A model generated the notes under the pieces. It saw only the letters and a program-made list of their open reading frames with translations, made no database searches and was not told where the DNA came from. The position numbers were made by a program, and so were the translations under genes. Shown piece after piece: positions 1 through 64,000 of a stretch of DNA of 64,000 nucleotides; position 1 is the first letter of the stretch, and each line of letters starts with the position of its first letter. Location of the stretch: the IMG/VR virus record IMGVR_UViG_3300042351_000809; one strand, written 5' to 3'. The stretch is from a virus.

Positions 1-1026
1 AAAAGCTGCTCTACAACAAATACTGGATTTGGCGTAAGTGAAGAGCAGTTGTGTGAGGTTTATAATTTGATGGATGTTTATTGTCATCCATTTACTAGCG
101 GTGGACAAGAGATTCCAATCCAAGAAGCAAAATATTGTGAGCTTGTAACTTTAGTAACTAACTATAGTTGCGGAGAAGATATGTGTCATCCTGATGCTGC
201 TTCTATTGCTCTTGAATGGTCAGAATACAGAGAGCATGGTACTCAGTTTAGAAAAGCTTCTACTTATCCTCAGTCTATAGCAAAACAGTTGTATCATGTC
301 TACAAGATGCCAGAGTCTGAAAAGAGACAAATGGGTCAAAAGGCTAGAAAATGGGCTATAGAAAACTATTCTGTTCCTGTTATTGGAAAGATGTTCGAAC
401 AGTATATCGACTCTATTCCTTTTACATCTTATGACTTCTCCTTGAAGGAAGAAGAAAAAGACCCTAATGCCAGCGTCCCAAATATTACTGACAATGGAGA
501 ATGGCTAATCTTCATGTATCATAATATTCTGAAGATGAAGCAGGTCAATCAGAATGATGATGGATACAAGCATTGGATGAAAAAGCTTTCTGAAGGAGAA
601 AGTCGCCAGAATGTTGAAAACTATTTCCGCCAAGTAGCCGCACAAGAAAATCAAAAAAATAGGAAAATTGATTTTGAAGAAATTCTAGATCCTAATGACA
701 AAGGAAAGAGAATTCTTTTTGTAATGCCAGAAAGCATTGGAGATATTTATCTCTGCACTGCTCTTCTTGAGTCAATAAAAGAAACCTATCCTGACCATAA
801 TCTATACTTCGCCACTAAGAAAGATTATTTCTCTATCGTCGAAGGTAATCCTTATGTCCATAGAATTATAGAATATATTCCCCAAATGGATAGCTTGCTG
901 TGGCTAGAAGGCTATGGAGACCATCAGGGGTATTTTGAGATAGCTTTCTTGCCTCATATAGGCACTCAAAAAATGCTAAATTATCTTCATAACGGCAAAG
1001 ACAAGATCGCATTCGATATTAAATAA
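1..1026 (+). CDS. Glycosyltransferase fusion, 5'-truncated: GT4-like C-terminal part, DUF4214-like helical segment, GT9-like N-terminal domain
   Basis: Frame is open from base 1. DVYCHPFTSGGQEIPIQEA...LVTNYS resembles the GT4 donor-binding motif. YHNIL...DDGYKHW...LSEGESRQNVENYF resembles DUF4214. KRILFVMPESIGDIYLCTALLESIKETYP...NPYVHRII resembles the GT9 N-terminal domain. Confidence 0.75.
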   Translation, partial: KSCSTTNTGFGVSEEQLCEVYNLMDVYCHPFTSGGQEIPIQEAKYCELVTLVTNYSCGEDMCHPDAASIALEWSEYREHGTQFRKASTYPQSIAKQLYHVYKMPESEKRQMGQKARKWAIENYSVPVIGKMFEQYIDSIPFTSYDFSLKEEEKDPNASVPNITDNGEWLIFMYHNILKMKQVNQNDDGYKHWMKKLSEGESRQNVENYFRQVAAQENQKNRKIDFEEILDPNDKGKRILFVMPESIGDIYLCTALLESIKETYPDHNLYFATKKDYFSIVEGNPYVHRIIEYIPQMDSLLWLEGYGDHQGYFEIAFLPHIGTQKMLNYLHNGKDKIAFDIK

Positions 1027-1027
1027 T

Positions 1028-2200
1028 ATGCACCTTTTAGAGCAATACTCTCTAGCTTCTGGAGTTAAGATTAAGAAGCCTTATATTTACGAAAAATTTT
1101 TTCCTGTTACCGCTGACAAGTATGTTACTTTCCATCCAAGCTCTAAGCCTTCAAAGACTTATGATTATTGGCAGGAAGTAGTTAATCTTATTTCTCCTAT
1201 TTTAAATGAAAAAGGAATAAAGATTATTCAGCTTGGGCAAGAGAAAGAAAAAGTTTATAGCGACGTTCTAAGCTTTGTTGGGTTAACAAATATTAATCAA
1301 ACAGCTTTCGTTCTAAAAAACTCGCTTCTTCATTTTGGAGCAGATAGTTTCCCTACTCATATCGCATCTGGCTATGGCAAAAAGATTGTAGCATTATATT
1401 CTAATAATTACATCAATTGCGTAAAGCCTTTTTTTGGAGACCCCAAAGACCATATTTTGCTTGAACCAAAGAGGACCAACAAGCCAACATTTTCTTTTGA
1501 GGAGAATCCCAAAACAATCAATTCAATAAAGCCAGAGCATATTGCTAACAGTATTCTAAAATTGCTAGGCATTCCTCATAGCAACTCTATCCAAACCCTT
1601 TATTTTGGCACCGAATACAATAACATGAGATTAGAAATGGTGCCTAATCAAATTGTAAATCCAAAACAGTTTAATTCTAATAATATTGTTGTTAGAATGG
1701 ACTTGGAGCATAACGAGAAATTCCTCAATGAACAGCTTCAAGTTTGTCAATGCTTTATAATAACAGATAAACCCATCGATCCAAATATTATCATCAACAA
1801 TAAAAATAATATTGGAAGAATTTTTTACGAAATCAAAGAAAACAACAACATAGGATTTGCAGACTTTTTAGCATCTAGTAATATTTCTTATCAATTGTTT
1901 ACTTATTTAGAAGGCAAGGAATTAGAAGAAATTAAACTTAAATACCTTGAACAAGAGTACATTACTCAAATGCCAATTAATCTAAAAAAGAAAACTGGCA
2001 TCGAATATACTTCCAACGCTTTCTATAAATCAAACAAGAGATTAATTAGTAATGGCAAAGTTTACTTGAGTGAATCTTCTTTAAAAAATGGAATTGAAGC
2101 AAAGCAGCTTGCTGAACCCGTTATCGACTGTCCAGAGTTCTGGAAAGAGGTTGAGAATTTCTGGATTTTTAGAGTTGATAAGTCCGCAGCTTCGGCATAG
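1028..2200 (+). CDS. GT9 (heptosyltransferase-like) C-terminal domain protein with unknown C-terminal extension
   Basis: HPSSKPSKTYDYWQEVV...IIQLG...LHFGADSFPTHIASGYGKKIVALY matches the GT9 C-terminal Rossmann domain (DSxxxHxA). Confidence 0.7.
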   Translation: MHLLEQYSLASGVKIKKPYIYEKFFPVTADKYVTFHPSSKPSKTYDYWQEVVNLISPILNEKGIKIIQLGQEKEKVYSDVLSFVGLTNINQTAFVLKNSLLHFGADSFPTHIASGYGKKIVALYSNNYINCVKPFFGDPKDHILLEPKRTNKPTFSFEENPKTINSIKPEHIANSILKLLGIPHSNSIQTLYFGTEYNNMRLEMVPNQIVNPKQFNSNNIVVRMDLEHNEKFLNEQLQVCQCFIITDKPIDPNIIINNKNNIGRIFYEIKENNNIGFADFLASSNISYQLFTYLEGKELEEIKLKYLEQEYITQMPINLKKKTGIEYTSNAFYKSNKRLISNGKVYLSESSLKNGIEAKQLAEPVIDCPEFWKEVENFWIFRVDKSAASA

Positions 2201-2203
2201 TAT
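2175..2203 (+). promoter_or_regulatory. Sigma70-like promoter TTGATA-N17-TAGTAT, probably giving a leaderless transcript of 2210..2908
   Basis: Near-consensus -35 and -10 with an exact 17-bp spacer; predicted start site falls near the GTG at 2210. Confidence 0.55.
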
Positions 2204-2209
2204 ATCTAT

Positions 2210-2908
2210 GTGAATACTGTAAAGAAACTTGTTCGTTCCTCTGAAGGTCTCATTGAAGGTGTAGAATATCACTTTAATGATGACGGTTCTATTAACTGGC
2301 GAAAAATGATCAAGCCAGAATTCCTTGTTCCAAACAGGGATAAGACCAATGAAACTGATGTTACTAAGCTAGAAGATAAAGATCTACTCATTCTTCTAGC
2401 TGGAATTAAATATGTAGCACAACTTAGAGGATTTCACTCTGTTGATTACACCGTAACCTCTCCAAGTTCAGACTATGTAGTAGCAGTTTGTAAAATAGAC
2501 TGGATTTCAAACTACGAAACAGAAGGAAATTGTATTACATTTTCTTCTATTGGAGATGCTTCTCCCGGTAACACTAAGGACTTTGCTCGTCATTTCTTGG
2601 GTCCAATTGCCGAAAATAGAGCGTTTATTCGCTGCGTCCGAAACTTCTTAAAGATTAACATCGTTGGTCAAGATGAAATTGGCAAGTCGAAGAATAATGT
2701 TGTTGATGATTCCGCCGAGTCTTCAGCAATCTTTGAGCCTCATGCTATTCTTGAAAAAGTAATGAAAGAGAAGAGCGTTACTTTCACGAAGCTTAAAGAA
2801 AAATTGATTAAAGAAAACTATACTAACGCTGATTCTCTTATGTCAATAGCTGACATTCCAAAGATTAAAATCTTTGAATTGATTGAAAGAATTCAAAAGC
2901 TTAAGTAA
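2210..2908 (+). CDS. Putative Rad52/Erf-like single-strand annealing protein
   Basis: Beta-rich core followed by IGDA...AENRAFIRCVRNFLKI, similar to the A-x-T/N-x-A-x-x-R helix of Rad52-superfamily recombinases; short helical C-terminal domain. Confidence 0.5.
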   Translation: MNTVKKLVRSSEGLIEGVEYHFNDDGSINWRKMIKPEFLVPNRDKTNETDVTKLEDKDLLILLAGIKYVAQLRGFHSVDYTVTSPSSDYVVAVCKIDWISNYETEGNCITFSSIGDASPGNTKDFARHFLGPIAENRAFIRCVRNFLKINIVGQDEIGKSKNNVVDDSAESSAIFEPHAILEKVMKEKSVTFTKLKEKLIKENYTNADSLMSIADIPKIKIFELIERIQKLK

Positions 2909-5900
2909 CTAAGAAGTCCCTATTCCGGGGGAGCTTGAACCTGCTCCTACTGAACCTGCAAATATTTTATTTGAAGAGCTAACTGTTCCTAACCCTTTAA
3001 ATAGAGAAGCTTGCGAATTAATTGTTTCAATTCTTAGTTTCAAATATTTAGAATCAATTGGATCATTTGGATTTACATAATCTCCTGTTGCAGGGATCTT
3101 CGTAGAAAAGTCTACTCTTAAATACCTTCCATTCTTGGAAGGCTTTGTTGTAGTAAGCATAAACCTCTTTCCGTTATACCCAGTGGGATAAAGGATTGAG
3201 GTTTTTAGCTGTACGTCAATATCATTGAAATCTGCATCATTATTAGAATAAATTTCATCGTATCCAACTGTTAAGTTATTCTCTCCAACGTATTGGCTAC
3301 CAGTTAAGATGATGTCAGCTATTCTTGCGAAGTTATTTGGATTTTGAATAGTTAAAAATGGTTGATCATTTGTTTCATAAACTGCTCCATAGTTAGCTAA
3401 TCTCATGTCTAGTTTTTCACCAACTACGAAACCGTTATCCAATGGGAATGTAACTGATGGGCTATAATAAGCATAGTATTTAGAACCATCTCCACTTTGT
3501 GTAGCGAAGTTATCTCCAGAAAAAATTAAGTTTGAAGGAGGATTTCTTAGTATAAATCCAGAACTTGGCAAAGGGACAATAGCGTTGTTTCCGGTCCAAA
3601 AATCTTGAGTTGGCGCAGTTGGATTAAACAATATATCTATTCCTGTAACTTGACCTACATAAGGAGGCATAAAAGAAACTATTGCATTTATAGTTGGAGT
3701 TCCACCTGCGCTAGTAGCGAGATTCATTCCTATCGAAGTCGCCGTGTATCCTGCGCCTCCGCTAATAATAGAGTATCCTGTAATGATTCCTCCGGGAGCG
3801 TTGTAAAAGTCTATCTTTGCACGTTTTTTATTAAACTGGAAAACTGTTGGGAAATTTTCTACTATTACTCCATTGACTTTTGTAAAGAAATTAACGCCAG
3901 TTAAATACCTAACTCCTTCACCATTGAAAGTAATAACAGAGCCGTCCCATCCGCTAACCTGAGTTGTTCCATCTAGTCTATATGTTAAGTTATTATTTAG
4001 ATAAGCGTCATTAATTGAGATAAATGGAATATAGTTAAAATTACCAGTAACAGGATACTCTTCTCCTAAATAAGTTTGGAGATAAAACATTCCAGAGATT
4101 GGCCTTATGTCTTCTACGTCTTTACCATGCAAATTCTTTCCTGCCATTGATGGAGGATAGAATTTTAACTGACCATAATCTTTATAAATGACGCTACTAT
4201 TTAAGTCTCTAGAATCAGTTACAACTGTTATTCCTGATTTATAATTGGCTGCTAAATAAGGAAAAGACGTAGCTATTGCTCCAGAAGCTCCTCTAGCAAG
4301 AGTGCCAACTCCCTCAAATTTAATTCCTGTTACATAATTAAGATTTTCGCCAGTTAAAGTAATTAGTGATCTATATGTACCTGTTAGAATATTTAAAGGC
4401 GAAGTAGAAATAGATGGAGCTTTAATTGTGATAGTTTTGTACATATTATCTGCATCAAAACTATTCCTTTGGAAGAATATCTGACCACTTCCAACGTATC
4501 CATCTAAAGTTATGTAACTATTTGAACTTACTGTGGTTCCAATGCCAATAGTATCTGAACCACTGAGTAGCAATCCTAAGTCAGGTATTTGAGAAGAAAC
4601 ATCTGATACAATATTTAAATTTCCAGAAAGAATAGAGTATCCAGTATAAGGTTGAGCTAATCCAGAAAGGGTAGAGATGTCAGCAACTGACATTGCTTGA
4701 GAAATTAAATACTGACCTGTTTTATTTGTTAGATTATTAAATCCACTAATATAAAGATCTCTTGTTTGAAAATTATGAGCATTGATTCCTGTAACTAATA
4801 TAATATCTCTAGTTCTATAAGTATCAGCGTTTGAACCAGAAACAGTTGTGCTTGGATTAAACGAAGGAGAAAATCCTTTTATTTCGGCAGTAGTTCCAGA
4901 AGTAAAGAATCTAAAAACTCCTTTCTTTACGTCTCTTGGTACTCTTATCAAAGCCCCAGTTGAAGAAGGAGCAATAACGTGAGGATATTTTATTATTTCA
5001 TTATTAAATCCAATACCATAAAAATCAAGATTGCTTAAATTGCTACCAGACAGAGTTATCGAATCATTAAAATAAGCAGAAGTAGGAATAATTTTTGAAA
5101 TGATAGGATTAACAAAAGTTAAAGAATCTGTTGTTGTTACTCTTGCGCTACCATTCACAACCATTGGCCCATCAGCAATATCATAAACTTGAGGGATATA
5201 AAAGCTTAATCCGCTAATACTTTGTCTTCTAAAAGCCGTAATTACCTTGTAAGCACCGTCTTGTCTACCTAGTTCTATAGAAGTAACTGTATTTAAGAAT
5301 TTTCCAGATAGAGTAATTAAAGTATTCGTGGCTCCAGTTATTGGAGAAAATCCATCTACAACAAGAGTCCCGCTTGCTATAGGCAAACCGCTTGGATAAG
5401 TATAATTATAGTAATTAGAATTGATAGAAAGAGAATCGCCGCTTTGAGCAAAATCAGGAACAGTAAACACTATTCTTTGGGAAAACTCTGAACCATCTTG
5501 AGATATAGTATAATTGCTAACAGGATAGCTTCCTATGTTAATTGAGCCTACATAATATATGTCGCTTCCGTATCCAGTTGCTGGTTGACCTTGGGTTAAT
5601 AATGCGGGATATATTCCTGTTATTGTTGGAGTTTTAAGGAATGTGAATTGTTTATCAAACCCACCAGTAATTCTAGAATATGTGTTATCTAATACTAAAT
5701 TAGTTTTTCTAGTTGAAGATAAGTTAGGAGTATTAAGGCTTAAATAACCAAAAGTTCTAACATTGTCGTCTATCAAACCAGCATTCGCATGAATTAAAAC
5801 TTCTGTATTTGAATTATTTCTAGCTCTCCTAATAGGAGCAAAATTAGAATATTGATAAGGATTTTCTCTTACGACTCTAACTTCATCTATATAACCACTC

Positions 5901-8419
5901 CAGTAATTAGCAGAAGTATTTGCGTAATCTCTTCCAATATAAATATCAAAAACTGTATTACTTAAACTCTTATCGGCATTTAAACTAAAATCAAGATTAG
6001 AAGTAGCAAAGTTCAAATTATAACTACTTCCAGATAAATTAATTGGTGCCCCATTCAATAATATCTTTCCACTAATACTGCTTCTATTAAAGTAACTCTT
6101 GCAAATGGAAAGTCGATTCCAGTCGTTTGTATTTATTTGTCCAGAAAAGCTTGAATTAAATCCATCCCAATCAATACCAGATACGACTAATTGATTAGAA
6201 GTGACAAAGACATTTAATCCACTTTGACTACCTATCAAGAATTTTTTATCTGAAGAAGAAAAACTAGCCAATGGTCTAAAGTCTAATTCCACTGCGAAAG
6301 TGTTTCCATAACTTAAAGGAATGTTTGGAGATCGACCAGTAATAGAAAACTTAATGTATGGTCCGGGGCTTCCAGAAAACAAGAAGCTTCTGTCATCATA
6401 TTTTGATGTGTTATTACTTATCCTTACGGAGTTAGAAATAGTTAAATCTTTTGTATTTCTAAAAGTTGATTGATAAGAGTAACTATTTGAATTTTCAGTG
6501 GCTTCAATTAGTGAATTAGCGTCTCCAGTGTCTTGAAAAAGAATTTGCGTTTCTGGATACATATTGTGACCAATGATTTCTACTGAACCGCCAATGTAAT
6601 TTTCAAATGTAGAAACATTTTTTATCATTGGATCTGCTTTTATTATTTCAAAATTCTTAAACAAGAAGTCTCTTCCTCCAGAATTTTTTATCGTAATATC
6701 GTAGCATCCAGCATCAGCATTTGTACCAGTGAAAGTTAAACTAGAACCAACAGAGTTTTTTACAAAAGCAGAAATTGAGAAGACCTTGTTGTAAAGCCCA
6801 TAATTGTAGTCTTCTACATAACCAGATATTTCTCTAATCTTAGATAATTGAGTCCTATCTCCTCTATAATCATAATCAGAATAATTACCTTGCAGCAATA
6901 TAACTGTATTTTGAGTATCAAATAATCCAGAACCAGTCATTACTTGACCAATAGAACTATATAATCCAGCACCTTTAATAATTCTGAAATCTTCTATATA
7001 TCCAGAAAATGGATTTACTCCATAAGCTCCATAAGAACCCGTATTATGAGTTCCAATAAATAAACCACTACCCGCTGTTATTGCATAAGGAGTTCCAGTA
7101 GAAACAGTAGAATAAGATTGTCTATTAGTGCCACTTATTGCCACAAATGTATCACCATTTGCAGAAGTTCTAGATATTATTACTTTTGTCCATTGATTTG
7201 CTGGTATCAAAGAAGTTGCAATATTTGCTTTAGCTGCATTACTAGCGTAAAATGTCCAATTAGTACTTCCAGCAGCTTTATAAAAATAAAAACCATTTCC
7301 ATCCCATCCCATATCTTGGAACATATCAATTCTTGGGGTTGAAGTGTATGGCAATGGATTAACTGAAAATTCTATAGTAAATGGATTTACTCCAAAACTA
7401 AAATCACCACCAGAAGGAGAAGGAATTTGTAAATAAGAATTCCCACTAAACAACAAAGATCTACCAAAAAGCCCAACTTGAGAACTTCTAACTCCGCTAT
7501 TTAATATAGTTTTTGGTTGTCTATAGTTTAGTCCGCTTAGAGTAATCCCAGTAGCGTAATTAAAGTTTTTACCGATAGCAACATTAGATTGTCCAGAATT
7601 TAAATAGTAATTTAAAGCATTAAATACAACAGGAGCTTTAAGAACAGTTATTTGACTTCTGGAAGTGAAAGTAGTATCATCTTTTGAATTTATTGTTACA
7701 AATCCAGCATTAGCATTTACAGGAACAACGCCCGAAATAATATCTCCACCTCCAGTAAAAGGAGCAGTCACAAATCCAGTAACTCCATTGTCTACAGAAG
7801 TAGTAAAGTTGACAGGGAAGTAGCTTTGATTTACATAAGACAAGTTAAAATTATTTCCAGATATTCTAAGTACGTCTCCTTCATATGGCAGATTATCGCT
7901 AAATCCACTTATATAAATGCGACCATAGAAATTAAAATCACTAGCTGCGGAAACTATTCCAGTATTATTGTAACCGCTAACTCTAATTGGACCTGTTGTA
8001 TAACCACTTGGAACCTTAACTAATAGAACGCCACTATCTGGTTGATAAGAGATATTTGTTCCAGTGATATTATTAAAGGATACATATTGTACGCCACTTA
8101 ATGATTTTCCACTTACTGCAACAAATTGACCAACCTCTTGTGTTTGTGGTATTATGGCATCTAATCTTGGTATTGGAAAAAAGTCTACTCCACTTACATA
8201 CATTGGAGAAGAAACTGAAGTTCCAGTAATAAAATAAAATTTAGCCTGACCAAAGGCTATGTTTTCTGGAACGTTAAATTCGATATACTCTGGCGAAGCA
8301 TCGTAATAAGAAAAATCAATGAAGCCAGCACCGGGAAGCTGCAATCCGCTTACTGCATAAAGACCCGCGCCCGTGACGCGCATCTTTTGATTTATTAAAC
8401 CTGTATTGTAGCTTGGCAT
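2909..8419 (-). CDS. Large virion protein with many IPT/TIG Ig-like repeats and two LamG-like domains (1836 aa)
   Basis: Repeated P-x-I-x-x-F/I-x-P...G...ITLSGxNL units; FTIEF...FSGYIEDFRI and WSGYIDEVRV LamG motifs; GGAGYT repeat near the C-terminus. Confidence 0.7.
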   Translation of the reverse strand: MPSYNTGLINQKMRVTGAGLYAVSGLQLPGAGFIDFSYYDASPEYIEFNVPENIAFGQAKFYFITGTSVSSPMYVSGVDFFPIPRLDAIIPQTQEVGQFVAVSGKSLSGVQYVSFNNITGTNISYQPDSGVLLVKVPSGYTTGPIRVSGYNNTGIVSAASDFNFYGRIYISGFSDNLPYEGDVLRISGNNFNLSYVNQSYFPVNFTTSVDNGVTGFVTAPFTGGGDIISGVVPVNANAGFVTINSKDDTTFTSRSQITVLKAPVVFNALNYYLNSGQSNVAIGKNFNYATGITLSGLNYRQPKTILNSGVRSSQVGLFGRSLLFSGNSYLQIPSPSGGDFSFGVNPFTIEFSVNPLPYTSTPRIDMFQDMGWDGNGFYFYKAAGSTNWTFYASNAAKANIATSLIPANQWTKVIISRTSANGDTFVAISGTNRQSYSTVSTGTPYAITAGSGLFIGTHNTGSYGAYGVNPFSGYIEDFRIIKGAGLYSSIGQVMTGSGLFDTQNTVILLQGNYSDYDYRGDRTQLSKIREISGYVEDYNYGLYNKVFSISAFVKNSVGSSLTFTGTNADAGCYDITIKNSGGRDFLFKNFEIIKADPMIKNVSTFENYIGGSVEIIGHNMYPETQILFQDTGDANSLIEATENSNSYSYQSTFRNTKDLTISNSVRISNNTSKYDDRSFLFSGSPGPYIKFSITGRSPNIPLSYGNTFAVELDFRPLASFSSSDKKFLIGSQSGLNVFVTSNQLVVSGIDWDGFNSSFSGQINTNDWNRLSICKSYFNRSSISGKILLNGAPINLSGSSYNLNFATSNLDFSLNADKSLSNTVFDIYIGRDYANTSANYWSGYIDEVRVVRENPYQYSNFAPIRRARNNSNTEVLIHANAGLIDDNVRTFGYLSLNTPNLSSTRKTNLVLDNTYSRITGGFDKQFTFLKTPTITGIYPALLTQGQPATGYGSDIYYVGSINIGSYPVSNYTISQDGSEFSQRIVFTVPDFAQSGDSLSINSNYYNYTYPSGLPIASGTLVVDGFSPITGATNTLITLSGKFLNTVTSIELGRQDGAYKVITAFRRQSISGLSFYIPQVYDIADGPMVVNGSARVTTTDSLTFVNPIISKIIPTSAYFNDSITLSGSNLSNLDFYGIGFNNEIIKYPHVIAPSSTGALIRVPRDVKKGVFRFFTSGTTAEIKGFSPSFNPSTTVSGSNADTYRTRDIILVTGINAHNFQTRDLYISGFNNLTNKTGQYLISQAMSVADISTLSGLAQPYTGYSILSGNLNIVSDVSSQIPDLGLLLSGSDTIGIGTTVSSNSYITLDGYVGSGQIFFQRNSFDADNMYKTITIKAPSISTSPLNILTGTYRSLITLTGENLNYVTGIKFEGVGTLARGASGAIATSFPYLAANYKSGITVVTDSRDLNSSVIYKDYGQLKFYPPSMAGKNLHGKDVEDIRPISGMFYLQTYLGEEYPVTGNFNYIPFISINDAYLNNNLTYRLDGTTQVSGWDGSVITFNGEGVRYLTGVNFFTKVNGVIVENFPTVFQFNKKRAKIDFYNAPGGIITGYSIISGGAGYTATSIGMNLATSAGGTPTINAIVSFMPPYVGQVTGIDILFNPTAPTQDFWTGNNAIVPLPSSGFILRNPPSNLIFSGDNFATQSGDGSKYYAYYSPSVTFPLDNGFVVGEKLDMRLANYGAVYETNDQPFLTIQNPNNFARIADIILTGSQYVGENNLTVGYDEIYSNNDADFNDIDVQLKTSILYPTGYNGKRFMLTTTKPSKNGRYLRVDFSTKIPATGDYVNPNDPIDSKYLKLRIETINSQASLFKGLGTVSSSNKIFAGSVGAGSSSPGIGTS

Positions 8420-8420
8420 A

Positions 8421-9500
8421 TTATAATCCTTGAAACTGCGTAGATAATCTTATATCATTAACAGATACACTTGTTTTAAAGTTAAAAATAGAAGAAGAAG
8501 TCGTCTCTTCTGTCTCTATGAAAATAGCAGCAGCACCTTTTAATGATGTGGGCGCAACTGCCGTAAGTGAAGAAGTAGAAACTGGAGTAAAAGAAGCTGC
8601 CTCTACATTTCCAAAAAGAATCCTTTTAACGTTTATAAAATTACTTCCATTTATTGTAACGGTAGCTCCGGGCAATATAACTCTTGGAGTGAAATCAGTT
8701 ATTGCTGGCCTAAAATGTGAGAAGTCTTGTTTTAAAGAGAACTCAGATCTTATGTATCCTTGAGACTCAACAGAAGATCTTTTAGAGGAAATTATTCCCG
8801 CAAAAGACAATGTATCAAGAGGAACTGCTCCTGTTTGAAGCGAAATATAAAAGTCGCAAGGAACTCCAGAATATGGGAGAGAAACGTTAAAGTTATCTAT
8901 CTCAAAAGAAACCGATTGAGACCTCTTTCCAAGATAAGCTCTGCCGCTTTGGTCAAAAGTAGAAGCTCCTTCTTTATTGTACTTCTGAACCTCTCTTTGG
9001 TATTGATAGCTAAAATTTGTAAAATTATAACCGTTAGAATCAAAAGCAGTACCATCTAGATTTCCAGACAGATAAAAATTTGAAAAATTTAACGGCGTAA
9101 TTTCTGGCAGATTGGCCGGGGTAGTAGGAGAAAAAGAGCCTTTTAATGTTTCAAAAACTTTAAGCTCAAGATCTACTTTAGCTAAAGAATCTGGAGACCC
9201 TTTTATAGAATAGCTTGTAACGTAACCACTTTGGAAATATAGGCCACAAAAATTTCCAGAAATACCCTGTTCAGAATTTGCGCCTAAAAGATATTCCTTA
9301 ACGAAATCTTTCCCAGTTAAATAATAAGAAATAGAAAAACTTGTATCTACTGTATCTTCTGGAGAATATGTATAAGAGTTCTTTTTAAATTCTTCATTAT
9401 AAACAGGAGTGTTACTTGAATCAAGAGACATATTTACATTAGTGGCTAGTATGTCTACGCCACTTAGCTTAAATGTGCAATTTTTATAGTTGAAAAACAT
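8421..9500 (-). CDS. Tail-tube-like paralogue with C-terminal IPT/TIG domain
   Basis: GYVTSYSIKGSPDSLAKVDLEL aligns with GFLTNYSINAAVGDFPTTSVSL of the tube protein; C-terminal PAITDFTP...GATVTINGSNF is IPT-like. Confidence 0.6.
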   Translation of the reverse strand: MFFNYKNCTFKLSGVDILATNVNMSLDSSNTPVYNEEFKKNSYTYSPEDTVDTSFSISYYLTGKDFVKEYLLGANSEQGISGNFCGLYFQSGYVTSYSIKGSPDSLAKVDLELKVFETLKGSFSPTTPANLPEITPLNFSNFYLSGNLDGTAFDSNGYNFTNFSYQYQREVQKYNKEGASTFDQSGRAYLGKRSQSVSFEIDNFNVSLPYSGVPCDFYISLQTGAVPLDTLSFAGIISSKRSSVESQGYIRSEFSLKQDFSHFRPAITDFTPRVILPGATVTINGSNFINVKRILFGNVEAASFTPVSTSSLTAVAPTSLKGAAAIFIETEETTSSSIFNFKTSVSVNDIRLSTQFQGL

Positions 9501-10304
9501 TTAGAAACTCCTTTTTAATGATATTTTATTTTTAGCGAAATCGTCAATATTAATTGATAGATTAGAAGAGTCAATCTTGCTTCCTGAAGTGTTGATAATC
9601 ATTATTGATTGACCGCCAAAAGTAGTTATGTTTATCTTAGCATTTTCTGCTGTTGATAAGTCTGCATTAGAGAAATTTGAATTAAAATTTTCTACAGTAA
9701 AATCAAACGTTTCTTCTCCAGCGGACAAATCAACTTGTCTTGGCCTTTGTTGACCGACTGAATAAATTGGATTCCAGTTGATAGAGATGCCGTAGTTGAA
9801 GTCTAAAACATTATAAAGAGCGGCTGTTCCTGAGACTTTAGCATTCCACGAATGAGCTATGCCTGATCCACTGGCTAAATTATTAATTGCAGTTTTGTCA
9901 TTAAGACTTCCAGAAAGATTAGAAAAACTAGAAAGAGAAACAGAAGCTTGCACTTTTGAATTAGGATTTACTGTTAATGAATACCTAGAAGGATAAAAAG
10001 ACCCACTTACCCCTGCCAAAACAACCTGAACAGGAACAACTGCTTCAGGAAAGCTGCCAGTAAAAATCCCTGTTTTTATATAATCAAAGCATTTATATAT
10101 AGGATCAGAGATATTTGGAAAATAAGTAAACTCAACATTAGTCTCATCTGCTTTAGTTTTAAACATCTGAGATGAGTTTTGTCTTCCGATTACATAAGTA
10201 GAATTTATACTTCTATTTACTCCAATAGAAGTATTCTGAGCCAGAACTAGTCCTGACCCAAAACGCGAATTAAATACTACTTCACACTCATTAAAATATT
10301 TCAT
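9501..10304 (-). CDS. Tail-tube-like paralogue
   Basis: Two internal tube-like halves (NTSIGVNRSINSTYVIG and FNYGISINWNPIYSVG) that align with 34007..35191. Confidence 0.55.
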   Translation of the reverse strand: MKYFNECEVVFNSRFGSGLVLAQNTSIGVNRSINSTYVIGRQNSSQMFKTKADETNVEFTYFPNISDPIYKCFDYIKTGIFTGSFPEAVVPVQVVLAGVSGSFYPSRYSLTVNPNSKVQASVSLSSFSNLSGSLNDKTAINNLASGSGIAHSWNAKVSGTAALYNVLDFNYGISINWNPIYSVGQQRPRQVDLSAGEETFDFTVENFNSNFSNADLSTAENAKINITTFGGQSIMIINTSGSKIDSSNLSINIDDFAKNKISLKRSF

Positions 10305-10313
10305 CCTTTTGCC

Positions 10314-11132
10314 TTATTTCAGATAACCTCTATACCTTACCGTTATTCCTACAGGAGAATTTACACTAGCGGAGAAGTCTTCGGAAACATCAATGAAATA
10401 ACATAATGAATTTCCAAAATTAAAATTTACTGAATTACCATTAAAATCTTTAGTGTTAATGTAAAAATTACTTATATTTTTTAAGTTATAAGATAAATCA
10501 GACAGCTTTTGAAGCACATAATTGTCCTGAGCTATATTAAAATCACAACTCACTTCAAGAGGATAAATGCTTTTAACGGAAAAAGGAGTAGAAGAGCCTA
10601 GGTAATAACTTGGATTTCTATTAATTCCAATACTTAGATTAAAAGAATTAACTCTATTCGTTGCGAAATCATTTATTCCTATATCAATAGTGTTTGAGTT
10701 CACCAAGGCTGTTGAGCTAGTTTGATTAAAAGAACCCGCCGAAGAAATTGAACCAGCATCATTAAAAATTTGAAAATCTGCTCTAACAGTAGGAACTTCT
10801 CCGATTTGGGCACCACAAGTATAAGAAGTTAAATATCCACTTTGAAATCCAAATAATATATTAGAACTAGGATTAGTCTTCTTAGTTACGAAGCCATAAT
10901 TTCCAGCCTCACCTGTGCAACCAAGAAAATCATTAGACGTTGTTAATAAACTAGTTACAGACAAATTGGCAGTCTTTGCTCCTTCTGGAGTGTAAAAGCT
11001 GCTATTCATACCAAGATATTTGGTATGTTGAACTGGCATTTGATAGGAAGCCTGAATGTCCTGAACGCCATGAACTTGGCTTTGATTCAAGTAAAAATCC
11101 AAGTTCTGCTTATTTAGTCGAGATAATGCCAT
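10314..11132 (-). CDS. Tail-tube-like paralogue (possible baseplate tube protein)
   Basis: GYLTSYTCGAQIGEVPT and VNSFNLSIGINRNPSYYLGS...YPLEVS align with GFLTNYSINAAVGDFPT and IQNFSISMGLNRTPLQKIGS...FPVTVT of the tube protein. Confidence 0.6.
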   Translation of the reverse strand: MALSRLNKQNLDFYLNQSQVHGVQDIQASYQMPVQHTKYLGMNSSFYTPEGAKTANLSVTSLLTTSNDFLGCTGEAGNYGFVTKKTNPSSNILFGFQSGYLTSYTCGAQIGEVPTVRADFQIFNDAGSISSAGSFNQTSSTALVNSNTIDIGINDFATNRVNSFNLSIGINRNPSYYLGSSTPFSVKSIYPLEVSCDFNIAQDNYVLQKLSDLSYNLKNISNFYINTKDFNGNSVNFNFGNSLCYFIDVSEDFSASVNSPVGITVRYRGYLK

Positions 11133-11139
11133 CTTATTT

Positions 11140-11169
11140 TATTATTTACACAAAAAAGTGTAATAATAA
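11140..11169. promoter_or_regulatory. Back-to-back divergent putative late promoters (GTGTAAATAATA on minus, GTGTAATAATAA on plus)
   Basis: TATTATTTACAC-AAAAAA-GTGTAATAATAA between divergent operons; the same motif precedes many other structural genes. Confidence 0.7.
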
Positions 11170-11189
11170 GTTGGTAAAAGGTAAAAGGT

Positions 11190-11744
11190 ATGTCTAGTTC
11201 AATTTTTAATATTAGCTCATGGAGCAATTCTGTCGCATACAATAAGCATGACATTATTGTGTATACAGATAATCGATACTATTATGCCAAAGCTGGCGTA
11301 CCCACAAATAATCCTCCAGTCTATTCTAACGTAATCTCTAATACTGATGCTTACTGGGGAGGATATTTTCAACACCCAGTCGTCAAGAAAGACTACCCTT
11401 TGTTTATTTGGAAGCCTTCTTATCAAACTCAAGCAAATTTTGATCCCAAAGTTAATGTAATAAAATACGGAGATGGATACGAAAAGAGAGTTAGCGATCA
11501 AATAAACTTTAATCTTCTTAATTTTGAATTGAACTTTGATGGATTAACTCTAGATGAATGTACTGCGATACTGCACTTTTTAAGTGCTAGATCTGCGAAA
11601 ACAGCTTTCATTTACTACCCATCTGCGCCTTATTCGGTTGCGTCAACCGATGCCAAACTATTTGTTTGTAGAAGATGGAGTTCATCTAATCCATTTTTTA
11701 ATAACTTTTCCATAAAGGCTACGTTCGAAGAAGTACCAGCATAA
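11190..11744 (+). CDS. Distal tail protein (lambda gpM-like) with N-terminal CBM5/12-like extension
   Basis: PKVNVIKYGDGYEKR...ILHFL...AFIY motif typical of gpM; first gene of an M-L-K-I-J block. Confidence 0.8.
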   Translation: MSSSIFNISSWSNSVAYNKHDIIVYTDNRYYYAKAGVPTNNPPVYSNVISNTDAYWGGYFQHPVVKKDYPLFIWKPSYQTQANFDPKVNVIKYGDGYEKRVSDQINFNLLNFELNFDGLTLDECTAILHFLSARSAKTAFIYYPSAPYSVASTDAKLFVCRRWSSSNPFFNNFSIKATFEEVPA

Positions 11745-11748
11745 TCCT

Positions 11749-12870
11749 ATGGCTACTCAACAAGACAAAGATTCATCTTTAAAAGTAAACAGAGAGTTCT
11801 TTTCTCTTGAGCCTTCTTCGATAATTTCTTTATTTGAAGTGGACTTAACTGAAATTGGATTTGATACTGCTTCTCAGTTTGTAGTTAATATTAAGAATTT
11901 TCAAATATCATTGCCGGGAGCAGAAACTGGTGTTTTTAATTATAGGGTAATTCGCCTCCACAATAATTTAAAGCTTGGAAGGAATATTATTTATTGGAAA
12001 GGAAATGCGTATCTACCCGCTCCACTTTCTACAGAGGGTTTTGAAATAGCTTCAAGAGGCGTATTTCCTAAGCCTAAAGTTCAGATCAGTTTTTCTGATG
12101 ATATGCTTGATGTGTTTAGCTTATTTAGAGGAACTGTTAATTTTGGAGATTTAATTGGAGCTAAGTTTACTAGAATTAGAACATTTGCTAAATTTCTTGA
12201 CAGATCAAATTTCTATCAAAACGACGGAACCTCTCCCCTGTCGCCAGATAGACTTATAATACCAGAAGGATTTGATCCTGATCCTAATTGCGAATTTCCT
12301 AGAGATATTTATTATTTTGACAGAAAATCTTCTGAAAACAAAAATAGTATTCAATTTGAGCTATCAAGTGCTATAGATCTAGACAGAGCCAAACTTCCTA
12401 AACGAAGAGTATTAAGTTATATTTGTCCTTGGCAATATAGAGGAGAAGGCTGTCTCTATGAATATAAAGAAAAACTAACTGAAGATACTCATGGCACTAT
12501 AACTCCAATACCAAATAAAAGCGATTCTACTGGAGAAAAAGCTCCTGTTTGCGCCACTGAAGACGACCAAATAATCTCAAAGATGCCAATTTTTTCTGGC
12601 ACAACTGTAGGAACCAATAAAATAGAATCTTGGAAACTCTCAACAACTTATAACAAAGGCGACGTAGTAGTTATTAATAAGAAAAATATTAATTTCTATT
12701 TTGTTGCCAAGACAAACGTTCCCATGAATATCCCTCCTCCAAATGGACAATACTGGATAGCTGACCAATGCTCTAAGAGTATAAAAGGATGTAAGATTAG
12801 ATTTGGAGAAAATGCTTTACCTTTTGGCGGATTCTATGGAGTATCTAATTACAATAGAGGAGCATTGTAA
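11749..12870 (+). CDS. Minor tail protein L (lambda gpL-like, four-Cys Fe-S type)
   Basis: GAKFTRIRTFAKFLD, FELSSAIDL, CPWQYRGEGC and DQCSKSIKGCKIRFG...LPFGGF. Confidence 0.9.
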   Translation: MATQQDKDSSLKVNREFFSLEPSSIISLFEVDLTEIGFDTASQFVVNIKNFQISLPGAETGVFNYRVIRLHNNLKLGRNIIYWKGNAYLPAPLSTEGFEIASRGVFPKPKVQISFSDDMLDVFSLFRGTVNFGDLIGAKFTRIRTFAKFLDRSNFYQNDGTSPLSPDRLIIPEGFDPDPNCEFPRDIYYFDRKSSENKNSIQFELSSAIDLDRAKLPKRRVLSYICPWQYRGEGCLYEYKEKLTEDTHGTITPIPNKSDSTGEKAPVCATEDDQIISKMPIFSGTTVGTNKIESWKLSTTYNKGDVVVINKKNINFYFVAKTNVPMNIPPPNGQYWIADQCSKSIKGCKIRFGENALPFGGFYGVSNYNRGAL

Positions 12871-13628
12871 TGGTTTCGGATGAAATAAAAGCAAAAATAA
12901 AAGAACACGCGCTAAAGGAAAATCCTGAAGAATGCTGCGGTCTTTTAGTGCTGAATAGAAAAAATATCCTAGAAGCATTTCCATGCAGGAATGTCGCTCA
13001 AGATAAAGAAAATGAATTCATTGTATGTCAAATGGATTACTTGAAAGCAACGATGAATGGCAGAATTACTGGAATTTATCATTCACATTGCATACAAAAT
13101 AACTCTTTTTCAGAATTAGACAAACAAATAAGTCATAAGCTTAATCTAAAGAATGTAGTCTATATACTAAAAAAAGACTCTTTTGAAGAATATTCTCCAG
13201 AAAACTACTATAATAAATACATAAATAAAAACTTTGTTATAAATCAATCTGACTGTTTATCAATAGTAGAAAATTACTATAATGAAGAATTTGGAGTTAA
13301 GATTTTTCATTACGAAAGAGGTGCAGATTGGGACAAAAACTATCCAGAATTTGTTAAAAACAAGTTGACTGCGTTTTGTGAATCAGATGACTTTGATAAG
13401 TTTTTTGAAAAAGAAAACTTTATTAAAATAGAAGGCATAGAAAACGCTAAAAAACATGATATTATTGTATTCAAGTATTTAGACAACTATCCTTCTCATT
13501 TTGGTATTTACCTTGAACAAGGTTATATCCTACATCAACCAAGAAATAAAAAGTCAGTAATAGAAAAACTAACAGACGCAGAGAAGAGAAGAATCTATTG
13601 TTTTGCAAGGAGTAAACAATTATGCTAA
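12870..13628 (+). CDS. Tail assembly protein K, copy 1 (JAB/MPN + NlpC/P60)
   Basis: EECCG...YHSH...FSELD JAB motif; SDC...HFGIY...ILH NlpC/P60 motif. Confidence 0.85.
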   Translation: MVSDEIKAKIKEHALKENPEECCGLLVLNRKNILEAFPCRNVAQDKENEFIVCQMDYLKATMNGRITGIYHSHCIQNNSFSELDKQISHKLNLKNVVYILKKDSFEEYSPENYYNKYINKNFVINQSDCLSIVENYYNEEFGVKIFHYERGADWDKNYPEFVKNKLTAFCESDDFDKFFEKENFIKIEGIENAKKHDIIVFKYLDNYPSHFGIYLEQGYILHQPRNKKSVIEKLTDAEKRRIYCFARSKQLC

Positions 13629-14368
13629 CAGAAGAGCTTAAAAATAAAATCATAGAACACGCTAATACTTCTAATAATGAAGTATGTGGCGTTTTAGTAC
13701 ATACAGATAATGGACTAGAGGTACAAAAGAAAGATAATCTCATTAATTCAGCTACTGAATTTGCGATGGATATTTATAGCCAGTCTAATTTTGCGGCTTA
13801 TTATCATTCCCATATTAATTTTGATTCTATTTCTGACGCAGATATAATTGTTTCGGAAAGACTAGGTTTGCCTTGTATAGTTTATAATAAACAGAGCGGG
13901 ACTTTCCATATCTATTATCCCAATGGATACAAAATTCAATACACTAAAAGACCTTTTCTTTTAGGATTTGCTGATTGCCTTTGGTTAGTAAAAGATTATT
14001 TCTGCCATGATTTAAATATCCATCTATGCCCAGAATTAGAAGTTCTAAAAGAGTCTGTATCTGAAGAAGAATACAATGAAATGGCGACCAAGAGGTTTAT
14101 AGATGAAGCTGATGCGTTAAAAGAAAAAGATGATTACTTAAAGAGGTATTTTGAATACAACGGATTTAAAGAAGTTTTTAATTTTAAAAAGAATGACGTT
14201 CTAATAATGAAAACAAAAGCTTGTAATTTTCCAATACATTGTGCTGTTTATCTTGGAGAAGACACTATTTTGCATCACCCCGGAAATAAGTATTCTCTTG
14301 TCGAAAAGCTTTCTAACCAACACAAAAAATGGGTAATTCATATAATGAGGCATCACCTTTATGACTAG
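13622..14368 (+). CDS. Tail assembly protein K, copy 2 (JAB/MPN + NlpC/P60)
   Basis: EVCG...YHSH...ISDAD; RPFLLGFADC...HCAVYLG...ILHH. Confidence 0.85.
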   Translation: MLTEELKNKIIEHANTSNNEVCGVLVHTDNGLEVQKKDNLINSATEFAMDIYSQSNFAAYYHSHINFDSISDADIIVSERLGLPCIVYNKQSGTFHIYYPNGYKIQYTKRPFLLGFADCLWLVKDYFCHDLNIHLCPELEVLKESVSEEEYNEMATKRFIDEADALKEKDDYLKRYFEYNGFKEVFNFKKNDVLIMKTKACNFPIHCAVYLGEDTILHHPGNKYSLVEKLSNQHKKWVIHIMRHHLYD

Positions 14369-15083
14369 TATTACCTTACACGGAGAAATAGCAGAACAAG
14401 TAGGAAGAGAAAGTTGGAATTTAAAAGTAAATTCCATAAAGGAAGCATTGCGAGCTATTCAGGTCTTGTCTAAAGGTAAGCTCTTAAAATATCTAATAGG
14501 AGCAGCAGAAAAAAGCGTAGAATATAAAGTCATTGTTAACAAAAGAGAAATAATGAATCCAGAAAGCATTTCTCTAGAGAAGCCAGATTCTATTATTAAT
14601 TCTGAATTAGTGATGATTAATGAAAAGCTAGAAACTTTAGATATCGTTCCAATTATTAGGGGTGCTGGTGGCGGTGGAAATAACACAACAAAAGGAGTCT
14701 TAGCTTTAGTTCTTGGCGTTTTATTAATAGCTACAGGCGTTTTTGCGCCAGTTGGATTTGGGCTTGGATTATCTGCTACAGCAAGCGCAACTTTGTCAGG
14801 AGCATTAATTGGAGCAGGTATAGGATTAGCCGTAACAGGTGTTACGTTATTAATGATGTCACCTCCAAAATTTGATGATTTTAGAAAAATCCAAGAAGAT
14901 GGCAGCAAGCCAAACTACTTATTTGATGGACCTTCTAACATTCTTGGAGAAGGCGGTCCAGTTCCAATTGGTTATGGCAGAATGAAAATAGGATCTCAGA
15001 CAGTTGAAATATCTGTCAATAATATTGAACTAGATAATAAATCAACGGCAGCAGACGTAAAAGACCAAATAAATAATATATAA
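14361..15083 (+). CDS. Tail assembly protein I (lambda gpI-like, ubiquitin-like N-terminal domain)
   Basis: ITLHGEIA...EALRAI...IVPIIRGAGGGG, a hydrophobic segment, then YLFDGPSN...PVPIGYG. Confidence 0.85.
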   Translation: MTSITLHGEIAEQVGRESWNLKVNSIKEALRAIQVLSKGKLLKYLIGAAEKSVEYKVIVNKREIMNPESISLEKPDSIINSELVMINEKLETLDIVPIIRGAGGGGNNTTKGVLALVLGVLLIATGVFAPVGFGLGLSATASATLSGALIGAGIGLAVTGVTLLMMSPPKFDDFRKIQEDGSKPNYLFDGPSNILGEGGPVPIGYGRMKIGSQTVEISVNNIELDNKSTAADVKDQINNI

Positions 15084-15084
15084 A

Positions 15085-18000
15085 ATGAACAATCTTGAAG
15101 ATTTTAAATACATAAAAGGTTTTGGTGGAGGTGGAGCAAGTACAGCCCCAGCACCAACTGCTGCATTTGAAGATGCCGAGGGATTTGTATATGATGGACT
15201 TACTTATAACGTATATCAATTCGCTAAAGTAAAAGACCTTTTGTCAGAAGGACCAATTGGAGGTCTTCTTGAGGGGCAATATAGCTTTTCGGGTCAAGTT
15301 GGAGACCTAGGATTTAAAAAAGTTACTTATAATGAATACCCATCAGTTGTGGGCAGCGATGGAGAATCAAAATATTTAAGATCAGTTCAATGGAATCAAA
15401 CCCCTCTTTTAGACAGCCAAGATAAATACAACTTCCAGCAAATAAACATTCAAACAACCAATGGAACCCCAGAAGGGACTTCATCTGGAGGAGAGTTTGA
15501 CAATGTTTCTTATATTCGTTCAATAGGAGAGAGGCTTAGAGGTCCAAATTTACTGGCTTCAACTGAAGACGAAGCTCTTGACTATCAAAGAACTTATCGC
15601 ATTTTAAATAGGGAATGCAAAAAGATTTCTCTTAACTTTAGAATTTCTTCTCTTTATGTCAGTTTAAAATATCAGGATTTAAAACCAATATCAGAAGGCA
15701 CTTTAAAAATAGAAGGAGTAACAAGTGCTAATCAAAGCAGCAGTACATTTACATTAGATCCAACAAGTAGAGATGTTGAATTAACTAATGGAAAAACGTT
15801 AGATGCTGGCGTAGGTTCTGTAATCCGCCATAACTTTAAAATAAGAATTAGAATTTCTCCAATTTATAAAGAAGGCTATAATAGCAACTCCGCAGTGCTT
15901 GATCTAATTTCAGACAAAGCCAAAGTAATTGACGATTCTAAAGACTTAACTGTCACAGTAGACACTTTCCCTCAAATATTCGAACTAGAGTCGAAAGGAA
16001 AAATCACTCAAGGATATTCTAAACAAATTATTTTTGATACCTCTTCCAAGTTTCTCTCATTGAGCGAAAATGAAAATTGGCTAGGTTGGGATATATCAGT
16101 ATTAAAGATTACTCCAGAAGATACTTATTCTTCAAGAGCTTCTTTTATAAATCTAGAAAGCATTACTGAAATATACTCTTCTTCGTTTAGATATACAAAT
16201 TCTGCTATTGTAACTTCTAAGTTTAATGCTGCGTATTTCTCAAAGATTCCAGAAAGATCTTATGATGTTAAACTATTAAAGGTTAAGGTTCCTGCTAATT
16301 ATGATCCAATAACAAAAACCTATGGAAATACAACTCCACTTTCAATTACAGCCACTAATTCATTCGCTAAAACTGATAAAGTAATCACAACAGATTTCTT
16401 TATTGGAGAAAACAATGTATATACAAATTCAGACAATGTTAATCCTCCAATTACAGATGGACTAATTGCTCAGTTTGACGCAAGTAACGCTTCTTTAACT
16501 GCTTCAACAGGATCAGTAACTAATTGGCCCAATACTGTAGCTGGATCAACTATAAAATGCGTTTTAGGAAATGGAACTTACGCATCTCCAAATGGAAGTG
16601 CTAACAAGCCAACATATGGATCAACATATTCAGAGCAAAGCCCGAATGGAACTTATGGTGTTTCATTTACGACCACTCAGAAAGCAAGATTCGTTTACCA
16701 AACTGAAACAAGCCCATTAGCTGACGCTAGTAATAACTATACTGTATTTGCTGTCTGTAAATGGCACGACAGCGCAACTAACACAGAAAGGAATAGGATA
16801 ATTTCTTCTTATAGTTTGGAAAATACTTTTGTTTTGGGGTTTGATGGTAAATTTAATAATGCTTTTACCGTAGGTAGTCAAATCTATGGAGTAATGCCTG
16901 TTAATTTTTATCAATTTAATCGTTCTAATTATTGGAATGATGCCAATGATACAAATACCTATATCGTAGGAACAAGCGTAAGTAATTTAAAAGATGTAAA
17001 TATTTTCTGGCAAAATACTAACTACTTTGTAAGACCTATAAATGCAGTAGCTGCGCCAAAAGGTTTAGCTATTAATTCTTCAGCGAGTACAAGTAGATGC
17101 ACTGTTTTTGAAATATTGGTTTACAATAAAGCTTTATCAAAATCAGATGGAATCAAGATAAGAAATTGGCTAAATAAAAAATGGAATCTAATTTCTAGCA
17201 ATCTATCTTACTCTACATCTGTAGCTGGATCATATAATACAAACGTTCTTAATGTAGCATCAAACACTTATTTGAAGATGCCTCTTAAAACTCTATGCGC
17301 CAATGGACAAAGAACAAAGGCTTATAGTTATGCTGGAGGCAGTTTGGCTACTTCGGATTATTATGAATTTGATTTAATGCCTCAGAGATATTGGAAAAAT
17401 TGGAAAACCCCACAAAACTTTTCTTTAAAAGATCAAGGATTTTGCAGTTTTTATTGCGATTTCTTTATTAAACTAGGAAGCATTGGAGACGGAAATTATA
17501 CTCTAATTCATAGAAGTAATCAGTTTAATCTTTCTATGACTATATCTGGAGAAAATGTAAGTCTAATACTTACAGTTATTTCTCCAAATGAAAGCAAAAA
17601 TTACACCATAACAAAAGCCCTAGATCCAGCGAAATATTCAACAACCAAACTTAAAGAAAATTTCACAAGAATTAGTTTCTATATACTTCCAAAAGTAGTA
17701 AAACCAAGCATATCGTACACCACAAATGCAAGTAGAGTAAATAACATAAATATATCAGATAGGACTTGGACTAATGACTACATCACAGTCAGAAGAGCAA
17801 CGGCTGATGGAAACGAAAAAGCATTAGCACAAGAATTAAAAGATTTTTATTTAGTAAAAGCAGTAAGCTTTAAAGAAGACACTTCCTATAGTAGCGATAT
17901 TAATAACTTGCCAGAAACTTGTTATAAATATATATACTGCAATTTTAATTCAGCCACACAACAGACAGGAGGAAGGTCTTCAACTTTTGTTCCTGTTATT

Positions 18001-21000
18001 GAAAGAAGGCTTACTAAAGAATACTTCCCAGACATATTAAATGCAGAGATAGATGTTCTAGTTAACCTAGAAAAACAGATTCAATGCAATATAAATATTT
18101 CAAATTATGCTGCTTATCAAACTCTTTGTGTTGGAGCTTTATATAGACCCGCTACAGATCCTGTTTGGCAAAATGAAATAAATCAAAGGGCACAGATAGC
18201 TCCACTTGCTCAAGAAGCCTTAAATACCTACAATAAACAGGAATACCATAAAACATTCGACGGCTCTTCTACTTCAGTAAGTTTAAGCTCTTCTCAGAGT
18301 GAAGTTAAAGTGCTTATCCCTCTTGCTGCTGGACAAATTTACGACGCAGTAAATACAAAAACTGGACCTTTTATTCCTTCTTATTTCATAACTAATAATA
18401 ATCAAATAGAAATCTTTACATCACCCGCTGGTTTCGGCGGCAAAATAGAAGGCTATGCTGATTCTATTAGAGTAAATCAAATTGATTTTGATAGACTTTC
18501 TTTGTCTAAAGCATTTGCAAGAAATCTTTTCTCAGAAGGTCTTTCTAGGAAAACCACTGTTTATGATGTAGTAGGAGTTTTACCTTATTCTACATCAAAT
18601 GATTATTGGGATGGAGAATTTAAAACTGAAAAAGAATGGACGGATAATCCAGCTTGGTGCTTCTACGATCTTTTAACAAATAAAAGATATGGAGTAGGCA
18701 ACTATGTTACAGAAAATGACGTAGACAAATGGTCTCTTTATCAGATAGCTAAATACTGCGATGAGCTTGTCTCAGATGGATTTGGAGGAGTAGAACCAAG
18801 ATTTACATGTAATGTCTATTTGCAAACACAAGACGATGCTCTTAAAGTGTTGTCTGATATGGCTTCTGTATTTAGAGGAATGTTCTATTATTCAAATGGA
18901 TTCATTTACGCTATAAATGATATGCCAGAAGATACCCCTATTTATTCTTTCACTAATTCAAATGTATCTGATGGTAATTTTACTTACGAATCCACATCAT
19001 TAAAAGACAGAAATTCTGTAGTCTATATTAGATACATTGATAAAAATAATTTCTATAAACCAGCAGTAGAATATGTAGAGAATATTGAGGCTGTTAGAAA
19101 ATTTGGATTTAAAGAAACTGAATTAACGGCCTTCGGATGCACAAGCAGAGGACAAGCTCAAAGACTTGGCAGATGGTTATTGGCTTCAGAATACAATGAA
19201 ACAGAAACAGTTTCTTTTGAAGCTGGTCCAGAGTGCGTATACTTAAAACCCGGAGACGTAATTAAAGTTTACGATTACAATAGAAAATACAAAACAGTAG
19301 GCGGAAGATTAAATAATATTAACATTTCTGGAGACACAAATGTAACTACTGGAATACTAACTCTAGATAGAAAACTTGATTTTAACTTTTCTGGAAATCA
19401 AAATTATAAGCTAACCATACTTTCTCCCAAGTATAATCTAGATCCTAGTTTTAAAGACGCAGCAGGAAACAGTATCGTTACCAGTAACCTTGATTATAAT
19501 GACTACAGAAAGCCTCTTACTAATTCATTCATAGTAGGAAGCGGCAACTTAATTACTGGTCAATATTATGATTCAATTAGAATTACGGGTCTAGCACCAG
19601 TAATGGCTTCTGGATTAAACGTAACTGGACTATCTTATTTTACTGGAGCGTCTGGAATGTCTCCTAAATCAATAACTTGGGCTTTAGAAAACTCTGGAAA
19701 TCTTAATGGATCTACTGATAGCGATTATGATTTCTATAGAGTATTTAGAATACAAGAGTCTACGGAAGGAACTAACTATACAGTAATTGGTTCACAGATG
19801 TATCACTTAAAATATGCTCAAATAGAGTCTGGATTAAATATCACGCCAGCAAAACCACCAGCACCAGAAGCTTCTGCCCCTTCAAGAGCATTATTTACTC
19901 TTGGCGTTGCAGAGGCTAATGGAGTAATAGATCAAAGCAAAGTATTGATTGAAATCTTTTATGACTCTTCTATAAAAGACACTACGATAGGCTTCAAAAT
20001 ATTTAACAAAGCCTTTTATGGATCAGACTTTAACCCAAATAGCTCTAGTGATTTTAAATTTGTTCCAATCGATATTTATGAATCTTATGTAAACACTGTT
20101 CTAGACAAGAGCAACATCAAAGGTTCTATAAGAATTTATGGAGCAAATATTAATAATAGCTCTCCATTAACTTATGTTGAAGCTTCAAATTCTCAAAACT
20201 CAAATGAATTATTCGTCTCTCCAGTTGTTGCGATTACTTATGACGATGTAAACATAAACTCATCTATCACTTTGAATAATAAAGTTTACGGTTTTACTTC
20301 TCCGATTGATTTAACGAAAGCACAATACTTTCAGTCAACAACACCTTCTCAAATTCAATCTATTAAAGCTCCAGAGTCTTTGTCGTTCAACATCCCCTTG
20401 CAATTCATAAAGAATCCAAATAAATTCAACAATCTTGATTACCCTTATAGAATAGCAATAATACCAGAGAAAGTAGATACAAAAGATGCTTTTGGCACTG
20501 TTTACAACAAGTACCTTAATGTTTCAAACTGGGAAGACTATTTAACGTTTGATGAAGATCAAACTAGTGATAATATATATAACTACAAAACTTCAAATGT
20601 TTTTGCTAAGTACAGGAATTTCTCTTTGGCAATTGATAAAATGACATTTACAGATGTTGGAATGAAATCTACTTCTAATGATTTTAAGAATGTAGATGGA
20701 TTTTTACTAGTAACTTACGACAATCAAGACGCTGATTTAAAAACGTCTTTAAATGCAATTTTAAAAGATACAAGAGCGACTTACTCTATTGTCACAAGTC
20801 AAGGATCAAATAGATTAAAATTCACCATTCAGCAAGATACAGCGAGTTCTTTTATTAACGCTTTTTATCTATTACTAATCCCTAGTGAAAATATATTTGA
20901 ATTTGGAAAGAATTCAATAAATCACAATCCTGATGGAAGCCCATTGTCTGTTAACGATAATACTGGAAAAGAAATCGTTGACTCTCACTTTATAACAATA

Positions 21001-22449
21001 CCAAATAACCAATCTATATTTAATTTCAATGACTTAAGCGATGACAATGGTAAGGGATTTGATTCTACTCAATACAATGCTTATTTGATAGCTGTAGATT
21101 CATTCATGTTCGCTTGGCAGTTTAACTCAAATGCAGCAACAGCAAGAAATATCTTAGACTATTATTCTTCTTTCATTGATAAAGATAATAACATAGGTAA
21201 AATTTACCCTCAAATTAGTGACCCAATTGTTATAAAACAAGAATCATCTACTCCATTATCTTTCTCGTTAGAGTCTGTGTTGAAAGATGCTGATACTAGA
21301 TATCTGCATTTTACAATTAATAAGACTATACTAACTGAAAACATATTTGATACTAGCGTAAATACTCTCCCTTCGCCAGCTTATGCAATTTCTAGAAAGA
21401 GCGTAATTTATAAGCCTACTACAAACGCAAACTTAGCAGCAGGAGCTAAAGATGATAGAGTATTATCTTCAGATCCAGACGACACTATGGCTTATTATAA
21501 ACTCTCTTTACAAAATAGAGACAATATACCAAATGCGTCATTATCACCGAAAATACCCACTGGCAAGAGAGCTTATGTTTTAAATGGTAATAAAATTTTT
21601 ACAAGAGCTTTAGTTGCTGACGCGAACGCTACTTCTTTAAGAGCAGTAGAATCAGAAACAGCCAATGGCTTTAAGTCTAAAGCTAAAATAACCAATAGCT
21701 CTTTTGGCGAAGGAAACGAAGAGTTTTTTGACATCTCTATAACAAGATTAACTAACAGCACGTTTACTGGAAATATAAAGAGTTTAATTCCTGATTATAC
21801 AAATACTTATCTAATTCCTATAAATGCCTCAAATTCGAATACTGAAGAAAATGCGAAAAGCAATTTTAATAGTTTATTAAATGACGGATTGCTCAATTCA
21901 TCTTTTAATGCTGTAAACGTTACTCCTGAAAATAATTTTTCTGAACTTGGAGTCAATACTAAAAATGTTCAAATGCTGATAAATGCAGAACCAAACAATT
22001 TCACTGTTTATACTATAAATCAGCAAACAGCTAATTCGTTTAATTTTGGTATAGCAAATTCTTCTTTCTATGCTGGAGTTCCAGTATTAGAAAATGAATC
22101 TTTGTCTATTTTCTTTACAATTGGAAACGTTAACAAGACAAAAGCTATAAAGGTATATTGCTTTATTGGAGAAGATTTTGTGGCTAGTGAAGTAGATAAA
22201 ACACAAATAATACCGGGAGACGATAACGTAATTAGGGTTACATTAAAAAATGTTCCTTATGCAAATTATTACACCAACGCTTCTTCTTATTCTGCTAATG
22301 CATCAATAACTAATCCAACTTTCTGGAAATTCAAGAGTGCCAAAAATTTAGCCTTCGCACATTTGTCCGCAAGATCTAACGGTAGATTATTTCCATTATA
22401 CAATTTCCATATCCAAGCACTAGAACTATCAATAGTAATAACTTACTAA
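15085..22449 (+). CDS. Central tail fibre / host specificity protein J (lambda gpJ-like) with a ~760-aa insertion
   Basis: LSEGPIGGL, IPERSY...VPANYDP, WDGEFK...DNPAWCFYDLLTNKRYG, YCDELVSDGFGGVEPRFTCN, FGCTSRGQAQRLGRW. Confidence 0.9.
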   Translation: MNNLEDFKYIKGFGGGGASTAPAPTAAFEDAEGFVYDGLTYNVYQFAKVKDLLSEGPIGGLLEGQYSFSGQVGDLGFKKVTYNEYPSVVGSDGESKYLRSVQWNQTPLLDSQDKYNFQQINIQTTNGTPEGTSSGGEFDNVSYIRSIGERLRGPNLLASTEDEALDYQRTYRILNRECKKISLNFRISSLYVSLKYQDLKPISEGTLKIEGVTSANQSSSTFTLDPTSRDVELTNGKTLDAGVGSVIRHNFKIRIRISPIYKEGYNSNSAVLDLISDKAKVIDDSKDLTVTVDTFPQIFELESKGKITQGYSKQIIFDTSSKFLSLSENENWLGWDISVLKITPEDTYSSRASFINLESITEIYSSSFRYTNSAIVTSKFNAAYFSKIPERSYDVKLLKVKVPANYDPITKTYGNTTPLSITATNSFAKTDKVITTDFFIGENNVYTNSDNVNPPITDGLIAQFDASNASLTASTGSVTNWPNTVAGSTIKCVLGNGTYASPNGSANKPTYGSTYSEQSPNGTYGVSFTTTQKARFVYQTETSPLADASNNYTVFAVCKWHDSATNTERNRIISSYSLENTFVLGFDGKFNNAFTVGSQIYGVMPVNFYQFNRSNYWNDANDTNTYIVGTSVSNLKDVNIFWQNTNYFVRPINAVAAPKGLAINSSASTSRCTVFEILVYNKALSKSDGIKIRNWLNKKWNLISSNLSYSTSVAGSYNTNVLNVASNTYLKMPLKTLCANGQRTKAYSYAGGSLATSDYYEFDLMPQRYWKNWKTPQNFSLKDQGFCSFYCDFFIKLGSIGDGNYTLIHRSNQFNLSMTISGENVSLILTVISPNESKNYTITKALDPAKYSTTKLKENFTRISFYILPKVVKPSISYTTNASRVNNINISDRTWTNDYITVRRATADGNEKALAQELKDFYLVKAVSFKEDTSYSSDINNLPETCYKYIYCNFNSATQQTGGRSSTFVPVIERRLTKEYFPDILNAEIDVLVNLEKQIQCNINISNYAAYQTLCVGALYRPATDPVWQNEINQRAQIAPLAQEALNTYNKQEYHKTFDGSSTSVSLSSSQSEVKVLIPLAAGQIYDAVNTKTGPFIPSYFITNNNQIEIFTSPAGFGGKIEGYADSIRVNQIDFDRLSLSKAFARNLFSEGLSRKTTVYDVVGVLPYSTSNDYWDGEFKTEKEWTDNPAWCFYDLLTNKRYGVGNYVTENDVDKWSLYQIAKYCDELVSDGFGGVEPRFTCNVYLQTQDDALKVLSDMASVFRGMFYYSNGFIYAINDMPEDTPIYSFTNSNVSDGNFTYESTSLKDRNSVVYIRYIDKNNFYKPAVEYVENIEAVRKFGFKETELTAFGCTSRGQAQRLGRWLLASEYNETETVSFEAGPECVYLKPGDVIKVYDYNRKYKTVGGRLNNINISGDTNVTTGILTLDRKLDFNFSGNQNYKLTILSPKYNLDPSFKDAAGNSIVTSNLDYNDYRKPLTNSFIVGSGNLITGQYYDSIRITGLAPVMASGLNVTGLSYFTGASGMSPKSITWALENSGNLNGSTDSDYDFYRVFRIQESTEGTNYTVIGSQMYHLKYAQIESGLNITPAKPPAPEASAPSRALFTLGVAEANGVIDQSKVLIEIFYDSSIKDTTIGFKIFNKAFYGSDFNPNSSSDFKFVPIDIYESYVNTVLDKSNIKGSIRIYGANINNSSPLTYVEASNSQNSNELFVSPVVAITYDDVNINSSITLNNKVYGFTSPIDLTKAQYFQSTTPSQIQSIKAPESLSFNIPLQFIKNPNKFNNLDYPYRIAIIPEKVDTKDAFGTVYNKYLNVSNWEDYLTFDEDQTSDNIYNYKTSNVFAKYRNFSLAIDKMTFTDVGMKSTSNDFKNVDGFLLVTYDNQDADLKTSLNAILKDTRATYSIVTSQGSNRLKFTIQQDTASSFINAFYLLLIPSENIFEFGKNSINHNPDGSPLSVNDNTGKEIVDSHFITIPNNQSIFNFNDLSDDNGKGFDSTQYNAYLIAVDSFMFAWQFNSNAATARNILDYYSSFIDKDNNIGKIYPQISDPIVIKQESSTPLSFSLESVLKDADTRYLHFTINKTILTENIFDTSVNTLPSPAYAISRKSVIYKPTTNANLAAGAKDDRVLSSDPDDTMAYYKLSLQNRDNIPNASLSPKIPTGKRAYVLNGNKIFTRALVADANATSLRAVESETANGFKSKAKITNSSFGEGNEEFFDISITRLTNSTFTGNIKSLIPDYTNTYLIPINASNSNTEENAKSNFNSLLNDGLLNSSFNAVNVTPENNFSELGVNTKNVQMLINAEPNNFTVYTINQQTANSFNFGIANSSFYAGVPVLENESLSIFFTIGNVNKTKAIKVYCFIGEDFVASEVDKTQIIPGDDNVIRVTLKNVPYANYYTNASSYSANASITNPTFWKFKSAKNLAFAHLSARSNGRLFPLYNFHIQALELSIVITY

Positions 22450-22450
22450 A

Positions 22451-23149
22451 ATGAAACACTATATCGTATATTTTATAAATGGCAGTCATAAATATCTCCA
22501 ATCTTCTCTCGACTTGATGGAAAATTTAGATCGCCTAAAGCTTGTAGGAATAGAGTATGAAGTTGTAGACTATATTGTACCTTTAGAAAAGCACATTGAC
22601 CAAAGCATATTAGAGCATAGAAAATTCCTTCCTGATGGAAACTCTATATGGAAAAAAGAAAATCTCATCGATAAAAAAGTTAAAGAAATGACTGCAAAAA
22701 GAAATGCTTTATTGCAGAAGCTTGATATTGACTTCATTATCTCTCTAGAGACCCCCAACAATAAACAAACAGAAGTCATTAAAAATAACAAAAAGTTTCT
22801 AAGAGAACTCTCTTGTAGAACTGAAATGCAACACATTCATGATTGCGAAAAGATAAACAAGTTTAACGCCTTTTGTAATATTATTGATATACAAATTATT
22901 GACCCCGGATATGGATGCTCAGAACCAGTTCCTTGCGTCACCATCTCTCCTCCTGAAGAAACCGAATACAACTACGGCTTAACCGCTTCTGCTCATGCTG
23001 TTAGAGGCTCAAAAGGAGAATTGCTTTCTTTAACAATGGAGAAATTAGGTTGTGGTTATATTTCAGATCCAGAGATTAAAATAAGCGGATATGAGTCAGA
23101 AAGCGCAAAACATCCTATTGTAAAAGCAGTGATTGGCAATATAATGTAA
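22451..23149 (+). CDS. Tail-associated protein: fibre-assembly-chaperone-like N-terminal part plus GxGY-repeat beta domain
   Basis: KRNALLQKLD...KKFLREL pattern; IIDPGYGC and LGCGYISDP repeats; directly after gpJ. Confidence 0.4.
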   Translation: MKHYIVYFINGSHKYLQSSLDLMENLDRLKLVGIEYEVVDYIVPLEKHIDQSILEHRKFLPDGNSIWKKENLIDKKVKEMTAKRNALLQKLDIDFIISLETPNNKQTEVIKNNKKFLRELSCRTEMQHIHDCEKINKFNAFCNIIDIQIIDPGYGCSEPVPCVTISPPEETEYNYGLTASAHAVRGSKGELLSLTMEKLGCGYISDPEIKISGYESESAKHPIVKAVIGNIM

Positions 23150-23152
23150 CAT

Positions 23153-23980
23153 ATGACGGATGTATTATTTTCTTTTGGCGACGAATACATATATTCTAAC
23201 AACCTAGCAAACTGGTCCACAATAGAACCCAGTAAAGAAATAGAAATTATTGGCAACCCAGAGAAGTTCTCCGTTGTGCGAACTGCTGTCATTAATTACA
23301 GCAAGCCTTTTACTGTAGAGTCAAATTCTTTAATTAAATTTAGCGGTACAATTAAAGATCTAATTTTAGATGGAGATACTATTGATTGTTATTTTACTCT
23401 TTACTATGCTGCATTAATTAATGATATTACTGAATCTGGATCTGGATATAAAGTAAATGAATATGTAACTATTGGTAAAAATTCTTACTTTGAATCGTCT
23501 ATAGATAAAAACCAAAAAGCTGTCCTTCAAATTAAAGCTGTCAATAGTGATGGTGGTATTACTGAACTCCATTTAATTAACAATGGAAAATTTACTCAAA
23601 ATTTTACTGAAGCAGAATTAGAAGGCGGATCTGGTAAAGGCGCAAAAGTAAGCTTGATTTTGGGCAAAGACAACAAGAAGGCTCTCAAGTTTTTTTCTGT
23701 ATTAGACGTAAAGCGAGAAAACGCTTCTACTCTTGTAATGTTAAATGAAAAGATTAAAGACGACTTCCTTACAGGAGAAGTCTATATAAAACGATACCGC
23801 ATTACATTAAATAAGGCTACGGGTAAAGAATACTTGAATCAAGCATTTATTGTAAAGGTAGAGAAAACTCCTTTCCTTAATCTACCATTAGCCAAAGACA
23901 ATAATATAGAGCAAATCTATAATCAGGCTATACTAACTATAGACTCTAAGATTAAAGAATTATCTGCTGGCGTAAAGTAA
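23153..23980 (+). CDS. Hypothetical structural protein with GSGY-type beta repeat
   Basis: ITESGSGY...DGGITELHLINNG...GGSGKGA; last gene of the tail-tip block, overlapping the TMP end convergently. Confidence 0.4.
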   Translation: MTDVLFSFGDEYIYSNNLANWSTIEPSKEIEIIGNPEKFSVVRTAVINYSKPFTVESNSLIKFSGTIKDLILDGDTIDCYFTLYYAALINDITESGSGYKVNEYVTIGKNSYFESSIDKNQKAVLQIKAVNSDGGITELHLINNGKFTQNFTEAELEGGSGKGAKVSLILGKDNKKALKFFSVLDVKRENASTLVMLNEKIKDDFLTGEVYIKRYRITLNKATGKEYLNQAFIVKVEKTPFLNLPLAKDNNIEQIYNQAILTIDSKIKELSAGVK

Positions 23981-26900
23981 TCCTCCGGGTCTCTTCTGCT
24001 CGACCAATACTTCAACGACTTTGCTTCTGAGCAGTTCAGCAAGTTTAGCATTGTTTTGAATATTGTTCTGATCTTTGTTTGTATTAGAGCCGCCATTTTG
24101 AGTGGTAGCATTAGCTTCAGAAGTGACTTCGCCAGTCTGAGCAACATTAATTGAAATGTTATTAACTACAGACATTCCAGATTCTTGATTTGCTCCAGCA
24201 GCAGAAATTTTACCTGACTCAGCTTGGGTGATGTCATTGCCCTTGGAAAGGTTTTCATTCAATGTATTAAGAGCAGCGACTAGTTCGGTCACGCTAGATT
24301 CAGGCGTATTTTGACCTGCTGTATAGCTTGTGCCAACCATTCCGCCACTGGCATACTTAGGCAATGTGCCAGTATTTAATTGATTCATGAAGTCTCTGCC
24401 GTACATATCTACAGCTTTCTTGTTCATGACATATTCACCACCCATTAATAAAGCAGGAATATTATCTTTGCCTGTTGATCCACCACCAGCAAATCTAGCT
24501 ATATAGCCGCCATTTGATCTAAGATTTCTTGCATATTGAGCATTTAATTGAGCTTGAGTTAAGTTACCTCCGGGTTCTAGACCTCTTGCAGCAGACGCTG
24601 CTGCACTAGTTCTCATATTAGCTGCTCCGACTGTAAGACCAGCAGCACCCAATTGAACAGCAGCAGCAGTTAGACCTGAATAGAAAGTGCTATTTACTTG
24701 ATTTTTATAATTTTTAATAGCTTGTTGTTTGTCTTTCTCATACTGCGATCTGTCTTGCAAGTATTGATCAAGTTTTTCATAGCGATCTTGTCTTAGTCTA
24801 TTTTGAGGATTATTCTCGTCAGTTAAAGCTGCGGCTGATAGTCTAGAATCAACAGCAAACTCTCCAGAAGTTGGACGATCAGGATTGTCATATAAGAACT
24901 CATTTTGCAATGGCCCCATTGAGAACCCGCCTACTGCATATTTGGGAACAAGTCCGCCATTCAAGGCTCTTAAATAATCAGAACCGTATTTTTTAACAGA
25001 AGACTTTTTGATGACGAACTCACCGCCACTCATCATAGCAGGTACATCATCTTTCATTCCAGAGCCGCCAACGACCATACCTCCAGAATTATAGCCCCTG
25101 ATTAAGCCACCGTCTTTTCTGCCAGTTGCAGCAGCTTTGCCAAAAGCGAATAAAGCATCAACTCCCATCTCTAAAGACTTATCAAGCATTCTATTCAAGA
25201 TGCCTTGGAACATATCTCTAAATGCATCCTTAAGTGTCTTAGTTCCTTTGATGGCTTCACCAAATGCACTAGCAATTCCTGATTTAAAATCAGTTTGAAA
25301 AGTATCAATTAATTGACCAGTATCTCTGGCAAAATCAGCTCTATTATAAGTAGTATTCTTTTCAGTAATACCTCCAAAATCAATATTACCAAGTCGAGCT
25401 TGATCTTCTATGCGCCTATTCATTACGGCGGCTCTTTCTTCTTTAAAGAATGTGTTGCTATAAGCTGAATCGTAGAATCTCTTTACTTCTTCATTAGTCT
25501 TTTTTAAGCGTTCGGTTATTTTTTCTCTCTCATCAGCTATTTGCATTTCTAATAACAATTGATCAGCAAGATCTTTGTCGCCTTCTCCATAAATTCTATT
25601 AATCTCTTCTATCTTTTTATTCTTTTGAATTTGAATGTTTTCTTGCGTTTTAGCTAAAGCTTTTTCAGCATCAATTAAGCTTTGAGGCTTTATAGGCGTG
25701 ATTGAAGAGGTATTTTTATTCGAAGCATTAAATTCATAAAATCTAAAACCGGAAGCAGCGGCAGGAGCATTAGTCTTATTAGAAATATTAAGGGCGGTAG
25801 ATGTTTGAGATTGATAAAGCTTGGCCAAAATAGAGTTTAAATTCTCAAGAGGTATATTTATCTTAGAAGCCAACCTTTCTCTACCCGTCTGTTCAGCTTG
25901 ACTAAAAGGCCCAGTATCATTTGCGCCTAATGGTAAACCTGAGCCACTAGGGCTATAGCCTCCAAAAAGAATATCTGGATTTACCATTTGTGACTTTATC
26001 TCTGTCAAAGCTTTTTCTCTTTCAATAACCGAAGCAATTGGTAATAAATTCCTAATCTCTTTTTCTAATTCTACTCTATTTTGAGTGGCAACTATTTCTT
26101 TTAATGCTGCGCTTAGTGAAGAATTCAATGCATCTAATTTTGCGCCTACTTGTTGAGTAGTTATTCTTTCGAAATTTGCATTAATATCAGGAGCTTGTTT
26201 GGCTAAAATCTCTGTTTGAGTTTTTGCTAATTCATTTGCATACTTACTTTCTTGAGCTAATAAATCAAAATAAGTACCAATATTCTCCAGCTTTAACTGA
26301 GAGGTTACTTGGTCGATTGCTATACTTACCGCATCTTCATTTAACTTATTAAAAGCTTCATCTAAAGCTCCACCAGCTTGAATACCTGTTCCTGTTTGAG
26401 ATATTAAACTAATGTTCGTTAGTTTTCTAAGTCTTTCATTTTCTTTTCTAATTTGTCCTGCCCTTGCAGATATAGAAGCATTTTCTAAAGGAGCTAATTC
26501 TGCGCCGACTCCTCCACCTCTAATTCCATATTGATTAGAAAGAGTATCTAGTAATTTAAAGAAACCTGATCCTGTTTCTATTGGATTTCCAACCCTAACA
26601 TTTTGCCCTAAGCTAGAAGTCAATTCAGTTAATTTATCAAACAAATCAGAAACTCCAACTTGACCAGTGCTTCCTAAAGATGCTGCGCCACCAGCTAAAG
26701 AAATCTTTTCGTTTAACTGTAAAGATCTTCTTTGATAATCAGAATTTATCTTTTGAATAGCTAAATCAAATTTTCCTTGCTCAGTAATTTTAGTTAATTC
26801 ATTTAGAACTCCTTCAAAAGTATTTTGTAGCTCTCCTGCGATTAATTCAGCTTCTGGTTTTTTGAAAAGACCTGTCTCAGAAATTCCTTGAATTAGTTTA

Positions 26901-29900
26901 TTTTTTACTTCTTCTATATTGCCGCCAGAACTTAATTCCTTTAGAGAAGTCGAGATAAGAGGCGAAATACCTTGTATATTTTTATTGAAAGTATTTAATT
27001 CTTTTGTGATATCATCTGGGCCTTTTGATGTATCTGTTATTGCTGGCAAAGCTTTTGATCTTATATCTTCGGCCTTCTTTGTAATAACATCTGTTAAAGA
27101 AGACAAACCTTTATCTAAAGCATTTCTTACTTCAGAATTTTGCTTATTTTGTATTTCAGTAATTGCTAAATTAGCTTCTTGTTCTGCCCTTCCTCTTTCG
27201 CTCATAAAAGGAGAAGCCAAACTTAAAGCACCTCTTACTCTTGCAGTAGCTAATTGCACAGAGCCTTCTGCCTGTATCTTATTTAAATCTCTAAGAGTAG
27301 ATGCTCTATTTTTCTCAGCTTCAATCTGAGAAGAAAGAGATAGATTTAAACTTTCATAAGCTTGATTTAAATCTTTTATTGTCTCTGCATTTTTTCTTGC
27401 TATTTCAATATTTTGTTTCTGAACTGCCAAAAGGTTATCTGAAGCTTGCTTTGAACTAAAAATACCTTTTCCAAATTCGTCAATTGCATCAAATAAAGCA
27501 TTTACGTTTTCAGGACTAATTTTCTTAGAAACCTCTTCGAATTTAGCAGCTAACTCTGGTCCGAAAATTCCTTTAGCCTCTAATTGAGATCTTATTCCTT
27601 TTAAAGCTTGCTCATTAATGACTGTTTGAGTCACCATCCTTGGGGCTGATTCTAAGTCTATGCTTTCGGGGCTACTAGTGTAATCTACATAGTTACTAGT
27701 TTTAAAAACTTGGCTTCTTAGACCGCTAACAAAACTTCCGAATTCTCCTGCGCCACCCTTAAAGCCAGAGAGAATATTTTGAGGGTTTACAGATTGAGTA
27801 AATAATCTAGACAACTGCTCTTGATCAGATTTCTTCAAAGTACTTCCAGCAAAAAAGCCCGTCTTATCATTTACTAACTGAGTAATTGCCAATTGTCTTT
27901 CTAAATTCTTTTGAGAATCTGCCATTTCTTTATTAACCTTAGCAATCGCTTCAGATACCTTGCCAATATCTGTTCCTGCGGCCAAAATCTTAGCTCTGAA
28001 TTCTTCTGGAATTGAAGCAAGAGAATCAGTAATGCTTGTTTGGAATTTTAATAAAGCTTGAGGTTGAGTTTTAGGATCATTCAAAGCGTTTTGCAAATTC
28101 TCTAAAGAAGTTGCATAGGTTTGCGATGCTCCAGAAAATTTAGAAGAAGACTCCTTAACTCTATCCAAACTTGTAGAAATATCAAAAATAGCTTGTTCAG
28201 CTTTTGAATCTACTATTTTTTTAGAAGCAACTCCAATTCCAACCAAAGCACCAGCAGCAAGACCAATTGGCCCAAATGCAGCACCTAAACCCGCATATTG
28301 ACCGACATCTGCAATACCTGAAAGCGCCGCTCTACCTGTTTTATTTGATTCTGGAACAAATTGTTCTGCAATATTAGCTACCCCTGCAATTGCTAATCCA
28401 GCACCAGTACCAGAAGTCCTAATCAAGGAATTTAATCTCCCTCCCTCTCTTAAACTTAAAGGATTAAGATAACCTGCTGACGCAATTCTTTGCTCTCTGG
28501 AAGCTCTTGAAGCTATAGCTCTTTGTTCTTCTACTCTGGCTCTTATGCTTTCAAATTCTGCAATTTGTTTTGGATTGGCAAATCTTCCTCCAGTAGTTCT
28601 AAGCCTTCCAGTAACATTTAAATCAGCATCTATATTAGAGAAACTAAACTTCGATTGAGCCTCTTTTCTTAGTTTCTTAATAGAGTTTGCGCTTTCAGCA
28701 ACCTCAGTTCTCTTGTTCTTTATTAGGTTTTGACTTTGAGCATTTATCTCTTTAAAGCTTCCAGCTAAAGATTTTAATTGCCCTCCTAAAGCTATAAGTG
28801 AAAATGTTACCATTGAAATATCAAACTTATCAGCAAAATTAGGAATAAAACCCTCTGCCATCCCTTTAGTTTGAGGATTAACTCCAGCTTTCCTTGCCAA
28901 AGAAATTCCATTTTCTAGAGTCCCTTCGGTTGTGTTATAAACTCCTAGGCCAATTGGATTAAATGATGATTTTAATTGACCACTTTGTCCTACTCTAATT
29001 TGAGAAGCAGAATAACCTGCCGCCATTTCGTTATTTATTGCATTTGATAAAGCATTAAAATTAGGAATAAAGCCAAGAGCCTTTTTGCTACCGGGAGCAA
29101 TACTTTTAACGATTTCTGTGACTTTAGCTCCAGAAGCTTTTAGTTTAGAAGCTTCGGCTGCGATATCTACTGAACCAGCTTTTGCTCTTGCCTCATCTTC
29201 AAATATTTTAATAAATCCTCCAAATTCAGATTCAATCTTTTTTACAAAACTAGCTTCACTATAGTCATCGTATCTGAGTTTGTAGTCTCCTAATGGACTA
29301 GTAAATCCGGGAAATAAATCACGAAGTTTAGCAATATTTTCTCCTCTTCTAATGTCAAAATCTCCTCTAGCTTGACCTTGTGGCTCTCTAACATAATCTC
29401 TTGAAAGATTAACTCCAGCTTCAAATATTTTTCCTGCAAATTGTGCTGCTGGATTTTGAACGGCATTAAGATATTTTTTTCTTGATTCTTCAGTAGCCTT
29501 TTGTCCTCCGGGTAAACTATTGGCAAATTCACTTAATAATTGATTAGCGAAAGAATCAGATCTTGATCTTAAATCTACTTGAGAATTTTGCAAAGCTTCT
29601 TTGCTAAGATTAACAACTTTAAAAGCAATAGGAACATTTCCAGCACCTCTTCCTCTTTGTACTATTTTCCCAGACATTTCTGGGCTTTCTAAAGTTAACA
29701 TGTCTGCCTGAGCCATATATGGAGGCAGTTGAGTGACCTGTCTTCCTACTTCTCTTTCTAAAGCAGCTTGTTTTGGTAACCAGTCTGGTTTTTTAGAAAT
29801 TCTTCTAATTTCTTCAATAGGAACTCCGCTATCATAAGCTCCATTTAAAGTAGCATTAGTCCATTTACCGCCAAGAGTACCATCTGGATTTAATACAGCA

Positions 29901-31852
29901 GTTTTATATTGACCTCTTGCTTGACCAGCAGTAAGCCACTGTTCAACTGTAGGAGCAAAGTTAGGTACATAACCAGTAGCCATATAAGGATTAATTCCTG
30001 TTTGACTCATTGAGCGAGAAGCTAATGAAGAAGCTGCTTTTGAACCTGCTGGAGGGAGAATAAATGGCTGACTAAATCCGGGAACATATTTTACTGTTTC
30101 GGCAGTATTCATTATTCCACCAATAGAAGCAGGAGCATTAACTACATTACCAGCGACATAACCACCTTTAGTAGCAGTCATGATTTCTGACATTCTATCT
30201 TGAGGAGGAATATAGCCTCCAGCAGATCTTCTAGTTACTGATCCTGAACGAGAAACACCCAATCCTCCTGTAATCAAAGATTTGGAAATAGAAGTAGAAG
30301 AAACAGCTATTTGTTGAGACAAAGCAGATTGCTCAACCAGTATTTGTTTAATTTCTTTTTCTACTTGAAGACGAGTTTTTGAACCGGCAATAATCGCAGA
30401 TATTAGATCAGGATTGCGAGATAATATTTGAGATACTTCTCCTTGTACAACGGCTTGTTGTTGAGCTACAGTATTTAATCCTAATAAGTTTTTAGCAGCA
30501 TCTCCAGTAAACTTACCAAAGTTAGCAAAAAGCTTTCCTAATACTGAAGCTCCAATTATCAAACCGGGGCCAGTAATAAAATTAGTAATACCAGTTAAAA
30601 TTCCTGTTCCAATTTTAGCTCCAACGCTCTCTGAGTCTTTTTCATTAATAGAAGATAGCTCTTCATTTATATATCCCAATATTTTTCTAATACCGGGAGC
30701 AACGCTTACAGATCCTACTTTAGTTGCAAATTGGGTTACATTAGCAGTGGTTTCGCTTAGAAGAGCAGATAAACTTTCATTTAAAGCTTTATTTTTTACG
30801 ATAGCTTCATCAACGGCTCTTGAAGAAGCATTTGTCGCACCTGCAAATATAGAGTTTTCTTTAGAAAGATCCGCCAAAGAAGCTTTTAAAATGTTAATCT
30901 GATAAACGCCACCAACTAATTCAGCGACTTGAGATTTAACAACTGGACTCAAGCCTTGGAAAGATTGAGCTAAATTTTCAATAACTTTTATTGCTGGAAG
31001 TGCATTACCAGAGATATCGGTTACAGTAACTCCAAAATCTCTTAAATCATTAATAACTTGAGGTCTCTCTATTCTTGTGAAAATTGTTTTTAAAGCGTTA
31101 CCGATAACAGCACCACCACGGGCAGTTGTCTGTTGAACAGCGGTAACAATACCTAGTAGTTCATCGAAGCTAACTCCTGCCTCGCTTGCAGAAGAACCTA
31201 CACGTTGAATAGCTTCAGAAAGGTCTCTTGAACTAACAGCAAATCTAGCGTCAACAGCAGCTAATTTATTAACAACTTCAGTAGTTGTAAGAGCTTCTTT
31301 TGTAAAAGAGTTTACAGCGGAAGTCAAGGCTTCAGTACTAGAAACGACATCAAGACCAGATAGACGAGTAAGAATTAGAGCGTCTCTTGTTCTTTTTAAA
31401 GTCTCTTGCAAACCCAAGCCCTGTCTTGAGAATTCCGTAGCGGCAGTTGCTACGTCTTTAAAGGAAGAGCCTGTTTGTTTCGCTACAACGAATAACTGAT
31501 CACCAAACTGCTTAATTCCTTTACTAGAAGTGTTTAGAACAATATTTATATCTGTCAGCGATTTTTCTACCTCAATAGTAGAGTTTACTAATGCGCTAAA
31601 AGCCTTCTGTACGTTATAAATAATGCCAGCAGAAGCACCGAATGCGACTACACGGGCATTGGAAGCTTCTAATGACTTTTGGAACTCGTTAGCTAGACCA
31701 GTAATTTTGCCAAGCGGTTGAGAGAAATTTCTCGTATTTAGGTTAAGAGCGCTTTTGCTCTGGATACGAGTTAACGCTGCCAACACATCTTTTTCAAGCT
31801 GGGCAGAGTTAAACGTCGCTGAAATGGGAATATTTCCTGCTGATGTAGCCAT
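23960..31852 (-). CDS. Tail tape measure protein (TP901-type core), 2630 aa
   Basis: N-terminal TP901 core (EFSRQG...LTRLSGLD...IGNALKTIFTR), long helical Ala/Leu-rich body with hydrophobic segments, C-terminal DxVPAMxxGGEFV repeats. Confidence 0.92.
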   Translation of the reverse strand: MATSAGNIPISATFNSAQLEKDVLAALTRIQSKSALNLNTRNFSQPLGKITGLANEFQKSLEASNARVVAFGASAGIIYNVQKAFSALVNSTIEVEKSLTDINIVLNTSSKGIKQFGDQLFVVAKQTGSSFKDVATAATEFSRQGLGLQETLKRTRDALILTRLSGLDVVSSTEALTSAVNSFTKEALTTTEVVNKLAAVDARFAVSSRDLSEAIQRVGSSASEAGVSFDELLGIVTAVQQTTARGGAVIGNALKTIFTRIERPQVINDLRDFGVTVTDISGNALPAIKVIENLAQSFQGLSPVVKSQVAELVGGVYQINILKASLADLSKENSIFAGATNASSRAVDEAIVKNKALNESLSALLSETTANVTQFATKVGSVSVAPGIRKILGYINEELSSINEKDSESVGAKIGTGILTGITNFITGPGLIIGASVLGKLFANFGKFTGDAAKNLLGLNTVAQQQAVVQGEVSQILSRNPDLISAIIAGSKTRLQVEKEIKQILVEQSALSQQIAVSSTSISKSLITGGLGVSRSGSVTRRSAGGYIPPQDRMSEIMTATKGGYVAGNVVNAPASIGGIMNTAETVKYVPGFSQPFILPPAGSKAASSLASRSMSQTGINPYMATGYVPNFAPTVEQWLTAGQARGQYKTAVLNPDGTLGGKWTNATLNGAYDSGVPIEEIRRISKKPDWLPKQAALEREVGRQVTQLPPYMAQADMLTLESPEMSGKIVQRGRGAGNVPIAFKVVNLSKEALQNSQVDLRSRSDSFANQLLSEFANSLPGGQKATEESRKKYLNAVQNPAAQFAGKIFEAGVNLSRDYVREPQGQARGDFDIRRGENIAKLRDLFPGFTSPLGDYKLRYDDYSEASFVKKIESEFGGFIKIFEDEARAKAGSVDIAAEASKLKASGAKVTEIVKSIAPGSKKALGFIPNFNALSNAINNEMAAGYSASQIRVGQSGQLKSSFNPIGLGVYNTTEGTLENGISLARKAGVNPQTKGMAEGFIPNFADKFDISMVTFSLIALGGQLKSLAGSFKEINAQSQNLIKNKRTEVAESANSIKKLRKEAQSKFSFSNIDADLNVTGRLRTTGGRFANPKQIAEFESIRARVEEQRAIASRASREQRIASAGYLNPLSLREGGRLNSLIRTSGTGAGLAIAGVANIAEQFVPESNKTGRAALSGIADVGQYAGLGAAFGPIGLAAGALVGIGVASKKIVDSKAEQAIFDISTSLDRVKESSSKFSGASQTYATSLENLQNALNDPKTQPQALLKFQTSITDSLASIPEEFRAKILAAGTDIGKVSEAIAKVNKEMADSQKNLERQLAITQLVNDKTGFFAGSTLKKSDQEQLSRLFTQSVNPQNILSGFKGGAGEFGSFVSGLRSQVFKTSNYVDYTSSPESIDLESAPRMVTQTVINEQALKGIRSQLEAKGIFGPELAAKFEEVSKKISPENVNALFDAIDEFGKGIFSSKQASDNLLAVQKQNIEIARKNAETIKDLNQAYESLNLSLSSQIEAEKNRASTLRDLNKIQAEGSVQLATARVRGALSLASPFMSERGRAEQEANLAITEIQNKQNSEVRNALDKGLSSLTDVITKKAEDIRSKALPAITDTSKGPDDITKELNTFNKNIQGISPLISTSLKELSSGGNIEEVKNKLIQGISETGLFKKPEAELIAGELQNTFEGVLNELTKITEQGKFDLAIQKINSDYQRRSLQLNEKISLAGGAASLGSTGQVGVSDLFDKLTELTSSLGQNVRVGNPIETGSGFFKLLDTLSNQYGIRGGGVGAELAPLENASISARAGQIRKENERLRKLTNISLISQTGTGIQAGGALDEAFNKLNEDAVSIAIDQVTSQLKLENIGTYFDLLAQESKYANELAKTQTEILAKQAPDINANFERITTQQVGAKLDALNSSLSAALKEIVATQNRVELEKEIRNLLPIASVIEREKALTEIKSQMVNPDILFGGYSPSGSGLPLGANDTGPFSQAEQTGRERLASKINIPLENLNSILAKLYQSQTSTALNISNKTNAPAAASGFRFYEFNASNKNTSSITPIKPQSLIDAEKALAKTQENIQIQKNKKIEEINRIYGEGDKDLADQLLLEMQIADEREKITERLKKTNEEVKRFYDSAYSNTFFKEERAAVMNRRIEDQARLGNIDFGGITEKNTTYNRADFARDTGQLIDTFQTDFKSGIASAFGEAIKGTKTLKDAFRDMFQGILNRMLDKSLEMGVDALFAFGKAAATGRKDGGLIRGYNSGGMVVGGSGMKDDVPAMMSGGEFVIKKSSVKKYGSDYLRALNGGLVPKYAVGGFSMGPLQNEFLYDNPDRPTSGEFAVDSRLSAAALTDENNPQNRLRQDRYEKLDQYLQDRSQYEKDKQQAIKNYKNQVNSTFYSGLTAAAVQLGAAGLTVGAANMRTSAAASAARGLEPGGNLTQAQLNAQYARNLRSNGGYIARFAGGGSTGKDNIPALLMGGEYVMNKKAVDMYGRDFMNQLNTGTLPKYASGGMVGTSYTAGQNTPESSVTELVAALNTLNENLSKGNDITQAESGKISAAGANQESGMSVVNNISINVAQTGEVTSEANATTQNGGSNTNKDQNNIQNNAKLAELLRSKVVEVLVEQKRPGGLLYASR

Positions 31853-31868
31853 ATGTCCTTAAACCTAA

Positions 31869-31880
31869 GAATAATTACAC
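31869..31880 (-). promoter_or_regulatory. Putative late promoter GTGTAATTATTC for the TMP gene
   Basis: Recurring motif, lying between the upstream stop codon and the TMP start. Confidence 0.6.
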
Positions 31881-32897
31881 TTAAACGCCGTGTAATTTAA
31901 TTAAATCTTCAAAGCTTAATGAACCACCTTTTTTCTTCGCCGCTTCATCTAAAGAGATGCTTCCAGTGTTGTCCTGCTTTAATTTCTTTAGGTCTTCCTT
32001 AGTGGCTCCCATCACAGAAACGGCTTGGACAGCGGTTTCTTTGCCTGAAGCCGCATTTTTATCTTCATGAAGCTTTTCAAGATTGCTACTAGACTCATAC
32101 CAATCAATAATCTTATCTACATCATTATTGTACTCATCAGGATGCTTGACACTAGACTTGCTCATTAAGTCTTTGAAGTATCTAGCATAACCAAATAACT
32201 CAACCTGATAAAATGTTAGGTGAGTAACTGGTTTACCATAAAAAAAGTAAGGGTTATCGTCAGCTAAATAGAAATAATTAAGAAAAAATCCACTAACACC
32301 AATTCTTTTGATATTATGATTATTAAATTTTTGGGCGCATTTAGAATATCCAGCAACTAAATTAAATAATTCATTTTGATCTACATCTTCAAACTCCTCT
32401 ACAGTAAAAGCACGTTTTTCGCATTTATCATCAGAATAAACTGAGTAATAAACATAAAACTCATTCATTCTCTTAGAACAGTATGTTTCACAAGTATTCT
32501 CTAACAGCTCATTCTTTTTATGTTCTAAAAGGCGGATCTCTTCAGAGATTTCTTTCATCTGCTTATCAACGCTGTCAAGGTCTCTAGTCAAGTATAGTTT
32601 GCGACGAGTTTTTGTTAAATTAGCAAGAGTTAATTTGTTATTTTCTATCTTTTTATCGTCTTTTTCGCTGTAAATATTTTCTTTAATTAGTTCTTTTATC
32701 TTTTCTTCGTTCGTCGGAATGCCCTGAGATTTGGCTTTATTATAATAATAATTTTCTTGAATTTCTATTGTTCCTGCGTCTTTTGGAGACAAGTGTTTCA
32801 TATAGTAAGTTTTGCCGTTTAAGGTAAATGCAGAAGAGCCTACTATTATTTCCCAATAGAGAGACTTTAAATTTTTATTGAATGCTTCTATGTCCAT
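31881..32897 (-). CDS. Tail assembly chaperone, GT-like (G paralogue plus C-terminal extension)
   Basis: Immediately upstream of TMP; LEHKKNELLENTCET aligns with LEMQKESLFDNTAET of 32950..33690. Confidence 0.55.
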   Translation of the reverse strand: MDIEAFNKNLKSLYWEIIVGSSAFTLNGKTYYMKHLSPKDAGTIEIQENYYYNKAKSQGIPTNEEKIKELIKENIYSEKDDKKIENNKLTLANLTKTRRKLYLTRDLDSVDKQMKEISEEIRLLEHKKNELLENTCETYCSKRMNEFYVYYSVYSDDKCEKRAFTVEEFEDVDQNELFNLVAGYSKCAQKFNNHNIKRIGVSGFFLNYFYLADDNPYFFYGKPVTHLTFYQVELFGYARYFKDLMSKSSVKHPDEYNNDVDKIIDWYESSSNLEKLHEDKNAASGKETAVQAVSVMGATKEDLKKLKQDNTGSISLDEAAKKKGGSLSFEDLIKLHGV

Positions 32898-32902
32898 ATA
32901 CT

Positions 32903-32928
32903 AAAAAGCCCCCGCTTTCGCAGGGGCT
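32903..32928 (-). terminator. Intrinsic terminator-like hairpin between the two chaperone genes
   Basis: AGCCCCTGC-GAAA-GCGGGGGCT followed by a short U tract. Confidence 0.75.
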
Positions 32929-32949
32929 AGGATTAATTTTTGCAAGAAA

Positions 32950-33690
32950 TCAGAAAATCTTTTGCTCTAGTTTTAGTAAATCGAAGTCTTCTCTAGTATT
33001 TGCTCTTCCAACATACCAGAAGCTAATAAAATAAATAAAAGCGTTAGCTGCTTTAGTTAAATGAGGGTCTTCCGATTCAAAAATTTCGTCATACCTGTTC
33101 ATTCGGGCTTCATAATCTCCTTCGCCAAAGAATGGCAGTTTCTCCCCGTTTTTCTCATAGTATGACAAAAATAATATCCACCAAGTAATTACCTTATTAC
33201 GCGCCCTCGTCTCTGCGGTATTATCAAACAAGGATTCTTTTTGCATCTCTAATTCAGTTAGAGAGCTTTTAATTACAGTAATTTTGGTTTCTAGTTCTTC
33301 CTTCTTAGTTACAAAATATTCTGGCCGATCTTTCTCCTCTAAAGCGACAAGTCTTTGTAGCTCATTTTGAGTATCATATAGATCCTTATAGGCATCTGCC
33401 TCTGCGCTCTTAGTCTTGTCTGCTAAGATTCCGCCGTCATCAACATATCTCTTATTTAGGAGTGTACGAGTAAGCAGTCCAGCTTTAACGCCTTCAGAGA
33501 GCTTAACTCCATAAAATAACTCAGCTTCATCAAATAAAGCTCTTGTTGGCTTCTTGATAAAATAATTATGAGGGATTTGAGTTACTACATCTTTGGTAAT
33601 CGTAACCTTTTGTCCAGCTTCATTTACAGACTCTTCTGTTTCTTTTACAATACCCTCTTTATTTACTGCAAATTCGTATATTGTTTTCAT
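32950..33690 (-). CDS. Tail assembly chaperone, G-like
   Basis: Between tube and TMP genes; charged, helical; paralogue of the downstream gene. Confidence 0.55.
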   Translation of the reverse strand: MKTIYEFAVNKEGIVKETEESVNEAGQKVTITKDVVTQIPHNYFIKKPTRALFDEAELFYGVKLSEGVKAGLLTRTLLNKRYVDDGGILADKTKSAEADAYKDLYDTQNELQRLVALEEKDRPEYFVTKKEELETKITVIKSSLTELEMQKESLFDNTAETRARNKVITWWILFLSYYEKNGEKLPFFGEGDYEARMNRYDEIFESEDPHLTKAANAFIYFISFWYVGRANTREDFDLLKLEQKIF

Positions 33691-33908
33691 TATAAATCTA
33701 TATTGTTTAGCTCTTCTTCAAACTGTCTAATAGCATCATTACCAGAATCAAGAACTTTTTTTCTTAATCTTTGGTACTTATCTTCAGATATATTATAACC
33801 ATCTTCTTTTAAATCTTCAAGTAAGATTAAAAAGTTTTTATATAGATTAATAACTTTGCGCCGATTTTGAAAGAGGATGAACTCTTTCATTTTTATATCC
33901 ATAGCCAT
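33690..33908 (-). CDS. Small hypothetical protein; start probably ATG 33908, 33902 or 33890 rather than GTG 33950
   Basis: The ORF-track start overlaps the promoter motif and terminator tail; AAAGG precedes ATG 33908. Confidence 0.55.
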   Translation of the reverse strand: MAMDIKMKEFILFQNRRKVINLYKNFLILLEDLKEDGYNISEDKYQRLRKKVLDSGNDAIRQFEEELNNIDL

Positions 33909-33934
33909 AATACCTTTGAAATGCCTTTGCCTAA

Positions 33935-33946
33935 TAATCTTTACAC
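33935..33946 (-). promoter_or_regulatory. Putative late promoter GTGTAAAGATTA
   Basis: Recurring motif just after the tube-gene terminator. Confidence 0.55.
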
Positions 33947-33950
33947 ACAC

Positions 33951-33987
33951 AAAAACAAAAAAGCCCCAGTTTTTAGGCTGGGGCTTT
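33951..33987 (-). terminator. Intrinsic terminator after the major tail tube gene
   Basis: AAAGCCCCAG...CTGGGGCTTT hairpin followed by TTTGTTTTT. Confidence 0.85.
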
Positions 33988-34006
33988 GAAGTTGATATTT
34001 ATTTAA

Positions 34007-35191
34007 TTAGTGGAGAGGCAAGGTCTCAAGCATGAATAGTCCTCTATCATTTTGTTGAGGAGAACCGACTTGAGTAGAGAAGTTTAATGTAACTTGCTTG
34101 TTGGCTCCGATTGAAGAAGAGAAGTCTTGTGAATCCAAGTTAAGTCTCTTTAGAACGTAACCAACTCCTTCGCTGGCGATTAAATCTGTATTAGCGACAG
34201 CAGGAGCAGCGAGAGTAATAACTGCATCATAAATACCGTCTGTATTTACTAAATCAACCAAGTTACCAGTAGTAAGATCTTGCACTAAAGCTGTAACAGA
34301 AAGGGTTACAGTAACTGGGAAATCAATTTCTCTTGAATAAGCATATCTGCTTCCGATCTTTTGCAATGGAGTTCTGTTTAGACCCATTGAGATGGAGAAG
34401 TTTTGAATAGCGGCAGAGGTAGTTAAATCTGTACCACCATAAGACTGACCTTGAGTCTTTGTTAAAGAGAAAGAAATATCTCCGTGTCTGAGAGCAGCGA
34501 CTTTTCCAAGAGCGTTTTCGCCATTTGGATTACCAGTAGCTTGAGGAAGAACGAAATTTCCTCCAGCAATATTTCCAGCAGCAGTAACACCGGGAGCAGC
34601 ACCTGAATTTCCATTGCTGAAATTCATATTTAAGCATTCCAAGCTAACAGAAGTAGTTGGGAAATCTCCTACGGCAGCATTAATTGAATAATTAGTTAAG
34701 AAGCCATTGCCTAGTCCAATAGTGCTTCCAACTGAGTTATTTGCAGTTGTATCACTAGCAAAAGAAGAAGCGTCATTTCCTTCACTAACAGTTCTAATGA
34801 AATAGTTCTTTGTATTAACAAATCCACTAGTAAGAATTCCAGATAAACAAGATTGAGTAGCAGCGGCACTAGTTATATTGACAATACCAGTGATTCCTGC
34901 ATCGATAACTGAAAAACCAAGATTTTTTTCATTAGCCATGTCTGTTAGCAAGTAAGTAAAATCAACTCCTACAGTAGGCTGTTCTAGAATAATACGATCA
35001 ATAGCGGCTAGATTGCCGAATTGGTTAACGTCTCTTCTTGTAATATTGAAATTATAATTACAAGATTGAACGCGAGAAAACTGGTTAATATATAAAGCCC
35101 CAGTTTGTGGTGGCGTAGAAGCAGATACATCAACAGTATCTTTTGTATTGAATAGAGCTTCTGATTGGTAAATTACACGATTTCTTGGCAT
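34007..35191 (-). CDS. Major tail tube protein with internally duplicated tube domain
   Basis: Lies between neck genes and chaperones/TMP, with its own promoter and terminator; two halves VQSCNYNFNITRRDVNQFG and IQNFSISMGLNRTPLQKIG. Confidence 0.75.
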   Translation of the reverse strand: MPRNRVIYQSEALFNTKDTVDVSASTPPQTGALYINQFSRVQSCNYNFNITRRDVNQFGNLAAIDRIILEQPTVGVDFTYLLTDMANEKNLGFSVIDAGITGIVNITSAAATQSCLSGILTSGFVNTKNYFIRTVSEGNDASSFASDTTANNSVGSTIGLGNGFLTNYSINAAVGDFPTTSVSLECLNMNFSNGNSGAAPGVTAAGNIAGGNFVLPQATGNPNGENALGKVAALRHGDISFSLTKTQGQSYGGTDLTTSAAIQNFSISMGLNRTPLQKIGSRYAYSREIDFPVTVTLSVTALVQDLTTGNLVDLVNTDGIYDAVITLAAPAVANTDLIASEGVGYVLKRLNLDSQDFSSSIGANKQVTLNFSTQVGSPQQNDRGLFMLETLPLH

Positions 35192-35195
35192 ATTT

Positions 35196-35267
35196 TTAAT
35201 CCTTTAAATTTCTTTTTATTATTACATTTTTTATTGTATTTTGAGAAATTATTATATTCCTCGCCAT
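35196..35267 (-). pseudogene. 23-aa mini-ORF MARNIIISQNTIKNVIIKRNLKD, possible remnant of a tube-protein paralogue
   Basis: Same TAAAAATATG start context as the tube gene; begins M-x-R-N-x-x-I-x-Q like MPRNRVIYQ. Confidence 0.4.
35216..35227 (-). promoter_or_regulatory. Putative late promoter variant ATGTAATAATAA for the tube gene
   Basis: One mismatch to the recurring motif, ~25 nt upstream of the ATG. Confidence 0.5.
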
Positions 35268-35271
35268 ATTT

Positions 35272-36120
35272 TTATGTTTGTCTTGGCTCTCTGAATTTAA
35301 CTAACTCAAAATCAATCAGCCCATAATAAGAACCGGGATTGATGTTATTCTCCCTGTCTCTTACACCCGCGACCTTTGATACGGAAACTCTATCTATCAT
35401 GCAGTAGTCTTTGCCGCTTGTAATCTTATTATAATTAAAAACTACCCCACTCTTAAAGCTGCCTAAAACATTAAATGGATTGTATGTTGGATCAATTAGA
35501 GGAACATTATCATAATTTCTATCTCTAAATAATGAACAAACCGCATCTAATGTATATTGTGAATCAGCAATAACAATAGCTCTAAAGTCTACTCTCGTTT
35601 CGTCTGTGCCTCCAAAAGCCCAAGGATCGTTTGTGCTTCCATTGTTTTTAATGAAAATTACAGGATAAGTTATTGTATTTTCTTTTAAAGAATCTTTCAA
35701 AGATCCAGCAGGGGTTTTGTTTCTTCTAACATATTGAGTTTCGAATAACAATACCTCTTCTGGCTGAGATGTCATTAACACGTTAAATTCTTTAACTGAA
35801 TAAGTTCCAGAAACGCTAAGAGATCCAGAACTTAAATAAATCTGGCCTTCTGAATAATTTATACCGCTTAGAGGGCTTTGACCTAAATTATAATTCGTGC
35901 CATTTATGCTAACCCCTGTCATTACTGTCGCTCCAGCAATTGAAGAATCATAAACCAATCCTTTGTAAGGTCCGTTATAAGCATAGAAACCATTCACATA
36001 AGAAGAATTGGCAGGAAATGTAGTAGTTACGTTATAGTAAGCCTCACCCTTGGATAACAGAGTGTGATCAAACCACATTAAAAACGATGAAGATATTTGG
36101 TTGTCAAATTGCGGTTTCAT
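35272..36120 (-). CDS. Putative tail terminator / tail completion protein
   Basis: Directly upstream of tube gene; YPVIFI...PWAFGG...FRAIVIAD pattern; synteny only. Confidence 0.45.
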   Translation of the reverse strand: MKPQFDNQISSSFLMWFDHTLLSKGEAYYNVTTTFPANSSYVNGFYAYNGPYKGLVYDSSIAGATVMTGVSINGTNYNLGQSPLSGINYSEGQIYLSSGSLSVSGTYSVKEFNVLMTSQPEEVLLFETQYVRRNKTPAGSLKDSLKENTITYPVIFIKNNGSTNDPWAFGGTDETRVDFRAIVIADSQYTLDAVCSLFRDRNYDNVPLIDPTYNPFNVLGSFKSGVVFNYNKITSGKDYCMIDRVSVSKVAGVRDRENNINPGSYYGLIDFELVKFREPRQT

Positions 36121-36731
36121 TATTTAAGTTTATCCTTTAGATTTTTTAGTATTGTACTTAAGTATTTTACAGTAGAGAAAGAGCCTGATCTAACTTTGTC
36201 ATCTGACTGAATACCGCCTCCAGATCGGCTAGGTTCAGGAGATTTGAATTTTCCAGACAAGTAATATCCCAATCCAGAAATACCTCTTTCAATTCCTCTA
36301 ACCCAGCTTCTTCCTGTTTCCCAAGGCAATGGAGTTTTTTGCTCTATTGATTTTAAAGTAGGAACTGAAACAGAGAATTCGAATTGAACGCCTGTTTCTA
36401 TTGTTTTTGTTTTTGGAATTCTATTTAATAATATTTCTTCTTCTAAAATTTGTCTTACCTCTTGTGTAGGCTTAGAATCTTGATCGAATCCAATAAATGT
36501 AAATAAATTAGAGTCAGGTTTAGTTCCGGGCAATGTTTTTGACACGTTCTTTCCTTCAACTCCCATTTCTAATTCGACAGTAACTGGATGCTGATCAAAT
36601 TCTTTTAGTGTTTGGCCTTTAATTTTTTGAAATTCTTTTTCAGCTCTTTGATAAGCTAAATTTTGAACATCTTTACTGAAAAGAAGTTTTTTAACTTCTC
36701 TATTTAAAACTGCTTTATTTATTGTGGCCAT
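36120..36731 (-). CDS. Putative neck / tail completion protein
   Basis: Basic protein in the head-tail joining cluster; synteny only. Confidence 0.4.
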   Translation of the reverse strand: MATINKAVLNREVKKLLFSKDVQNLAYQRAEKEFQKIKGQTLKEFDQHPVTVELEMGVEGKNVSKTLPGTKPDSNLFTFIGFDQDSKPTQEVRQILEEEILLNRIPKTKTIETGVQFEFSVSVPTLKSIEQKTPLPWETGRSWVRGIERGISGLGYYLSGKFKSPEPSRSGGGIQSDDKVRSGSFSTVKYLSTILKNLKDKLK

Positions 36732-37171
36732 TACATTATTTCCTTCATCATGTACTCATAATAAGGTTCATCAATGTATCTTTTAACTACAAAACCATAT
36801 TGCACATTCCAAGATTTATTGTCAAAAGTTATTCTTTCTGTTTTGCCATTTTCAATGTAATCTTTAGCCTCTAAACGGACTCTTATTCTTGCAGTAGTAT
36901 TAGGATTTTTAATCTCAGAATTTAAAGATACAATATCTTCATCTGGGCTACCATAAAATATTCTAGCTTTGTAAACTCCAGAGACTGGTGTATAAGTTAC
37001 ACTATCAGGCAATTGATCTGTAGGATAACCAAATACAGGAGTTTCATTAACAGAAGTTATATTTTTAATAGGCTCTTTGTAAACGACAATATCCCTAGAC
37101 AATGTATCAAAAAGATCATTGTAATTTGATCCAAAGCTAAGTCTTTGTGCGTCTGTTAGTAAAGATGCCAT
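36731..37171 (-). CDS. Putative head closure (stopper) protein
   Basis: 146-aa beta-rich protein (GVYKARIFY, ITFDNKSW) in neck position. Confidence 0.45.
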   Translation of the reverse strand: MASLLTDAQRLSFGSNYNDLFDTLSRDIVVYKEPIKNITSVNETPVFGYPTDQLPDSVTYTPVSGVYKARIFYGSPDEDIVSLNSEIKNPNTTARIRVRLEAKDYIENGKTERITFDNKSWNVQYGFVVKRYIDEPYYEYMMKEIM

Positions 37172-37173
37172 AA

Positions 37174-37668
37174 TTAGATTCTATTAAATGGTCTGATTGA
37201 ATAATACTTATCGGTAATATAAGATCCAGCCACAGTATCGTCGCCAGCAACTTGCAAAGGACCAACGTCGTTGATATTATAATCATTAATCATCATAGTT
37301 AATTCATTAAGCATATTTTTCTTAGCTTCTAAGTATATTTTGCTGGTTTCATTTTTATTAATCCTACGGACAGTTCCACCGCCGTCTGTAACTTCCAACA
37401 AACTATCTCCATTTATTGCATTTAAAGTTTGCTTGACTTTTAAGTCATAGAAATAACATTCGTAGATTTTTTTATAAATAGACTTCTCTGTTTCGCCCAA
37501 ATTAGGCACAAGCTCCAAAGTATTGTCATCAATAACAATATCTTTGTTCAGCTTATTATTAAGAATACCTATATTGCTCCTAAGCCAATAACTAATAGCT
37601 GGTACTGATAGATCACTTGGTTGACCTAATTCGAAATATATTTCTTGAGCCATGTCTACAATTTTCAT
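37174..37668 (-). CDS. Putative head-tail adaptor protein
   Basis: Helical protein with a beta hairpin (EVTDGGGTVRR) in neck position. Confidence 0.45.
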   Translation of the reverse strand: MKIVDMAQEIYFELGQPSDLSVPAISYWLRSNIGILNNKLNKDIVIDDNTLELVPNLGETEKSIYKKIYECYFYDLKVKQTLNAINGDSLLEVTDGGGTVRRINKNETSKIYLEAKKNMLNELTMMINDYNINDVGPLQVAGDDTVAGSYITDKYYSIRPFNRI

Positions 37669-37669
37669 A

Positions 37670-38044
37670 TTAGTATGTTATTTCTGGATTAATTATAAAA
37701 TAACCGCCTTCAATAGTACGAGCATAATCTTCTCCCGAGAAAACTTGAACATCGTATAGTAAGTAACTGCAAGGTAAAGCCGCCATTCCTGTTCTGCCAA
37801 TGCTGATATCGATATATCCACTAACAAAGCTTTCTCCTGCGGCTCCTGATATGATTTGTGGTTTTAAGTTTAATAAAATACCAGAATTGGGCACATATAC
37901 ATCGTCATTTGTATATCCTGCCCCATAACTTGCCCTTACATAGCCAGAAGCCGTGAAGCCTGATAAGTTTATAACAACTCCATCAGAGTCACGGGCAACA
38001 AGTCTCTTATAAAAAGAGTTTCCTTGTGTACCTGTTAAATTCAT
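37670..38044 (-). CDS. Small BppU-N-like beta-sandwich virion protein; likely start 38044
   Basis: QGNSF...INLSGFTASGYVR...YDVQV...RTIEG...INPEIT pattern; the ATG at 38050 overlaps the promoter motif. Confidence 0.55.
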   Translation of the reverse strand: MNLTGTQGNSFYKRLVARDSDGVVINLSGFTASGYVRASYGAGYTNDDVYVPNSGILLNLKPQIISGAAGESFVSGYIDISIGRTGMAALPCSYLLYDVQVFSGEDYARTIEGGYFIINPEITY

Positions 38045-38046
38045 AC

Positions 38047-38058
38047 ACATTATTACAC
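38047..38058 (-). promoter_or_regulatory. Putative late promoter GTGTAATAATGT abutting a terminator
   Basis: Recurring motif immediately after the U tract. Confidence 0.65.
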
Positions 38059-38081
38059 AAAAAAAGCCCCTTTCGGGGCTT
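38059..38081 (-). terminator. Intrinsic terminator
   Basis: AAGCCCC-GAAA-GGGGCTT followed by a U tract. Confidence 0.85.
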
Positions 38082-38101
38082 GAGAAGAGATATTTTAAAA
38101 A

Positions 38102-38929
38102 TTAAGCATTATCTCCAGTTGGAACTGGTGGAGGAGGAGGTGGAGGAGTTGGCTCATTTACAGTTACGATAGCAAGATCACTCTTTACAGATCCAGCAAC
38201 ATTGCTAACTGTTACAGAGTAATTTCCAGAATCAGAGATTTGAGCATTCGTAATTTCAAAAGCACTTCCAGTGGCAGCTAGAATAATCTCACCATTTTTA
38301 TCCCATTGGAAAGCAAATGGCTGATCTCCCATAACTCCCACGTTCAAGTAGCCAACCCCACTGACCATCAAGTCAAGATTTTGAGGCTGAGATGTAATTA
38401 CTGGAGCTTGGAATAAATTCAATGAAGCGTTAGAGCTAGTAATTGAACCTGCTGGATTGTTGATCTTAACATTATAAGAACCCAAATCTCCAGTTCCAAC
38501 AGTTGGTATAGAATAAATTGAAGAAGTCGCTCCTTCGACATCTGATCCATTTTTAACCCATTGATAACTTAATGGAGAATCACCGCTTGCCACTACGGAA
38601 AATTCAGCAGCTTGTCCATCTAGAACTTTTTGATCTACTGGTTGAGAAGTAATAAATGGAGCAATAGCTTGAGTGTATCCTAAATTTTCTAATACCACAT
38701 TCTTTACATAATCATAATCGGCTGTAGCAGTTTGCTCAGGTGGCCAGTCTTGCCAGTCGTCTCCTGCAAGATTAGTAAAAGTTTTATCTAAAACTAGACC
38801 TGCTGGATTTTTCATTACAACTGAAAATCTTATTCCTTCATGAGGATCAAATGCATTAAAATCAACACAAAGTTCTGTCACATTTGCGCCAGATGGCTTT
38901 GGATAAACGGGGATAAATATTGTATTCAT
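38102..38929 (-). CDS. Protein with two immunoglobulin I-set-like domains and a poly-proline tail
   Basis: APFITSQP...LSYQWVKNG...DLGSYNVKINNPAGS and APVITSQP...FQWDKNG...DSGNYSVTVSNVAGS; ends PTPPPPPPPVP. Confidence 0.85.
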   Translation of the reverse strand: MNTIFIPVYPKPSGANVTELCVDFNAFDPHEGIRFSVVMKNPAGLVLDKTFTNLAGDDWQDWPPEQTATADYDYVKNVVLENLGYTQAIAPFITSQPVDQKVLDGQAAEFSVVASGDSPLSYQWVKNGSDVEGATSSIYSIPTVGTGDLGSYNVKINNPAGSITSSNASLNLFQAPVITSQPQNLDLMVSGVGYLNVGVMGDQPFAFQWDKNGEIILAATGSAFEITNAQISDSGNYSVTVSNVAGSVKSDLAIVTVNEPTPPPPPPPVPTGDNA

Positions 38930-38963
38930 TTTCTTATTTTAATCTAAAATTAAGTTATTCTAA

Positions 38964-38975
38964 TATTTTTTACAC
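38964..38975 (-). promoter_or_regulatory. Putative late promoter GTGTAAAAAATA
   Basis: Recurring motif in the intergenic region upstream of the Ig gene. Confidence 0.5.
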
Positions 38976-38976
38976 T

Positions 38977-41064
38977 TTATAATCCGAATCTTCCTTTTGT
39001 AGCGTTGTAATTTTGCAAAACTTCAGCAGCAGATAATGTTCTAGTGTAAATTCTTGCTGTTGCTATTTTTCCATTCCATACAGAAGTCCCTCCATCATAT
39101 CTTGAACCAATACTTACATTTGTTGTGTTATCATTAACCGCACTTGTTGGATTTACAGTAGTACTTGATAGAAGAGAGCCATTTACATATATTTTTATTG
39201 TAGAAGATCCCGCTACCCTTTCGTGAGTGCCTATTATATGATACCAAGTATTCAAGGAGAAAGAATAAGTAGCGTCTGTGTATGGACCTCCGCCAGCTCC
39301 AACGTCCATATAAACTTTAGAGTTCGCCGAATTGACTAATAAACAATACTCTTCTTGGGAATCTGATATTCCTTTCCCTATAATACCACCATAGTAACTC
39401 ATAGCAGAACTAATGAATACCCATCCTTCTAAAGACAAATTAGAAGTATTTTTAATAGAAGCGGCGCTTGGTATTGATACATAATCATTGCTGCCATCAA
39501 ATACTATATTTCCACCTGCATCAGAGTTATAAGTCGGACCATTTGTTAATGTTCCACTATTGCTATTTCCACTAACATCGTACCAAGTTGTTCCAGCCCC
39601 CGCATAACTATATGGATTACCTGCATCAAGTTCCATAACTAATCCAAATCTAACAATATTATTATCAAATCTAGCTTTGAATGCTTGATAATTTGAAGCA
39701 ACTTCACTATCACTTAATCGTCTACCGTACATTCTTAATAAATGATATTCATGTTGTCCAGCCCAAATATATCCTTGAGTTGTCGGATTTCCTTGATATG
39801 CGGCTCCAATATTTATTTGACTATAAGATACTGGTGAAGTTGTAGCGGCTACAGTAGTAGGTCCAGAAAGTAAAACACCATTTATATAAAGACGCAATAC
39901 ATCTCCAGTTCTAGTAGCAGTAATGTATATTATTTTATCTATATAACTTGAAATACTAACGCTTATACCCACAGTACTAGACTGAGTATTCCAATATTCA
40001 TAAATAATTGTATTCTGATACACACGCAATCCACTATGTCGTCCTGTCCATATAACTATGGATTGCCCATCTTGTGTCGTAAGAGTATTGTCATAGCTAT
40101 AAACGCTTCTGAATCCTTTTGCGTTAAATGCAACTTCTATTGTGTGGTCTGAATATAATAAATTTAAAATATTACTCGTTAAATTTTGACCTCCGTAAGA
40201 ACTAACCGCAAAAGGACTAGTGGTATTAAAATTAGAAACAAATGTTTTAGCATTATATCTTGGATTTGCACCATTAAAAACAAAATCAAAACCATTACCA
40301 CTCAAATCAAATACACATCTATCTGTATTAAAAATACCCCATTTTTGACCAAGATATGTGTGAACTAATCTTCTTTCTGTGGTTGTTAGAACTCTATTGA
40401 AAACAATAATTTCTGCTGCTTCACAAGCACTTGGTTCTCCACTTTGATAATTAATTCCCAGTCCTTTCGGCCCTGCTGAAGCTGCGGTGCTTCCAGTAGC
40501 CAATGCGGTTCCATTGCTATAAAAATTTGCTAAATCTGTTGAAGACCCGCTCCAATCTCCCATATACATTCTCCAAACAGTATCTGCTGGATCTGTTGCG
40601 CCATATACCCATCCTTCAGCATAATATTTATTAAATTGCGATCCCCAATGACCTAATAACCAATTATTATAATAAGCAGTTAAAACTCTATTCGTGTTTA
40701 ATGAAGACGATGTGTATCTACTAACAACAAAAACTGTATTAGCTGAAGTTTCCATAGTAAAAGATAAACTTCCTATGGTTTGTGAAGTCGTAAATGTTAA
40801 TACTTTTCTAGAATTTAAAGAAGAGCTTCTTGTTGGTCCAGCAGATATTGGAACCATATGATAATTAAATCCACTCTTATCTCTCCATTGACTTACAGTT
40901 GTACCTGAACTATAACTAAATGTAGTATCATCAGATGCGTCCATCCACATAACCAATCCGCCTTTGACTGGCAAATCTGTTGTTGGATATGATTTATTTT
41001 GTGATGCGTCTAAACACATCACTAAACTATCTGTTACTATTTTTGGAGAATATATTTTCGACAT
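38977..41064 (-). CDS. Triple LamG/concanavalin-A-like domain virion protein
   Basis: LVMCLDA, LVMWMDASD and LVMELDAGN starts; NTWYHIIGT...IYVNG...RIYTRTLSAAEVLQNYNA. Confidence 0.8.
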   Translation of the reverse strand: MSKIYSPKIVTDSLVMCLDASQNKSYPTTDLPVKGGLVMWMDASDDTTFSYSSGTTVSQWRDKSGFNYHMVPISAGPTRSSSLNSRKVLTFTTSQTIGSLSFTMETSANTVFVVSRYTSSSLNTNRVLTAYYNNWLLGHWGSQFNKYYAEGWVYGATDPADTVWRMYMGDWSGSSTDLANFYSNGTALATGSTAASAGPKGLGINYQSGEPSACEAAEIIVFNRVLTTTERRLVHTYLGQKWGIFNTDRCVFDLSGNGFDFVFNGANPRYNAKTFVSNFNTTSPFAVSSYGGQNLTSNILNLLYSDHTIEVAFNAKGFRSVYSYDNTLTTQDGQSIVIWTGRHSGLRVYQNTIIYEYWNTQSSTVGISVSISSYIDKIIYITATRTGDVLRLYINGVLLSGPTTVAATTSPVSYSQINIGAAYQGNPTTQGYIWAGQHEYHLLRMYGRRLSDSEVASNYQAFKARFDNNIVRFGLVMELDAGNPYSYAGAGTTWYDVSGNSNSGTLTNGPTYNSDAGGNIVFDGSNDYVSIPSAASIKNTSNLSLEGWVFISSAMSYYGGIIGKGISDSQEEYCLLVNSANSKVYMDVGAGGGPYTDATYSFSLNTWYHIIGTHERVAGSSTIKIYVNGSLLSSTTVNPTSAVNDNTTNVSIGSRYDGGTSVWNGKIATARIYTRTLSAAEVLQNYNATKGRFGL

Positions 41065-41067
41065 ATT

Positions 41068-42258
41068 TTATAGTCCGAATTTTGTTTTTGCTGCTTCGTA
41101 ATTTTGTGATATTTCTGTTTGACTCAAAGCTCTATTATACATTCTAAACATTGCTATTTTACCAACCCACTTTTCAGTGTTGGTTGCTGGATTTATTCCT
41201 ATTCTCGGATCTGCCGTAGCTAATGATAGTGTTGAACTATTATTAGTTGTTGATGCTACTGTGTTTATATAAACTACATATTGATTAGATGCATTTCTAA
41301 TTCCAACCACATGATACCAATTGCCTATCAAAAGGCTTGCTGTATTTGTGGTTGTAACTCTTGTAGATCCATTAAAATCTGTTAATTGAAATCCAGTTCC
41401 ACTAGCATAAACTAATCCGATAAACCCAGATACATTTGAAGATTGTGAACAATAAATTATATTATTAGTAGTAGAAGAAGACAAATTGACCCAAGCTTCG
41501 ATAGTAAATGTTCCAGTTCCAAACGCAAGACCACTAGTTGGCAAAGCTATATAATTAGTATCAAATAAAATATTTCCTTTATTAGAAACATTAGATGTAG
41601 GGCCATTTGTAAGAGTTCCATTGTTTGTATTTCCACTTAAATCGTACCAAAGTCCAATATTGCTTGTTGCACTGAAAGTGTTATTTCCAGTATCTATATT
41701 TGTCAATTCTACTTTTGGATTTCTATAATAAATTGTACCAGCGTCAGCTAGTCTTGTCGCTCCGCAAGCGCCGGGATATAAATACATGTTTAAGTTTCCA
41801 CTTGTGCTTATTGGCCCAACTGTAAAACTTCTACGTTGCCAAACATTTTGTAATGTATTTGCTATTCCAATAGATCCATTTGCGACTCCTTCAAAGTTAG
41901 CAAGATAATCTGTGCTTGGATAATTTGTAGCTCCAGTAACTAAATAATCAAAACTAAAAGTAGCATAACTTCCTGCAATTACTGGCGCAGAATTTCCGTG
42001 ATAATGACATCCATTTACTCCCAAAGTATAACTGTATACTACATCATTGGGTCTTACAGTATAGCCACCAATCACAGTTCCAGCCGCGACTCTTTGGAAA
42101 GTGCCAGTACCATTAATAGGAAAAGTAACATTTTCTGTTATTAAACCAGAACCTAAAGATTGAAATCTATTTGTGGAATAACTTTTTTTATTTCCAGCAT
42201 CTAGATTCAATATTAGTCCACTCCTAACTATTTGCGGCCCATTATTTACTGTACTCAT
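41068..42258 (-). CDS. LamG domain virion protein with inserted domain
   Basis: GLILNLDAGN...WYDLSGN...FTIEAWV...NWYHVVG...MYNRALSQTEISQNY. Confidence 0.8.
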   Translation of the reverse strand: MSTVNNGPQIVRSGLILNLDAGNKKSYSTNRFQSLGSGLITENVTFPINGTGTFQRVAAGTVIGGYTVRPNDVVYSYTLGVNGCHYHGNSAPVIAGSYATFSFDYLVTGATNYPSTDYLANFEGVANGSIGIANTLQNVWQRRSFTVGPISTSGNLNMYLYPGACGATRLADAGTIYYRNPKVELTNIDTGNNTFSATSNIGLWYDLSGNTNNGTLTNGPTSNVSNKGNILFDTNYIALPTSGLAFGTGTFTIEAWVNLSSSTTNNIIYCSQSSNVSGFIGLVYASGTGFQLTDFNGSTRVTTTNTASLLIGNWYHVVGIRNASNQYVVYINTVASTTNNSSTLSLATADPRIGINPATNTEKWVGKIAMFRMYNRALSQTEISQNYEAAKTKFGL

Positions 42259-42261
42259 ATT

Positions 42262-44013
42262 TTAGACACCATAAGTTTTGCGTGTTGCGTTGAAATTTTG
42301 TTGTATTTCTGCCACAGTCAAAGCTCTACTATAGGCTCTTGCAGTTGAAACGATTGCATTACTAGCATAATCTATACTCGCTGCACCAATATAATATGCA
42401 GATGTGTATTGTCTTAATTGCTTTGTTAATGTAGCGCTACTTTGTATGATACCATTAATATATAAATATCTCATTGAAGCTTCTACGTCTGCGACATATA
42501 CGACATGATACCATGTATTTAATGCTCCTGTGTATGTCATTCCTGTGTTCGTTGAATCGTTATACCATGTAATTATTCCAATAATATTATTACTTGCTTT
42601 ATAATGCATTATACCTTCATGATATCCTGAACGACCGAAAAGATAACCATCATATGCTCCCGGCGGAGTTCCTAATAATTTTATCCAGCATTCATATGTG
42701 TGAGTATTATTACTTAAAGAATCTAAAGTAGAATTAGATACAGGAGTGATATATGGTCCTGCCGTATTTCCATTAAAATAAAATCCGCCACTATCAAACA
42801 AAACATTAGCGCCGTTTAAATCAATATTATAGTTATTTCCGCTTATATCCAATAAACCTCCGCCGTTTGCAGCAGTATTTGCAGAACTAGTTCTACTTGT
42901 TAGAGTAAAATCTGTAGGAAATGATTTTGCTTCTAATTGAACATTTGCAATTTCAATCCAAGTACCATTAGACCCTGCGTGAGTTAAATATGGATACTGA
43001 GTACTTCCCGCATGAGTAAATTTAGCGCTATATTTATACCACCCAGTAGCAGCATCAATAGAATAAGATTTTATAGTTCCTAAATTTTGATGATTTATAT
43101 TTAGCGTTGTCGTGATATTTGATCTTGCCCAAAATGAAATTGTATAGACTACTCCATTTATAAGAGTATTCCAATTAGAGCTAAAAAAATCCATAGCGCC
43201 AGCCGCTGCCCTTGTTACTCTTAGAGGTATTGCGCTATAAGATGTACTTCCAGAAGAATAAATCACTGTTGAAGACTGAGTAACATAAGAATTTCCTGTT
43301 CCACTCCAAGATCCAAAAGTCCACCCATTCTGCGTTCCTCCAGAATCTGTTCCAGATATAGCAGAAGCAAAGTTTGCATTGTTCGTTATATTTGTGGTAT
43401 TCTCTGGTCTTGCACTTAATTCATTTGCCATAGAAGCAAATGCCTTTGCATAAGAACCAGAATTAATCATTATATCTCTTATCCAAAATGGCTCACCGGG
43501 GTATATAGCAGATGATCCACTTGTCGTTCCATTCACTACTCTTACCATTTGGATTTGAACATAATTATAACCAGTACAAGTAAAATTTTCTCTTTTAATT
43601 GTTTGCCAAGTACCAGTGCCTGTTACACTTGCCGCAAATTCTTCTCCTTGTGGATAAATTCTAAATCCAAAAGTAAAAATAGAATCTTTTGGCAATAAAA
43701 CTTTTGCAGAGAAGCTATAAACACCGGGAGGTTGAAATCCACCATTGCCAGCTATAATACCGCAAGACGCCCAAAAACCGGGCGAAAACTGATATCCTCC
43801 TGCCAATGGAACTACTTTAAGAGCAGTATATCCAGTACTTGTATCTTTTGTTATTGTTGATACCCAATAAGAAGAAGCACTTTCGCAATTAGCAGTCACT
43901 ACCCCAGCATAATTTGTAGCAGCTTCTCCTCTAAAGCTTTTCAAAAATTCACGGTTATAATATAACTGTAAATCTTTCTTTACTACTCCTCTGTTGCCGT
44001 GCTGAATGGACAT
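42262..44013 (-). CDS. LamG domain virion protein with inserted carbohydrate-binding-like domains
   Basis: YTISFWAR...WYKYS...VQLE CBM-like motif; C-terminal NTWYHVV...YSRALTVAEIQQNFNA. Confidence 0.75.
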   Translation of the reverse strand: MSIQHGNRGVVKKDLQLYYNREFLKSFRGEAATNYAGVVTANCESASSYWVSTITKDTSTGYTALKVVPLAGGYQFSPGFWASCGIIAGNGGFQPPGVYSFSAKVLLPKDSIFTFGFRIYPQGEEFAASVTGTGTWQTIKRENFTCTGYNYVQIQMVRVVNGTTSGSSAIYPGEPFWIRDIMINSGSYAKAFASMANELSARPENTTNITNNANFASAISGTDSGGTQNGWTFGSWSGTGNSYVTQSSTVIYSSGSTSYSAIPLRVTRAAAGAMDFFSSNWNTLINGVVYTISFWARSNITTTLNINHQNLGTIKSYSIDAATGWYKYSAKFTHAGSTQYPYLTHAGSNGTWIEIANVQLEAKSFPTDFTLTSRTSSANTAANGGGLLDISGNNYNIDLNGANVLFDSGGFYFNGNTAGPYITPVSNSTLDSLSNNTHTYECWIKLLGTPPGAYDGYLFGRSGYHEGIMHYKASNNIIGIITWYNDSTNTGMTYTGALNTWYHVVYVADVEASMRYLYINGIIQSSATLTKQLRQYTSAYYIGAASIDYASNAIVSTARAYSRALTVAEIQQNFNATRKTYGV

Positions 44014-44030
44014 ACTAAGTTATTATACTT

Positions 44031-44306
44031 TTAATTTGAAGGTAAGAATACTTTTCCTACGATTGAATTATTTGAAGCTTTAAATTTTTGAATTGTATCA
44101 TTTATTTGAGATTTTAATCTGTCAAATGCTAATTGACATATCTCTTCTTCGGATAACCCATTCGTTTCAGAAAACATTAAAACGCTTTCATAATTAACAT
44201 GTTTCCCAAAAGATAAATCAGTGATTAAAAATCCTATCACAATAGAATTAGGGTTTGGCACTGGGCATAACTCGTATTTGTATATTTTGTATTCAATTTC
44301 TTGCAT
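44031..44306 (-). CDS. Hypothetical protein (possible fibre-associated chaperone)
   Basis: 91-aa ORF tightly packed after the fibre gene. Confidence 0.5.
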   Translation of the reverse strand: MQEIEYKIYKYELCPVPNPNSIVIGFLITDLSFGKHVNYESVLMFSETNGLSEEEICQLAFDRLKSQINDTIQKFKASNNSIVGKVFLPSN

Positions 44307-44312
44307 AAAATT

Positions 44313-47300
44313 TTATTTGAATAATGGTATGTAAACTGTATCTGCGGGACTAAGCGCCCCAGTCTGTATTGGCATCCATCCAACGAAAGTTTTACCAGCA
44401 GTACCTCCTGCGGCTCCTGCAAGCATAGCAGATTCTACTCTCAGGACTGGATTAAGACCATCACCTTTAATATGAAGCCTTGCGGCGACGGGAGAAGCCC
44501 CAATTCCCACATTTCCATCATAATTAAAATTAACAGTATTTATCCACGCATTTGAAGAGTTGTAAGCCCAAAGAGCTAAATTTGTACCTGCGGCATTTGG
44601 TTGAAAATTGTAAGCTCTACTATTCGCTGCGTTTGCTAAATATAATGTAGAAGAGATTGAATCAGAGCCATTTTTTAGGACTCTCGCTCCAAGGTCTGCA
44701 CCTCCTACTGTTAAAGTATTTGTAACTACAAAGCTGCCATCTGTTTTAAGTTGACTTGTTGACGATCTATAAATATTAGCCGCAGAATCTGCTCCAAAAG
44801 TTATACCACTTGCAGCCGATGTTGAACCGGCACCGCCAACACCTAAGATTGTAGCTGAATTCGACAAGCCTATTCCAACGGTTCCTGCAAAGAATCTATT
44901 TCCGGGTTGATAAACTTTTATAACTTTCCATCCAGAAATACGACAAGCCCTTGTTCCAGTTCCTGCTGTGTAATTAAATAAAGCTAGAGGAGTCCAATAT
45001 TTAGTACCTGCTTTAAATTGACCAATTGTATTCGAAAATCCACCAATATATCCAGTTACTTTAATCCAGCTAGTACCGGGATTATAATTACTCATTACCC
45101 AATAACCATAAGAACCGGGATTGCCTCCTAAGTTGCCAAAATTTTGATCTAAGTCTTGACTTCCCATGTAGTGGCCTTGAGCCGTTCCTACATTTTGTAT
45201 CCAGCACTCCATGTAGAAAACATCATTAGTATCTACTGGAATATATGGGAAACCAGAACCATATGGTCCCCCAACATCAACTGAACCATTAATATAAATA
45301 CAATAACCACCGGGAGCATCAGCCACTGCCTCCCAAGTGACATTAGAATTGTTAAAATATCTTTGAAGTTCAACTTGACTCCAAGTAGGATCTATTTCAA
45401 AGACGGTTTCTCCTGCGGCATAATGTCCAACTGGATAAAGCTCAGTATTGTCAACCCTAGTATTTGTTCTTAAAATTCCCCCTCTAACATCTAATTTTTC
45501 AAATGGACTTGTAGTGGCTATTCCAACATTTCCATTGCTTGCATCAATACGCATTCTTTCAGTTGAGCCACTAGCATAGAATCTTAAATGAGCCGCAGTA
45601 GCGCCGTTACTATTATAATTAACATACATTCCATCCGTATTAACGGTAGATTCATTTCTAATAACTCTTATATTAGCGTATATATCATTAGCATTAGATG
45701 ACGTATTTAATACTGAGACTGCTCCAAACCTTAGAATATTTGCAGAAGCAATACTCATGTCTCCACCAGAAACAACCAATCGATAAGCAGGATTTGTAAT
45801 TCCAATACCTACATTGCCTAAGTTATCAATTCTTACTCTTTCTGTATGCTCAAGATCAAATGCAGAAGTATGCAATGCAATACCAACTTTTCTATTATAA
45901 CCAGCACCACCAGCAACATCTTCTTCTGAAACAGCATATATAGCAGCAGTTTTTGAATTAGTATTTGGACTATCAATACTACCATTTAATTTAATACCCC
46001 ATTTTGCATTATTATTTGAATTAGAAGCTGGAACAGCATTAAATGGAGCAGTTAATATTAAGAAATCATTAACCCTACCAGCATTCATGTATGCATTAGC
46101 AGATGCAGTATCTAATTGTATTCTAGAACCTGTAGGAGTAGTTTCTACAACATGTAATTTACTTGTAGGAGTAGATATATTTATACCAAAATTTCCACCA
46201 TTCTTTAATGTAACTTGTTGAGATCCAGATCCTGCTGCGCCGAGTATTACATCTCCACCATTTGTATGTAGACGAACATCATTTGTTCCAGCCGCTCTTC
46301 TTATTCCATGAGATTGATTGCCTAAGAAAAATCCTCCTTCTACGGAATTGCTATTTACATCAGACACAACAAAGCCTCTAACATCTAATTTTTGAGAAGG
46401 CGTTGATGCTCCAATTCCTACATCTCCAGCAGTAGTGATATTAAATCTATTTGCAACACCATTAGCATGAAATGCGAAACCTCCATTGCTACTATACAAA
46501 TTCATCGAATCTGCGCCACCCCAACTTGTACTGCTTCTATTTTTAAAGAACTGAGCATTACCATTGCTAGTGGTCCAAACTATATTTGTAAATAATGTAT
46601 TATTAGTACTACCTAAAATTAATCCAAATGCAGTTTGATTATTATAAAACCTAACTGCGTCTTGATTTGTGCCATATACATCTAATTTATATTGAGGATC
46701 TGTACTACCTATGCCAACATTACCAGCACTAGTTATGCGCATCTTTTCTGTTGGCAAAGTGTTTGTAGCATTAGTTGCAAATACCAAAGATTGACAATTA
46801 TCACCTGCGCCTCCTAAGTCTATTCTTCCTCCAATGTAAGAATAAGCATTTGAATTAGTTGTTGTGTTAGTGAACGCAAGCACAGAAGCAGTATTAAAAA
46901 CATTAGATCCAGCGGTGCTGCGCATCCTTGTAATTATATTAACTGCGGCATTTGTTCCAGCCCCAACAATATCTAATTCGTATTCAGGATTATTTGTTCC
47001 TAATCCTATCTTATTGTTAGCCAAAACAAAATCATTCGCACCATACTGACCCATTACAATTCTGTCATCTGCGAATACTTCAAGCACAGGCAAACCTGCG
47101 CTATTATTTACAGACATTAATGAATCAGACAAGTCATCAACAACTGAGAAAAGTATTCCATTTGTACCATCTGCTCTAAGAACAGTTTCGCCAGCTACTG
47201 AAGAAACCACATGAAGCTTGCCGCTCGGAACATTTGTTCCTATTCCAACATAACCTCCTTGATTGAATCTAATTGCTGATAACCAAGCATTTCCTGCGAC

Positions 47301-50300
47301 ATTTCCTACATTAATATCAATAGGATTAGTAAAAGCATTAGAGTATAGATTACTATTAAATTGAATATAATCTAAAGACCTTATGCGCCCAGCCGCTAAA
47401 AATCCACCATCTGTTCTAATAGAAGCACTTGAATCTCTATAAAGATTTGCAGAAGCATCTCCACCAAATGTTAGACCACTCGCAGCAGTTGTAGAACCAG
47501 CGTTACCAACAGACAATAAAGTAGTGGGTGTATTAGTTCCTATACCAACTAAACCAGCAGCAGTAATACGAATTCTTTCAGCGCCATTAGTTCCAATAGG
47601 CATGACGTTTGCTGCATTTAGCACCAAATTACCACCCATTCTTATTTGAGTGTTTGCGCTTGGGCCTTGGATCGTACTCTCGTCTTGAGACAAGAGAATC
47701 GCAGCTACACCAGCAGCGTTACTTTGTACAATTTGTAATCTAGCTGTAGGATTAGTAATTCCTACACCTACATAACCCACAGCATCAATAACCATCCTTG
47801 TTACTCCGCTTGTGCCAAGTGAAAGAGGCTGACCGAGTATTGTTTGTAATTTAACTTGATAGTTGGTTCCATCTCTTACAGTAGAAAACTCTCCTAAAGC
47901 AGTTCCCAATTCGCTCAATCTAAAACTTACTTTATTAGCAGCAGAAACTCCATTGCTTGCGATATTCGCTAGTATATTTTCGCCGCTATTTAAGTTAACT
48001 TGCAGTTTGTCTCCGGGATTACTTGTACCAATACCTACGTTTCTGGTGCTATTGATTACCATTGCTGGAGAAGCGGTAGGAATTCCAACGTCAATACCCG
48101 CTACATTATTACTAGTAGCTGTCCAAAACCACAACTCTCCTCCATGCCAGTTAGCGTCAACTACTTGAGAACGTCTTCTACCGGCAATTACAGCAGTAGC
48201 TTGAGAGTAGTTTGATGAATTTGACTTGCTTCCAAATACTAATGCAGGAGAAAATGTATCATTTGTATTTGAATCATTGTGAAGAATGATTCCAAGTTGT
48301 TTTGGCTGAGTAGTAGCGGTATTATCAGAGTAGCTTACAACCAATGCTCTGGTCATAGAGTTACCTTGCAATTCTCCGGGATTAAAATTTAAATATCTAG
48401 CATTTGGAATTGTTACATCTCCATTAACATGGAGCGCAAATTTAGGAGCAGTATTTGAAATACCAATATTAGCACCTGAACCTACATATAAATCAATACC
48501 TCCTATTGGATTCGTAAAGGAAATATTATTGGTTCCAATTCTCATCGCTGGACCATTATGTGTTCCAACTAGCCAAGTACTTCCTAATGAATTAAATAAA
48601 GCAGAACCTCCTAATACAGAAGCATTATTCCATCCTCCCGCAGTTGTATATGGCACATAGCTTAAACTATTTGCAGCATCACCTGCCATTAGTGATTTAT
48701 TATTATTTGCTGTTGCTCCTCCATATACTTGCAATGTCGCACCGGGATTATTTGTGCCTATGCCAACGTTTCCTATATTATTAATCCTTAATCTTTCAAC
48801 ACCGCTGGTATAAAATCTTGTATTACCATGTGTAAAACTAGCATTGTTTTTTGTTAATTGTCCTATTTCTAGAGACCCACCAGCTACACCAACAGTACCG
48901 GGAGTATAAGCTATTCCTACTTGACTATCCCAATCCCAATCTTTACTTATTAATATTGTGCTTGTGGCATTATTTCCCATCATCCACAAATTACCATCAT
49001 TGTATCCTAATAAATCAAACCCATTGTATCTTACGCGTTCATTTCCTTGCGTTAATTTAGCAACTACAGCATTAGATGTTCCAGCAGCTATTTCAAGTTT
49101 ATAACTAGGATTTGTTAATCCAATACCAACATTTCCACCGCTTGCAATATAAACAGTATTACCTCCTATATTATCAGTAAACTGAATACCATTTGCTCTA
49201 CCATATAATTGACCAGCAAAAGTATTAGTTCCACCATTAAACAAGGCAAATCCATAACCATTAGCAGGTCCAATTTGCCCAACTCCAGTAACTCTTAAAG
49301 CTCCAGCTACTTCTAATTTTACAACTGGACCTGTAGTGCCAATACCCACATTTCCATTTTCATTTGTATATATTTGTTTTGTATTTGCGGAAGTTGCAAT
49401 TTGATAAGTATAAGGCTGACTCCACGAACTTGATGATAAAACAAACTCATTAGGTGATGGACCGTTTACTGTTACAACAATATTATTAGCGTAACCAGTA
49501 CCATAACCACCATTTATAGCGCCATTAGTTTTTAAAACTAAAGATGGCGTTCCATATTGACTAGTGCTAGAATTAGATAATGCTAAAAGAGTAACGTCAT
49601 CATTACTGCAATTATAAGTGGCGCATTCTAAAAGTTTTACATTAATCCATGTTTCATTTGGTCGATAAGAAAGATGGCAACTAGCCAAAAATGTTCCTGC
49701 CCAAACGAGGTTTCCACCATTTACTGAAACTTGTATCAACTGACTAGAATAAGAAGCATTTCCTAATACTACTGTATATTGACCCCAGTTAGCATTAGTT
49801 GATTTAGAAAGAGAAGAATAATAAGCAGAATTAGAATTATAAATTAATCCTGCGACGTTAAGAGATCCATCTGTTTTAATGGTATCTTCGGCAGCGCGAT
49901 AAAGGTTTGCTTGAGGATCTGCTCCGAAAGTTATTCCACTTGCTGCGGTTGTTGAACCTGCGCCACCAACTCCAATAAGACTATCAGGACTTAACAATCC
50001 TACTCCTAAGCGACCAGCGGCAGTAAGGATCATTTTAAATGTTTGATTTGGTCTAAAGAACAAATCATTATTACCAATTGTATCAATAAATCCTTGACCA
50101 TCCCATCTGATTATTTCTCCACCAGAAATTCTAATACTTCCAGCAACATGGAGTCTATCAGAAGGATTTCTTATTCCTATACCAATGTTCCCACCAAGGG
50201 GATTTAATAATAATGGCCTTGCAGTGCTGCTAAGAGTTCTTACTTGTTGCCATATACCATAAGGAGAAGTATCATCTGATCCAAATGCTATCTGACCATT

Positions 50301-52133
50301 TTCACTACGAATAATTGCAGCAGCGGGTTTATTCCAAGTTAAAGAAGGAGGATATAAAACAGTATCTAAGACATGAAGCCTTCCGCTTGGATCATTAGTA
50401 TTTATTCCTAATCTTGCTTGGTCAGTTAAAATCATTAATGTCGCAGAATCAGCAGCATTTTGCCAAAATATTGATCCACTAACATTAGTATTATAGAAAA
50501 AAGTATTGGCTGAAGCGGTTGCAAACCAAGGCTTGAGGACTCCACCGGGAGTTCTAGTATAAGCACCATAAGAGTTATTTATACCAGCAATTATTGCACC
50601 ATTTACATCTAATTTTTGAGAAGGAGTCGTTACTCCCATTCCAATATTACCATTGCTAATAATAGACATAGCAACTGTGCTATTATTAACAAGAAAATGC
50701 ATAGGATCTGATGTGACCTGTCTAACATAAGCACCAGAACCAGCAAGAGAAGAACCTTCGTAATATCCTAAAAGCAAACCATAACCACCATTTCTATTCG
50801 CAGCAAACCATTTTTCTGTTCCCGGTCCAGTTGAACTTATTTGTATAGGTACATTACCATCAGACAATGATCCATTGCCTACAGAAAGGAGAGCTAATGG
50901 ATTCGTTGTCCCTATTCCAATTTTACCATCATATTGAAAGTATGCAATTGTAGCTGCATCAGAAGAATTTTTTATTGATAAAGCAGACAAAGTGGCATCA
51001 TGCATTCCAAAACTCATGTTATATGATGAACCTCTATTGAATCTAATTCTAGATGCAGAGCTATATAAATCCAATAGTGCAGCAGGATTTGTTGTTCCTA
51101 TTCCTATATTTCCATCAGAACCAATTACCATTTGCGGTGAAGCTTCAGGAGTTCCACCGCCATCAACTTTAGTATAAAAATATAATTTACCACCAGCAAT
51201 TGTGCCATTAGTTCCACCTTGAATAGCCTTAATAGCAGCTATTTGTAAATGTGCATCTGTTTGTCCTCTTGCTCTTGTAAAATAAATGCCACCTACTCCA
51301 GAGCCGTCTCCTGAATTATTTGAGATTAGATTTATATCTGCTTCATTTGTTTCAGAATATAAGTCTAAAAATTTAGCACTAGGATTTGGTCTAAAATAAG
51401 TAGCATTGCTATTTATTAAAGATCCCGGATTACTTATTCCAATGCCAAGATCACCAGCAGCATCAATTCTGACTAACTCTGTATTGAATCGTGTAAATAT
51501 ATGTGCAGCAGAAGCTGCGGCAGTATTACCTGCATCTACCCTGTAAGTCATTACAGAGTTATTGTTTGATATACTATTAGTATATAATGCGTCATCTATA
51601 ATTGTTATCGTAGTCGCGGCAGATCCAGAGACGAGCATGGAACCAGAGACATGCAGTTTAGATGCGGGATTTGTTACTCCTAGACCCACATCACCAGCAG
51701 CAGTTATACGCGCAACTTCAACAGGACTTGTAGCATTAGTTAAAAACCTAATTCCATCGCGTGATTGAGAAGCTATTTCTAAACCCAAATAAGCTGTGGC
51801 ACTCGTCCTCGCAAGACGTATGTAAGCGGAAGCATTAGCAGTGCTATTATTTAATTGAAAATTATAACCGCAATAACCCACATTTGAAGTCGCATCTCCA
51901 GATACGTTGTATCCAAAAGCATTTGTATTTGTGCTAATCGTCCCTAAATTTAAATCAAATGGATAATTTGGACCAGTAGTCCCTACGCCAAAATAACCCG
52001 CAGGAGTAATGTAAAGTCTATTAGCATTATTTGTCTTCAATGACATTGCTTGGCTATCAGATGTCCTGATAACTAGCGTTCCTGCTGTTGAATTTACATC
52101 GTTTGACGCTGGTGTAATTACGATATCGCCCAT
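44313..52133 (-). CDS. Giant mosaic trimeric fibre protein A (2606 aa)
   Basis: Dozens of GN(V/I)GIGTxxP...L(D/H)V repeats separated by variable modules; no recognisable C-terminal chaperone. Confidence 0.85.
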   Translation of the reverse strand: MGDIVITPASNDVNSTAGTLVIRTSDSQAMSLKTNNANRLYITPAGYFGVGTTGPNYPFDLNLGTISTNTNAFGYNVSGDATSNVGYCGYNFQLNNSTANASAYIRLARTSATAYLGLEIASQSRDGIRFLTNATSPVEVARITAAGDVGLGVTNPASKLHVSGSMLVSGSAATTITIIDDALYTNSISNNNSVMTYRVDAGNTAAASAAHIFTRFNTELVRIDAAGDLGIGISNPGSLINSNATYFRPNPSAKFLDLYSETNEADINLISNNSGDGSGVGGIYFTRARGQTDAHLQIAAIKAIQGGTNGTIAGGKLYFYTKVDGGGTPEASPQMVIGSDGNIGIGTTNPAALLDLYSSASRIRFNRGSSYNMSFGMHDATLSALSIKNSSDAATIAYFQYDGKIGIGTTNPLALLSVGNGSLSDGNVPIQISSTGPGTEKWFAANRNGGYGLLLGYYEGSSLAGSGAYVRQVTSDPMHFLVNNSTVAMSIISNGNIGMGVTTPSQKLDVNGAIIAGINNSYGAYTRTPGGVLKPWFATASANTFFYNTNVSGSIFWQNAADSATLMILTDQARLGINTNDPSGRLHVLDTVLYPPSLTWNKPAAAIIRSENGQIAFGSDDTSPYGIWQQVRTLSSTARPLLLNPLGGNIGIGIRNPSDRLHVAGSIRISGGEIIRWDGQGFIDTIGNNDLFFRPNQTFKMILTAAGRLGVGLLSPDSLIGVGGAGSTTAASGITFGADPQANLYRAAEDTIKTDGSLNVAGLIYNSNSAYYSSLSKSTNANWGQYTVVLGNASYSSQLIQVSVNGGNLVWAGTFLASCHLSYRPNETWINVKLLECATYNCSNDDVTLLALSNSSTSQYGTPSLVLKTNGAINGGYGTGYANNIVVTVNGPSPNEFVLSSSSWSQPYTYQIATSANTKQIYTNENGNVGIGTTGPVVKLEVAGALRVTGVGQIGPANGYGFALFNGGTNTFAGQLYGRANGIQFTDNIGGNTVYIASGGNVGIGLTNPSYKLEIAAGTSNAVVAKLTQGNERVRYNGFDLLGYNDGNLWMMGNNATSTILISKDWDWDSQVGIAYTPGTVGVAGGSLEIGQLTKNNASFTHGNTRFYTSGVERLRINNIGNVGIGTNNPGATLQVYGGATANNNKSLMAGDAANSLSYVPYTTAGGWNNASVLGGSALFNSLGSTWLVGTHNGPAMRIGTNNISFTNPIGGIDLYVGSGANIGISNTAPKFALHVNGDVTIPNARYLNFNPGELQGNSMTRALVVSYSDNTATTQPKQLGIILHNDSNTNDTFSPALVFGSKSNSSNYSQATAVIAGRRRSQVVDANWHGGELWFWTATSNNVAGIDVGIPTASPAMVINSTRNVGIGTSNPGDKLQVNLNSGENILANIASNGVSAANKVSFRLSELGTALGEFSTVRDGTNYQVKLQTILGQPLSLGTSGVTRMVIDAVGYVGVGITNPTARLQIVQSNAAGVAAILLSQDESTIQGPSANTQIRMGGNLVLNAANVMPIGTNGAERIRITAAGLVGIGTNTPTTLLSVGNAGSTTAASGLTFGGDASANLYRDSSASIRTDGGFLAAGRIRSLDYIQFNSNLYSNAFTNPIDINVGNVAGNAWLSAIRFNQGGYVGIGTNVPSGKLHVVSSVAGETVLRADGTNGILFSVVDDLSDSLMSVNNSAGLPVLEVFADDRIVMGQYGANDFVLANNKIGLGTNNPEYELDIVGAGTNAAVNIITRMRSTAGSNVFNTASVLAFTNTTTNSNAYSYIGGRIDLGGAGDNCQSLVFATNATNTLPTEKMRITSAGNVGIGSTDPQYKLDVYGTNQDAVRFYNNQTAFGLILGSTNNTLFTNIVWTTSNGNAQFFKNRSSTSWGGADSMNLYSSNGGFAFHANGVANRFNITTAGDVGIGASTPSQKLDVRGFVVSDVNSNSVEGGFFLGNQSHGIRRAAGTNDVRLHTNGGDVILGAAGSGSQQVTLKNGGNFGINISTPTSKLHVVETTPTGSRIQLDTASANAYMNAGRVNDFLILTAPFNAVPASNSNNNAKWGIKLNGSIDSPNTNSKTAAIYAVSEEDVAGGAGYNRKVGIALHTSAFDLEHTERVRIDNLGNVGIGITNPAYRLVVSGGDMSIASANILRFGAVSVLNTSSNANDIYANIRVIRNESTVNTDGMYVNYNSNGATAAHLRFYASGSTERMRIDASNGNVGIATTSPFEKLDVRGGILRTNTRVDNTELYPVGHYAAGETVFEIDPTWSQVELQRYFNNSNVTWEAVADAPGGYCIYINGSVDVGGPYGSGFPYIPVDTNDVFYMECWIQNVGTAQGHYMGSQDLDQNFGNLGGNPGSYGYWVMSNYNPGTSWIKVTGYIGGFSNTIGQFKAGTKYWTPLALFNYTAGTGTRACRISGWKVIKVYQPGNRFFAGTVGIGLSNSATILGVGGAGSTSAASGITFGADSAANIYRSSTSQLKTDGSFVVTNTLTVGGADLGARVLKNGSDSISSTLYLANAANSRAYNFQPNAAGTNLALWAYNSSNAWINTVNFNYDGNVGIGASPVAARLHIKGDGLNPVLRVESAMLAGAAGGTAGKTFVGWMPIQTGALSPADTVYIPLFK

Positions 52134-52137
52134 ATTT

Positions 52138-55100
52138 TTATTCCATATCCCTTTCGATTACAAGTTTAGAAACATCCTTACGTTCTGCAAAAATTGTATA
52201 GTAATAATTATATATATTATCATCACTATCTGTATAAATGTACACTTTGTTGTGCCCTATTTGATCTACACTATAGTTTCTTATTTTCCCGTCTTTACGC
52301 TTTCCTACTGCTGTTAAATTAACAGTAATAGAATCATCATGAACCAAACCTGACCAATAATGAGGTAGATCTATTTCATTGTTATTGTTTTGACCTCTGT
52401 AATAAACGCCATTTTCTGGACCTTCTAGAGAGGCATAGGTTAGTCTCTTGCCAGAAACCGTTGGGTGAACTATATCGAAGCTCTTTGTTGTAGCAGCGAA
52501 GCTGCCATTAACTTGTAATTTATAAGAAGTACTTGTAATGCCTATTCCAATTGTTCCATTGGAGGCTATTCTCATTGCTTCTGTGTTTCCGACTCCAACC
52601 CCAAAAGCCATTCCATAAAGCGAGCCGCTTGGGTTAAATTCAATGTAAGCTTGATTTGTTACATCTGTACGCTTTTGAATCTTCGTGCTGGCAGTTGTCC
52701 AGTCTCCTCCTGTTGCAAAACGTGTTTCTACAAAATTAATTTGTGAAACGTTTCCATTATTGACAGCATAAGTAAATCCAGTAATAGTAGATCCAGCAGG
52801 AATGCCGGGTAATAATCCTGCATTTATATTTAAGGTAGTAACAGTAACAGTATTAGTACTGAAATTACCATTGACTACTAAACTGCCATCTGTCTTTAAT
52901 GTGTCTGTTGCGCTTCTATAAAGATTAGCTTCACTATCTCCGCCAAATCTTATTCCTTCTGTATTTGATGTAGCCCCTGCTGAACTTACATCTAACAGTC
53001 CAGAAATATAAGCGGTTCCAATTACTACTAATTTTTTATCAGGATTAGTCGTACCTATACCGACATTTCCATTTGCTGCGATGTAGAGACTTTCATTAGA
53101 AGTGTTTGTTCTAAGATACATGGCAGCGTTTGCTGCTAGTATTAGATTTCCATTACTAGTTGATTTTGTTAATATTGAAAATGAACCACCCGTTCTACCG
53201 CCAACTATTTGAGCAGATCCAATCGTACCAATTTGGACCTCATCTCCATTAGAGCCAGTAACATGAAGTTTAGCAGAAGGATTAGTTAATCCAATTCCTA
53301 CATTTCCATTTGGGAAAACTGCTCTATTATTTGCTCCGCCTCCATCAGCATAAATTCCAAAAAACTCTGTAGCACTTGCACTATTATTAGCTACTGCAAT
53401 TGTAAATGGATGAGTCGCATCATATATAGAAGAAATGTTTGCGAAGTAAGCTCCGGGACCACTTGCAGTTTGGAGCCTTAATTGAGTTCCATTTGAATGG
53501 ATTGTTAAAACTCCAGTTGGAGCGATAGTGCCAATACCAACATTACCATCATTAGCTATTCTTACTTTTTCAGATGATGCAATTGAAAATGTAATCGCTG
53601 GAGATACTGCCCCTGCATAATCTGTATTTAATCCTACAGTATTACTGCTTTCATTAGCATATATAGCTAATGCTGGATTAATTGTAGCTCCAATTCTTCT
53701 AAAATATCCAATAGTACCATCAGATGTTTTTTGTACATCTAATTTATAACTTGGAGCCGTTGTTCCAATACCAACATTACCACCATTTGGATTTAATAGT
53801 AATGGATAACCTAAAGATAAATCTACACGACTTGTAGATTGTAACCAATTTCCATTTCCGCCGTTGCCGCCAATATCTAATACTAAATTGGAATCACTAT
53901 TTCTTAGTCTTAAGTTGACTCCTGTTGCAGTTGTACCTGCTGCGATTGGGAAGCTTCCAATTGGTCCTACAACGTCTAGTGCAACGACTGGTGAAGTAGT
54001 TCCAATTCCTATACCATTAGAGTTTAATGAAATAGTTCCTTTAGTTACAAATCCATAAGTAAGGTCTAATCTATTACCAGCATAATAAATTAATCTAGCA
54101 TTAGAATCTCCTCCAACAGAATTTGTAAAGTCAATATAAGCTCCATTTGCTCCTAGTAATTGTAATTGAGCATAAGCGTCTGCGTAATTAAAGCCCATTG
54201 AACCTACTTTATTTAATCCATATCTGCTTCCAGAAGAAGAATTATCTGAAACTACAAAAGGCCAGTTAGTATCAGAAGTTGAAGCATTTATTCCTAGTGA
54301 ACCATTTACATCTAGTTTAAATGAAGGATTAGTGTTGCCAATTCCAACTTTATTATTAACAAGAACAAAATCGCCGCTTCCATATTGCCCTGCGACAACT
54401 CTATCGTCAGCGAATACTTCAAAAACTGGAAGACCAGCAGAATTATTAACCGACATCAAAGAGTCACTTAAATCATCAGTGACTGAGAAAAGAGTACCAT
54501 TAGTTCCATCTGCTCTTAAAACGGTTTCTCCAGCGACAGAAGAAACTACATGAAGCTTTCCGGTTGGTTGTGTTGTACCTATTCCTACATAAGAGCCTCT
54601 TCCAATGTACAGAGCGGTTTCCCAAGCATTTTGAGCTACATTCCCAACAAATACACTCAAAGTTCCATAAGGTGCCCCTCCATAAATTTCACCAAGAGCA
54701 GTTTGTAAATACGAAGCAGCATATATATAAGAAGAAGACGACAAAGAAGCAGCAGTAAAAGCGGCATCTGTTTTAAGAAGATCTTCAGAAGCGCGATATA
54801 AATTTACTTGAGCATCGCCTCCAAAAGTTAACCCACTTGCTGCTGATGTTGAACCGACACCACCAACTGATAAAAGAGTTGTTGGAATATTCGTACCTAT
54901 TCCTAATTTACCATCAGATGTAATTCTTACTCTTTCTGTTTGTTGAGTATGAAATGTTGTATGATTCCAACTGCTTAAAATCATTCCGTCAATTACAGAA
55001 TCATATTTTAGATACTGAGAAGAAATATCATTAGCCCAACTAATAGCAGATCCACTTCCAGCAGCCATATAAATACTGCCGCTGACATTTAATTTTAATG

Positions 55101-58100
55101 GAGTAACATTTGTACCAATTCCAACATTTCCGTCAGCCTGAATTCTGACTCTTTCGTTAGCGGTAGAAACAGATTCAGTACCAGCAGTGTTATTTGTATA
55201 AAATGTTAAAGCTCCTCTTCCGTAGTTATTAGTTCTTACAAAACCAACTGAACCTTTGACTCCATATACAGTAGATTCTCCTGCTGCAAAACCGATGCCT
55301 ACTATGTCGCCTTGATTAGGCGTACCCATATTAGTTAATTGAAGTTGATTAAATATTTGAGAAGTGCCATTTCCAGAATATATATGTAATGCAGATACAG
55401 GATTCGTAGTTCCTATGCCAACATTACCATTGGAAGAAATGCGGAAGCGTTCTGAACCATTTGTTATTAATCCAAGATAATTTGAACCAGCACTTAAAGT
55501 AGTAACGCTGCCTAATAACGCTAGAACAGATGTCGTGCTGTATGCCAAATACGTTCCATTTGCTTGATTTAATCTTAAATAAGGCGCAGTAGTGTCTCCA
55601 TAAATATATCCACCATCTGTTAGCTTTATGTTTCCACTAACTTCTAATTTTTGTGCGGGATTTGTTGTTCCTATACCAACATTGCCATCGTAATTTATTC
55701 TTACAGCTTCTTGTAATTCCGGCGTTCTACTTTGTTTGGCAGTGTAAAATCCCAAACCAGCATAGGCTCCATTAGAAAATTCTGATATACTTGCTATTTT
55801 ACCAGCTACAATACCGCTAATAGAAAGATCTCTTTGTGCAAATTCCAATGCAGAATTAATTTCTCCAACAGCAAGAACATTTACTTTTCCGCCATTTATA
55901 CGAATAGTACCCGCTGTTTCGGATGCGCCCAAAACTTCAAAATTTACAGCAGGATTTGTAGTGCCTATTCCGACACCTGTGCCGTTGTCATAAATACTAC
56001 CTGTAACCAATTGTTTAGTGCCGCTCCAGCGAGGGACGTAGTTGGATACTCCGACTCCAGAAAGGAAAGTGTTACCTGCGTAACCGCTCAGAGAGTTAAT
56101 CTTCGTATCAAGGACCGAACCAGTTGCAGCTAGGTTAAGGATCGTCGCAAAGTTCGCGTTGGAATAACCGCTCAGAGAGTTGATCTTAGAATCAAGGGTT
56201 GAACCTGTGGTAGCGAGATTTCCGCTTAAAGAAGTAATAGTTGGAGAAATAATTCCAACAGAAGCAATTAAATGACCAGTAGAAGAAGTAGAGACAGGAA
56301 TAACAGAGCTATAGTTTTGATTTCCTAAAGATCTAATTTTATTTACTCTTAATGCACCAGCAGAGATAGCTTGATTTGCTACAAAAGAAAATCTAAAATA
56401 TCTTGAAATACCACCCGCCTGAATTGAATTAGCAACACTTAAAGCAATTGTTCCCCTTGTATTATTAGTAGGGAAATTTTGTTCTGTTATGCAATTGGTC
56501 CAATTTACTAAGTCATTACTATTTTCAACATTTAATTTGAATCCCCACCAGTTTTGACTCCAATCAGTATTTAAAAGTATAAAATTTGGTCTTCTGTAAT
56601 AATCTGCTAAATCTACAACGAACCTTTTTCCAGAAATTCCAACAGAATATTCTGAAGAAGTTACTACATCTAAATAAGATGTCGCATTACCATCCAATAA
56701 ATTACGATATGACAAAGGTGCTGGATCTGCATACCAGTTATCACCAGAAAAATACTGACCGCTAAGAGTAGTTTTAAATCTTAATGGATCATTGACACCA
56801 ATAGCATTAGATAGTGCATCTATTAATTCTAAATTGGATTGTGGAGCAAAAGCTGTGTTTGCGGTATACCCTAAATAAGCACTACCCGTATTCGAAGGAT
56901 AAGCTAAATCTTCACCAACAATTATATAATCAGAAAATCTAGCGTTTCCACCGGAAACATCTAGCTTAACTGCGGGATTTGATAATCCTATTCCAACATT
57001 TCCATTACTTTTTAATATAAAATTAGAAGTAGTATTTCTATAAAATTCTACAACATCGTTTGAACCATCATCTTGTTGAACATAAAATGCAGTACCAGCA
57101 GTATTATTTTGAACTCTAGCTCTACCTCTTACGTCTAAAGCAGTAAGTGGGCCAGTTGTGCCTATACCAACATTACCAGCAAAAGTTCCATTTGAAGTGA
57201 CTACTAAAGAACCATCTGTTTTAATTGTGTCTTCAGCGGATCTATATAAATTTGCCTGAGCGTCTCCTCCAAAAGTTAATCCGCTTGCTGCTGAAGTTGA
57301 TCCAAGTCCACCAAGAGAAAGAAGTGTTTGTGGATTTATAGTTCCAATTCCAACTTTGCCATCAGCCTTAAATACAGATATACCACTAGCACCAGCAGAA
57401 AGAACAATAGAATTAGGATTAGCTGAAAGTAAAATCAAATCATCAGAAAGACCTCCGGTGACAGCAGATGCCAACCCGATGCTGGCTTCTGGAGTTTGTG
57501 CTTTATAAAATTCAATTTGAGAACCAGCATTATTTCCTGTACTCCCTACTAATCTGACTGTAGCAATGCTTGATACTGTACCGCTATTTATTATATGTAA
57601 TTTTACGGTAGGATTAGTTGTTCCTATTCCAACATTTCCACCATTTGCTACAGTAACAGCATTAGCGTTAGTGGTTCTATTGAAAATAGCAAATCCATTT
57701 GTGCCATCTGCACCAGCGGACCATAAATTACTTGTACTGCTTTGGAAATCCATCCAAGTACCAGCAGTTGATCCAGAAATAAATACCAATTGGTTGTCGC
57801 TTGAAGTGATATGAAGTTTTCTAAGTGGATTAGTTGTGCCGATACCAACATTACCATTTGTATCTATTGTTAAACGTTGCGTATTTGATGTATAAAAATA
57901 AAGATTATCAGCGGAATAACTTATTATACCGGCACTATTAGTGCTATTTGAAAATTTTATAGCAGCAAAAGCAGCAGAAGATGCAATATGTAATTTTTGT
58001 TCTGGAGCAGTTGTTCCTATACCAATATTACCATTATGGTAAATACGCATTCTTTCAGCATAAGTTTGGTCATTGAGTTGATTTGTATAAAATGCTAAAC

Positions 58101-59937
58101 TTGTGCCTCTATTGTAACCCAAAGTATCTTCGCTGACAGCATAAATTGCTGAAGTTTTCCCTAAGCTATTTGAAAGAGAATCGACCGCTCCAATAAATTT
58201 AATACCCCATTTTGCTCCAATATTAGAAGTTGTCGCTGAATTAACGCCATAAGGAGCATTTAAAATTAATAAATCATTTGTAGAACCCGAATTCATCAAA
58301 GCACTTTCAGAAGAAGTACCTAATTGAATTCTTGTTCCTGTTGCAGTAGTTTCTACTACATGTAATTTAGAAGTAGGCGAAGTCGTATTTATGCCTACGT
58401 CACCACTAGGATCAATATAAACGGCATTAGTTAGACCATTTGTTTGAAAGTATAAATCTGAACCACCTAATATTAAACTTTGATAAGAGCTAGATAAAGT
58501 ATTATCTACGCCCTGTATATAAGTGCCAGCAGAGTTGAGATTAAATCTTACTCCTTTAGTTGCACCTGCCACAGAAAAAGCATATGTACTATCAGGACTT
58601 ACAACATGTAATCTACCATTTGGAGTAACTGTACCTATTCCTACATTTCCTCCAGAAGTTATACTCATTAAAGTACTTCTTCCGCCACCACCAACAGAAG
58701 TCTGAGTACTAAAATATAAACTTTGACCACTTGCCCAATCAAAATAATTTATTCCATTATTTCTAAACAAAGAAAGTCTAGAGTTATTTCCTTCGCTAAT
58801 TAATTCTCCGCTTGCTCTTACTGATCCAATTACATCTAATTTATAACCGGGGTTACCTATTCCAATTCCTGCGTTTCCACTAACTAATAAATTTGAGGTT
58901 ATATTGGTAGTGCCATTTATTTTTGAATCACCAAATACTTCAAAAGTATCAGAAGACTGAGAGTGCGCTCCAAATCTTACTAGATTTATGTATTGATTAG
59001 CAGTGCCTCCCGCTTGTTGTAAGTATAAAGGAATATTTGAGGAGCGATCTACTTTTATGAATCTATGTCTATATTGACCATTTGTATATGTATTATGATC
59101 GAAAACTAAACCAAAAACTCCAGTAGCATTTGGATATGAGTTTGTATCGGGAATTCCTGATTGGGCGGTAAATCCCATATTTCTTAAATGCAATTGACCC
59201 GATGGAGTAGTTATGCCTATTCCAACATAGCCGCCATTTGGATTTAATAAAAGTGGATAAGTTGCAGATAAACTAGTTTCATCAGTTGATTGTATCCATC
59301 CACCTAAACCTCCTCCTCTGATACCAAAATCTATTACTGCATTATCCGTGGTATTACTAATTCTAAATATACCGCTTTGAGTTGTGCCTACAGAAGCAGG
59401 ATTACCAACGGTTCCATCAACTTGAAATTTTTGAACTGGGTTAATGCCAATACCTAAACTACCATCTATTTTTAAAGCCCCCGCTGCTGATCTGTATAAA
59501 TTTGCAGTAGAATCTCCACCAAAAGTCAAGCCACTTGCCGCAGAAGTAGAACCTGCACCACCAACAGACAAAAGGGTTGTTGGACTAATAGTACCTATTC
59601 CAACATTTGTACCATTATCATATATACTTCCAGTAATTAATAACTTGCTCCCATTCCAACGAGGAACATAATTAGTAATACCATTTCCTGATAGGAAAGT
59701 ATCATTCGCATATCCACTTAAAGAATTAATTCTATTATTTAATAACGTTCCAGTAGCAGCAATCTGCCCACTTAAAGCAGCAAGATCAGCATTACTTGAA
59801 TCTGCTTGCCACATTACGCCAGACGACGTAGCTGTTAGGACTTGGCCATTAGCTCCTATACTATTCGAACGGTCAAATATAAAACCAGATATCTGAACGC
59901 CCGTAGCGAATAATTCATCTATAGCAAATTGCGCCAT
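52138..59937 (-). CDS. Giant mosaic trimeric fibre protein B (2599 aa) with C-terminal intramolecular-chaperone-like domain
   Basis: GNVGIGT repeats; C-terminal TKSFDIVHP...LEGPENGVYYRG...LPHYW...FAERKD as in many phage fibres. Confidence 0.85.
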   Translation of the reverse strand: MAQFAIDELFATGVQISGFIFDRSNSIGANGQVLTATSSGVMWQADSSNADLAALSGQIAATGTLLNNRINSLSGYANDTFLSGNGITNYVPRWNGSKLLITGSIYDNGTNVGIGTISPTTLLSVGGAGSTSAASGLTFGGDSTANLYRSAAGALKIDGSLGIGINPVQKFQVDGTVGNPASVGTTQSGIFRISNTTDNAVIDFGIRGGGLGGWIQSTDETSLSATYPLLLNPNGGYVGIGITTPSGQLHLRNMGFTAQSGIPDTNSYPNATGVFGLVFDHNTYTNGQYRHRFIKVDRSSNIPLYLQQAGGTANQYINLVRFGAHSQSSDTFEVFGDSKINGTTNITSNLLVSGNAGIGIGNPGYKLDVIGSVRASGELISEGNNSRLSLFRNNGINYFDWASGQSLYFSTQTSVGGGGRSTLMSITSGGNVGIGTVTPNGRLHVVSPDSTYAFSVAGATKGVRFNLNSAGTYIQGVDNTLSSSYQSLILGGSDLYFQTNGLTNAVYIDPSGDVGINTTSPTSKLHVVETTATGTRIQLGTSSESALMNSGSTNDLLILNAPYGVNSATTSNIGAKWGIKFIGAVDSLSNSLGKTSAIYAVSEDTLGYNRGTSLAFYTNQLNDQTYAERMRIYHNGNIGIGTTAPEQKLHIASSAAFAAIKFSNSTNSAGIISYSADNLYFYTSNTQRLTIDTNGNVGIGTTNPLRKLHITSSDNQLVFISGSTAGTWMDFQSSTSNLWSAGADGTNGFAIFNRTTNANAVTVANGGNVGIGTTNPTVKLHIINSGTVSSIATVRLVGSTGNNAGSQIEFYKAQTPEASIGLASAVTGGLSDDLILLSANPNSIVLSAGASGISVFKADGKVGIGTINPQTLLSLGGLGSTSAASGLTFGGDAQANLYRSAEDTIKTDGSLVVTSNGTFAGNVGIGTTGPLTALDVRGRARVQNNTAGTAFYVQQDDGSNDVVEFYRNTTSNFILKSNGNVGIGLSNPAVKLDVSGGNARFSDYIIVGEDLAYPSNTGSAYLGYTANTAFAPQSNLELIDALSNAIGVNDPLRFKTTLSGQYFSGDNWYADPAPLSYRNLLDGNATSYLDVVTSSEYSVGISGKRFVVDLADYYRRPNFILLNTDWSQNWWGFKLNVENSNDLVNWTNCITEQNFPTNNTRGTIALSVANSIQAGGISRYFRFSFVANQAISAGALRVNKIRSLGNQNYSSVIPVSTSSTGHLIASVGIISPTITSLSGNLATTGSTLDSKINSLSGYSNANFATILNLAATGSVLDTKINSLSGYAGNTFLSGVGVSNYVPRWSGTKQLVTGSIYDNGTGVGIGTTNPAVNFEVLGASETAGTIRINGGKVNVLAVGEINSALEFAQRDLSISGIVAGKIASISEFSNGAYAGLGFYTAKQSRTPELQEAVRINYDGNVGIGTTNPAQKLEVSGNIKLTDGGYIYGDTTAPYLRLNQANGTYLAYSTTSVLALLGSVTTLSAGSNYLGLITNGSERFRISSNGNVGIGTTNPVSALHIYSGNGTSQIFNQLQLTNMGTPNQGDIVGIGFAAGESTVYGVKGSVGFVRTNNYGRGALTFYTNNTAGTESVSTANERVRIQADGNVGIGTNVTPLKLNVSGSIYMAAGSGSAISWANDISSQYLKYDSVIDGMILSSWNHTTFHTQQTERVRITSDGKLGIGTNIPTTLLSVGGVGSTSAASGLTFGGDAQVNLYRASEDLLKTDAAFTAASLSSSSYIYAASYLQTALGEIYGGAPYGTLSVFVGNVAQNAWETALYIGRGSYVGIGTTQPTGKLHVVSSVAGETVLRADGTNGTLFSVTDDLSDSLMSVNNSAGLPVFEVFADDRVVAGQYGSGDFVLVNNKVGIGNTNPSFKLDVNGSLGINASTSDTNWPFVVSDNSSSGSRYGLNKVGSMGFNYADAYAQLQLLGANGAYIDFTNSVGGDSNARLIYYAGNRLDLTYGFVTKGTISLNSNGIGIGTTSPVVALDVVGPIGSFPIAAGTTATGVNLRLRNSDSNLVLDIGGNGGNGNWLQSTSRVDLSLGYPLLLNPNGGNVGIGTTAPSYKLDVQKTSDGTIGYFRRIGATINPALAIYANESSNTVGLNTDYAGAVSPAITFSIASSEKVRIANDGNVGIGTIAPTGVLTIHSNGTQLRLQTASGPGAYFANISSIYDATHPFTIAVANNSASATEFFGIYADGGGANNRAVFPNGNVGIGLTNPSAKLHVTGSNGDEVQIGTIGSAQIVGGRTGGSFSILTKSTSNGNLILAANAAMYLRTNTSNESLYIAANGNVGIGTTNPDKKLVVIGTAYISGLLDVSSAGATSNTEGIRFGGDSEANLYRSATDTLKTDGSLVVNGNFSTNTVTVTTLNINAGLLPGIPAGSTITGFTYAVNNGNVSQINFVETRFATGGDWTTASTKIQKRTDVTNQAYIEFNPSGSLYGMAFGVGVGNTEAMRIASNGTIGIGITSTSYKLQVNGSFAATTKSFDIVHPTVSGKRLTYASLEGPENGVYYRGQNNNNEIDLPHYWSGLVHDDSITVNLTAVGKRKDGKIRNYSVDQIGHNKVYIYTDSDDNIYNYYYTIFAERKDVSKLVIERDME
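56081..56214. repeat. Imperfect direct repeat, 84-bp period, inside fibre B
   Basis: TAACCGCTCAGAGAGTT at 56081 and 56165, encoding NLAxTGSxLDxKINSLSGY twice. Confidence 0.85.
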
Positions 59938-59957
59938 TTTAAAACCTTATACCTTAT

Positions 59958-59969
59958 TATTATTTACAC
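59958..59969 (-). promoter_or_regulatory. Putative late promoter GTGTAAATAATA for the fibre operon
   Basis: TATTATTTACACAAAAAA is identical at 11140 and 59958. Confidence 0.7.
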
Positions 59970-60010
59970 AAAAAAATCTTTAGCCCCCTAAAAATCGAGA
60001 GCTAAAGATT
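59970..60010 (-). terminator. Intrinsic terminator
   Basis: AATCTTTAGCTC...GGGCTAAAGATT hairpin with U tract abutting the promoter motif. Confidence 0.8.
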
Positions 60011-60037
60011 GCGTTTCTAATATTTTGATCTAATATT

Positions 60038-60262
60038 TTAGACCTGCATCTTTGGGAATGGAGGGATTTCTGGACCCTTTGCCCCATTAATTGCGGCTTG
60101 AAGAGCAGCGGTACACTTATCAAGATATACATGCTCATCATAACTCAATCTGCTTTGACGAGCTAGACCTACAAAAGTGTTTAGCGCAACTTGTGCAGTA
60201 GGATCTGGCAAGTCTTTGACGGATGGAGGTTGCTGTGGTTGCTGTTGATTAGTCTGTTCCAT
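60038..60262 (-). CDS. Hypothetical protein (74 aa)
   Basis: Compact ORF in operon with 60272..60628, followed by a terminator. Confidence 0.6.
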   Translation of the reverse strand: MEQTNQQQPQQPPSVKDLPDPTAQVALNTFVGLARQSRLSYDEHVYLDKCTAALQAAINGAKGPEIPPFPKMQV

Positions 60263-60271
60263 ATATTTGTA

Positions 60272-60628
60272 TTATCTTCCTTCGGCTAAAATTCGCTTTG
60301 CAATATCAGAAACACTAGTATCAGTAACTCTTTTATTTGTAGATACTTTTAAATAAGAGTTATTGTGTCTGCGAAATTCATTCAATAATCGTTCTCTCAA
60401 CATCTTCATGTTATCAATGGGAATGAGATTCATTTTGAGAGCATGATTTTGAAGATCGCTTTTAGTCATTGCGTTTAGCTGACTCCAATATTCGTCTTCA
60501 TTAAAAGTACCATACTTATCTGATCCAGAGTCGCCAAGAATCTGATCAAGAGTTTGATACTCCTTTTCTTCGATCTTGGCATGAGTCTGACTTAGCTCTT
60601 CTAAATTTTGCTTCTTCTTTTTAGCCAT
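60272..60628 (-). CDS. Hypothetical protein (118 aa)
   Basis: ORF downstream of the capsid terminator; LNAMTKSDLQNHA suggests a small helical domain. Confidence 0.6.
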   Translation of the reverse strand: MAKKKKQNLEELSQTHAKIEEKEYQTLDQILGDSGSDKYGTFNEDEYWSQLNAMTKSDLQNHALKMNLIPIDNMKMLRERLLNEFRRHNNSYLKVSTNKRVTDTSVSDIAKRILAEGR

Positions 60629-60664
60629 ACCATATACTAATGTATATAAACAAAAATATAAAAT

Positions 60665-60694
60665 AAAAAACCCCGGAGGGTTGCCTCCGGGGTT
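60665..60694 (-). terminator. Intrinsic terminator after the major capsid gene
   Basis: CCCCGGAGG-CAAC-CCTCCGGGG followed by TTTTTT. Confidence 0.9.
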
Positions 60695-60713
60695 AAAACT
60701 AAAGAAGTTTTAA

Positions 60714-61859
60714 TTAGTTGGTGATAACGCCACCGATTGCGCGAGCGTCAACACAAATGCGACCTTCCTCTAGGAAGCCATAGAAACCAGTCTTCTCTGC
60801 GCGAGAGATAAATTGGTCATCAGGGAGAACAGTGAGTTGACCACCGCTCTCAGCGTTAGTAGCGACAGGGCGAATGAAGGCATCGCGGCTCAAGTCAAGA
60901 CCGATTGAGAGGTCATGAGAAGCAGTGGCGAAGGTAATAGCATTTGCTCCATTGATGTCAGGATAAGTGGTTACGTCAAATGAATCAAATAGAGTGTTAT
61001 ACTTTTGGTTCTTACCGAGTTCGACTAGTTCGATAATGTTAATACCGAACAAGCTCTCCATTCCGCCACCTCTATAAATCTCAGTGCGGACATCTTCAGA
61101 CAATTGAGTTTGAGTAGTAGAAGAAGTTCCGAAAAGAGGATTAAATGAGAAAGCGCGGATCTTAGCCTTGATTTCAGGGCTAATGAAGAGATCAGTCAAT
61201 CCGCGAGCAGAAGCATCAGAAGGAGTGCCGCCAGCGAATGAAACATTAATTCTCTTAAAGCGGAGAATCAAGTCGTTCAAGCAGCCCATATCAAAAGCTC
61301 TTGCACCACCAGTTGGAGCGATAAGATGCTTCAAAGCTCCAGAGGTTGAATAAGGAATTGAGCGACCATTCAAGGTAGCAGCAGCACCGAGAGCCTTTAG
61401 AATAACAGCCCACGCATTGCGCTCTTGCTTAACAAGAACCTCTTGAGCCATACGATCCAAAGCTCCGCTAACTACGTCAAGACGAGCTTTGCGAGCATAC
61501 TTCTTGTTGAAAGAAACGGCAGAGTCAAGACGATAAGTAGCGATCTTCAACTCTTGAACTGGTTGATCCATGTAGTTAGTGGGTAGACCACCAGCGACAT
61601 TTTGTGACCAAACGGAAACTAGACCAGCAGCCTCATTGTAATAAAGGTCAAGAGGATAAGAAGGACTATCATCCTCATTAAACTCCATATCTCTATAGAT
61701 CATACCGGCAGTACCAGCTTGAGCGAGTACCTTTTGGATAACTGGTCCAACGAAAGCGGCCAAAGCTTCCATAGCTTCAGCGGACTCAACAACATTGCGA
61801 GAACCAACCTTTTTGATTAGCTCTACTTGTTCTGGCGTATTTTTTAATTTAAGTCTCAT
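60714..61859 (-). CDS. Major capsid protein (probable HK97 fold)
   Basis: 381 aa, follows protease and decoration genes, strong terminator, distinct codon usage; LFISPE, LFGINIIEL and GFYGFLEEG patterns. Confidence 0.8.
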   Translation of the reverse strand: MRLKLKNTPEQVELIKKVGSRNVVESAEAMEALAAFVGPVIQKVLAQAGTAGMIYRDMEFNEDDSPSYPLDLYYNEAAGLVSVWSQNVAGGLPTNYMDQPVQELKIATYRLDSAVSFNKKYARKARLDVVSGALDRMAQEVLVKQERNAWAVILKALGAAATLNGRSIPYSTSGALKHLIAPTGGARAFDMGCLNDLILRFKRINVSFAGGTPSDASARGLTDLFISPEIKAKIRAFSFNPLFGTSSTTQTQLSEDVRTEIYRGGGMESLFGINIIELVELGKNQKYNTLFDSFDVTTYPDINGANAITFATASHDLSIGLDLSRDAFIRPVATNAESGGQLTVLPDDQFISRAEKTGFYGFLEEGRICVDARAIGGVITN

Positions 61860-61896
61860 ATTATTTAGTTAATTAGTTAGTTGTTATTATTGCTTA

Positions 61897-62466
61897 TTAT
61901 AGGTCGAGGTTCAATAATGCATAACCATCATCATCAGCAGAACCTAAATAAGTTCCAACTTTAGCACCACCGCTACCACCATAAATAGTAGCATTGGTTT
62001 CCAATTCACCATTAGCGTTAATGAAAGCAGAGTTACCAGCAGTAGCTCCAGTTGCATAAGCCAAGATGACGCCACGCTTGAGAACTGGTACGGTTTGTCC
62101 AGAGACAACGGCACTCAATTCAGCAGCTTTGCGAGGGTTATAGATTAGTTTCTCGCCGTTTTCGTCTGTTTCACGAACGTCATTGAGAAGAAGTCCGACA
62201 ACCTTACCCAAGTCGCCAGTACCAGCAGTGGTAACGCGAGCAGTGGTAGAATAACGATCAGAAACTACGTTGCTGTAAGAAGCTCCAACAGCAGTAGCTG
62301 ATGTAATATTTAGAGCATCATCGGTATTTTTCCAACCGGCTCCAAGAACTTTAACGAAAGTTCCTTTGTTTACAGTTTCGAGATCGAAAGCGAACATGTT
62401 GATAACTTCATGCTCACCATAACCACGAAATGGTTTAATTAATCTTTTAGTAGATGAATATGGCAT
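61897..62466 (-). CDS. Capsid decoration / cement protein
   Basis: Between scaffold and capsid genes; Gly/Ala-rich beta pattern (VVSGQTVPVLKRG, KVGTYLG). Confidence 0.6.
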   Translation of the reverse strand: MPYSSTKRLIKPFRGYGEHEVINMFAFDLETVNKGTFVKVLGAGWKNTDDALNITSATAVGASYSNVVSDRYSTTARVTTAGTGDLGKVVGLLLNDVRETDENGEKLIYNPRKAAELSAVVSGQTVPVLKRGVILAYATGATAGNSAFINANGELETNATIYGGSGGAKVGTYLGSADDDGYALLNLDL

Positions 62467-62497
62467 AGTGTTTTCCTATTATATATTTATTGTTTGT

Positions 62498-63967
62498 TTA
62501 TTTTGTAATAACGAAGCCTTCGTCATTAAAAGCTGATTGATATTTTTGCTTAATTGTCTTTGATGGAGCAACAACGCCAGCAGTGATCTTGTCAGCTTGC
62601 TGAGTTCCATTGCTGATAGCATCATCAACGACAGTAGCATTTTCGGTAGAAGCAACAACTTGGTTATCCTCTGTAGCCATTGTCTCTTTTTTCTCTTGTT
62701 TTGGCATCTTAGAAGCTTTATAAGCCTTGTTCTTCTCCTTCATTAGAACGCCCATTTTCTTTTTGTAGGCGGCGAAAGAATCCTCATCCAAATCTCTGAT
62801 ATCGTTAGCAATTACTTCTCTATCTTCTGAATCAAGATCGAACTCCTCATCAAGTCCAGCCATTCTGGAAGAAAATAGTTCTTGCTTCTCCTTAGAAGCT
62901 TTTTCTTGTTGTAGGGTTTCTAAAGATTGCTTGAGAGCCTCAAGCTCCTTCTTTAGGTTTTCAGAATCGGCAGAGAGACTAGTATACTTCTCTTCAGCGT
63001 CCTTGATTGCGTCTTCTTTAGCTTTCTTTTCAGCAGCAAATTTCTCAGAGGCTTCCTTGAGTTGCTCTCCGATAAAATCTCTGATGGAAGAAGCGGTTGC
63101 TTCTTTAAGCAAGTCATCAGTAATTTGCGATACTTCAGATATTTTCATATTCTTTCTTTCGATAATTACATTAGATTCTAAGGTTTGTGAAATTTCTTCT
63201 GCTTTTTGCTGCACTATTTCTTCTGATTCTGGTTTTTTGACACTAACGCCGACAACATCAGCAGCAGGATTTGCAGTTAAACCAATTCCGAGGGGAAGTA
63301 CTCTTCCTTTAATTTTACGGTAAACAGATTGATTTTCGCTTAGTCTTCCACTACCACCGTATCCAGTTAATTTACCTTTAATCTTCTCAATCTCTTCTTT
63401 GTTGGAAATGATAGAAGCATTTTCAATATTCTTCTCGCCTCCTTCTAAAACAGCTATTTCAAAGTCATTAAATCCCAACTCCCAAGAAGCACTAACCTTC
63501 ATGTAATTATTGGACGTAGGATCGTTTGACTCTTCTATTGTATTTGCGAGATCTTTATTTACTATTTTCCAAATGACACCGCCAAGAGTAACATTATATG
63601 GTTCTTTTTTATCTTTTACTTGCTCTTCTGTAAGAGGCAAATCAGTTCCAAACTCAGAAAATCCTGCTGATAAAATAACGCCAACTATATTTGAGCGATT
63701 ATGTTCAATGTTAATTGGCTTATTTATAAAATTTTTATATACTTCAGTAGCGATAGAAGAATCAATTACGTCTCCATTTTTATTAACACGATTTACAACG
63801 CAAGCATTAAAAGCAATAGGCAAAAGGTCCATATTAGACTCAGCATTAACTTCAGGAATGAAATTCCCTACATCAACTAAGCTGGCTAATGATAGATATT
63901 TATCTTTTTCCTCAGATACTAAAGGTCTTATTGAGGAACTAAATGTTGTTAAAAAATCAAAATTCAT
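62498..63967 (-). CDS. Prohead protease fused to coiled-coil scaffold
   Basis: NKNGD, INIEH...IVG, SASWE and GIGLTANPA motifs of phage maturation proteases; long charged coiled-coil C-terminal half. Confidence 0.75.
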   Translation of the reverse strand: MNFDFLTTFSSSIRPLVSEEKDKYLSLASLVDVGNFIPEVNAESNMDLLPIAFNACVVNRVNKNGDVIDSSIATEVYKNFINKPINIEHNRSNIVGVILSAGFSEFGTDLPLTEEQVKDKKEPYNVTLGGVIWKIVNKDLANTIEESNDPTSNNYMKVSASWELGFNDFEIAVLEGGEKNIENASIISNKEEIEKIKGKLTGYGGSGRLSENQSVYRKIKGRVLPLGIGLTANPAADVVGVSVKKPESEEIVQQKAEEISQTLESNVIIERKNMKISEVSQITDDLLKEATASSIRDFIGEQLKEASEKFAAEKKAKEDAIKDAEEKYTSLSADSENLKKELEALKQSLETLQQEKASKEKQELFSSRMAGLDEEFDLDSEDREVIANDIRDLDEDSFAAYKKKMGVLMKEKNKAYKASKMPKQEKKETMATEDNQVVASTENATVVDDAISNGTQQADKITAGVVAPSKTIKQKYQSAFNDEGFVITK

Positions 63968-64000
63968 ATTTATTCTAGGAAATAATTAATACTGCCGATT

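Follow-up and report, generated by a model that had tools for sequence, protein, structure and literature searches.

Tape measure proteins (TMPs) are usually regarded as rulers, sometimes with one wall-degrading domain. In the window analyzed here, a 64,000-nucleotide stretch of virus DNA, a TMP gene encodes short repeated peptides around a globular-looking insert, and the question is what such an arrangement is doing inside a ruler protein. The source phage is uncultured and aquatic, ~170 kb in size. The region had no match in 50,697 phage records searched with tblastn, and genome matches were all MAG contigs; no cultured member was found. The gene and the landmarks that frame its variable part are as follows.

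23960..31852, (-) strand: TMP gene (P0001), a single open frame of 2630 aa

30581..31612, (-) strand: conserved TP901-type TMP core, residues 81-424 (TIGR01760 match)

30524..30580, (-) strand: Gly-rich hydrophobic segment 1 (residues 425-443), located upstream of the array (Kyte-Doolittle peak 1.56)

28211..28282, (-) strand: Gly-rich hydrophobic segment 2 (residues 1191-1214), located downstream of the array (Kyte-Doolittle peak 1.84)

The protein matched PF10145 (3e-30, 106 bits, cutoff 33.2), TIGR01760 (9.5e-34, 116.9 bits, cutoff 28.8), and 13 PHROG TMP families (best, 2.6e-46), bearing out the TMP identity proposed in the first-pass annotation. Judged by these profiles, the open reading frame at 23960-31852 (-) is a giant TP901-type TMP. 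Its core is 59 to 97% identical across relatives, and the hydrophobic segments were located with a 19-residue Kyte-Doolittle window. The rod downstream of the array (positions 1040-1900 of the TMP alignment profile) matches SMC, other coiled coils, and the solved TMPs 8zdo_S and 8iyk_H. Open reading frames neighboring the TMP gene match tail protein, tail fiber, and minor tail PHROGs; Pfam and PHROG scans of these neighbors found no protease, tail tube, or sheath.

Four copies of a junction peptide, one of them degenerate, lie in the frame of the TMP.

30203-30220, (-) strand: GGYIPP, degenerate junction peptide, residues 545-550 (TMP frame translation)

29957-29974, (-) strand: GYVPNF, residues 627-632 (TMP frame translation)

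29057-29074, (-) strand: GFIPNF, first copy, residues 927-932 (TMP frame translation)

28835-28852, (-) strand: GFIPNF, second copy, residues 1001-1006 (TMP frame translation)

The motifs, the small units that they delimit, and the insert between those units, all noted before from the sequence alone, are confirmed as real. The four motifs do share one TMP frame, and three of their ranges had been given exactly; the fourth, 30206-30220, covers the five codons of GGYIP and not the six of AGGYIP. A six-frame translation showed the motif to be absent elsewhere in the window. The copies in the window differ synonymously in their codons, and selection therefore acts on the peptide. Among 126 related giant TMPs, a loose form of the motif, [AS]xG[FY][IV]PN[FY], occurred 536 times, compared to a mean of 1.2 in shuffled sequences, which excludes a chance origin. 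G and P are conserved in 100% of cases and N in 94% (126 TMPs). In the structural models the motifs sit in stretches with pLDDT values of <50 between folded parts. All borders carry this one junction peptide, [AS]-x-G-[FY]-[IV]-P-N-[FY]-[ASN], which is near-invariant and probably flexible. No description of the motif strings was found in the open-access literature, where the one match was irrelevant.

The outer pairs of motifs delimit two small units.

29957..30220, (-) strand: opening unit A1, residues 545-632, from the GGYIPP start to the GYVPNF end (motif positions)

28835..29074, (-) strand: closing unit A2, residues 927-1006, GFIPNF at both ends (motif positions)

A1 is modeled as a small alpha+beta unit (pLDDT of about 70 to 82) with many invariant residues. 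That A1 and A2 are two copies of a ~75-aa unit is weakly visible by pairwise BLASTP (the last 20 residues, E value of 1e-4) and clear by profile comparison: hhalign of the two unit alignments gave a probability of 96.6% and an E value of 6.7e-10 over 74 columns, indicating that the units are homologous. Exactly one A1-type unit was present in 115/126 TMPs and none in the other 11; for the A2 type, 116/126 had exactly one, 5 had two, and 5 had none. One A1 type followed by one A2 type, in that order, was found in 109/126. A search of shorter proteins for A2 outside giant TMPs returned only TMPs or TMP fragments. A MinE-like fold for A2 (Z score of 4.3, 42 residues) was dropped as noise.

Between the opening and closing units, these 109 TMPs carry 1 to about 10 modules belonging to many unrelated families. 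The 404 intermotif segments of the related TMPs fell into 79 clusters, and architectures range from A|B|A, where B is the insert of P0001, to arrays of about 10 modules in differing orders. The motif is present, too, where two non-A modules meet. Module B is the largest segment family after the small units (87/121 TMPs) and is missing in 25/126, frequencies that are biased, since the relatives were gathered with a query containing it. One relative (P0006) has a 116-aa module inserted exactly motif to motif. In another (P0007), the flanks are 91 to 97% identical and module B is ~60% identical, the drop coming right after motif 2 at the protein level. Segment 301-544 and module B each fall into two allele classes, and all four pairings are seen; segment 1701-2150 has allele classes as well. 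These comparisons show the architecture, its conservation, and its mosaic exchange and, as read from the aligned sequences, show related phages gaining, losing, and replacing modules in frame at the peptide. The expectations that the slot would vary among relatives and that the motifs mark module borders are upheld by the variable architectures, the P0006 indel, and the absence of module B from 25 TMPs, while the motifs as recombination borders find support at the protein level only, in the motif-to-motif indel and the identity break at the motif.

A simpler account would be that this is the ordinary, fast-evolving, indel-prone middle of a TMP and that the motif is just the conserved edge of small A-type units. 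TMPs are known mosaics with internal repeats, and P0001 is mosaic throughout, the allele classes at 301-544 and 1701-2150 being examples. This account is disfavored and very improbable, since the motif fences non-A/non-A borders in arrays that reach about 10 modules, the P0006 indel runs exactly from motif to motif, the motif count far exceeds that in shuffles, and the modules are confidently folded domains rather than coiled-coil repeats.

The slot of P0001 holds the insert itself, which the first-pass annotation had described as globular-looking and likened to a PD-(D/E)xK nuclease.

29075..29956, (-) strand: module B (the "cargo" insert), residues 633-926, between junction motifs

29165..29788, (-) strand: module B core (residues 689-896), folded as alpha/beta in the AlphaFold2 model

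29420..29434, (-) strand: GKIFE, residues 807-811; G807, F810, and E811 invariant in 79/79 sequences

29354..29365, (-) strand: GDFD, residues 830-833; F832 96%, D/E833 96%, D831 73%

29279..29290, (-) strand: GDYK, residues 855-858; D856 97%, K858 93%

29237..29239, (-) strand: K872; 99% conserved (76/77 sequences)

The range used earlier for the insert, 29081-29953, corresponds to residues 634-924 (291 aa). Two models were built, one of 463 aa and one of the 208-aa core. AlphaFold2, given a 40-sequence alignment, predicted the core as an alpha/beta domain (pLDDT of 85.3, pTM of 0.78) with no coiled coil, in agreement with a globular insert. GKIFE, GDFD, and GDYK are present in the order reported, and column counts over 79 aligned TMPs place E...D...DxK among the best-conserved positions of a family that is otherwise 20 to 35% identical. 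In the model, E811 lies in the middle of a helix, D/E833 at a short strand, GDYK in the strand at positions 166-170 of the core model, and K872 in the long helix after GDYK. Module B thus appears, from its sequence, to carry an enzyme-like cluster of conserved charged residues: E811, D/E833, D856-x-K858, and K872.

Is module B, then, a PD-(D/E)xK nuclease, injected with the TMP, freed by cutting at GFIPNF, and directed at host or competing DNA? The cluster is 93 to 100% conserved and follows the order typical of the superfamily, E...D...D-x-K and then a conserved K, in a matching helix and strand context. The restriction enzymes PspGI (Z score of 3.4, 114 residues aligned, root mean square deviation [rmsd] of 4.2) and Bse634I (Z score of 3.1, 106 residues aligned) appear in the fold lists with all motifs spanned, although these values are inside the noise. 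Members of the superfamily are often too divergent for detection by HMMER. Against the nuclease reading, the insert and the two units had no match in Pfam at E values up to 10, in NCBIfam at E values up to 1, or in PADLOC; neither HMMs nor profiles connected it with a nuclease family. A profile of the whole TMP alignment searched against PDB sequences returned only coiled coils and two TMPs, and an ESM Atlas search with the core was uninformative (best score, 0.78). With the 463-aa and 208-aa models, Foldseek against PDB and BFVD came back empty, and a wide VIA-align search, with a second look, gave nothing above a Z score of 4.4, which is under the usual chance level. STING-like and Rab-like folds scored as well as the nucleases; both were dropped as noise (Z scores of 3.0 to 3.4 and about 3, respectively). 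In the model of module B, the two catalytic-type strands, which bear the D and the DxK, are separated by a helix where the canonical fold has a hairpin, and D831 is conserved in just 73%. The same residue, together with a spacing that is too long, led us to set aside a Pol-beta-type nucleotidyltransferase (G...DxD). An exhaustive phmmer search of 1.84 billion representatives found no stand-alone homologue of module B; its 9 matches were all giant TMPs. We judge the complete nuclease scenario to be unlikely. The original interpretation of the locus is, in sum, partly supported: the slot, its borders, and the residue conservation stand, while membership in the nuclease superfamily found no support in these searches.

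A second module bears on the kind of function that the slot may accommodate. The nearest virus record among the relatives (G001) holds an extra module of ~800 aa (L010:3479-5878), with scores just under the Pfam cutoffs for HATPase_c_3 (5e-5, 23.8 bits, cutoff 25) and HATPase_c (6.5e-5, 23.8 bits, cutoff 26.4). It scored 0.97 in the ESM Atlas (193 shared features) and contains, in order, ESLQN, DVGTG, and GLSGFGMG as Bergerat motifs; it had no match to any PDB sequence. G001 is thereby a third relative with module exchange, next to P0006 and P0007. By these sequence features, the module looks like a GHKL ATPase. An ATPase-like module would act where ATP is available, i.e., in the cytoplasm. 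GHKL-type proteins often act on nucleic acids, and the presence of such a neighboring module lends some weight to a nuclease in the same kind of slot.

The explanation that we favor, and hold to be somewhat more probable than its negation, is that P0001 represents a TP901-type TMP with a built-in module platform, at which modules are exchanged at the peptide and from which they are delivered as cargo. A1 and the homologous A2 would bracket a slot after the N-terminal core, and the slot would take one or more independently folding modules; that of P0001 would hold the single module B (633-926). As cargo, the modules would accompany the TMP out of the tail during infection. The cut TMPs of T5 and lambda suggest, by analogy, that the junction peptide may be a hinge or a processing site, so that each module acts separately. 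Module B itself may be a metal-dependent enzyme whose substrate is a phosphoester, with nucleic acid as our leading guess.

Some considerations weigh against this platform-and-cargo model. The lumen of a tail tube is about 4 nm, and 3 (or 6) copies of a folded module of 200 to 300 aa should not fit abreast in it; the proposal therefore does not explain how the modules are arranged inside the virion. Moreover, neither the TMP nor its neighbors yielded a protease, and the T5 cut site has only F-V-P in common with the motif. No peptidase family (MPTase or similar) was found in P0001 or in two multimodule relatives.

A stronger version of the same model is a good deal more doubtful. Here the junction peptide would signal cleavage, either autocatalytic and Asn dependent (at N|F) or by a protease of the host or the phage; the TMP would be an injected polyprotein, and a large clade of uncultured aquatic phages would deliver exchangeable enzymes via the tail lumen. 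If so, enzymes (nuclease-like here, a GHKL ATPase in the relative) would be freed in the host at DNA entry, with A1 and A2 framing a natural platform into which cargo can be plugged.

Conversely, the peptide may be left uncut and serve as a docking or packing element for a repeated partner, such as the tube lumen, an assembly chaperone, or other junction peptides. A1 and A2 would then form a clasp from which the modules loop out while the ruler remains unbroken, and the modules, instead of being injected effectors, would be structural or regulatory (for example, a plug or a DNA-end binder). In nearly every case the array begins and ends with a single unit of each homologous type, as a clasp joining the two ends of an insertion would require, and a short linear peptide conserved in disordered linkers fits a binding motif too. 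The failure to find a protease is likewise as expected for an uncut peptide, and cut TMPs are known only for T5 and lambda (PMC12617516). However, a GHKL-ATPase-like module and the enzyme-type site in module B are hard to explain as packing, and module number and order vary freely, which is unexpected with fixed structural partners. We consider this docking reading rather improbable, to about the same degree as a cleavage signal.

The middle of this TMP is a standardized slot with paired units and a hexapeptide fence, filled by hundreds of uncultured phages with differing folded modules, of which at least one looks like an ATPase. Should the modules be delivered, phages would have a general means of getting finished proteins into the host before the DNA arrives, comparable to the polyvalent or pilot proteins of other phages but tail-borne, and the dozens of unknown module families would form a catalogue of functions probably serving early infection or counterdefense. 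For laboratory phage-host systems, the peptide plus the A1/A2 bracket would also supply a natural rule for designing cargo-loaded tails.

Three known systems resemble parts of this arrangement. Piuri and Hatfull reportedly described, in 2006, wall-hydrolase motifs within the TMPs of mycobacteriophage TM4 (Mt3) and relatives. As in P0001, a functional nonruler domain would lie inside the TMP; theirs is said to be dispensable for tail assembly and to act at infection. In contrast, the Mt3 motifs are single and recognizable (Rpf-like or peptidase), lacking a peptide fence and any sign of a multimodule slot, whereas modules of the P0001 type are mostly without a known family.

Polyvalent proteins are large and carry variable effector-type domains that are delivered with the DNA, with processing into units proposed (Iyer et al. 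2017, PMC5512222). They share with the giant TMPs variable combinations of domains in one large protein, delivery of the P0001 modules being our proposal. They differ in being head- or pilot-type proteins and not TMPs, which are unmentioned in PMC5512222; in that their processing is ascribed to an embedded MPTase peptidase, which was not found in P0001; and in that no common junction peptide has been described for them.

A further parallel is T5 pb2, in which a cut after R1127 separates a hydrophobic stretch from an enzyme domain and yields pb2* and pb2C (Linares et al. 2023, PMC10038345). The lambda TMP, gpH, is likewise cut, at a site still to be mapped (PMC12617516). Protein pb2 is a TMP with an enzyme domain, as P0001 may be; pb2 has a defined cut site and is expelled at infection, and for P0001 both cutting and expulsion are proposals. 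Unlike P0001, whose array lies in the N-terminal third, pb2 has one C-terminal domain at the tail tip, without a repeated junction peptide or opening and closing units, and the T5 enzyme belongs to the known metallopeptidases. Neither the unit HMMs nor those of the C-terminal repeats of P0001 had a significant match on pb2, and the link appears, at the sequence level, to be resemblance and not homology. Aligned at the cut, T5 NSFVPR|AEGG and the motif xGF[IV]PN|F share three identical residues, F-V-P only; this likeness is the sole argument from sequence for cutting at the motif. With a conserved motif at hand, the question of why and how TMPs are cut becomes testable.

The window is AT-rich (GC, about 0.33 to 0.38), and its long ORFs are tightly packed. 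P0001, its tape measure protein (TMP), matched PF10145 (3e-30), TIGR01760 over residues 81 to 424 (9.5e-34), and thirteen PHROG tape-measure families; ORFs around it matched tail protein, tail fibre, and minor tail protein families. The first-pass annotation had placed four motifs of the form G(Y/F)xPNF in this protein, and all four lie in the TMP frame at the places claimed, with no further copies elsewhere in the window. The features of the TMP are as follows.

23960-31852 (-): TMP ORF, single open frame, 2630 aa
TMP residues 425-443: hydrophobic Gly-rich segment flanking the module array
TMP residues 545-550: motif 1, GGYIPP, in frame
TMP residues 627-632: motif 2, GYVPNF, in frame
TMP residues 927-932: motif 3, GFIPNF, in frame
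TMP residues 1001-1006: motif 4, GFIPNF, in frame
TMP residues 1191-1214: second hydrophobic Gly-rich segment, flanking the array on its other side

Codons of the motif copies in the window differ synonymously, indicating that conservation acts on the peptide. The motifs delimit an opening unit (A1) and a closing unit (A2), each of ~80 aa, on either side of an insert, module B. The two units had been described as copies of one another; pairwise BLASTP found little in common between them, but alignment of their family profiles bore the claim out (74 columns, probability of 96.6%, E value of 6.7e-10). In an AlphaFold2 model of residues 545 to 1007, the motifs have pLDDT values below 50 and separate folded parts.

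Searching with TMP residues 540 to 1012 retrieved 543 giant TMPs of 1.4 to 4.6 kaa. A loose form of the motif occurred 536 times in 126 of these, compared with 1.2 times in shuffled sequences, and its logo across the 126 proteins was [AS]-x-G(100%)-[FY]-[IV]-P(100%)-N(94%)-[FY]-[ASN]. Judged by sequence, the motif punctuates giant TMPs generally. Splitting 121 TMPs at the motif gave 404 segments in 79 BLAST clusters; the commonest cluster was the small unit (161 copies, 59 to 98 aa), followed by the module B family (87 proteins). By unit HMMs, 109 of the 126 TMPs have a single opening unit with a single closing unit after it, and the slot between them held between one and about ten modules, ordered and combined in many ways (e.g., A-B-A; A-C-I-?-K-W-X-A; J-T-C-A; and U-C-T-?-O-A). 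An HMM of the B core matched once each in 101/126 TMPs, with other modules replacing B in 25/126, a sample skewed towards B because the query included it. TMPs in a large clade of uncultured aquatic phages carry a slot for folded modules that can be exchanged, bracketed by the units and fenced by the peptide. A related 795-aa protein, P0144, encoded on a 44-kb JGI contig and devoid of the TMP core domain, has its called start inside the junction peptide (VPNFAES...); it is either a TMP disrupted by a frameshift or misassembly or the product of a gene truly split at the motif.

Exchange was also evident among close relatives. P0006, 71 to 94% identical to the TMP segment by segment, has an extra 116-aa module, placed after B and ahead of the closing unit, that runs exactly from GFI|PNF to GFV|PNF. 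In P0007, identity is 97% over the N-terminal 544 residues, 91% in A1, 88% in A2, and 93% beyond A2, versus about 60% in module B; it falls a few residues past motif 2 and returns ~30 residues ahead of motif 3. Segment 301-544 (window positions 30221 to 30952) occurs as two allele classes (91 to 97% versus 66 to 70% identity), and all four combinations of these with the two allele classes of B were found (P0002, P0003, P0007, and P0008), indicating recombination between these segments. The TMP is mosaic outside the array as well, in segments 301-544 and 1701-2150, and another relative, P0026, is 98% identical in the last 480 residues and about 40% identical in the rod.

The nearest virus record compared, G001, shares 21% of 31-mers and encodes a 3625-aa TMP in which B and the closing unit are separated by an additional module of ~800 aa (L010:3479-5878 [+]). 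This module matched HATPase_c_3 (5e-5) and HATPase_c (6.5e-5), both slightly below the Pfam cut-offs, and viral HATPase_c_3 clusters in the ESM Atlas (score of 0.97). It contains the Bergerat motifs ESLQN (N-box), DVGTG (DxGxG), and GLSGFGMG (GxxGxG) and appears to be GHKL-ATPase-like. Relatives therefore do place different domains in the slot, a check that the first-pass annotation had proposed.

Module B (291 aa) contains GKIFE (807), GDFD (830), and GDYK (855). Homologues turned up in giant TMPs only, as 9 representatives in a search of 1.84 billion. The 208-aa core was confidently predicted as an alpha/beta fold (pLDDT, 85.3; pTM, 0.78) in which a three-stranded sheet is accompanied by several helices, with a long helix at the end and short strands at DFD and GDYK. 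Across 79 aligned TMPs that are otherwise 12 to 35% identical, the following residues of B were conserved.

G807, F810, and E811: 100%
F832: 96%
D/E833: 96%
D856: 97%
K858: 93%
K872: 99%

This pattern reads as an enzyme-type or ligand-binding signature. The cargo had been likened to a PD-(D/E)xK nuclease, and the order of these residues fits E...D...DxK, with conservation of 93 to 100%. No family model in Pfam, NCBIfam, or PADLOC matched B, and Foldseek searches of PDB and BFVD with the B models gave no match; VIA-align returned nothing above Z 4.4, with PspGI (Z 3.4) and Bse634I (Z 3.1) not rising above STING or Rab folds. Membership of B in that superfamily is therefore unproven.

We infer that the modules would be cargo that leaves with the expelled TMP and would be separated or hinged at the junction peptide. 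The GHKL-type module of G001 favours a site of action with access to ATP, namely, the cytoplasm. Both the tetravirus coat protein (N|F) and the FlhB/YscU family (N|P) are known for Asn-dependent self-cleavage, and by analogy this is a possible lead for the junction peptide; no protease was recognisable in the TMP or neighbouring genes. According to a 2025 paper (PMC12617516), cutting is known for no TMPs other than those of T5 and lambda, and for lambda neither the site nor the protease has been identified. T5 pb2 is cut after R1127, between a hydrophobic stretch and the peptidase domain (Linares et al., PMC10038345). The sequence there, NSFVPR|AEGG, has F-V-P in common with the junction peptide, and the T5 cut would map to N|F. 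HMMs of the units and of the C-terminal repeats of the TMP found no significant match in pb2, and the likeness is one of resemblance only. In the main rival explanation, the peptide would serve for docking or as a zipper, and A1 and A2 would form a clasp from which modules loop out of an uncut ruler; the strict pairing of one opening with one closing unit fits this well. The tail-tube lumen is about 4 nm wide, and how folded modules fit within it is left unexplained by clasp and cargo alike; the two readings are compatible.

None of 8.4 million open papers and preprints contained the motif strings, and the polyvalent-protein paper (Iyer et al. 2017, PMC5512222) does not mention TMPs. We class the finding as a variant of what is already known: tape measures in which functional domains are embedded, and delivered phage proteins of a polyprotein-like type.

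Nine metagenomic contigs, the longest of 171 kb, encode an identical TMP, and this region had no cultured-phage match among 50,697 records. Array matches in species genomes were exclusively to MAG contigs (L011 to L023) from lake and marine samples. Their labels (Paceibacterota, Flavobacteriales, Gammaproteobacteria, Halobacteriovorax, and Neomarinimicrobiota) are of mutually incompatible phyla, so the contigs are probably mis-binned phage and indicate no host.

A Gly-rich repeat, GG.I..[YF]..GG ... D.[VI]PA[ML][ML].GGE[FY]V ... YG ... LN.G..PKYA.GG, occurs twice near the TMP C terminus, at residues 2248 to 2317 (24902-25111 [-]) and 2448 to 2517 (24302-24511 [-]). The repeat is kept throughout the TMP clade; PHROGs 3547, 13338, and 35029 match it, as does the solved TMP 8zdo_S. 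Its copies end in L-V-P-K-Y-A or T-L-P-K-Y-A, similar to the junction peptide. A 275-aa protein (38102-38929 [-]) with PHROG matches to tail protein, major tail protein, and Hoc-like (Ig-like) families may be a major tail protein with a decoration domain; the ORFs from there to the TMP matched no recognisable sheath or tube family. The window also encodes four other giant ORFs.

2909-8419 (-): 1836 aa
15085-22449 (+): 2454 aa
44313-52133 (-): 2606 aa, tail-fibre PHROG matches, eight repeated stretches
52138-59937 (-): 2599 aa

What the first reader, a model, noticed from the sequence alone, without database searches (positions are those of the whole stretch)
31881..33690. Tail chaperones G and GT as two paralogous genes separated by a terminator, not a programmed frameshift
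Established: most long-tailed phages make G and a rarer GT from one locus by ribosomal frameshifting. Seen: the two genes before the TMP are paralogues (YFIKKPT...AGLLT vs YYMKHLS...QGIPT; LTELEMQKESLFDNTAETRARNK vs IRLLEHKKNELLENTCETYCSKR), and the second has an extra C-terminal region of over 100 aa. An in-frame TAG two codons before its ATG blocks a frameshift fusion. A GAAA-loop hairpin with a short U tract ends 5 nt before that ATG, and no GTGTAA motif follows it. Inference: the G:GT ratio is set by leaky termination or occlusion of the start site.
Basis: partly seen in the sequence, partly recalled or inferred. Interest (0 to 1): 0.75.

Follow-up and report, generated by a model that had tools for sequence, protein, structure and literature searches.

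The report
Two-gene tail chaperone pair, no frameshift
In the slot where long-tailed phages normally make a short and a long tail-assembly helper from one gene by ribosomal frameshifting, this uncultured lake phage and all 80 related viral contigs examined carry two separate, distantly related genes, with a conserved terminator-like hairpin between them here; a two-gene solution is already published for T4-like phages, so this is a new variant, not a new principle.

Summary
On the minus strand the order is putative tail tube gene (394 aa), a small conserved ORF (72 aa), gene A (246 aa), a 9-bp GNRA hairpin with a T-run, gene B (338 aa), then a 2630-aa tape measure gene. An in-frame TAG lies two codons before B's ATG, and no alternative frame stays open across A's stop, so no frameshift fusion is possible.

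A and B are probably distant paralogues (profile-profile E 7e-4 over 176 collinear columns; 25 shuffled controls all lower). Neither matches any known chaperone family or fold, so the chaperone label rests on lambda-like gene order. It also rests on one new result: B's conserved C-terminal peptide is modelled docking on the tube protein (score 0.61, best control 0.00), as lambda's T domain does.

The A-B pair is kept in all 80 related contigs, but the junction varies: terminator-like hairpins, hairpins that pair the ATG, or abutting GTG/TTG starts. A conserved GTGTAA promoter-like motif precedes the small ORF and the tape measure gene, never B.

Dosage control by leaky termination is plausible but untested. 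This scan noted the same locus in a related genome and two-gene chaperones in other phages. T4-like phages are a published precedent (Vladimirov et al. 2022).

The parts
34007..35191 (-). Putative major tail (tube) protein gene, 394 aa
   Evidence: It sits upstream of the chaperone slot and the tape measure gene, in the same order in all 80 related loci. A strong terminator-like hairpin follows it. A few family members weakly hit PF09393 tail tube (E 0.013), phrog_365 tail protein and phrog_290 minor tail protein. The window's own protein has no family hit and no fold was predicted for it.
33960..33987 (-). Terminator-like hairpin after the tube gene
   Evidence: 10-pair stem followed by T6 G T5; predicted -18.1 kcal/mol.
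33941..33946 (-). GTGTAA promoter-like motif in front of the 72-aa ORF
   Evidence: One of 7 intergenic GTGTAA sites that all point at the downstream gene. A GTGTAA lies at a clade-specific fixed distance upstream of A in most relatives.
33690..33908 (-). Conserved small ORF (72 aa from the ATG at 33908); its stop overlaps A's start as TAATG
   Evidence: Homologues at 33-63% identity lie between the tube gene and A in all 80 loci. An AAGGA sequence precedes its ATG, and the TAATG overlap with A is visible.
32950..33690 (-). Gene A, 246 aa: proposed short tail assembly chaperone (analogue of G / TAC-N)
   Evidence: It belongs to a family of more than 564 proteins, all unnamed. The AF2 model has pLDDT 83 and shows a beta hairpin plus long helices. 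The protein is acidic (pI 5.1) while the tape measure protein is basic (pI 9.0). It has no family or fold match.
32907..32928 (-). GNRA-loop hairpin between A and B; the T-run runs to 32903
   Evidence: -19.0 kcal/mol. In 21 close relatives it is conserved, with GAAA, GCGA or GAGA loops and one compensatory pair. Terminator-like hairpins of different sequence sit at the same place in L071, L080 and L088, and a homologous one in L091.
32901..32903 (-). TAG in B's frame, two codons before B's ATG
   Evidence: It is conserved in all close relatives.
31881..32897 (-). Gene B, 338 aa: proposed long chaperone (analogue of GT / TAC-NC)
   Evidence: 43 homologues were found in the word-indexed protein search, and a B homologue follows A in all 80 related loci. 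The AF2 model has pLDDT 80. Residues about 35-220 align collinearly with A. B directly follows A in all 80 loci.
31884..31955 (-). B residues 315-338: conserved C-terminal peptide on a disordered linker, predicted to dock on the tube protein
   Evidence: Residues 286-294 and 308-316 have pLDDT below 50. The peptide contains nearly invariant residues. The module occurs only at the C-terminus of B-family proteins.
31875..31880 (-). GTGTAA motif directly after B's stop, 22 nt before the tape measure ATG
   Evidence: It is present between B and the tape measure gene in every distinct relative examined.
23960..31852 (-). Tape measure protein gene, 2630 aa; last gene of the minus-strand operon
   Evidence: PF10145 E 3e-30 and PHROG tape measure families. 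It converges with the plus-strand genes for lambda-like M, L, K, K and J.

Best explanation
A and B are the tail-assembly-chaperone pair of a lambda-like siphovirus tail module, encoded as two separate, anciently duplicated genes and not as one gene with a programmed frameshift.

A (acidic, 246 aa) would be the abundant short form. B has an A-like N-terminal domain, an extra helical region, a disordered linker and a conserved C-terminal peptide that docks on the tube protein. B would therefore do what lambda gpGT does: link the chaperone-coated tape measure to the first tube subunits.

The two are translated independently; no recoding occurs. Their relative dosage would be set at the A|B junction. 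In this clade a conserved intrinsic-terminator-like hairpin ends most transcripts that start at the GTGTAA motif before the 72-aa ORF. B has no such motif and no Shine-Dalgarno sequence of its own, so it would be made only from read-through RNA. In other clades the same junction carries an ATG-pairing hairpin, or a weak GTG/TTG start abutting A's stop.

Shown: gene order, separateness, lack of open alternative frames, conservation of the hairpin, junction diversity, motif distribution. Inferred: chaperone function, binding, termination, and that B is made in smaller amounts than A.
For: Position:
- The order is tube, 72-aa ORF, A, B, tape measure, with lambda-type M (PF05939), L (PF05100), K (JAB + NlpC/P60, twice) and J (PF13550) on the other strand.
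- This order is kept in all 80 related loci.

No recoding:
- Alternative frames across A's stop are open for at most 63 nt, and A has no slippery heptamer.
- B takes all three frames relative to A among relatives, with tandem stops in some.
- No longer fused forms were found, which is weak evidence.

Paralogy:
- BLASTP gives E 5e-5.
- hhalign of 179 against 109 sequences gives score 34.4, E 7e-4, over 176 collinear columns. The best of 25 reversed or shuffled controls is 24.8.
- Both AF2 models have the same order of secondary-structure elements.

GT-like role of B:
- The complex of the tube protein with B 215-338 scores 0.61; the best of 3 controls is 0.00. That mark was reached by 58 of 80 solved complexes and by 2 of 110 mismatched pairs.
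- The runs agree in at least 57% of contacts, and the partner's pLDDT is at least 47.
- Contacts fall on B 315-338 and on tube residues that include the invariant N45, F48, P72, V74, N188 and F191.

Junction:
- The hairpin is under purifying selection.
- GTGTAA precedes the 72-aa ORF and the tape measure gene and is never in the A|B junction.
- Among 65 distinct junctions, 12 have a terminator-like hairpin, 6 another hairpin, 40 an abutting GTG/TTG start and 7 an abutting ATG. This needs at least 8 state changes on the tree.

Established model for comparison: G:GT is about 30:1, G binds the tape measure protein and T binds the major tail protein (PMC5009743).
Against: - No sequence or fold link to any known tail assembly chaperone. 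Pfam, PHROGs, PDB sequence profiles, Foldseek against PDB and BFVD, and VIA-align give only generic helical hairpins.
- A and B are about twice the size of typical G proteins.
- The paralogy signal is weak: 15-21% identity, and hhalign probability only 26%.
- The tube identity of the 394-aa protein rests on position and marginal hits.
- In the complex model the partner's own fold is uncertain (pLDDT 47-51), and my own alignments were used, so the calibration counts hold only roughly.
- Binding of A or B to the tape measure protein was not tested.
- There is no quantitative expression evidence at all.
- The hairpin's T-run is short (5 T), and the hairpin could instead stabilise the upstream mRNA.
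Confidence: 0.55

Rival explanations
1. A and B are tail proteins but not assembly chaperones. They could be structural parts of the virion, such as tube initiator, adaptor or tail-completion proteins, that happen to sit before the tape measure gene. B's C-terminal peptide would then anchor it permanently to the tube.
For: There is no similarity to any known chaperone family or fold. Both are much larger than typical G proteins. The predicted contact with the tube protein fits a structural partner as well as a chaperone.
Against: In lambda-like modules the genes between the tube and tape measure genes are the chaperones, and the rest of the module here is lambda-like. The pattern of a short form plus a long form sharing an N-terminal domain mirrors G/GT. 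A is acidic and the tape measure protein is basic.
Confidence: 0.2
2. The hairpin does not attenuate transcription. It acts after transcription, as a 3'-end barrier that stabilises the 72-aa-ORF-A message, or as a structure that hinders 30S loading on B, or it is ordinary operon punctuation with no dosage role.
For: The T-run is only 5 nt and is followed by AGUAU. The stem ends 10 nt before the ATG, inside a ribosome's footprint. Four relatives have a hairpin that pairs B's ATG and has no T-run. No RNA data show 3' ends.
Against: The element has the full anatomy of an intrinsic terminator. In four other lineages, hairpins of different sequence (L071, L080, L088) or homologous to this one (L091) keep a T-run. 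The other three strong hairpins of the operon follow genes expected to be highly expressed, and each is followed by GTGTAA, which fits terminator-promoter pairs.
Confidence: 0.3
3. The likeness of A and B is convergent: two helical proteins of similar composition, not a duplication. B would be an unrelated gene.
For: Identity is 15-21%. hhalign probability is 26% with the large alignments and 3.5% with the small ones. Both proteins are rich in long helices, which inflate alignment scores. The two models could not be superposed with the tools at hand.
Against: The real score of 34.4 over 176 collinear columns stands clear of 25 reversed and block-shuffled controls (maximum 24.8, at most 102 columns). 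The B profile finds A proteins at E down to 6.5e-7 in a local ORF set. The invariant T-x-E motif and the order of strands and helices correspond.
Confidence: 0.2
4. A hidden recoding event still makes a fusion: either the 72-aa ORF joined to A by a -1 shift (A's frame is open 28 nt upstream of that ORF's stop), or A joined to B by stop-codon read-through.
For: The geometry of the 72-aa ORF and A (short upstream ORF, downstream frame at -1, overlap of a few codons) resembles G/T. In five or more relatives B is in frame with A, one codon after A's stop.
Against: There is no slippery heptamer in the last 28 nt of the 72-aa ORF. A starts with an invariant Met-Lys in all 47 aligned homologues. In relatives the 72-aa ORF match and A lie about 20 to 290 nt apart. 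In the window B's frame is closed by TAG two codons before its ATG. Among relatives B's frame relative to A is 0, +1 or +2, and some have tandem in-frame stops.
Confidence: 0.03

Closest known systems
Lambda gpG / gpGT tail assembly chaperones (programmed -1 frameshift; Levin 1993 and Xu, Hendrix and Duda 2004 from my own knowledge; summarised in PMC5009743)
   Same: Same slot between the major tail gene and the tape measure gene, in a lambda-like tail module. There is a short form and a long form that share an N-terminal domain. The long form's C-terminal part is predicted to bind the major tail protein.
   Different: Here there are two genes with independent starts and no shared sequence. 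There is no frameshift site and no open overlapping frame. The proteins are about twice as large and show no detectable sequence or fold relation. Dosage is presumably set by a terminator-like hairpin or a weak start codon, not by slippage efficiency.
T4-like phages' TAC-N / TAC-NC made without frameshifting (Vladimirov, Gautam and Davidson, Virology 2022;566:9-15). I know it only from its title and from its citation in PMC12846349; the paper itself is not held.
   Same: It is a published case in which the short and long chaperones of a long-tailed phage do not come from a translational frameshift. Per earlier scan notes, these are separate genes 26 and 51.
   Different: That is a myovirus hub context; this is a lambda-like siphovirus module. 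There is no BLAST-level similarity of A or B to anything in 50,697 GenBank phage records. The junction devices described here (hairpin, GTG/TTG restart) were not compared with T4.
Internal intrinsic terminators that grade expression within an operon, for example the terminator after gene VIII of filamentous phage f1 and the one between rpsU and dnaG in E. coli (my own knowledge, not checked here)
   Same: A G+C-rich hairpin with a U-run inside a co-oriented gene cluster, with no promoter directly after it, so the downstream gene depends on read-through.
   Different: Function here is inferred from sequence alone. The hairpin ends only 10 nt before the next start codon, so it may also limit translation initiation.

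Membership tests
Lambda-type G/GT tail assembly chaperones | Genes lie between the major tail (tube) gene and the tape measure gene | tested here: met
   The tape measure protein is identified (PF10145 3e-30). The lambda-like M, L, K and J genes are identified. The order tube, 72-aa ORF, A, B, tape measure is kept in 80 loci. The tube identity itself is only weakly supported.
Lambda-type G/GT tail assembly chaperones | The long form is made from the short form's gene by a programmed frameshift into an overlapping frame | tested here: not met
   Alternative frames across A's stop are open for at most 63 nt. A has no X_XXY_YYZ site. TAG closes B's frame two codons before its ATG. B's frame relative to A varies among relatives.
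Lambda-type G/GT tail assembly chaperones | Sequence membership in a described chaperone family (Pfam Phage_TAC families, PHROG tail assembly chaperone families) | tested here: not met
   No such hit for A or B at E up to 1, nor for any of 47 A-family or 32 B-family members at E up to 0.01. No PDB sequence hit with profiles.
Lambda-type G/GT tail assembly chaperones | Chaperone fold | tested here: inconclusive
Lambda-type G/GT tail assembly chaperones | The C-terminal part of the long form binds the major tail protein | tested here: met
   In silico only. Complex score 0.61, best of 3 controls 0.00. The mark was reached by 58 of 80 solved complexes and 2 of 110 mismatched pairs. Runs agree in at least 57% of contacts, and the partner's pLDDT is at least 47. 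The model supports binding; it does not show it.
Lambda-type G/GT tail assembly chaperones | Both forms bind the tape measure protein | not tested
The tape measure protein is 2630 aa and no segment could be chosen.
Lambda-type G/GT tail assembly chaperones | The short form is in large excess over the long form, and both are absent from virions | not testable with these tools
   Only assembled contigs of two river metatranscriptomes hold a relative of this locus, and they give no expression levels.
T4-type two-gene TAC-N / TAC-NC | Short and long chaperones are encoded by separate genes that share an N-terminal domain | tested here: met
   Separate genes in all loci. Collinear profile alignment of A 44-234 with B 35-220, E 7e-4, above 25 controls.
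T4-type two-gene TAC-N / TAC-NC | Sequence relation to T4 gp26 / gp51 | tested here: not met
   tblastn of A and of B against 50,697 GenBank phage records found nothing at E up to 0.01. No profile comparison with gp26 or gp51 could be made.
Intrinsic (Rho-independent) terminator | G+C-rich stem-loop directly followed by a U-run, downstream of a stop codon | tested here: met
   9 pairs (7 G-C), GNRA loop, -19.0 kcal/mol, 5 T, starting 21 nt after A's stop.
Intrinsic (Rho-independent) terminator | The structure is kept in evolution | tested here: met
   94% identity against 52-55% at third codon positions. One compensatory pair. Loops stay GNRA. Hairpins of different sequence with a T-run sit at the same junction in other lineages. 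Formal covariation is uninformative.
Intrinsic (Rho-independent) terminator | Transcripts end at the U-run in vivo or in vitro | not testable with these tools
   No raw RNA reads of this phage are available.

The most novel reading that the evidence does not exclude
In this large clade of uncultured aquatic siphoviruses, the ratio of short to long tail chaperone is a selected trait. After the frameshift was replaced by a gene duplication, that ratio has been set by at least three interchangeable devices at one junction: a leaky terminator, an ATG-sequestering hairpin, and a weak GTG/TTG restart coupled to A's stop. These devices have replaced one another at least eight times. The pair belongs to a chaperone fold family not yet described, whose long member recruits tube subunits through a short C-terminal docking peptide.
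Probability: 0.35. Interest if true: 0.7.

Novelty: new variant of a known kind. Interest (0 to 1): 0.55.

Why it matters
The G/GT frameshift is among the most conserved recoding events in viruses, and the usual explanation is that it fixes a ratio of two chaperones. A large natural clade that lacks the frameshift would help test that explanation. It keeps a short form and a long form, and it keeps changing the device at their junction. This would show that the two-protein scheme and its dosage are what selection preserves, not the frameshift.

It also offers reporter-testable junction variants and a short predicted tube-docking peptide as an entry point to how tube polymerisation is started on a very long (2630-aa) tape measure.

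On the practical side, A and B are unnamed families with hundreds of members that could now be annotated. Many database copies of B appear truncated because gene callers missed their GTG or TTG starts.

Tried and rejected
- Family and fold searches for A and B gave nothing specific: Pfam, PHROGs (single proteins and all alignment members), PDB sequence profiles, Foldseek against PDB and BFVD, VIA-align wide, and the ESM Atlas. Only helical hairpins and unnamed viral clusters came back.
- Rfam found no family at the hairpin; the best match had E 0.74, far under the gathering score.
- GenBank phages hold no match for A, B or the tube protein.
- The window's own assembly is not held.
Distant relatives were reached through the search for related loci with an alignment instead.
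- RNA: two river metatranscriptome runs hold contigs of a roughly 90%-identical relative. These cover the tube gene and the 3' third of A. No contig covers B or the hairpin. These are contigs, so this says nothing about levels or ends.
- Fused forms: no protein of 432-2000 aa related to A was found, which is weak evidence.
- Hidden frameshift joining the 72-aa ORF to A, and read-through joining A to B, were considered and rejected.
- Covariation statistics on the hairpin are uninformative because it barely varies.
- A search with B's last 50 residues found the module only at the C-terminus of B-family proteins or their fragments. The three long hits are low-complexity matches. The module does not recur elsewhere in the window.
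- The two AF2 models could not be superposed on each other because model coordinates are not exposed to the script box.
- Full-text searches found no paper describing this phage group or a paralogous two-gene chaperone pair in siphoviruses.
Full report
**What is there**

All features lie on the minus strand. In order of transcription:
- a 394-aa gene (34007-35191);
- a strong hairpin with a T-run (33987-33960);
- a GTGTAA motif (33946);
- a small ORF that, read from its first ATG, gives 72 aa (33908-33690), with its stop overlapping the next start as TAATG;
- gene A (33690-32950, 246 aa);
- a 52-nt spacer holding a hairpin (32928-32907: 9 pairs, 7 of them G-C, GAAA loop), a run of five T, then AGTAT;
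- gene B (32897-31881, 338 aa);
- a second GTGTAA directly after B's stop (31880);
- a 2630-aa gene (31852-23960).

The last gene is a tape measure protein (PF10145, E 3e-30, plus many PHROG tape-measure families). It is the last gene of its strand. It converges with plus-strand genes that match lambda gpM (PF05939), gpL (PF05100), two JAB + NlpC/P60 gpK-like proteins and a gpJ-like protein (PF13550). The tail module is therefore lambda-like, and A and B occupy the place of lambda G and T.

**Check of the observation**

- The quoted peptide pairs lie in the one significant BLASTP segment (A 102-231 with B 79-215, 21% identity, E 5e-5).
- B runs 118 residues past the aligned part.
- TAG at 32903-32901 is in B's frame, two codons before the ATG.
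- The T-run ends 5 nt before the ATG.
- There is no GTGTAA after this hairpin.

GTGTAA itself is a real signal. Of its 25 occurrences in the window, 7 lie in the 1322 nt (2%) of intergenic DNA. All 7 point at the downstream gene. They include both directions of the divergent gap at 11133-11189, where promoters must exist.

**No recoding**
- Across A's stop codon the two other frames are open for only 63 and 57 nt, and A holds no X_XXY_YYZ heptamer.
- A's frame is open for 28 nt upstream inside the 72-aa ORF, but no slippery site lies there. A begins with an invariant Met-Lys in all 47 aligned homologues. In relatives the small ORF's match and A lie about 20 to 290 nt apart.
- Among relatives B lies in frame 0, +1 or +2 relative to A. 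Some have tandem in-frame stops between the two genes.
- A search for longer, fused relatives of A found none, which is weak evidence.

**Are A and B related?**

Small family alignments gave a weak profile-profile match (E 0.012). Larger alignments (179 A-family and 109 B-family sequences, taken from databases and from the related loci) gave hhalign score 34.4 and E 7e-4. That match covers 176 collinear columns, A 44-234 with B 35-220. One reversed and 24 column- or block-shuffled versions of the B alignment scored at most 24.8, with at most 102 aligned columns. A profile of B also finds A proteins in a local ORF set at E down to 6.5e-7.

The two AF2 models (pLDDT 83 and 80) show the same order of elements: a beta hairpin, a long helical hairpin, a helix after a conserved T-x-E motif, a small beta hairpin, then more helices. 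I could not superpose the models. I rate an ancient duplication as likely (about 0.75), not proven.

**What are they?**

Neither protein matches any Pfam or PHROG family, any solved structure by sequence profile, or any fold in PDB or BFVD beyond generic helical hairpins. A few BFVD rows labelled as tail assembly chaperones appear, but all at E above 0.2.

The chaperone reading rests on three points:
- Gene order, as described above.
- Charge: A is acidic (pI 5.1) and the tape measure protein is basic (pI 9.0).
- A direct in-silico test of what defines the long form in lambda. There, the T part binds the major tail protein and the G part binds the tape measure (PMC5009743).

For that test I folded the 394-aa protein with B residues 215-338, each with its own alignment.
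- The score was 0.61 (three runs, 0.58-0.63) and the best of three controls was 0.00.
- That mark was reached by 58 of 80 solved complexes and by 2 of 110 mismatched pairs in the tool's calibration. The calibration holds only roughly here because my own alignments were used.
- The runs agree in at least 57% of contacts, and the partner's pLDDT is 47-51.
- Confident contacts are between B 315-338 and tube residues 45-50, 72-74, 134-137, 152-158 and 188-198. B 315-338 is the conserved peptide that follows a disordered linker.
- On the tube side these include six invariant residues (N45, F48, P72, V74, N188, F191). On the B side they include seven invariant or nearly invariant residues.
- The model supports binding; it does not show it.

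The peptide module occurs only at the C-terminus of B-family proteins.

The tube identity of the 394-aa protein is itself weak. It rests on position, on the strong terminator after the gene, and on marginal hits of a few family members to PF09393 (tail tube) and to tail-protein PHROGs.

**Comparative anatomy of the junction**

Twenty-one close viral contigs (71-93% protein identity) keep the hairpin, the T-run, the TAG and the ATG. Their loops are GAAA, GCGA or GAGA, all of GNRA type. The most distant of these contigs changes one G-C pair to A-U. Against that relative, A and B are 72-74% identical in DNA and 52-55% at third codon positions, while the 36 nt from hairpin to ATG are 94% identical.

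A profile-based search brought in 60 more distant loci (43-49% identity). All 80 loci have A directly followed by B, inside the same six-gene order. The junction itself is labile. The 65 distinct junctions fall into four classes:

| Junction class | Count |
|---|---|
| Terminator-like hairpin, then ATG | 12 |
| Other hairpin | 6 |
| B starts with GTG or TTG within a few bases of A's stop, or overlapping it (forms such as TAGTG and GTGnnTGA) | 40 |
| Abutting ATG (TAATG, ATGA) | 7 |

- The 12 terminator-like cases are the window's clade plus L091, L071, L080 and L088. L091 has a homologous hairpin; the other three have different stem sequences.
- In four of the six 'other hairpin' cases the hairpin pairs B's ATG and has no T-run.
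- The GTG/TTG starts are required to include the conserved N-terminus of B.
- On a FastTree of A plus B the four states need at least 8 changes.
- GTGTAA is never in the A|B junction. It stands before the small ORF in most lineages, and between B and the tape measure gene in every distinct relative.

**Most likely mechanism**

Transcription would start at the GTGTAA element before the 72-aa ORF. That ORF has an AAGGA ribosome-binding sequence, and A is coupled to it through TAATG. Most transcripts would end at the hairpin. B has neither the motif nor a Shine-Dalgarno sequence, and its ATG lies 10 nt after a -19 kcal/mol stem. B would therefore be made only from read-through RNA, and inefficiently. 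The tape measure gene has its own GTGTAA element.

In other clades the weak coupled GTG/TTG start or the ATG-pairing hairpin would have the same effect. All of this predicts that A is made in larger amounts than B, as in lambda's 30:1 ratio. None of it is measured. The hairpin could equally act as a stabiliser of the upstream message or mainly as a block to initiation.

**Comparison with what is known, and novelty**

The system works like lambda G/GT but fails two of that family's defining features: the frameshift and family membership.

A non-frameshift origin of the short and long chaperones has been published for T4-like phages (Vladimirov, Gautam and Davidson 2022). I could verify only its title and its citation in PMC12846349.

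Earlier notes of this scan describe the same locus in a related genome. They also describe two-gene chaperone pairs in several other uncultured phages. The principle is therefore not new.

What is new here:
- the protein families, which are unnamed and have hundreds of members;
- the predicted docking peptide;
- the diversity of devices at one junction.

I rate this a new variant of a known kind, with moderate interest.

Noticed in passing
window 59969, 38975, 38058, 33946, 31880, 11151 (minus strand) and 11158 (plus strand): GTGTAA, usually followed by A/T-rich sequence and often preceded by a T-run, is a candidate phage promoter element. Seven of its 25 occurrences lie in the 2% of the window that is intergenic, always pointing at the next gene, and in both directions in the divergent gap 11133-11189. 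It is invariant in front of the tape measure gene in all relatives.
   Followed up: partly
window 33690-33908 (minus strand): A conserved 72-aa ORF sits between the tube gene and A. It has its own AAGGA ribosome-binding sequence and a TAATG overlap with A, and it is present in all 80 related loci at 33-63% identity. Its function is unknown; it could be a third assembly factor.
   Followed up: partly
window 60640-60712, 38064-38081, 33960-33987 (minus strand): Strong terminator-like hairpins follow the 381-aa gene (likely capsid), the 275-aa Ig-domain gene and the 394-aa tube gene. At least two are directly followed by GTGTAA. This looks like a series of terminator-promoter pairs that punctuate the structural operon.
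   Followed up: partly
loci L082, L106, L109, L121, A|B junction: In these relatives the 42-49-nt spacer folds so that B's ATG pairs with an upstream TTCCAT. This is a start-codon-sequestering hairpin with no T-run (predicted -8.5 to -13.3 kcal/mol).
   Followed up: no
loci L077, L083, L085, L096, L100, A|B junction: B is in the same frame as A, starting with GTG one codon after A's TAA (TAA-nGT-GTG). Stop-codon read-through would give an A-B fusion in these lineages only.
   Followed up: no
proteins P0168, P0177, P0192: Some database copies of B are only 245-292 aa long yet carry the C-terminal module. Gene callers probably started them at an internal ATG because the true start is GTG or TTG.
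   Followed up: no
window 23960-23980: The tape measure gene (minus strand) and the 275-aa plus-strand gene overlap tail to tail by 21 nt. The lambda-like M-L-K-K-I-J block is inverted relative to the rest of the tail module.
   Followed up: no
window 34001-34642, 34936-35257 and 32943-33282: Contigs from two river metatranscriptome runs, from a relative about 90% identical, cover parts of the tube gene and the 3' third of A. This shows presence in RNA libraries only, not expression levels.
   Followed up: partly
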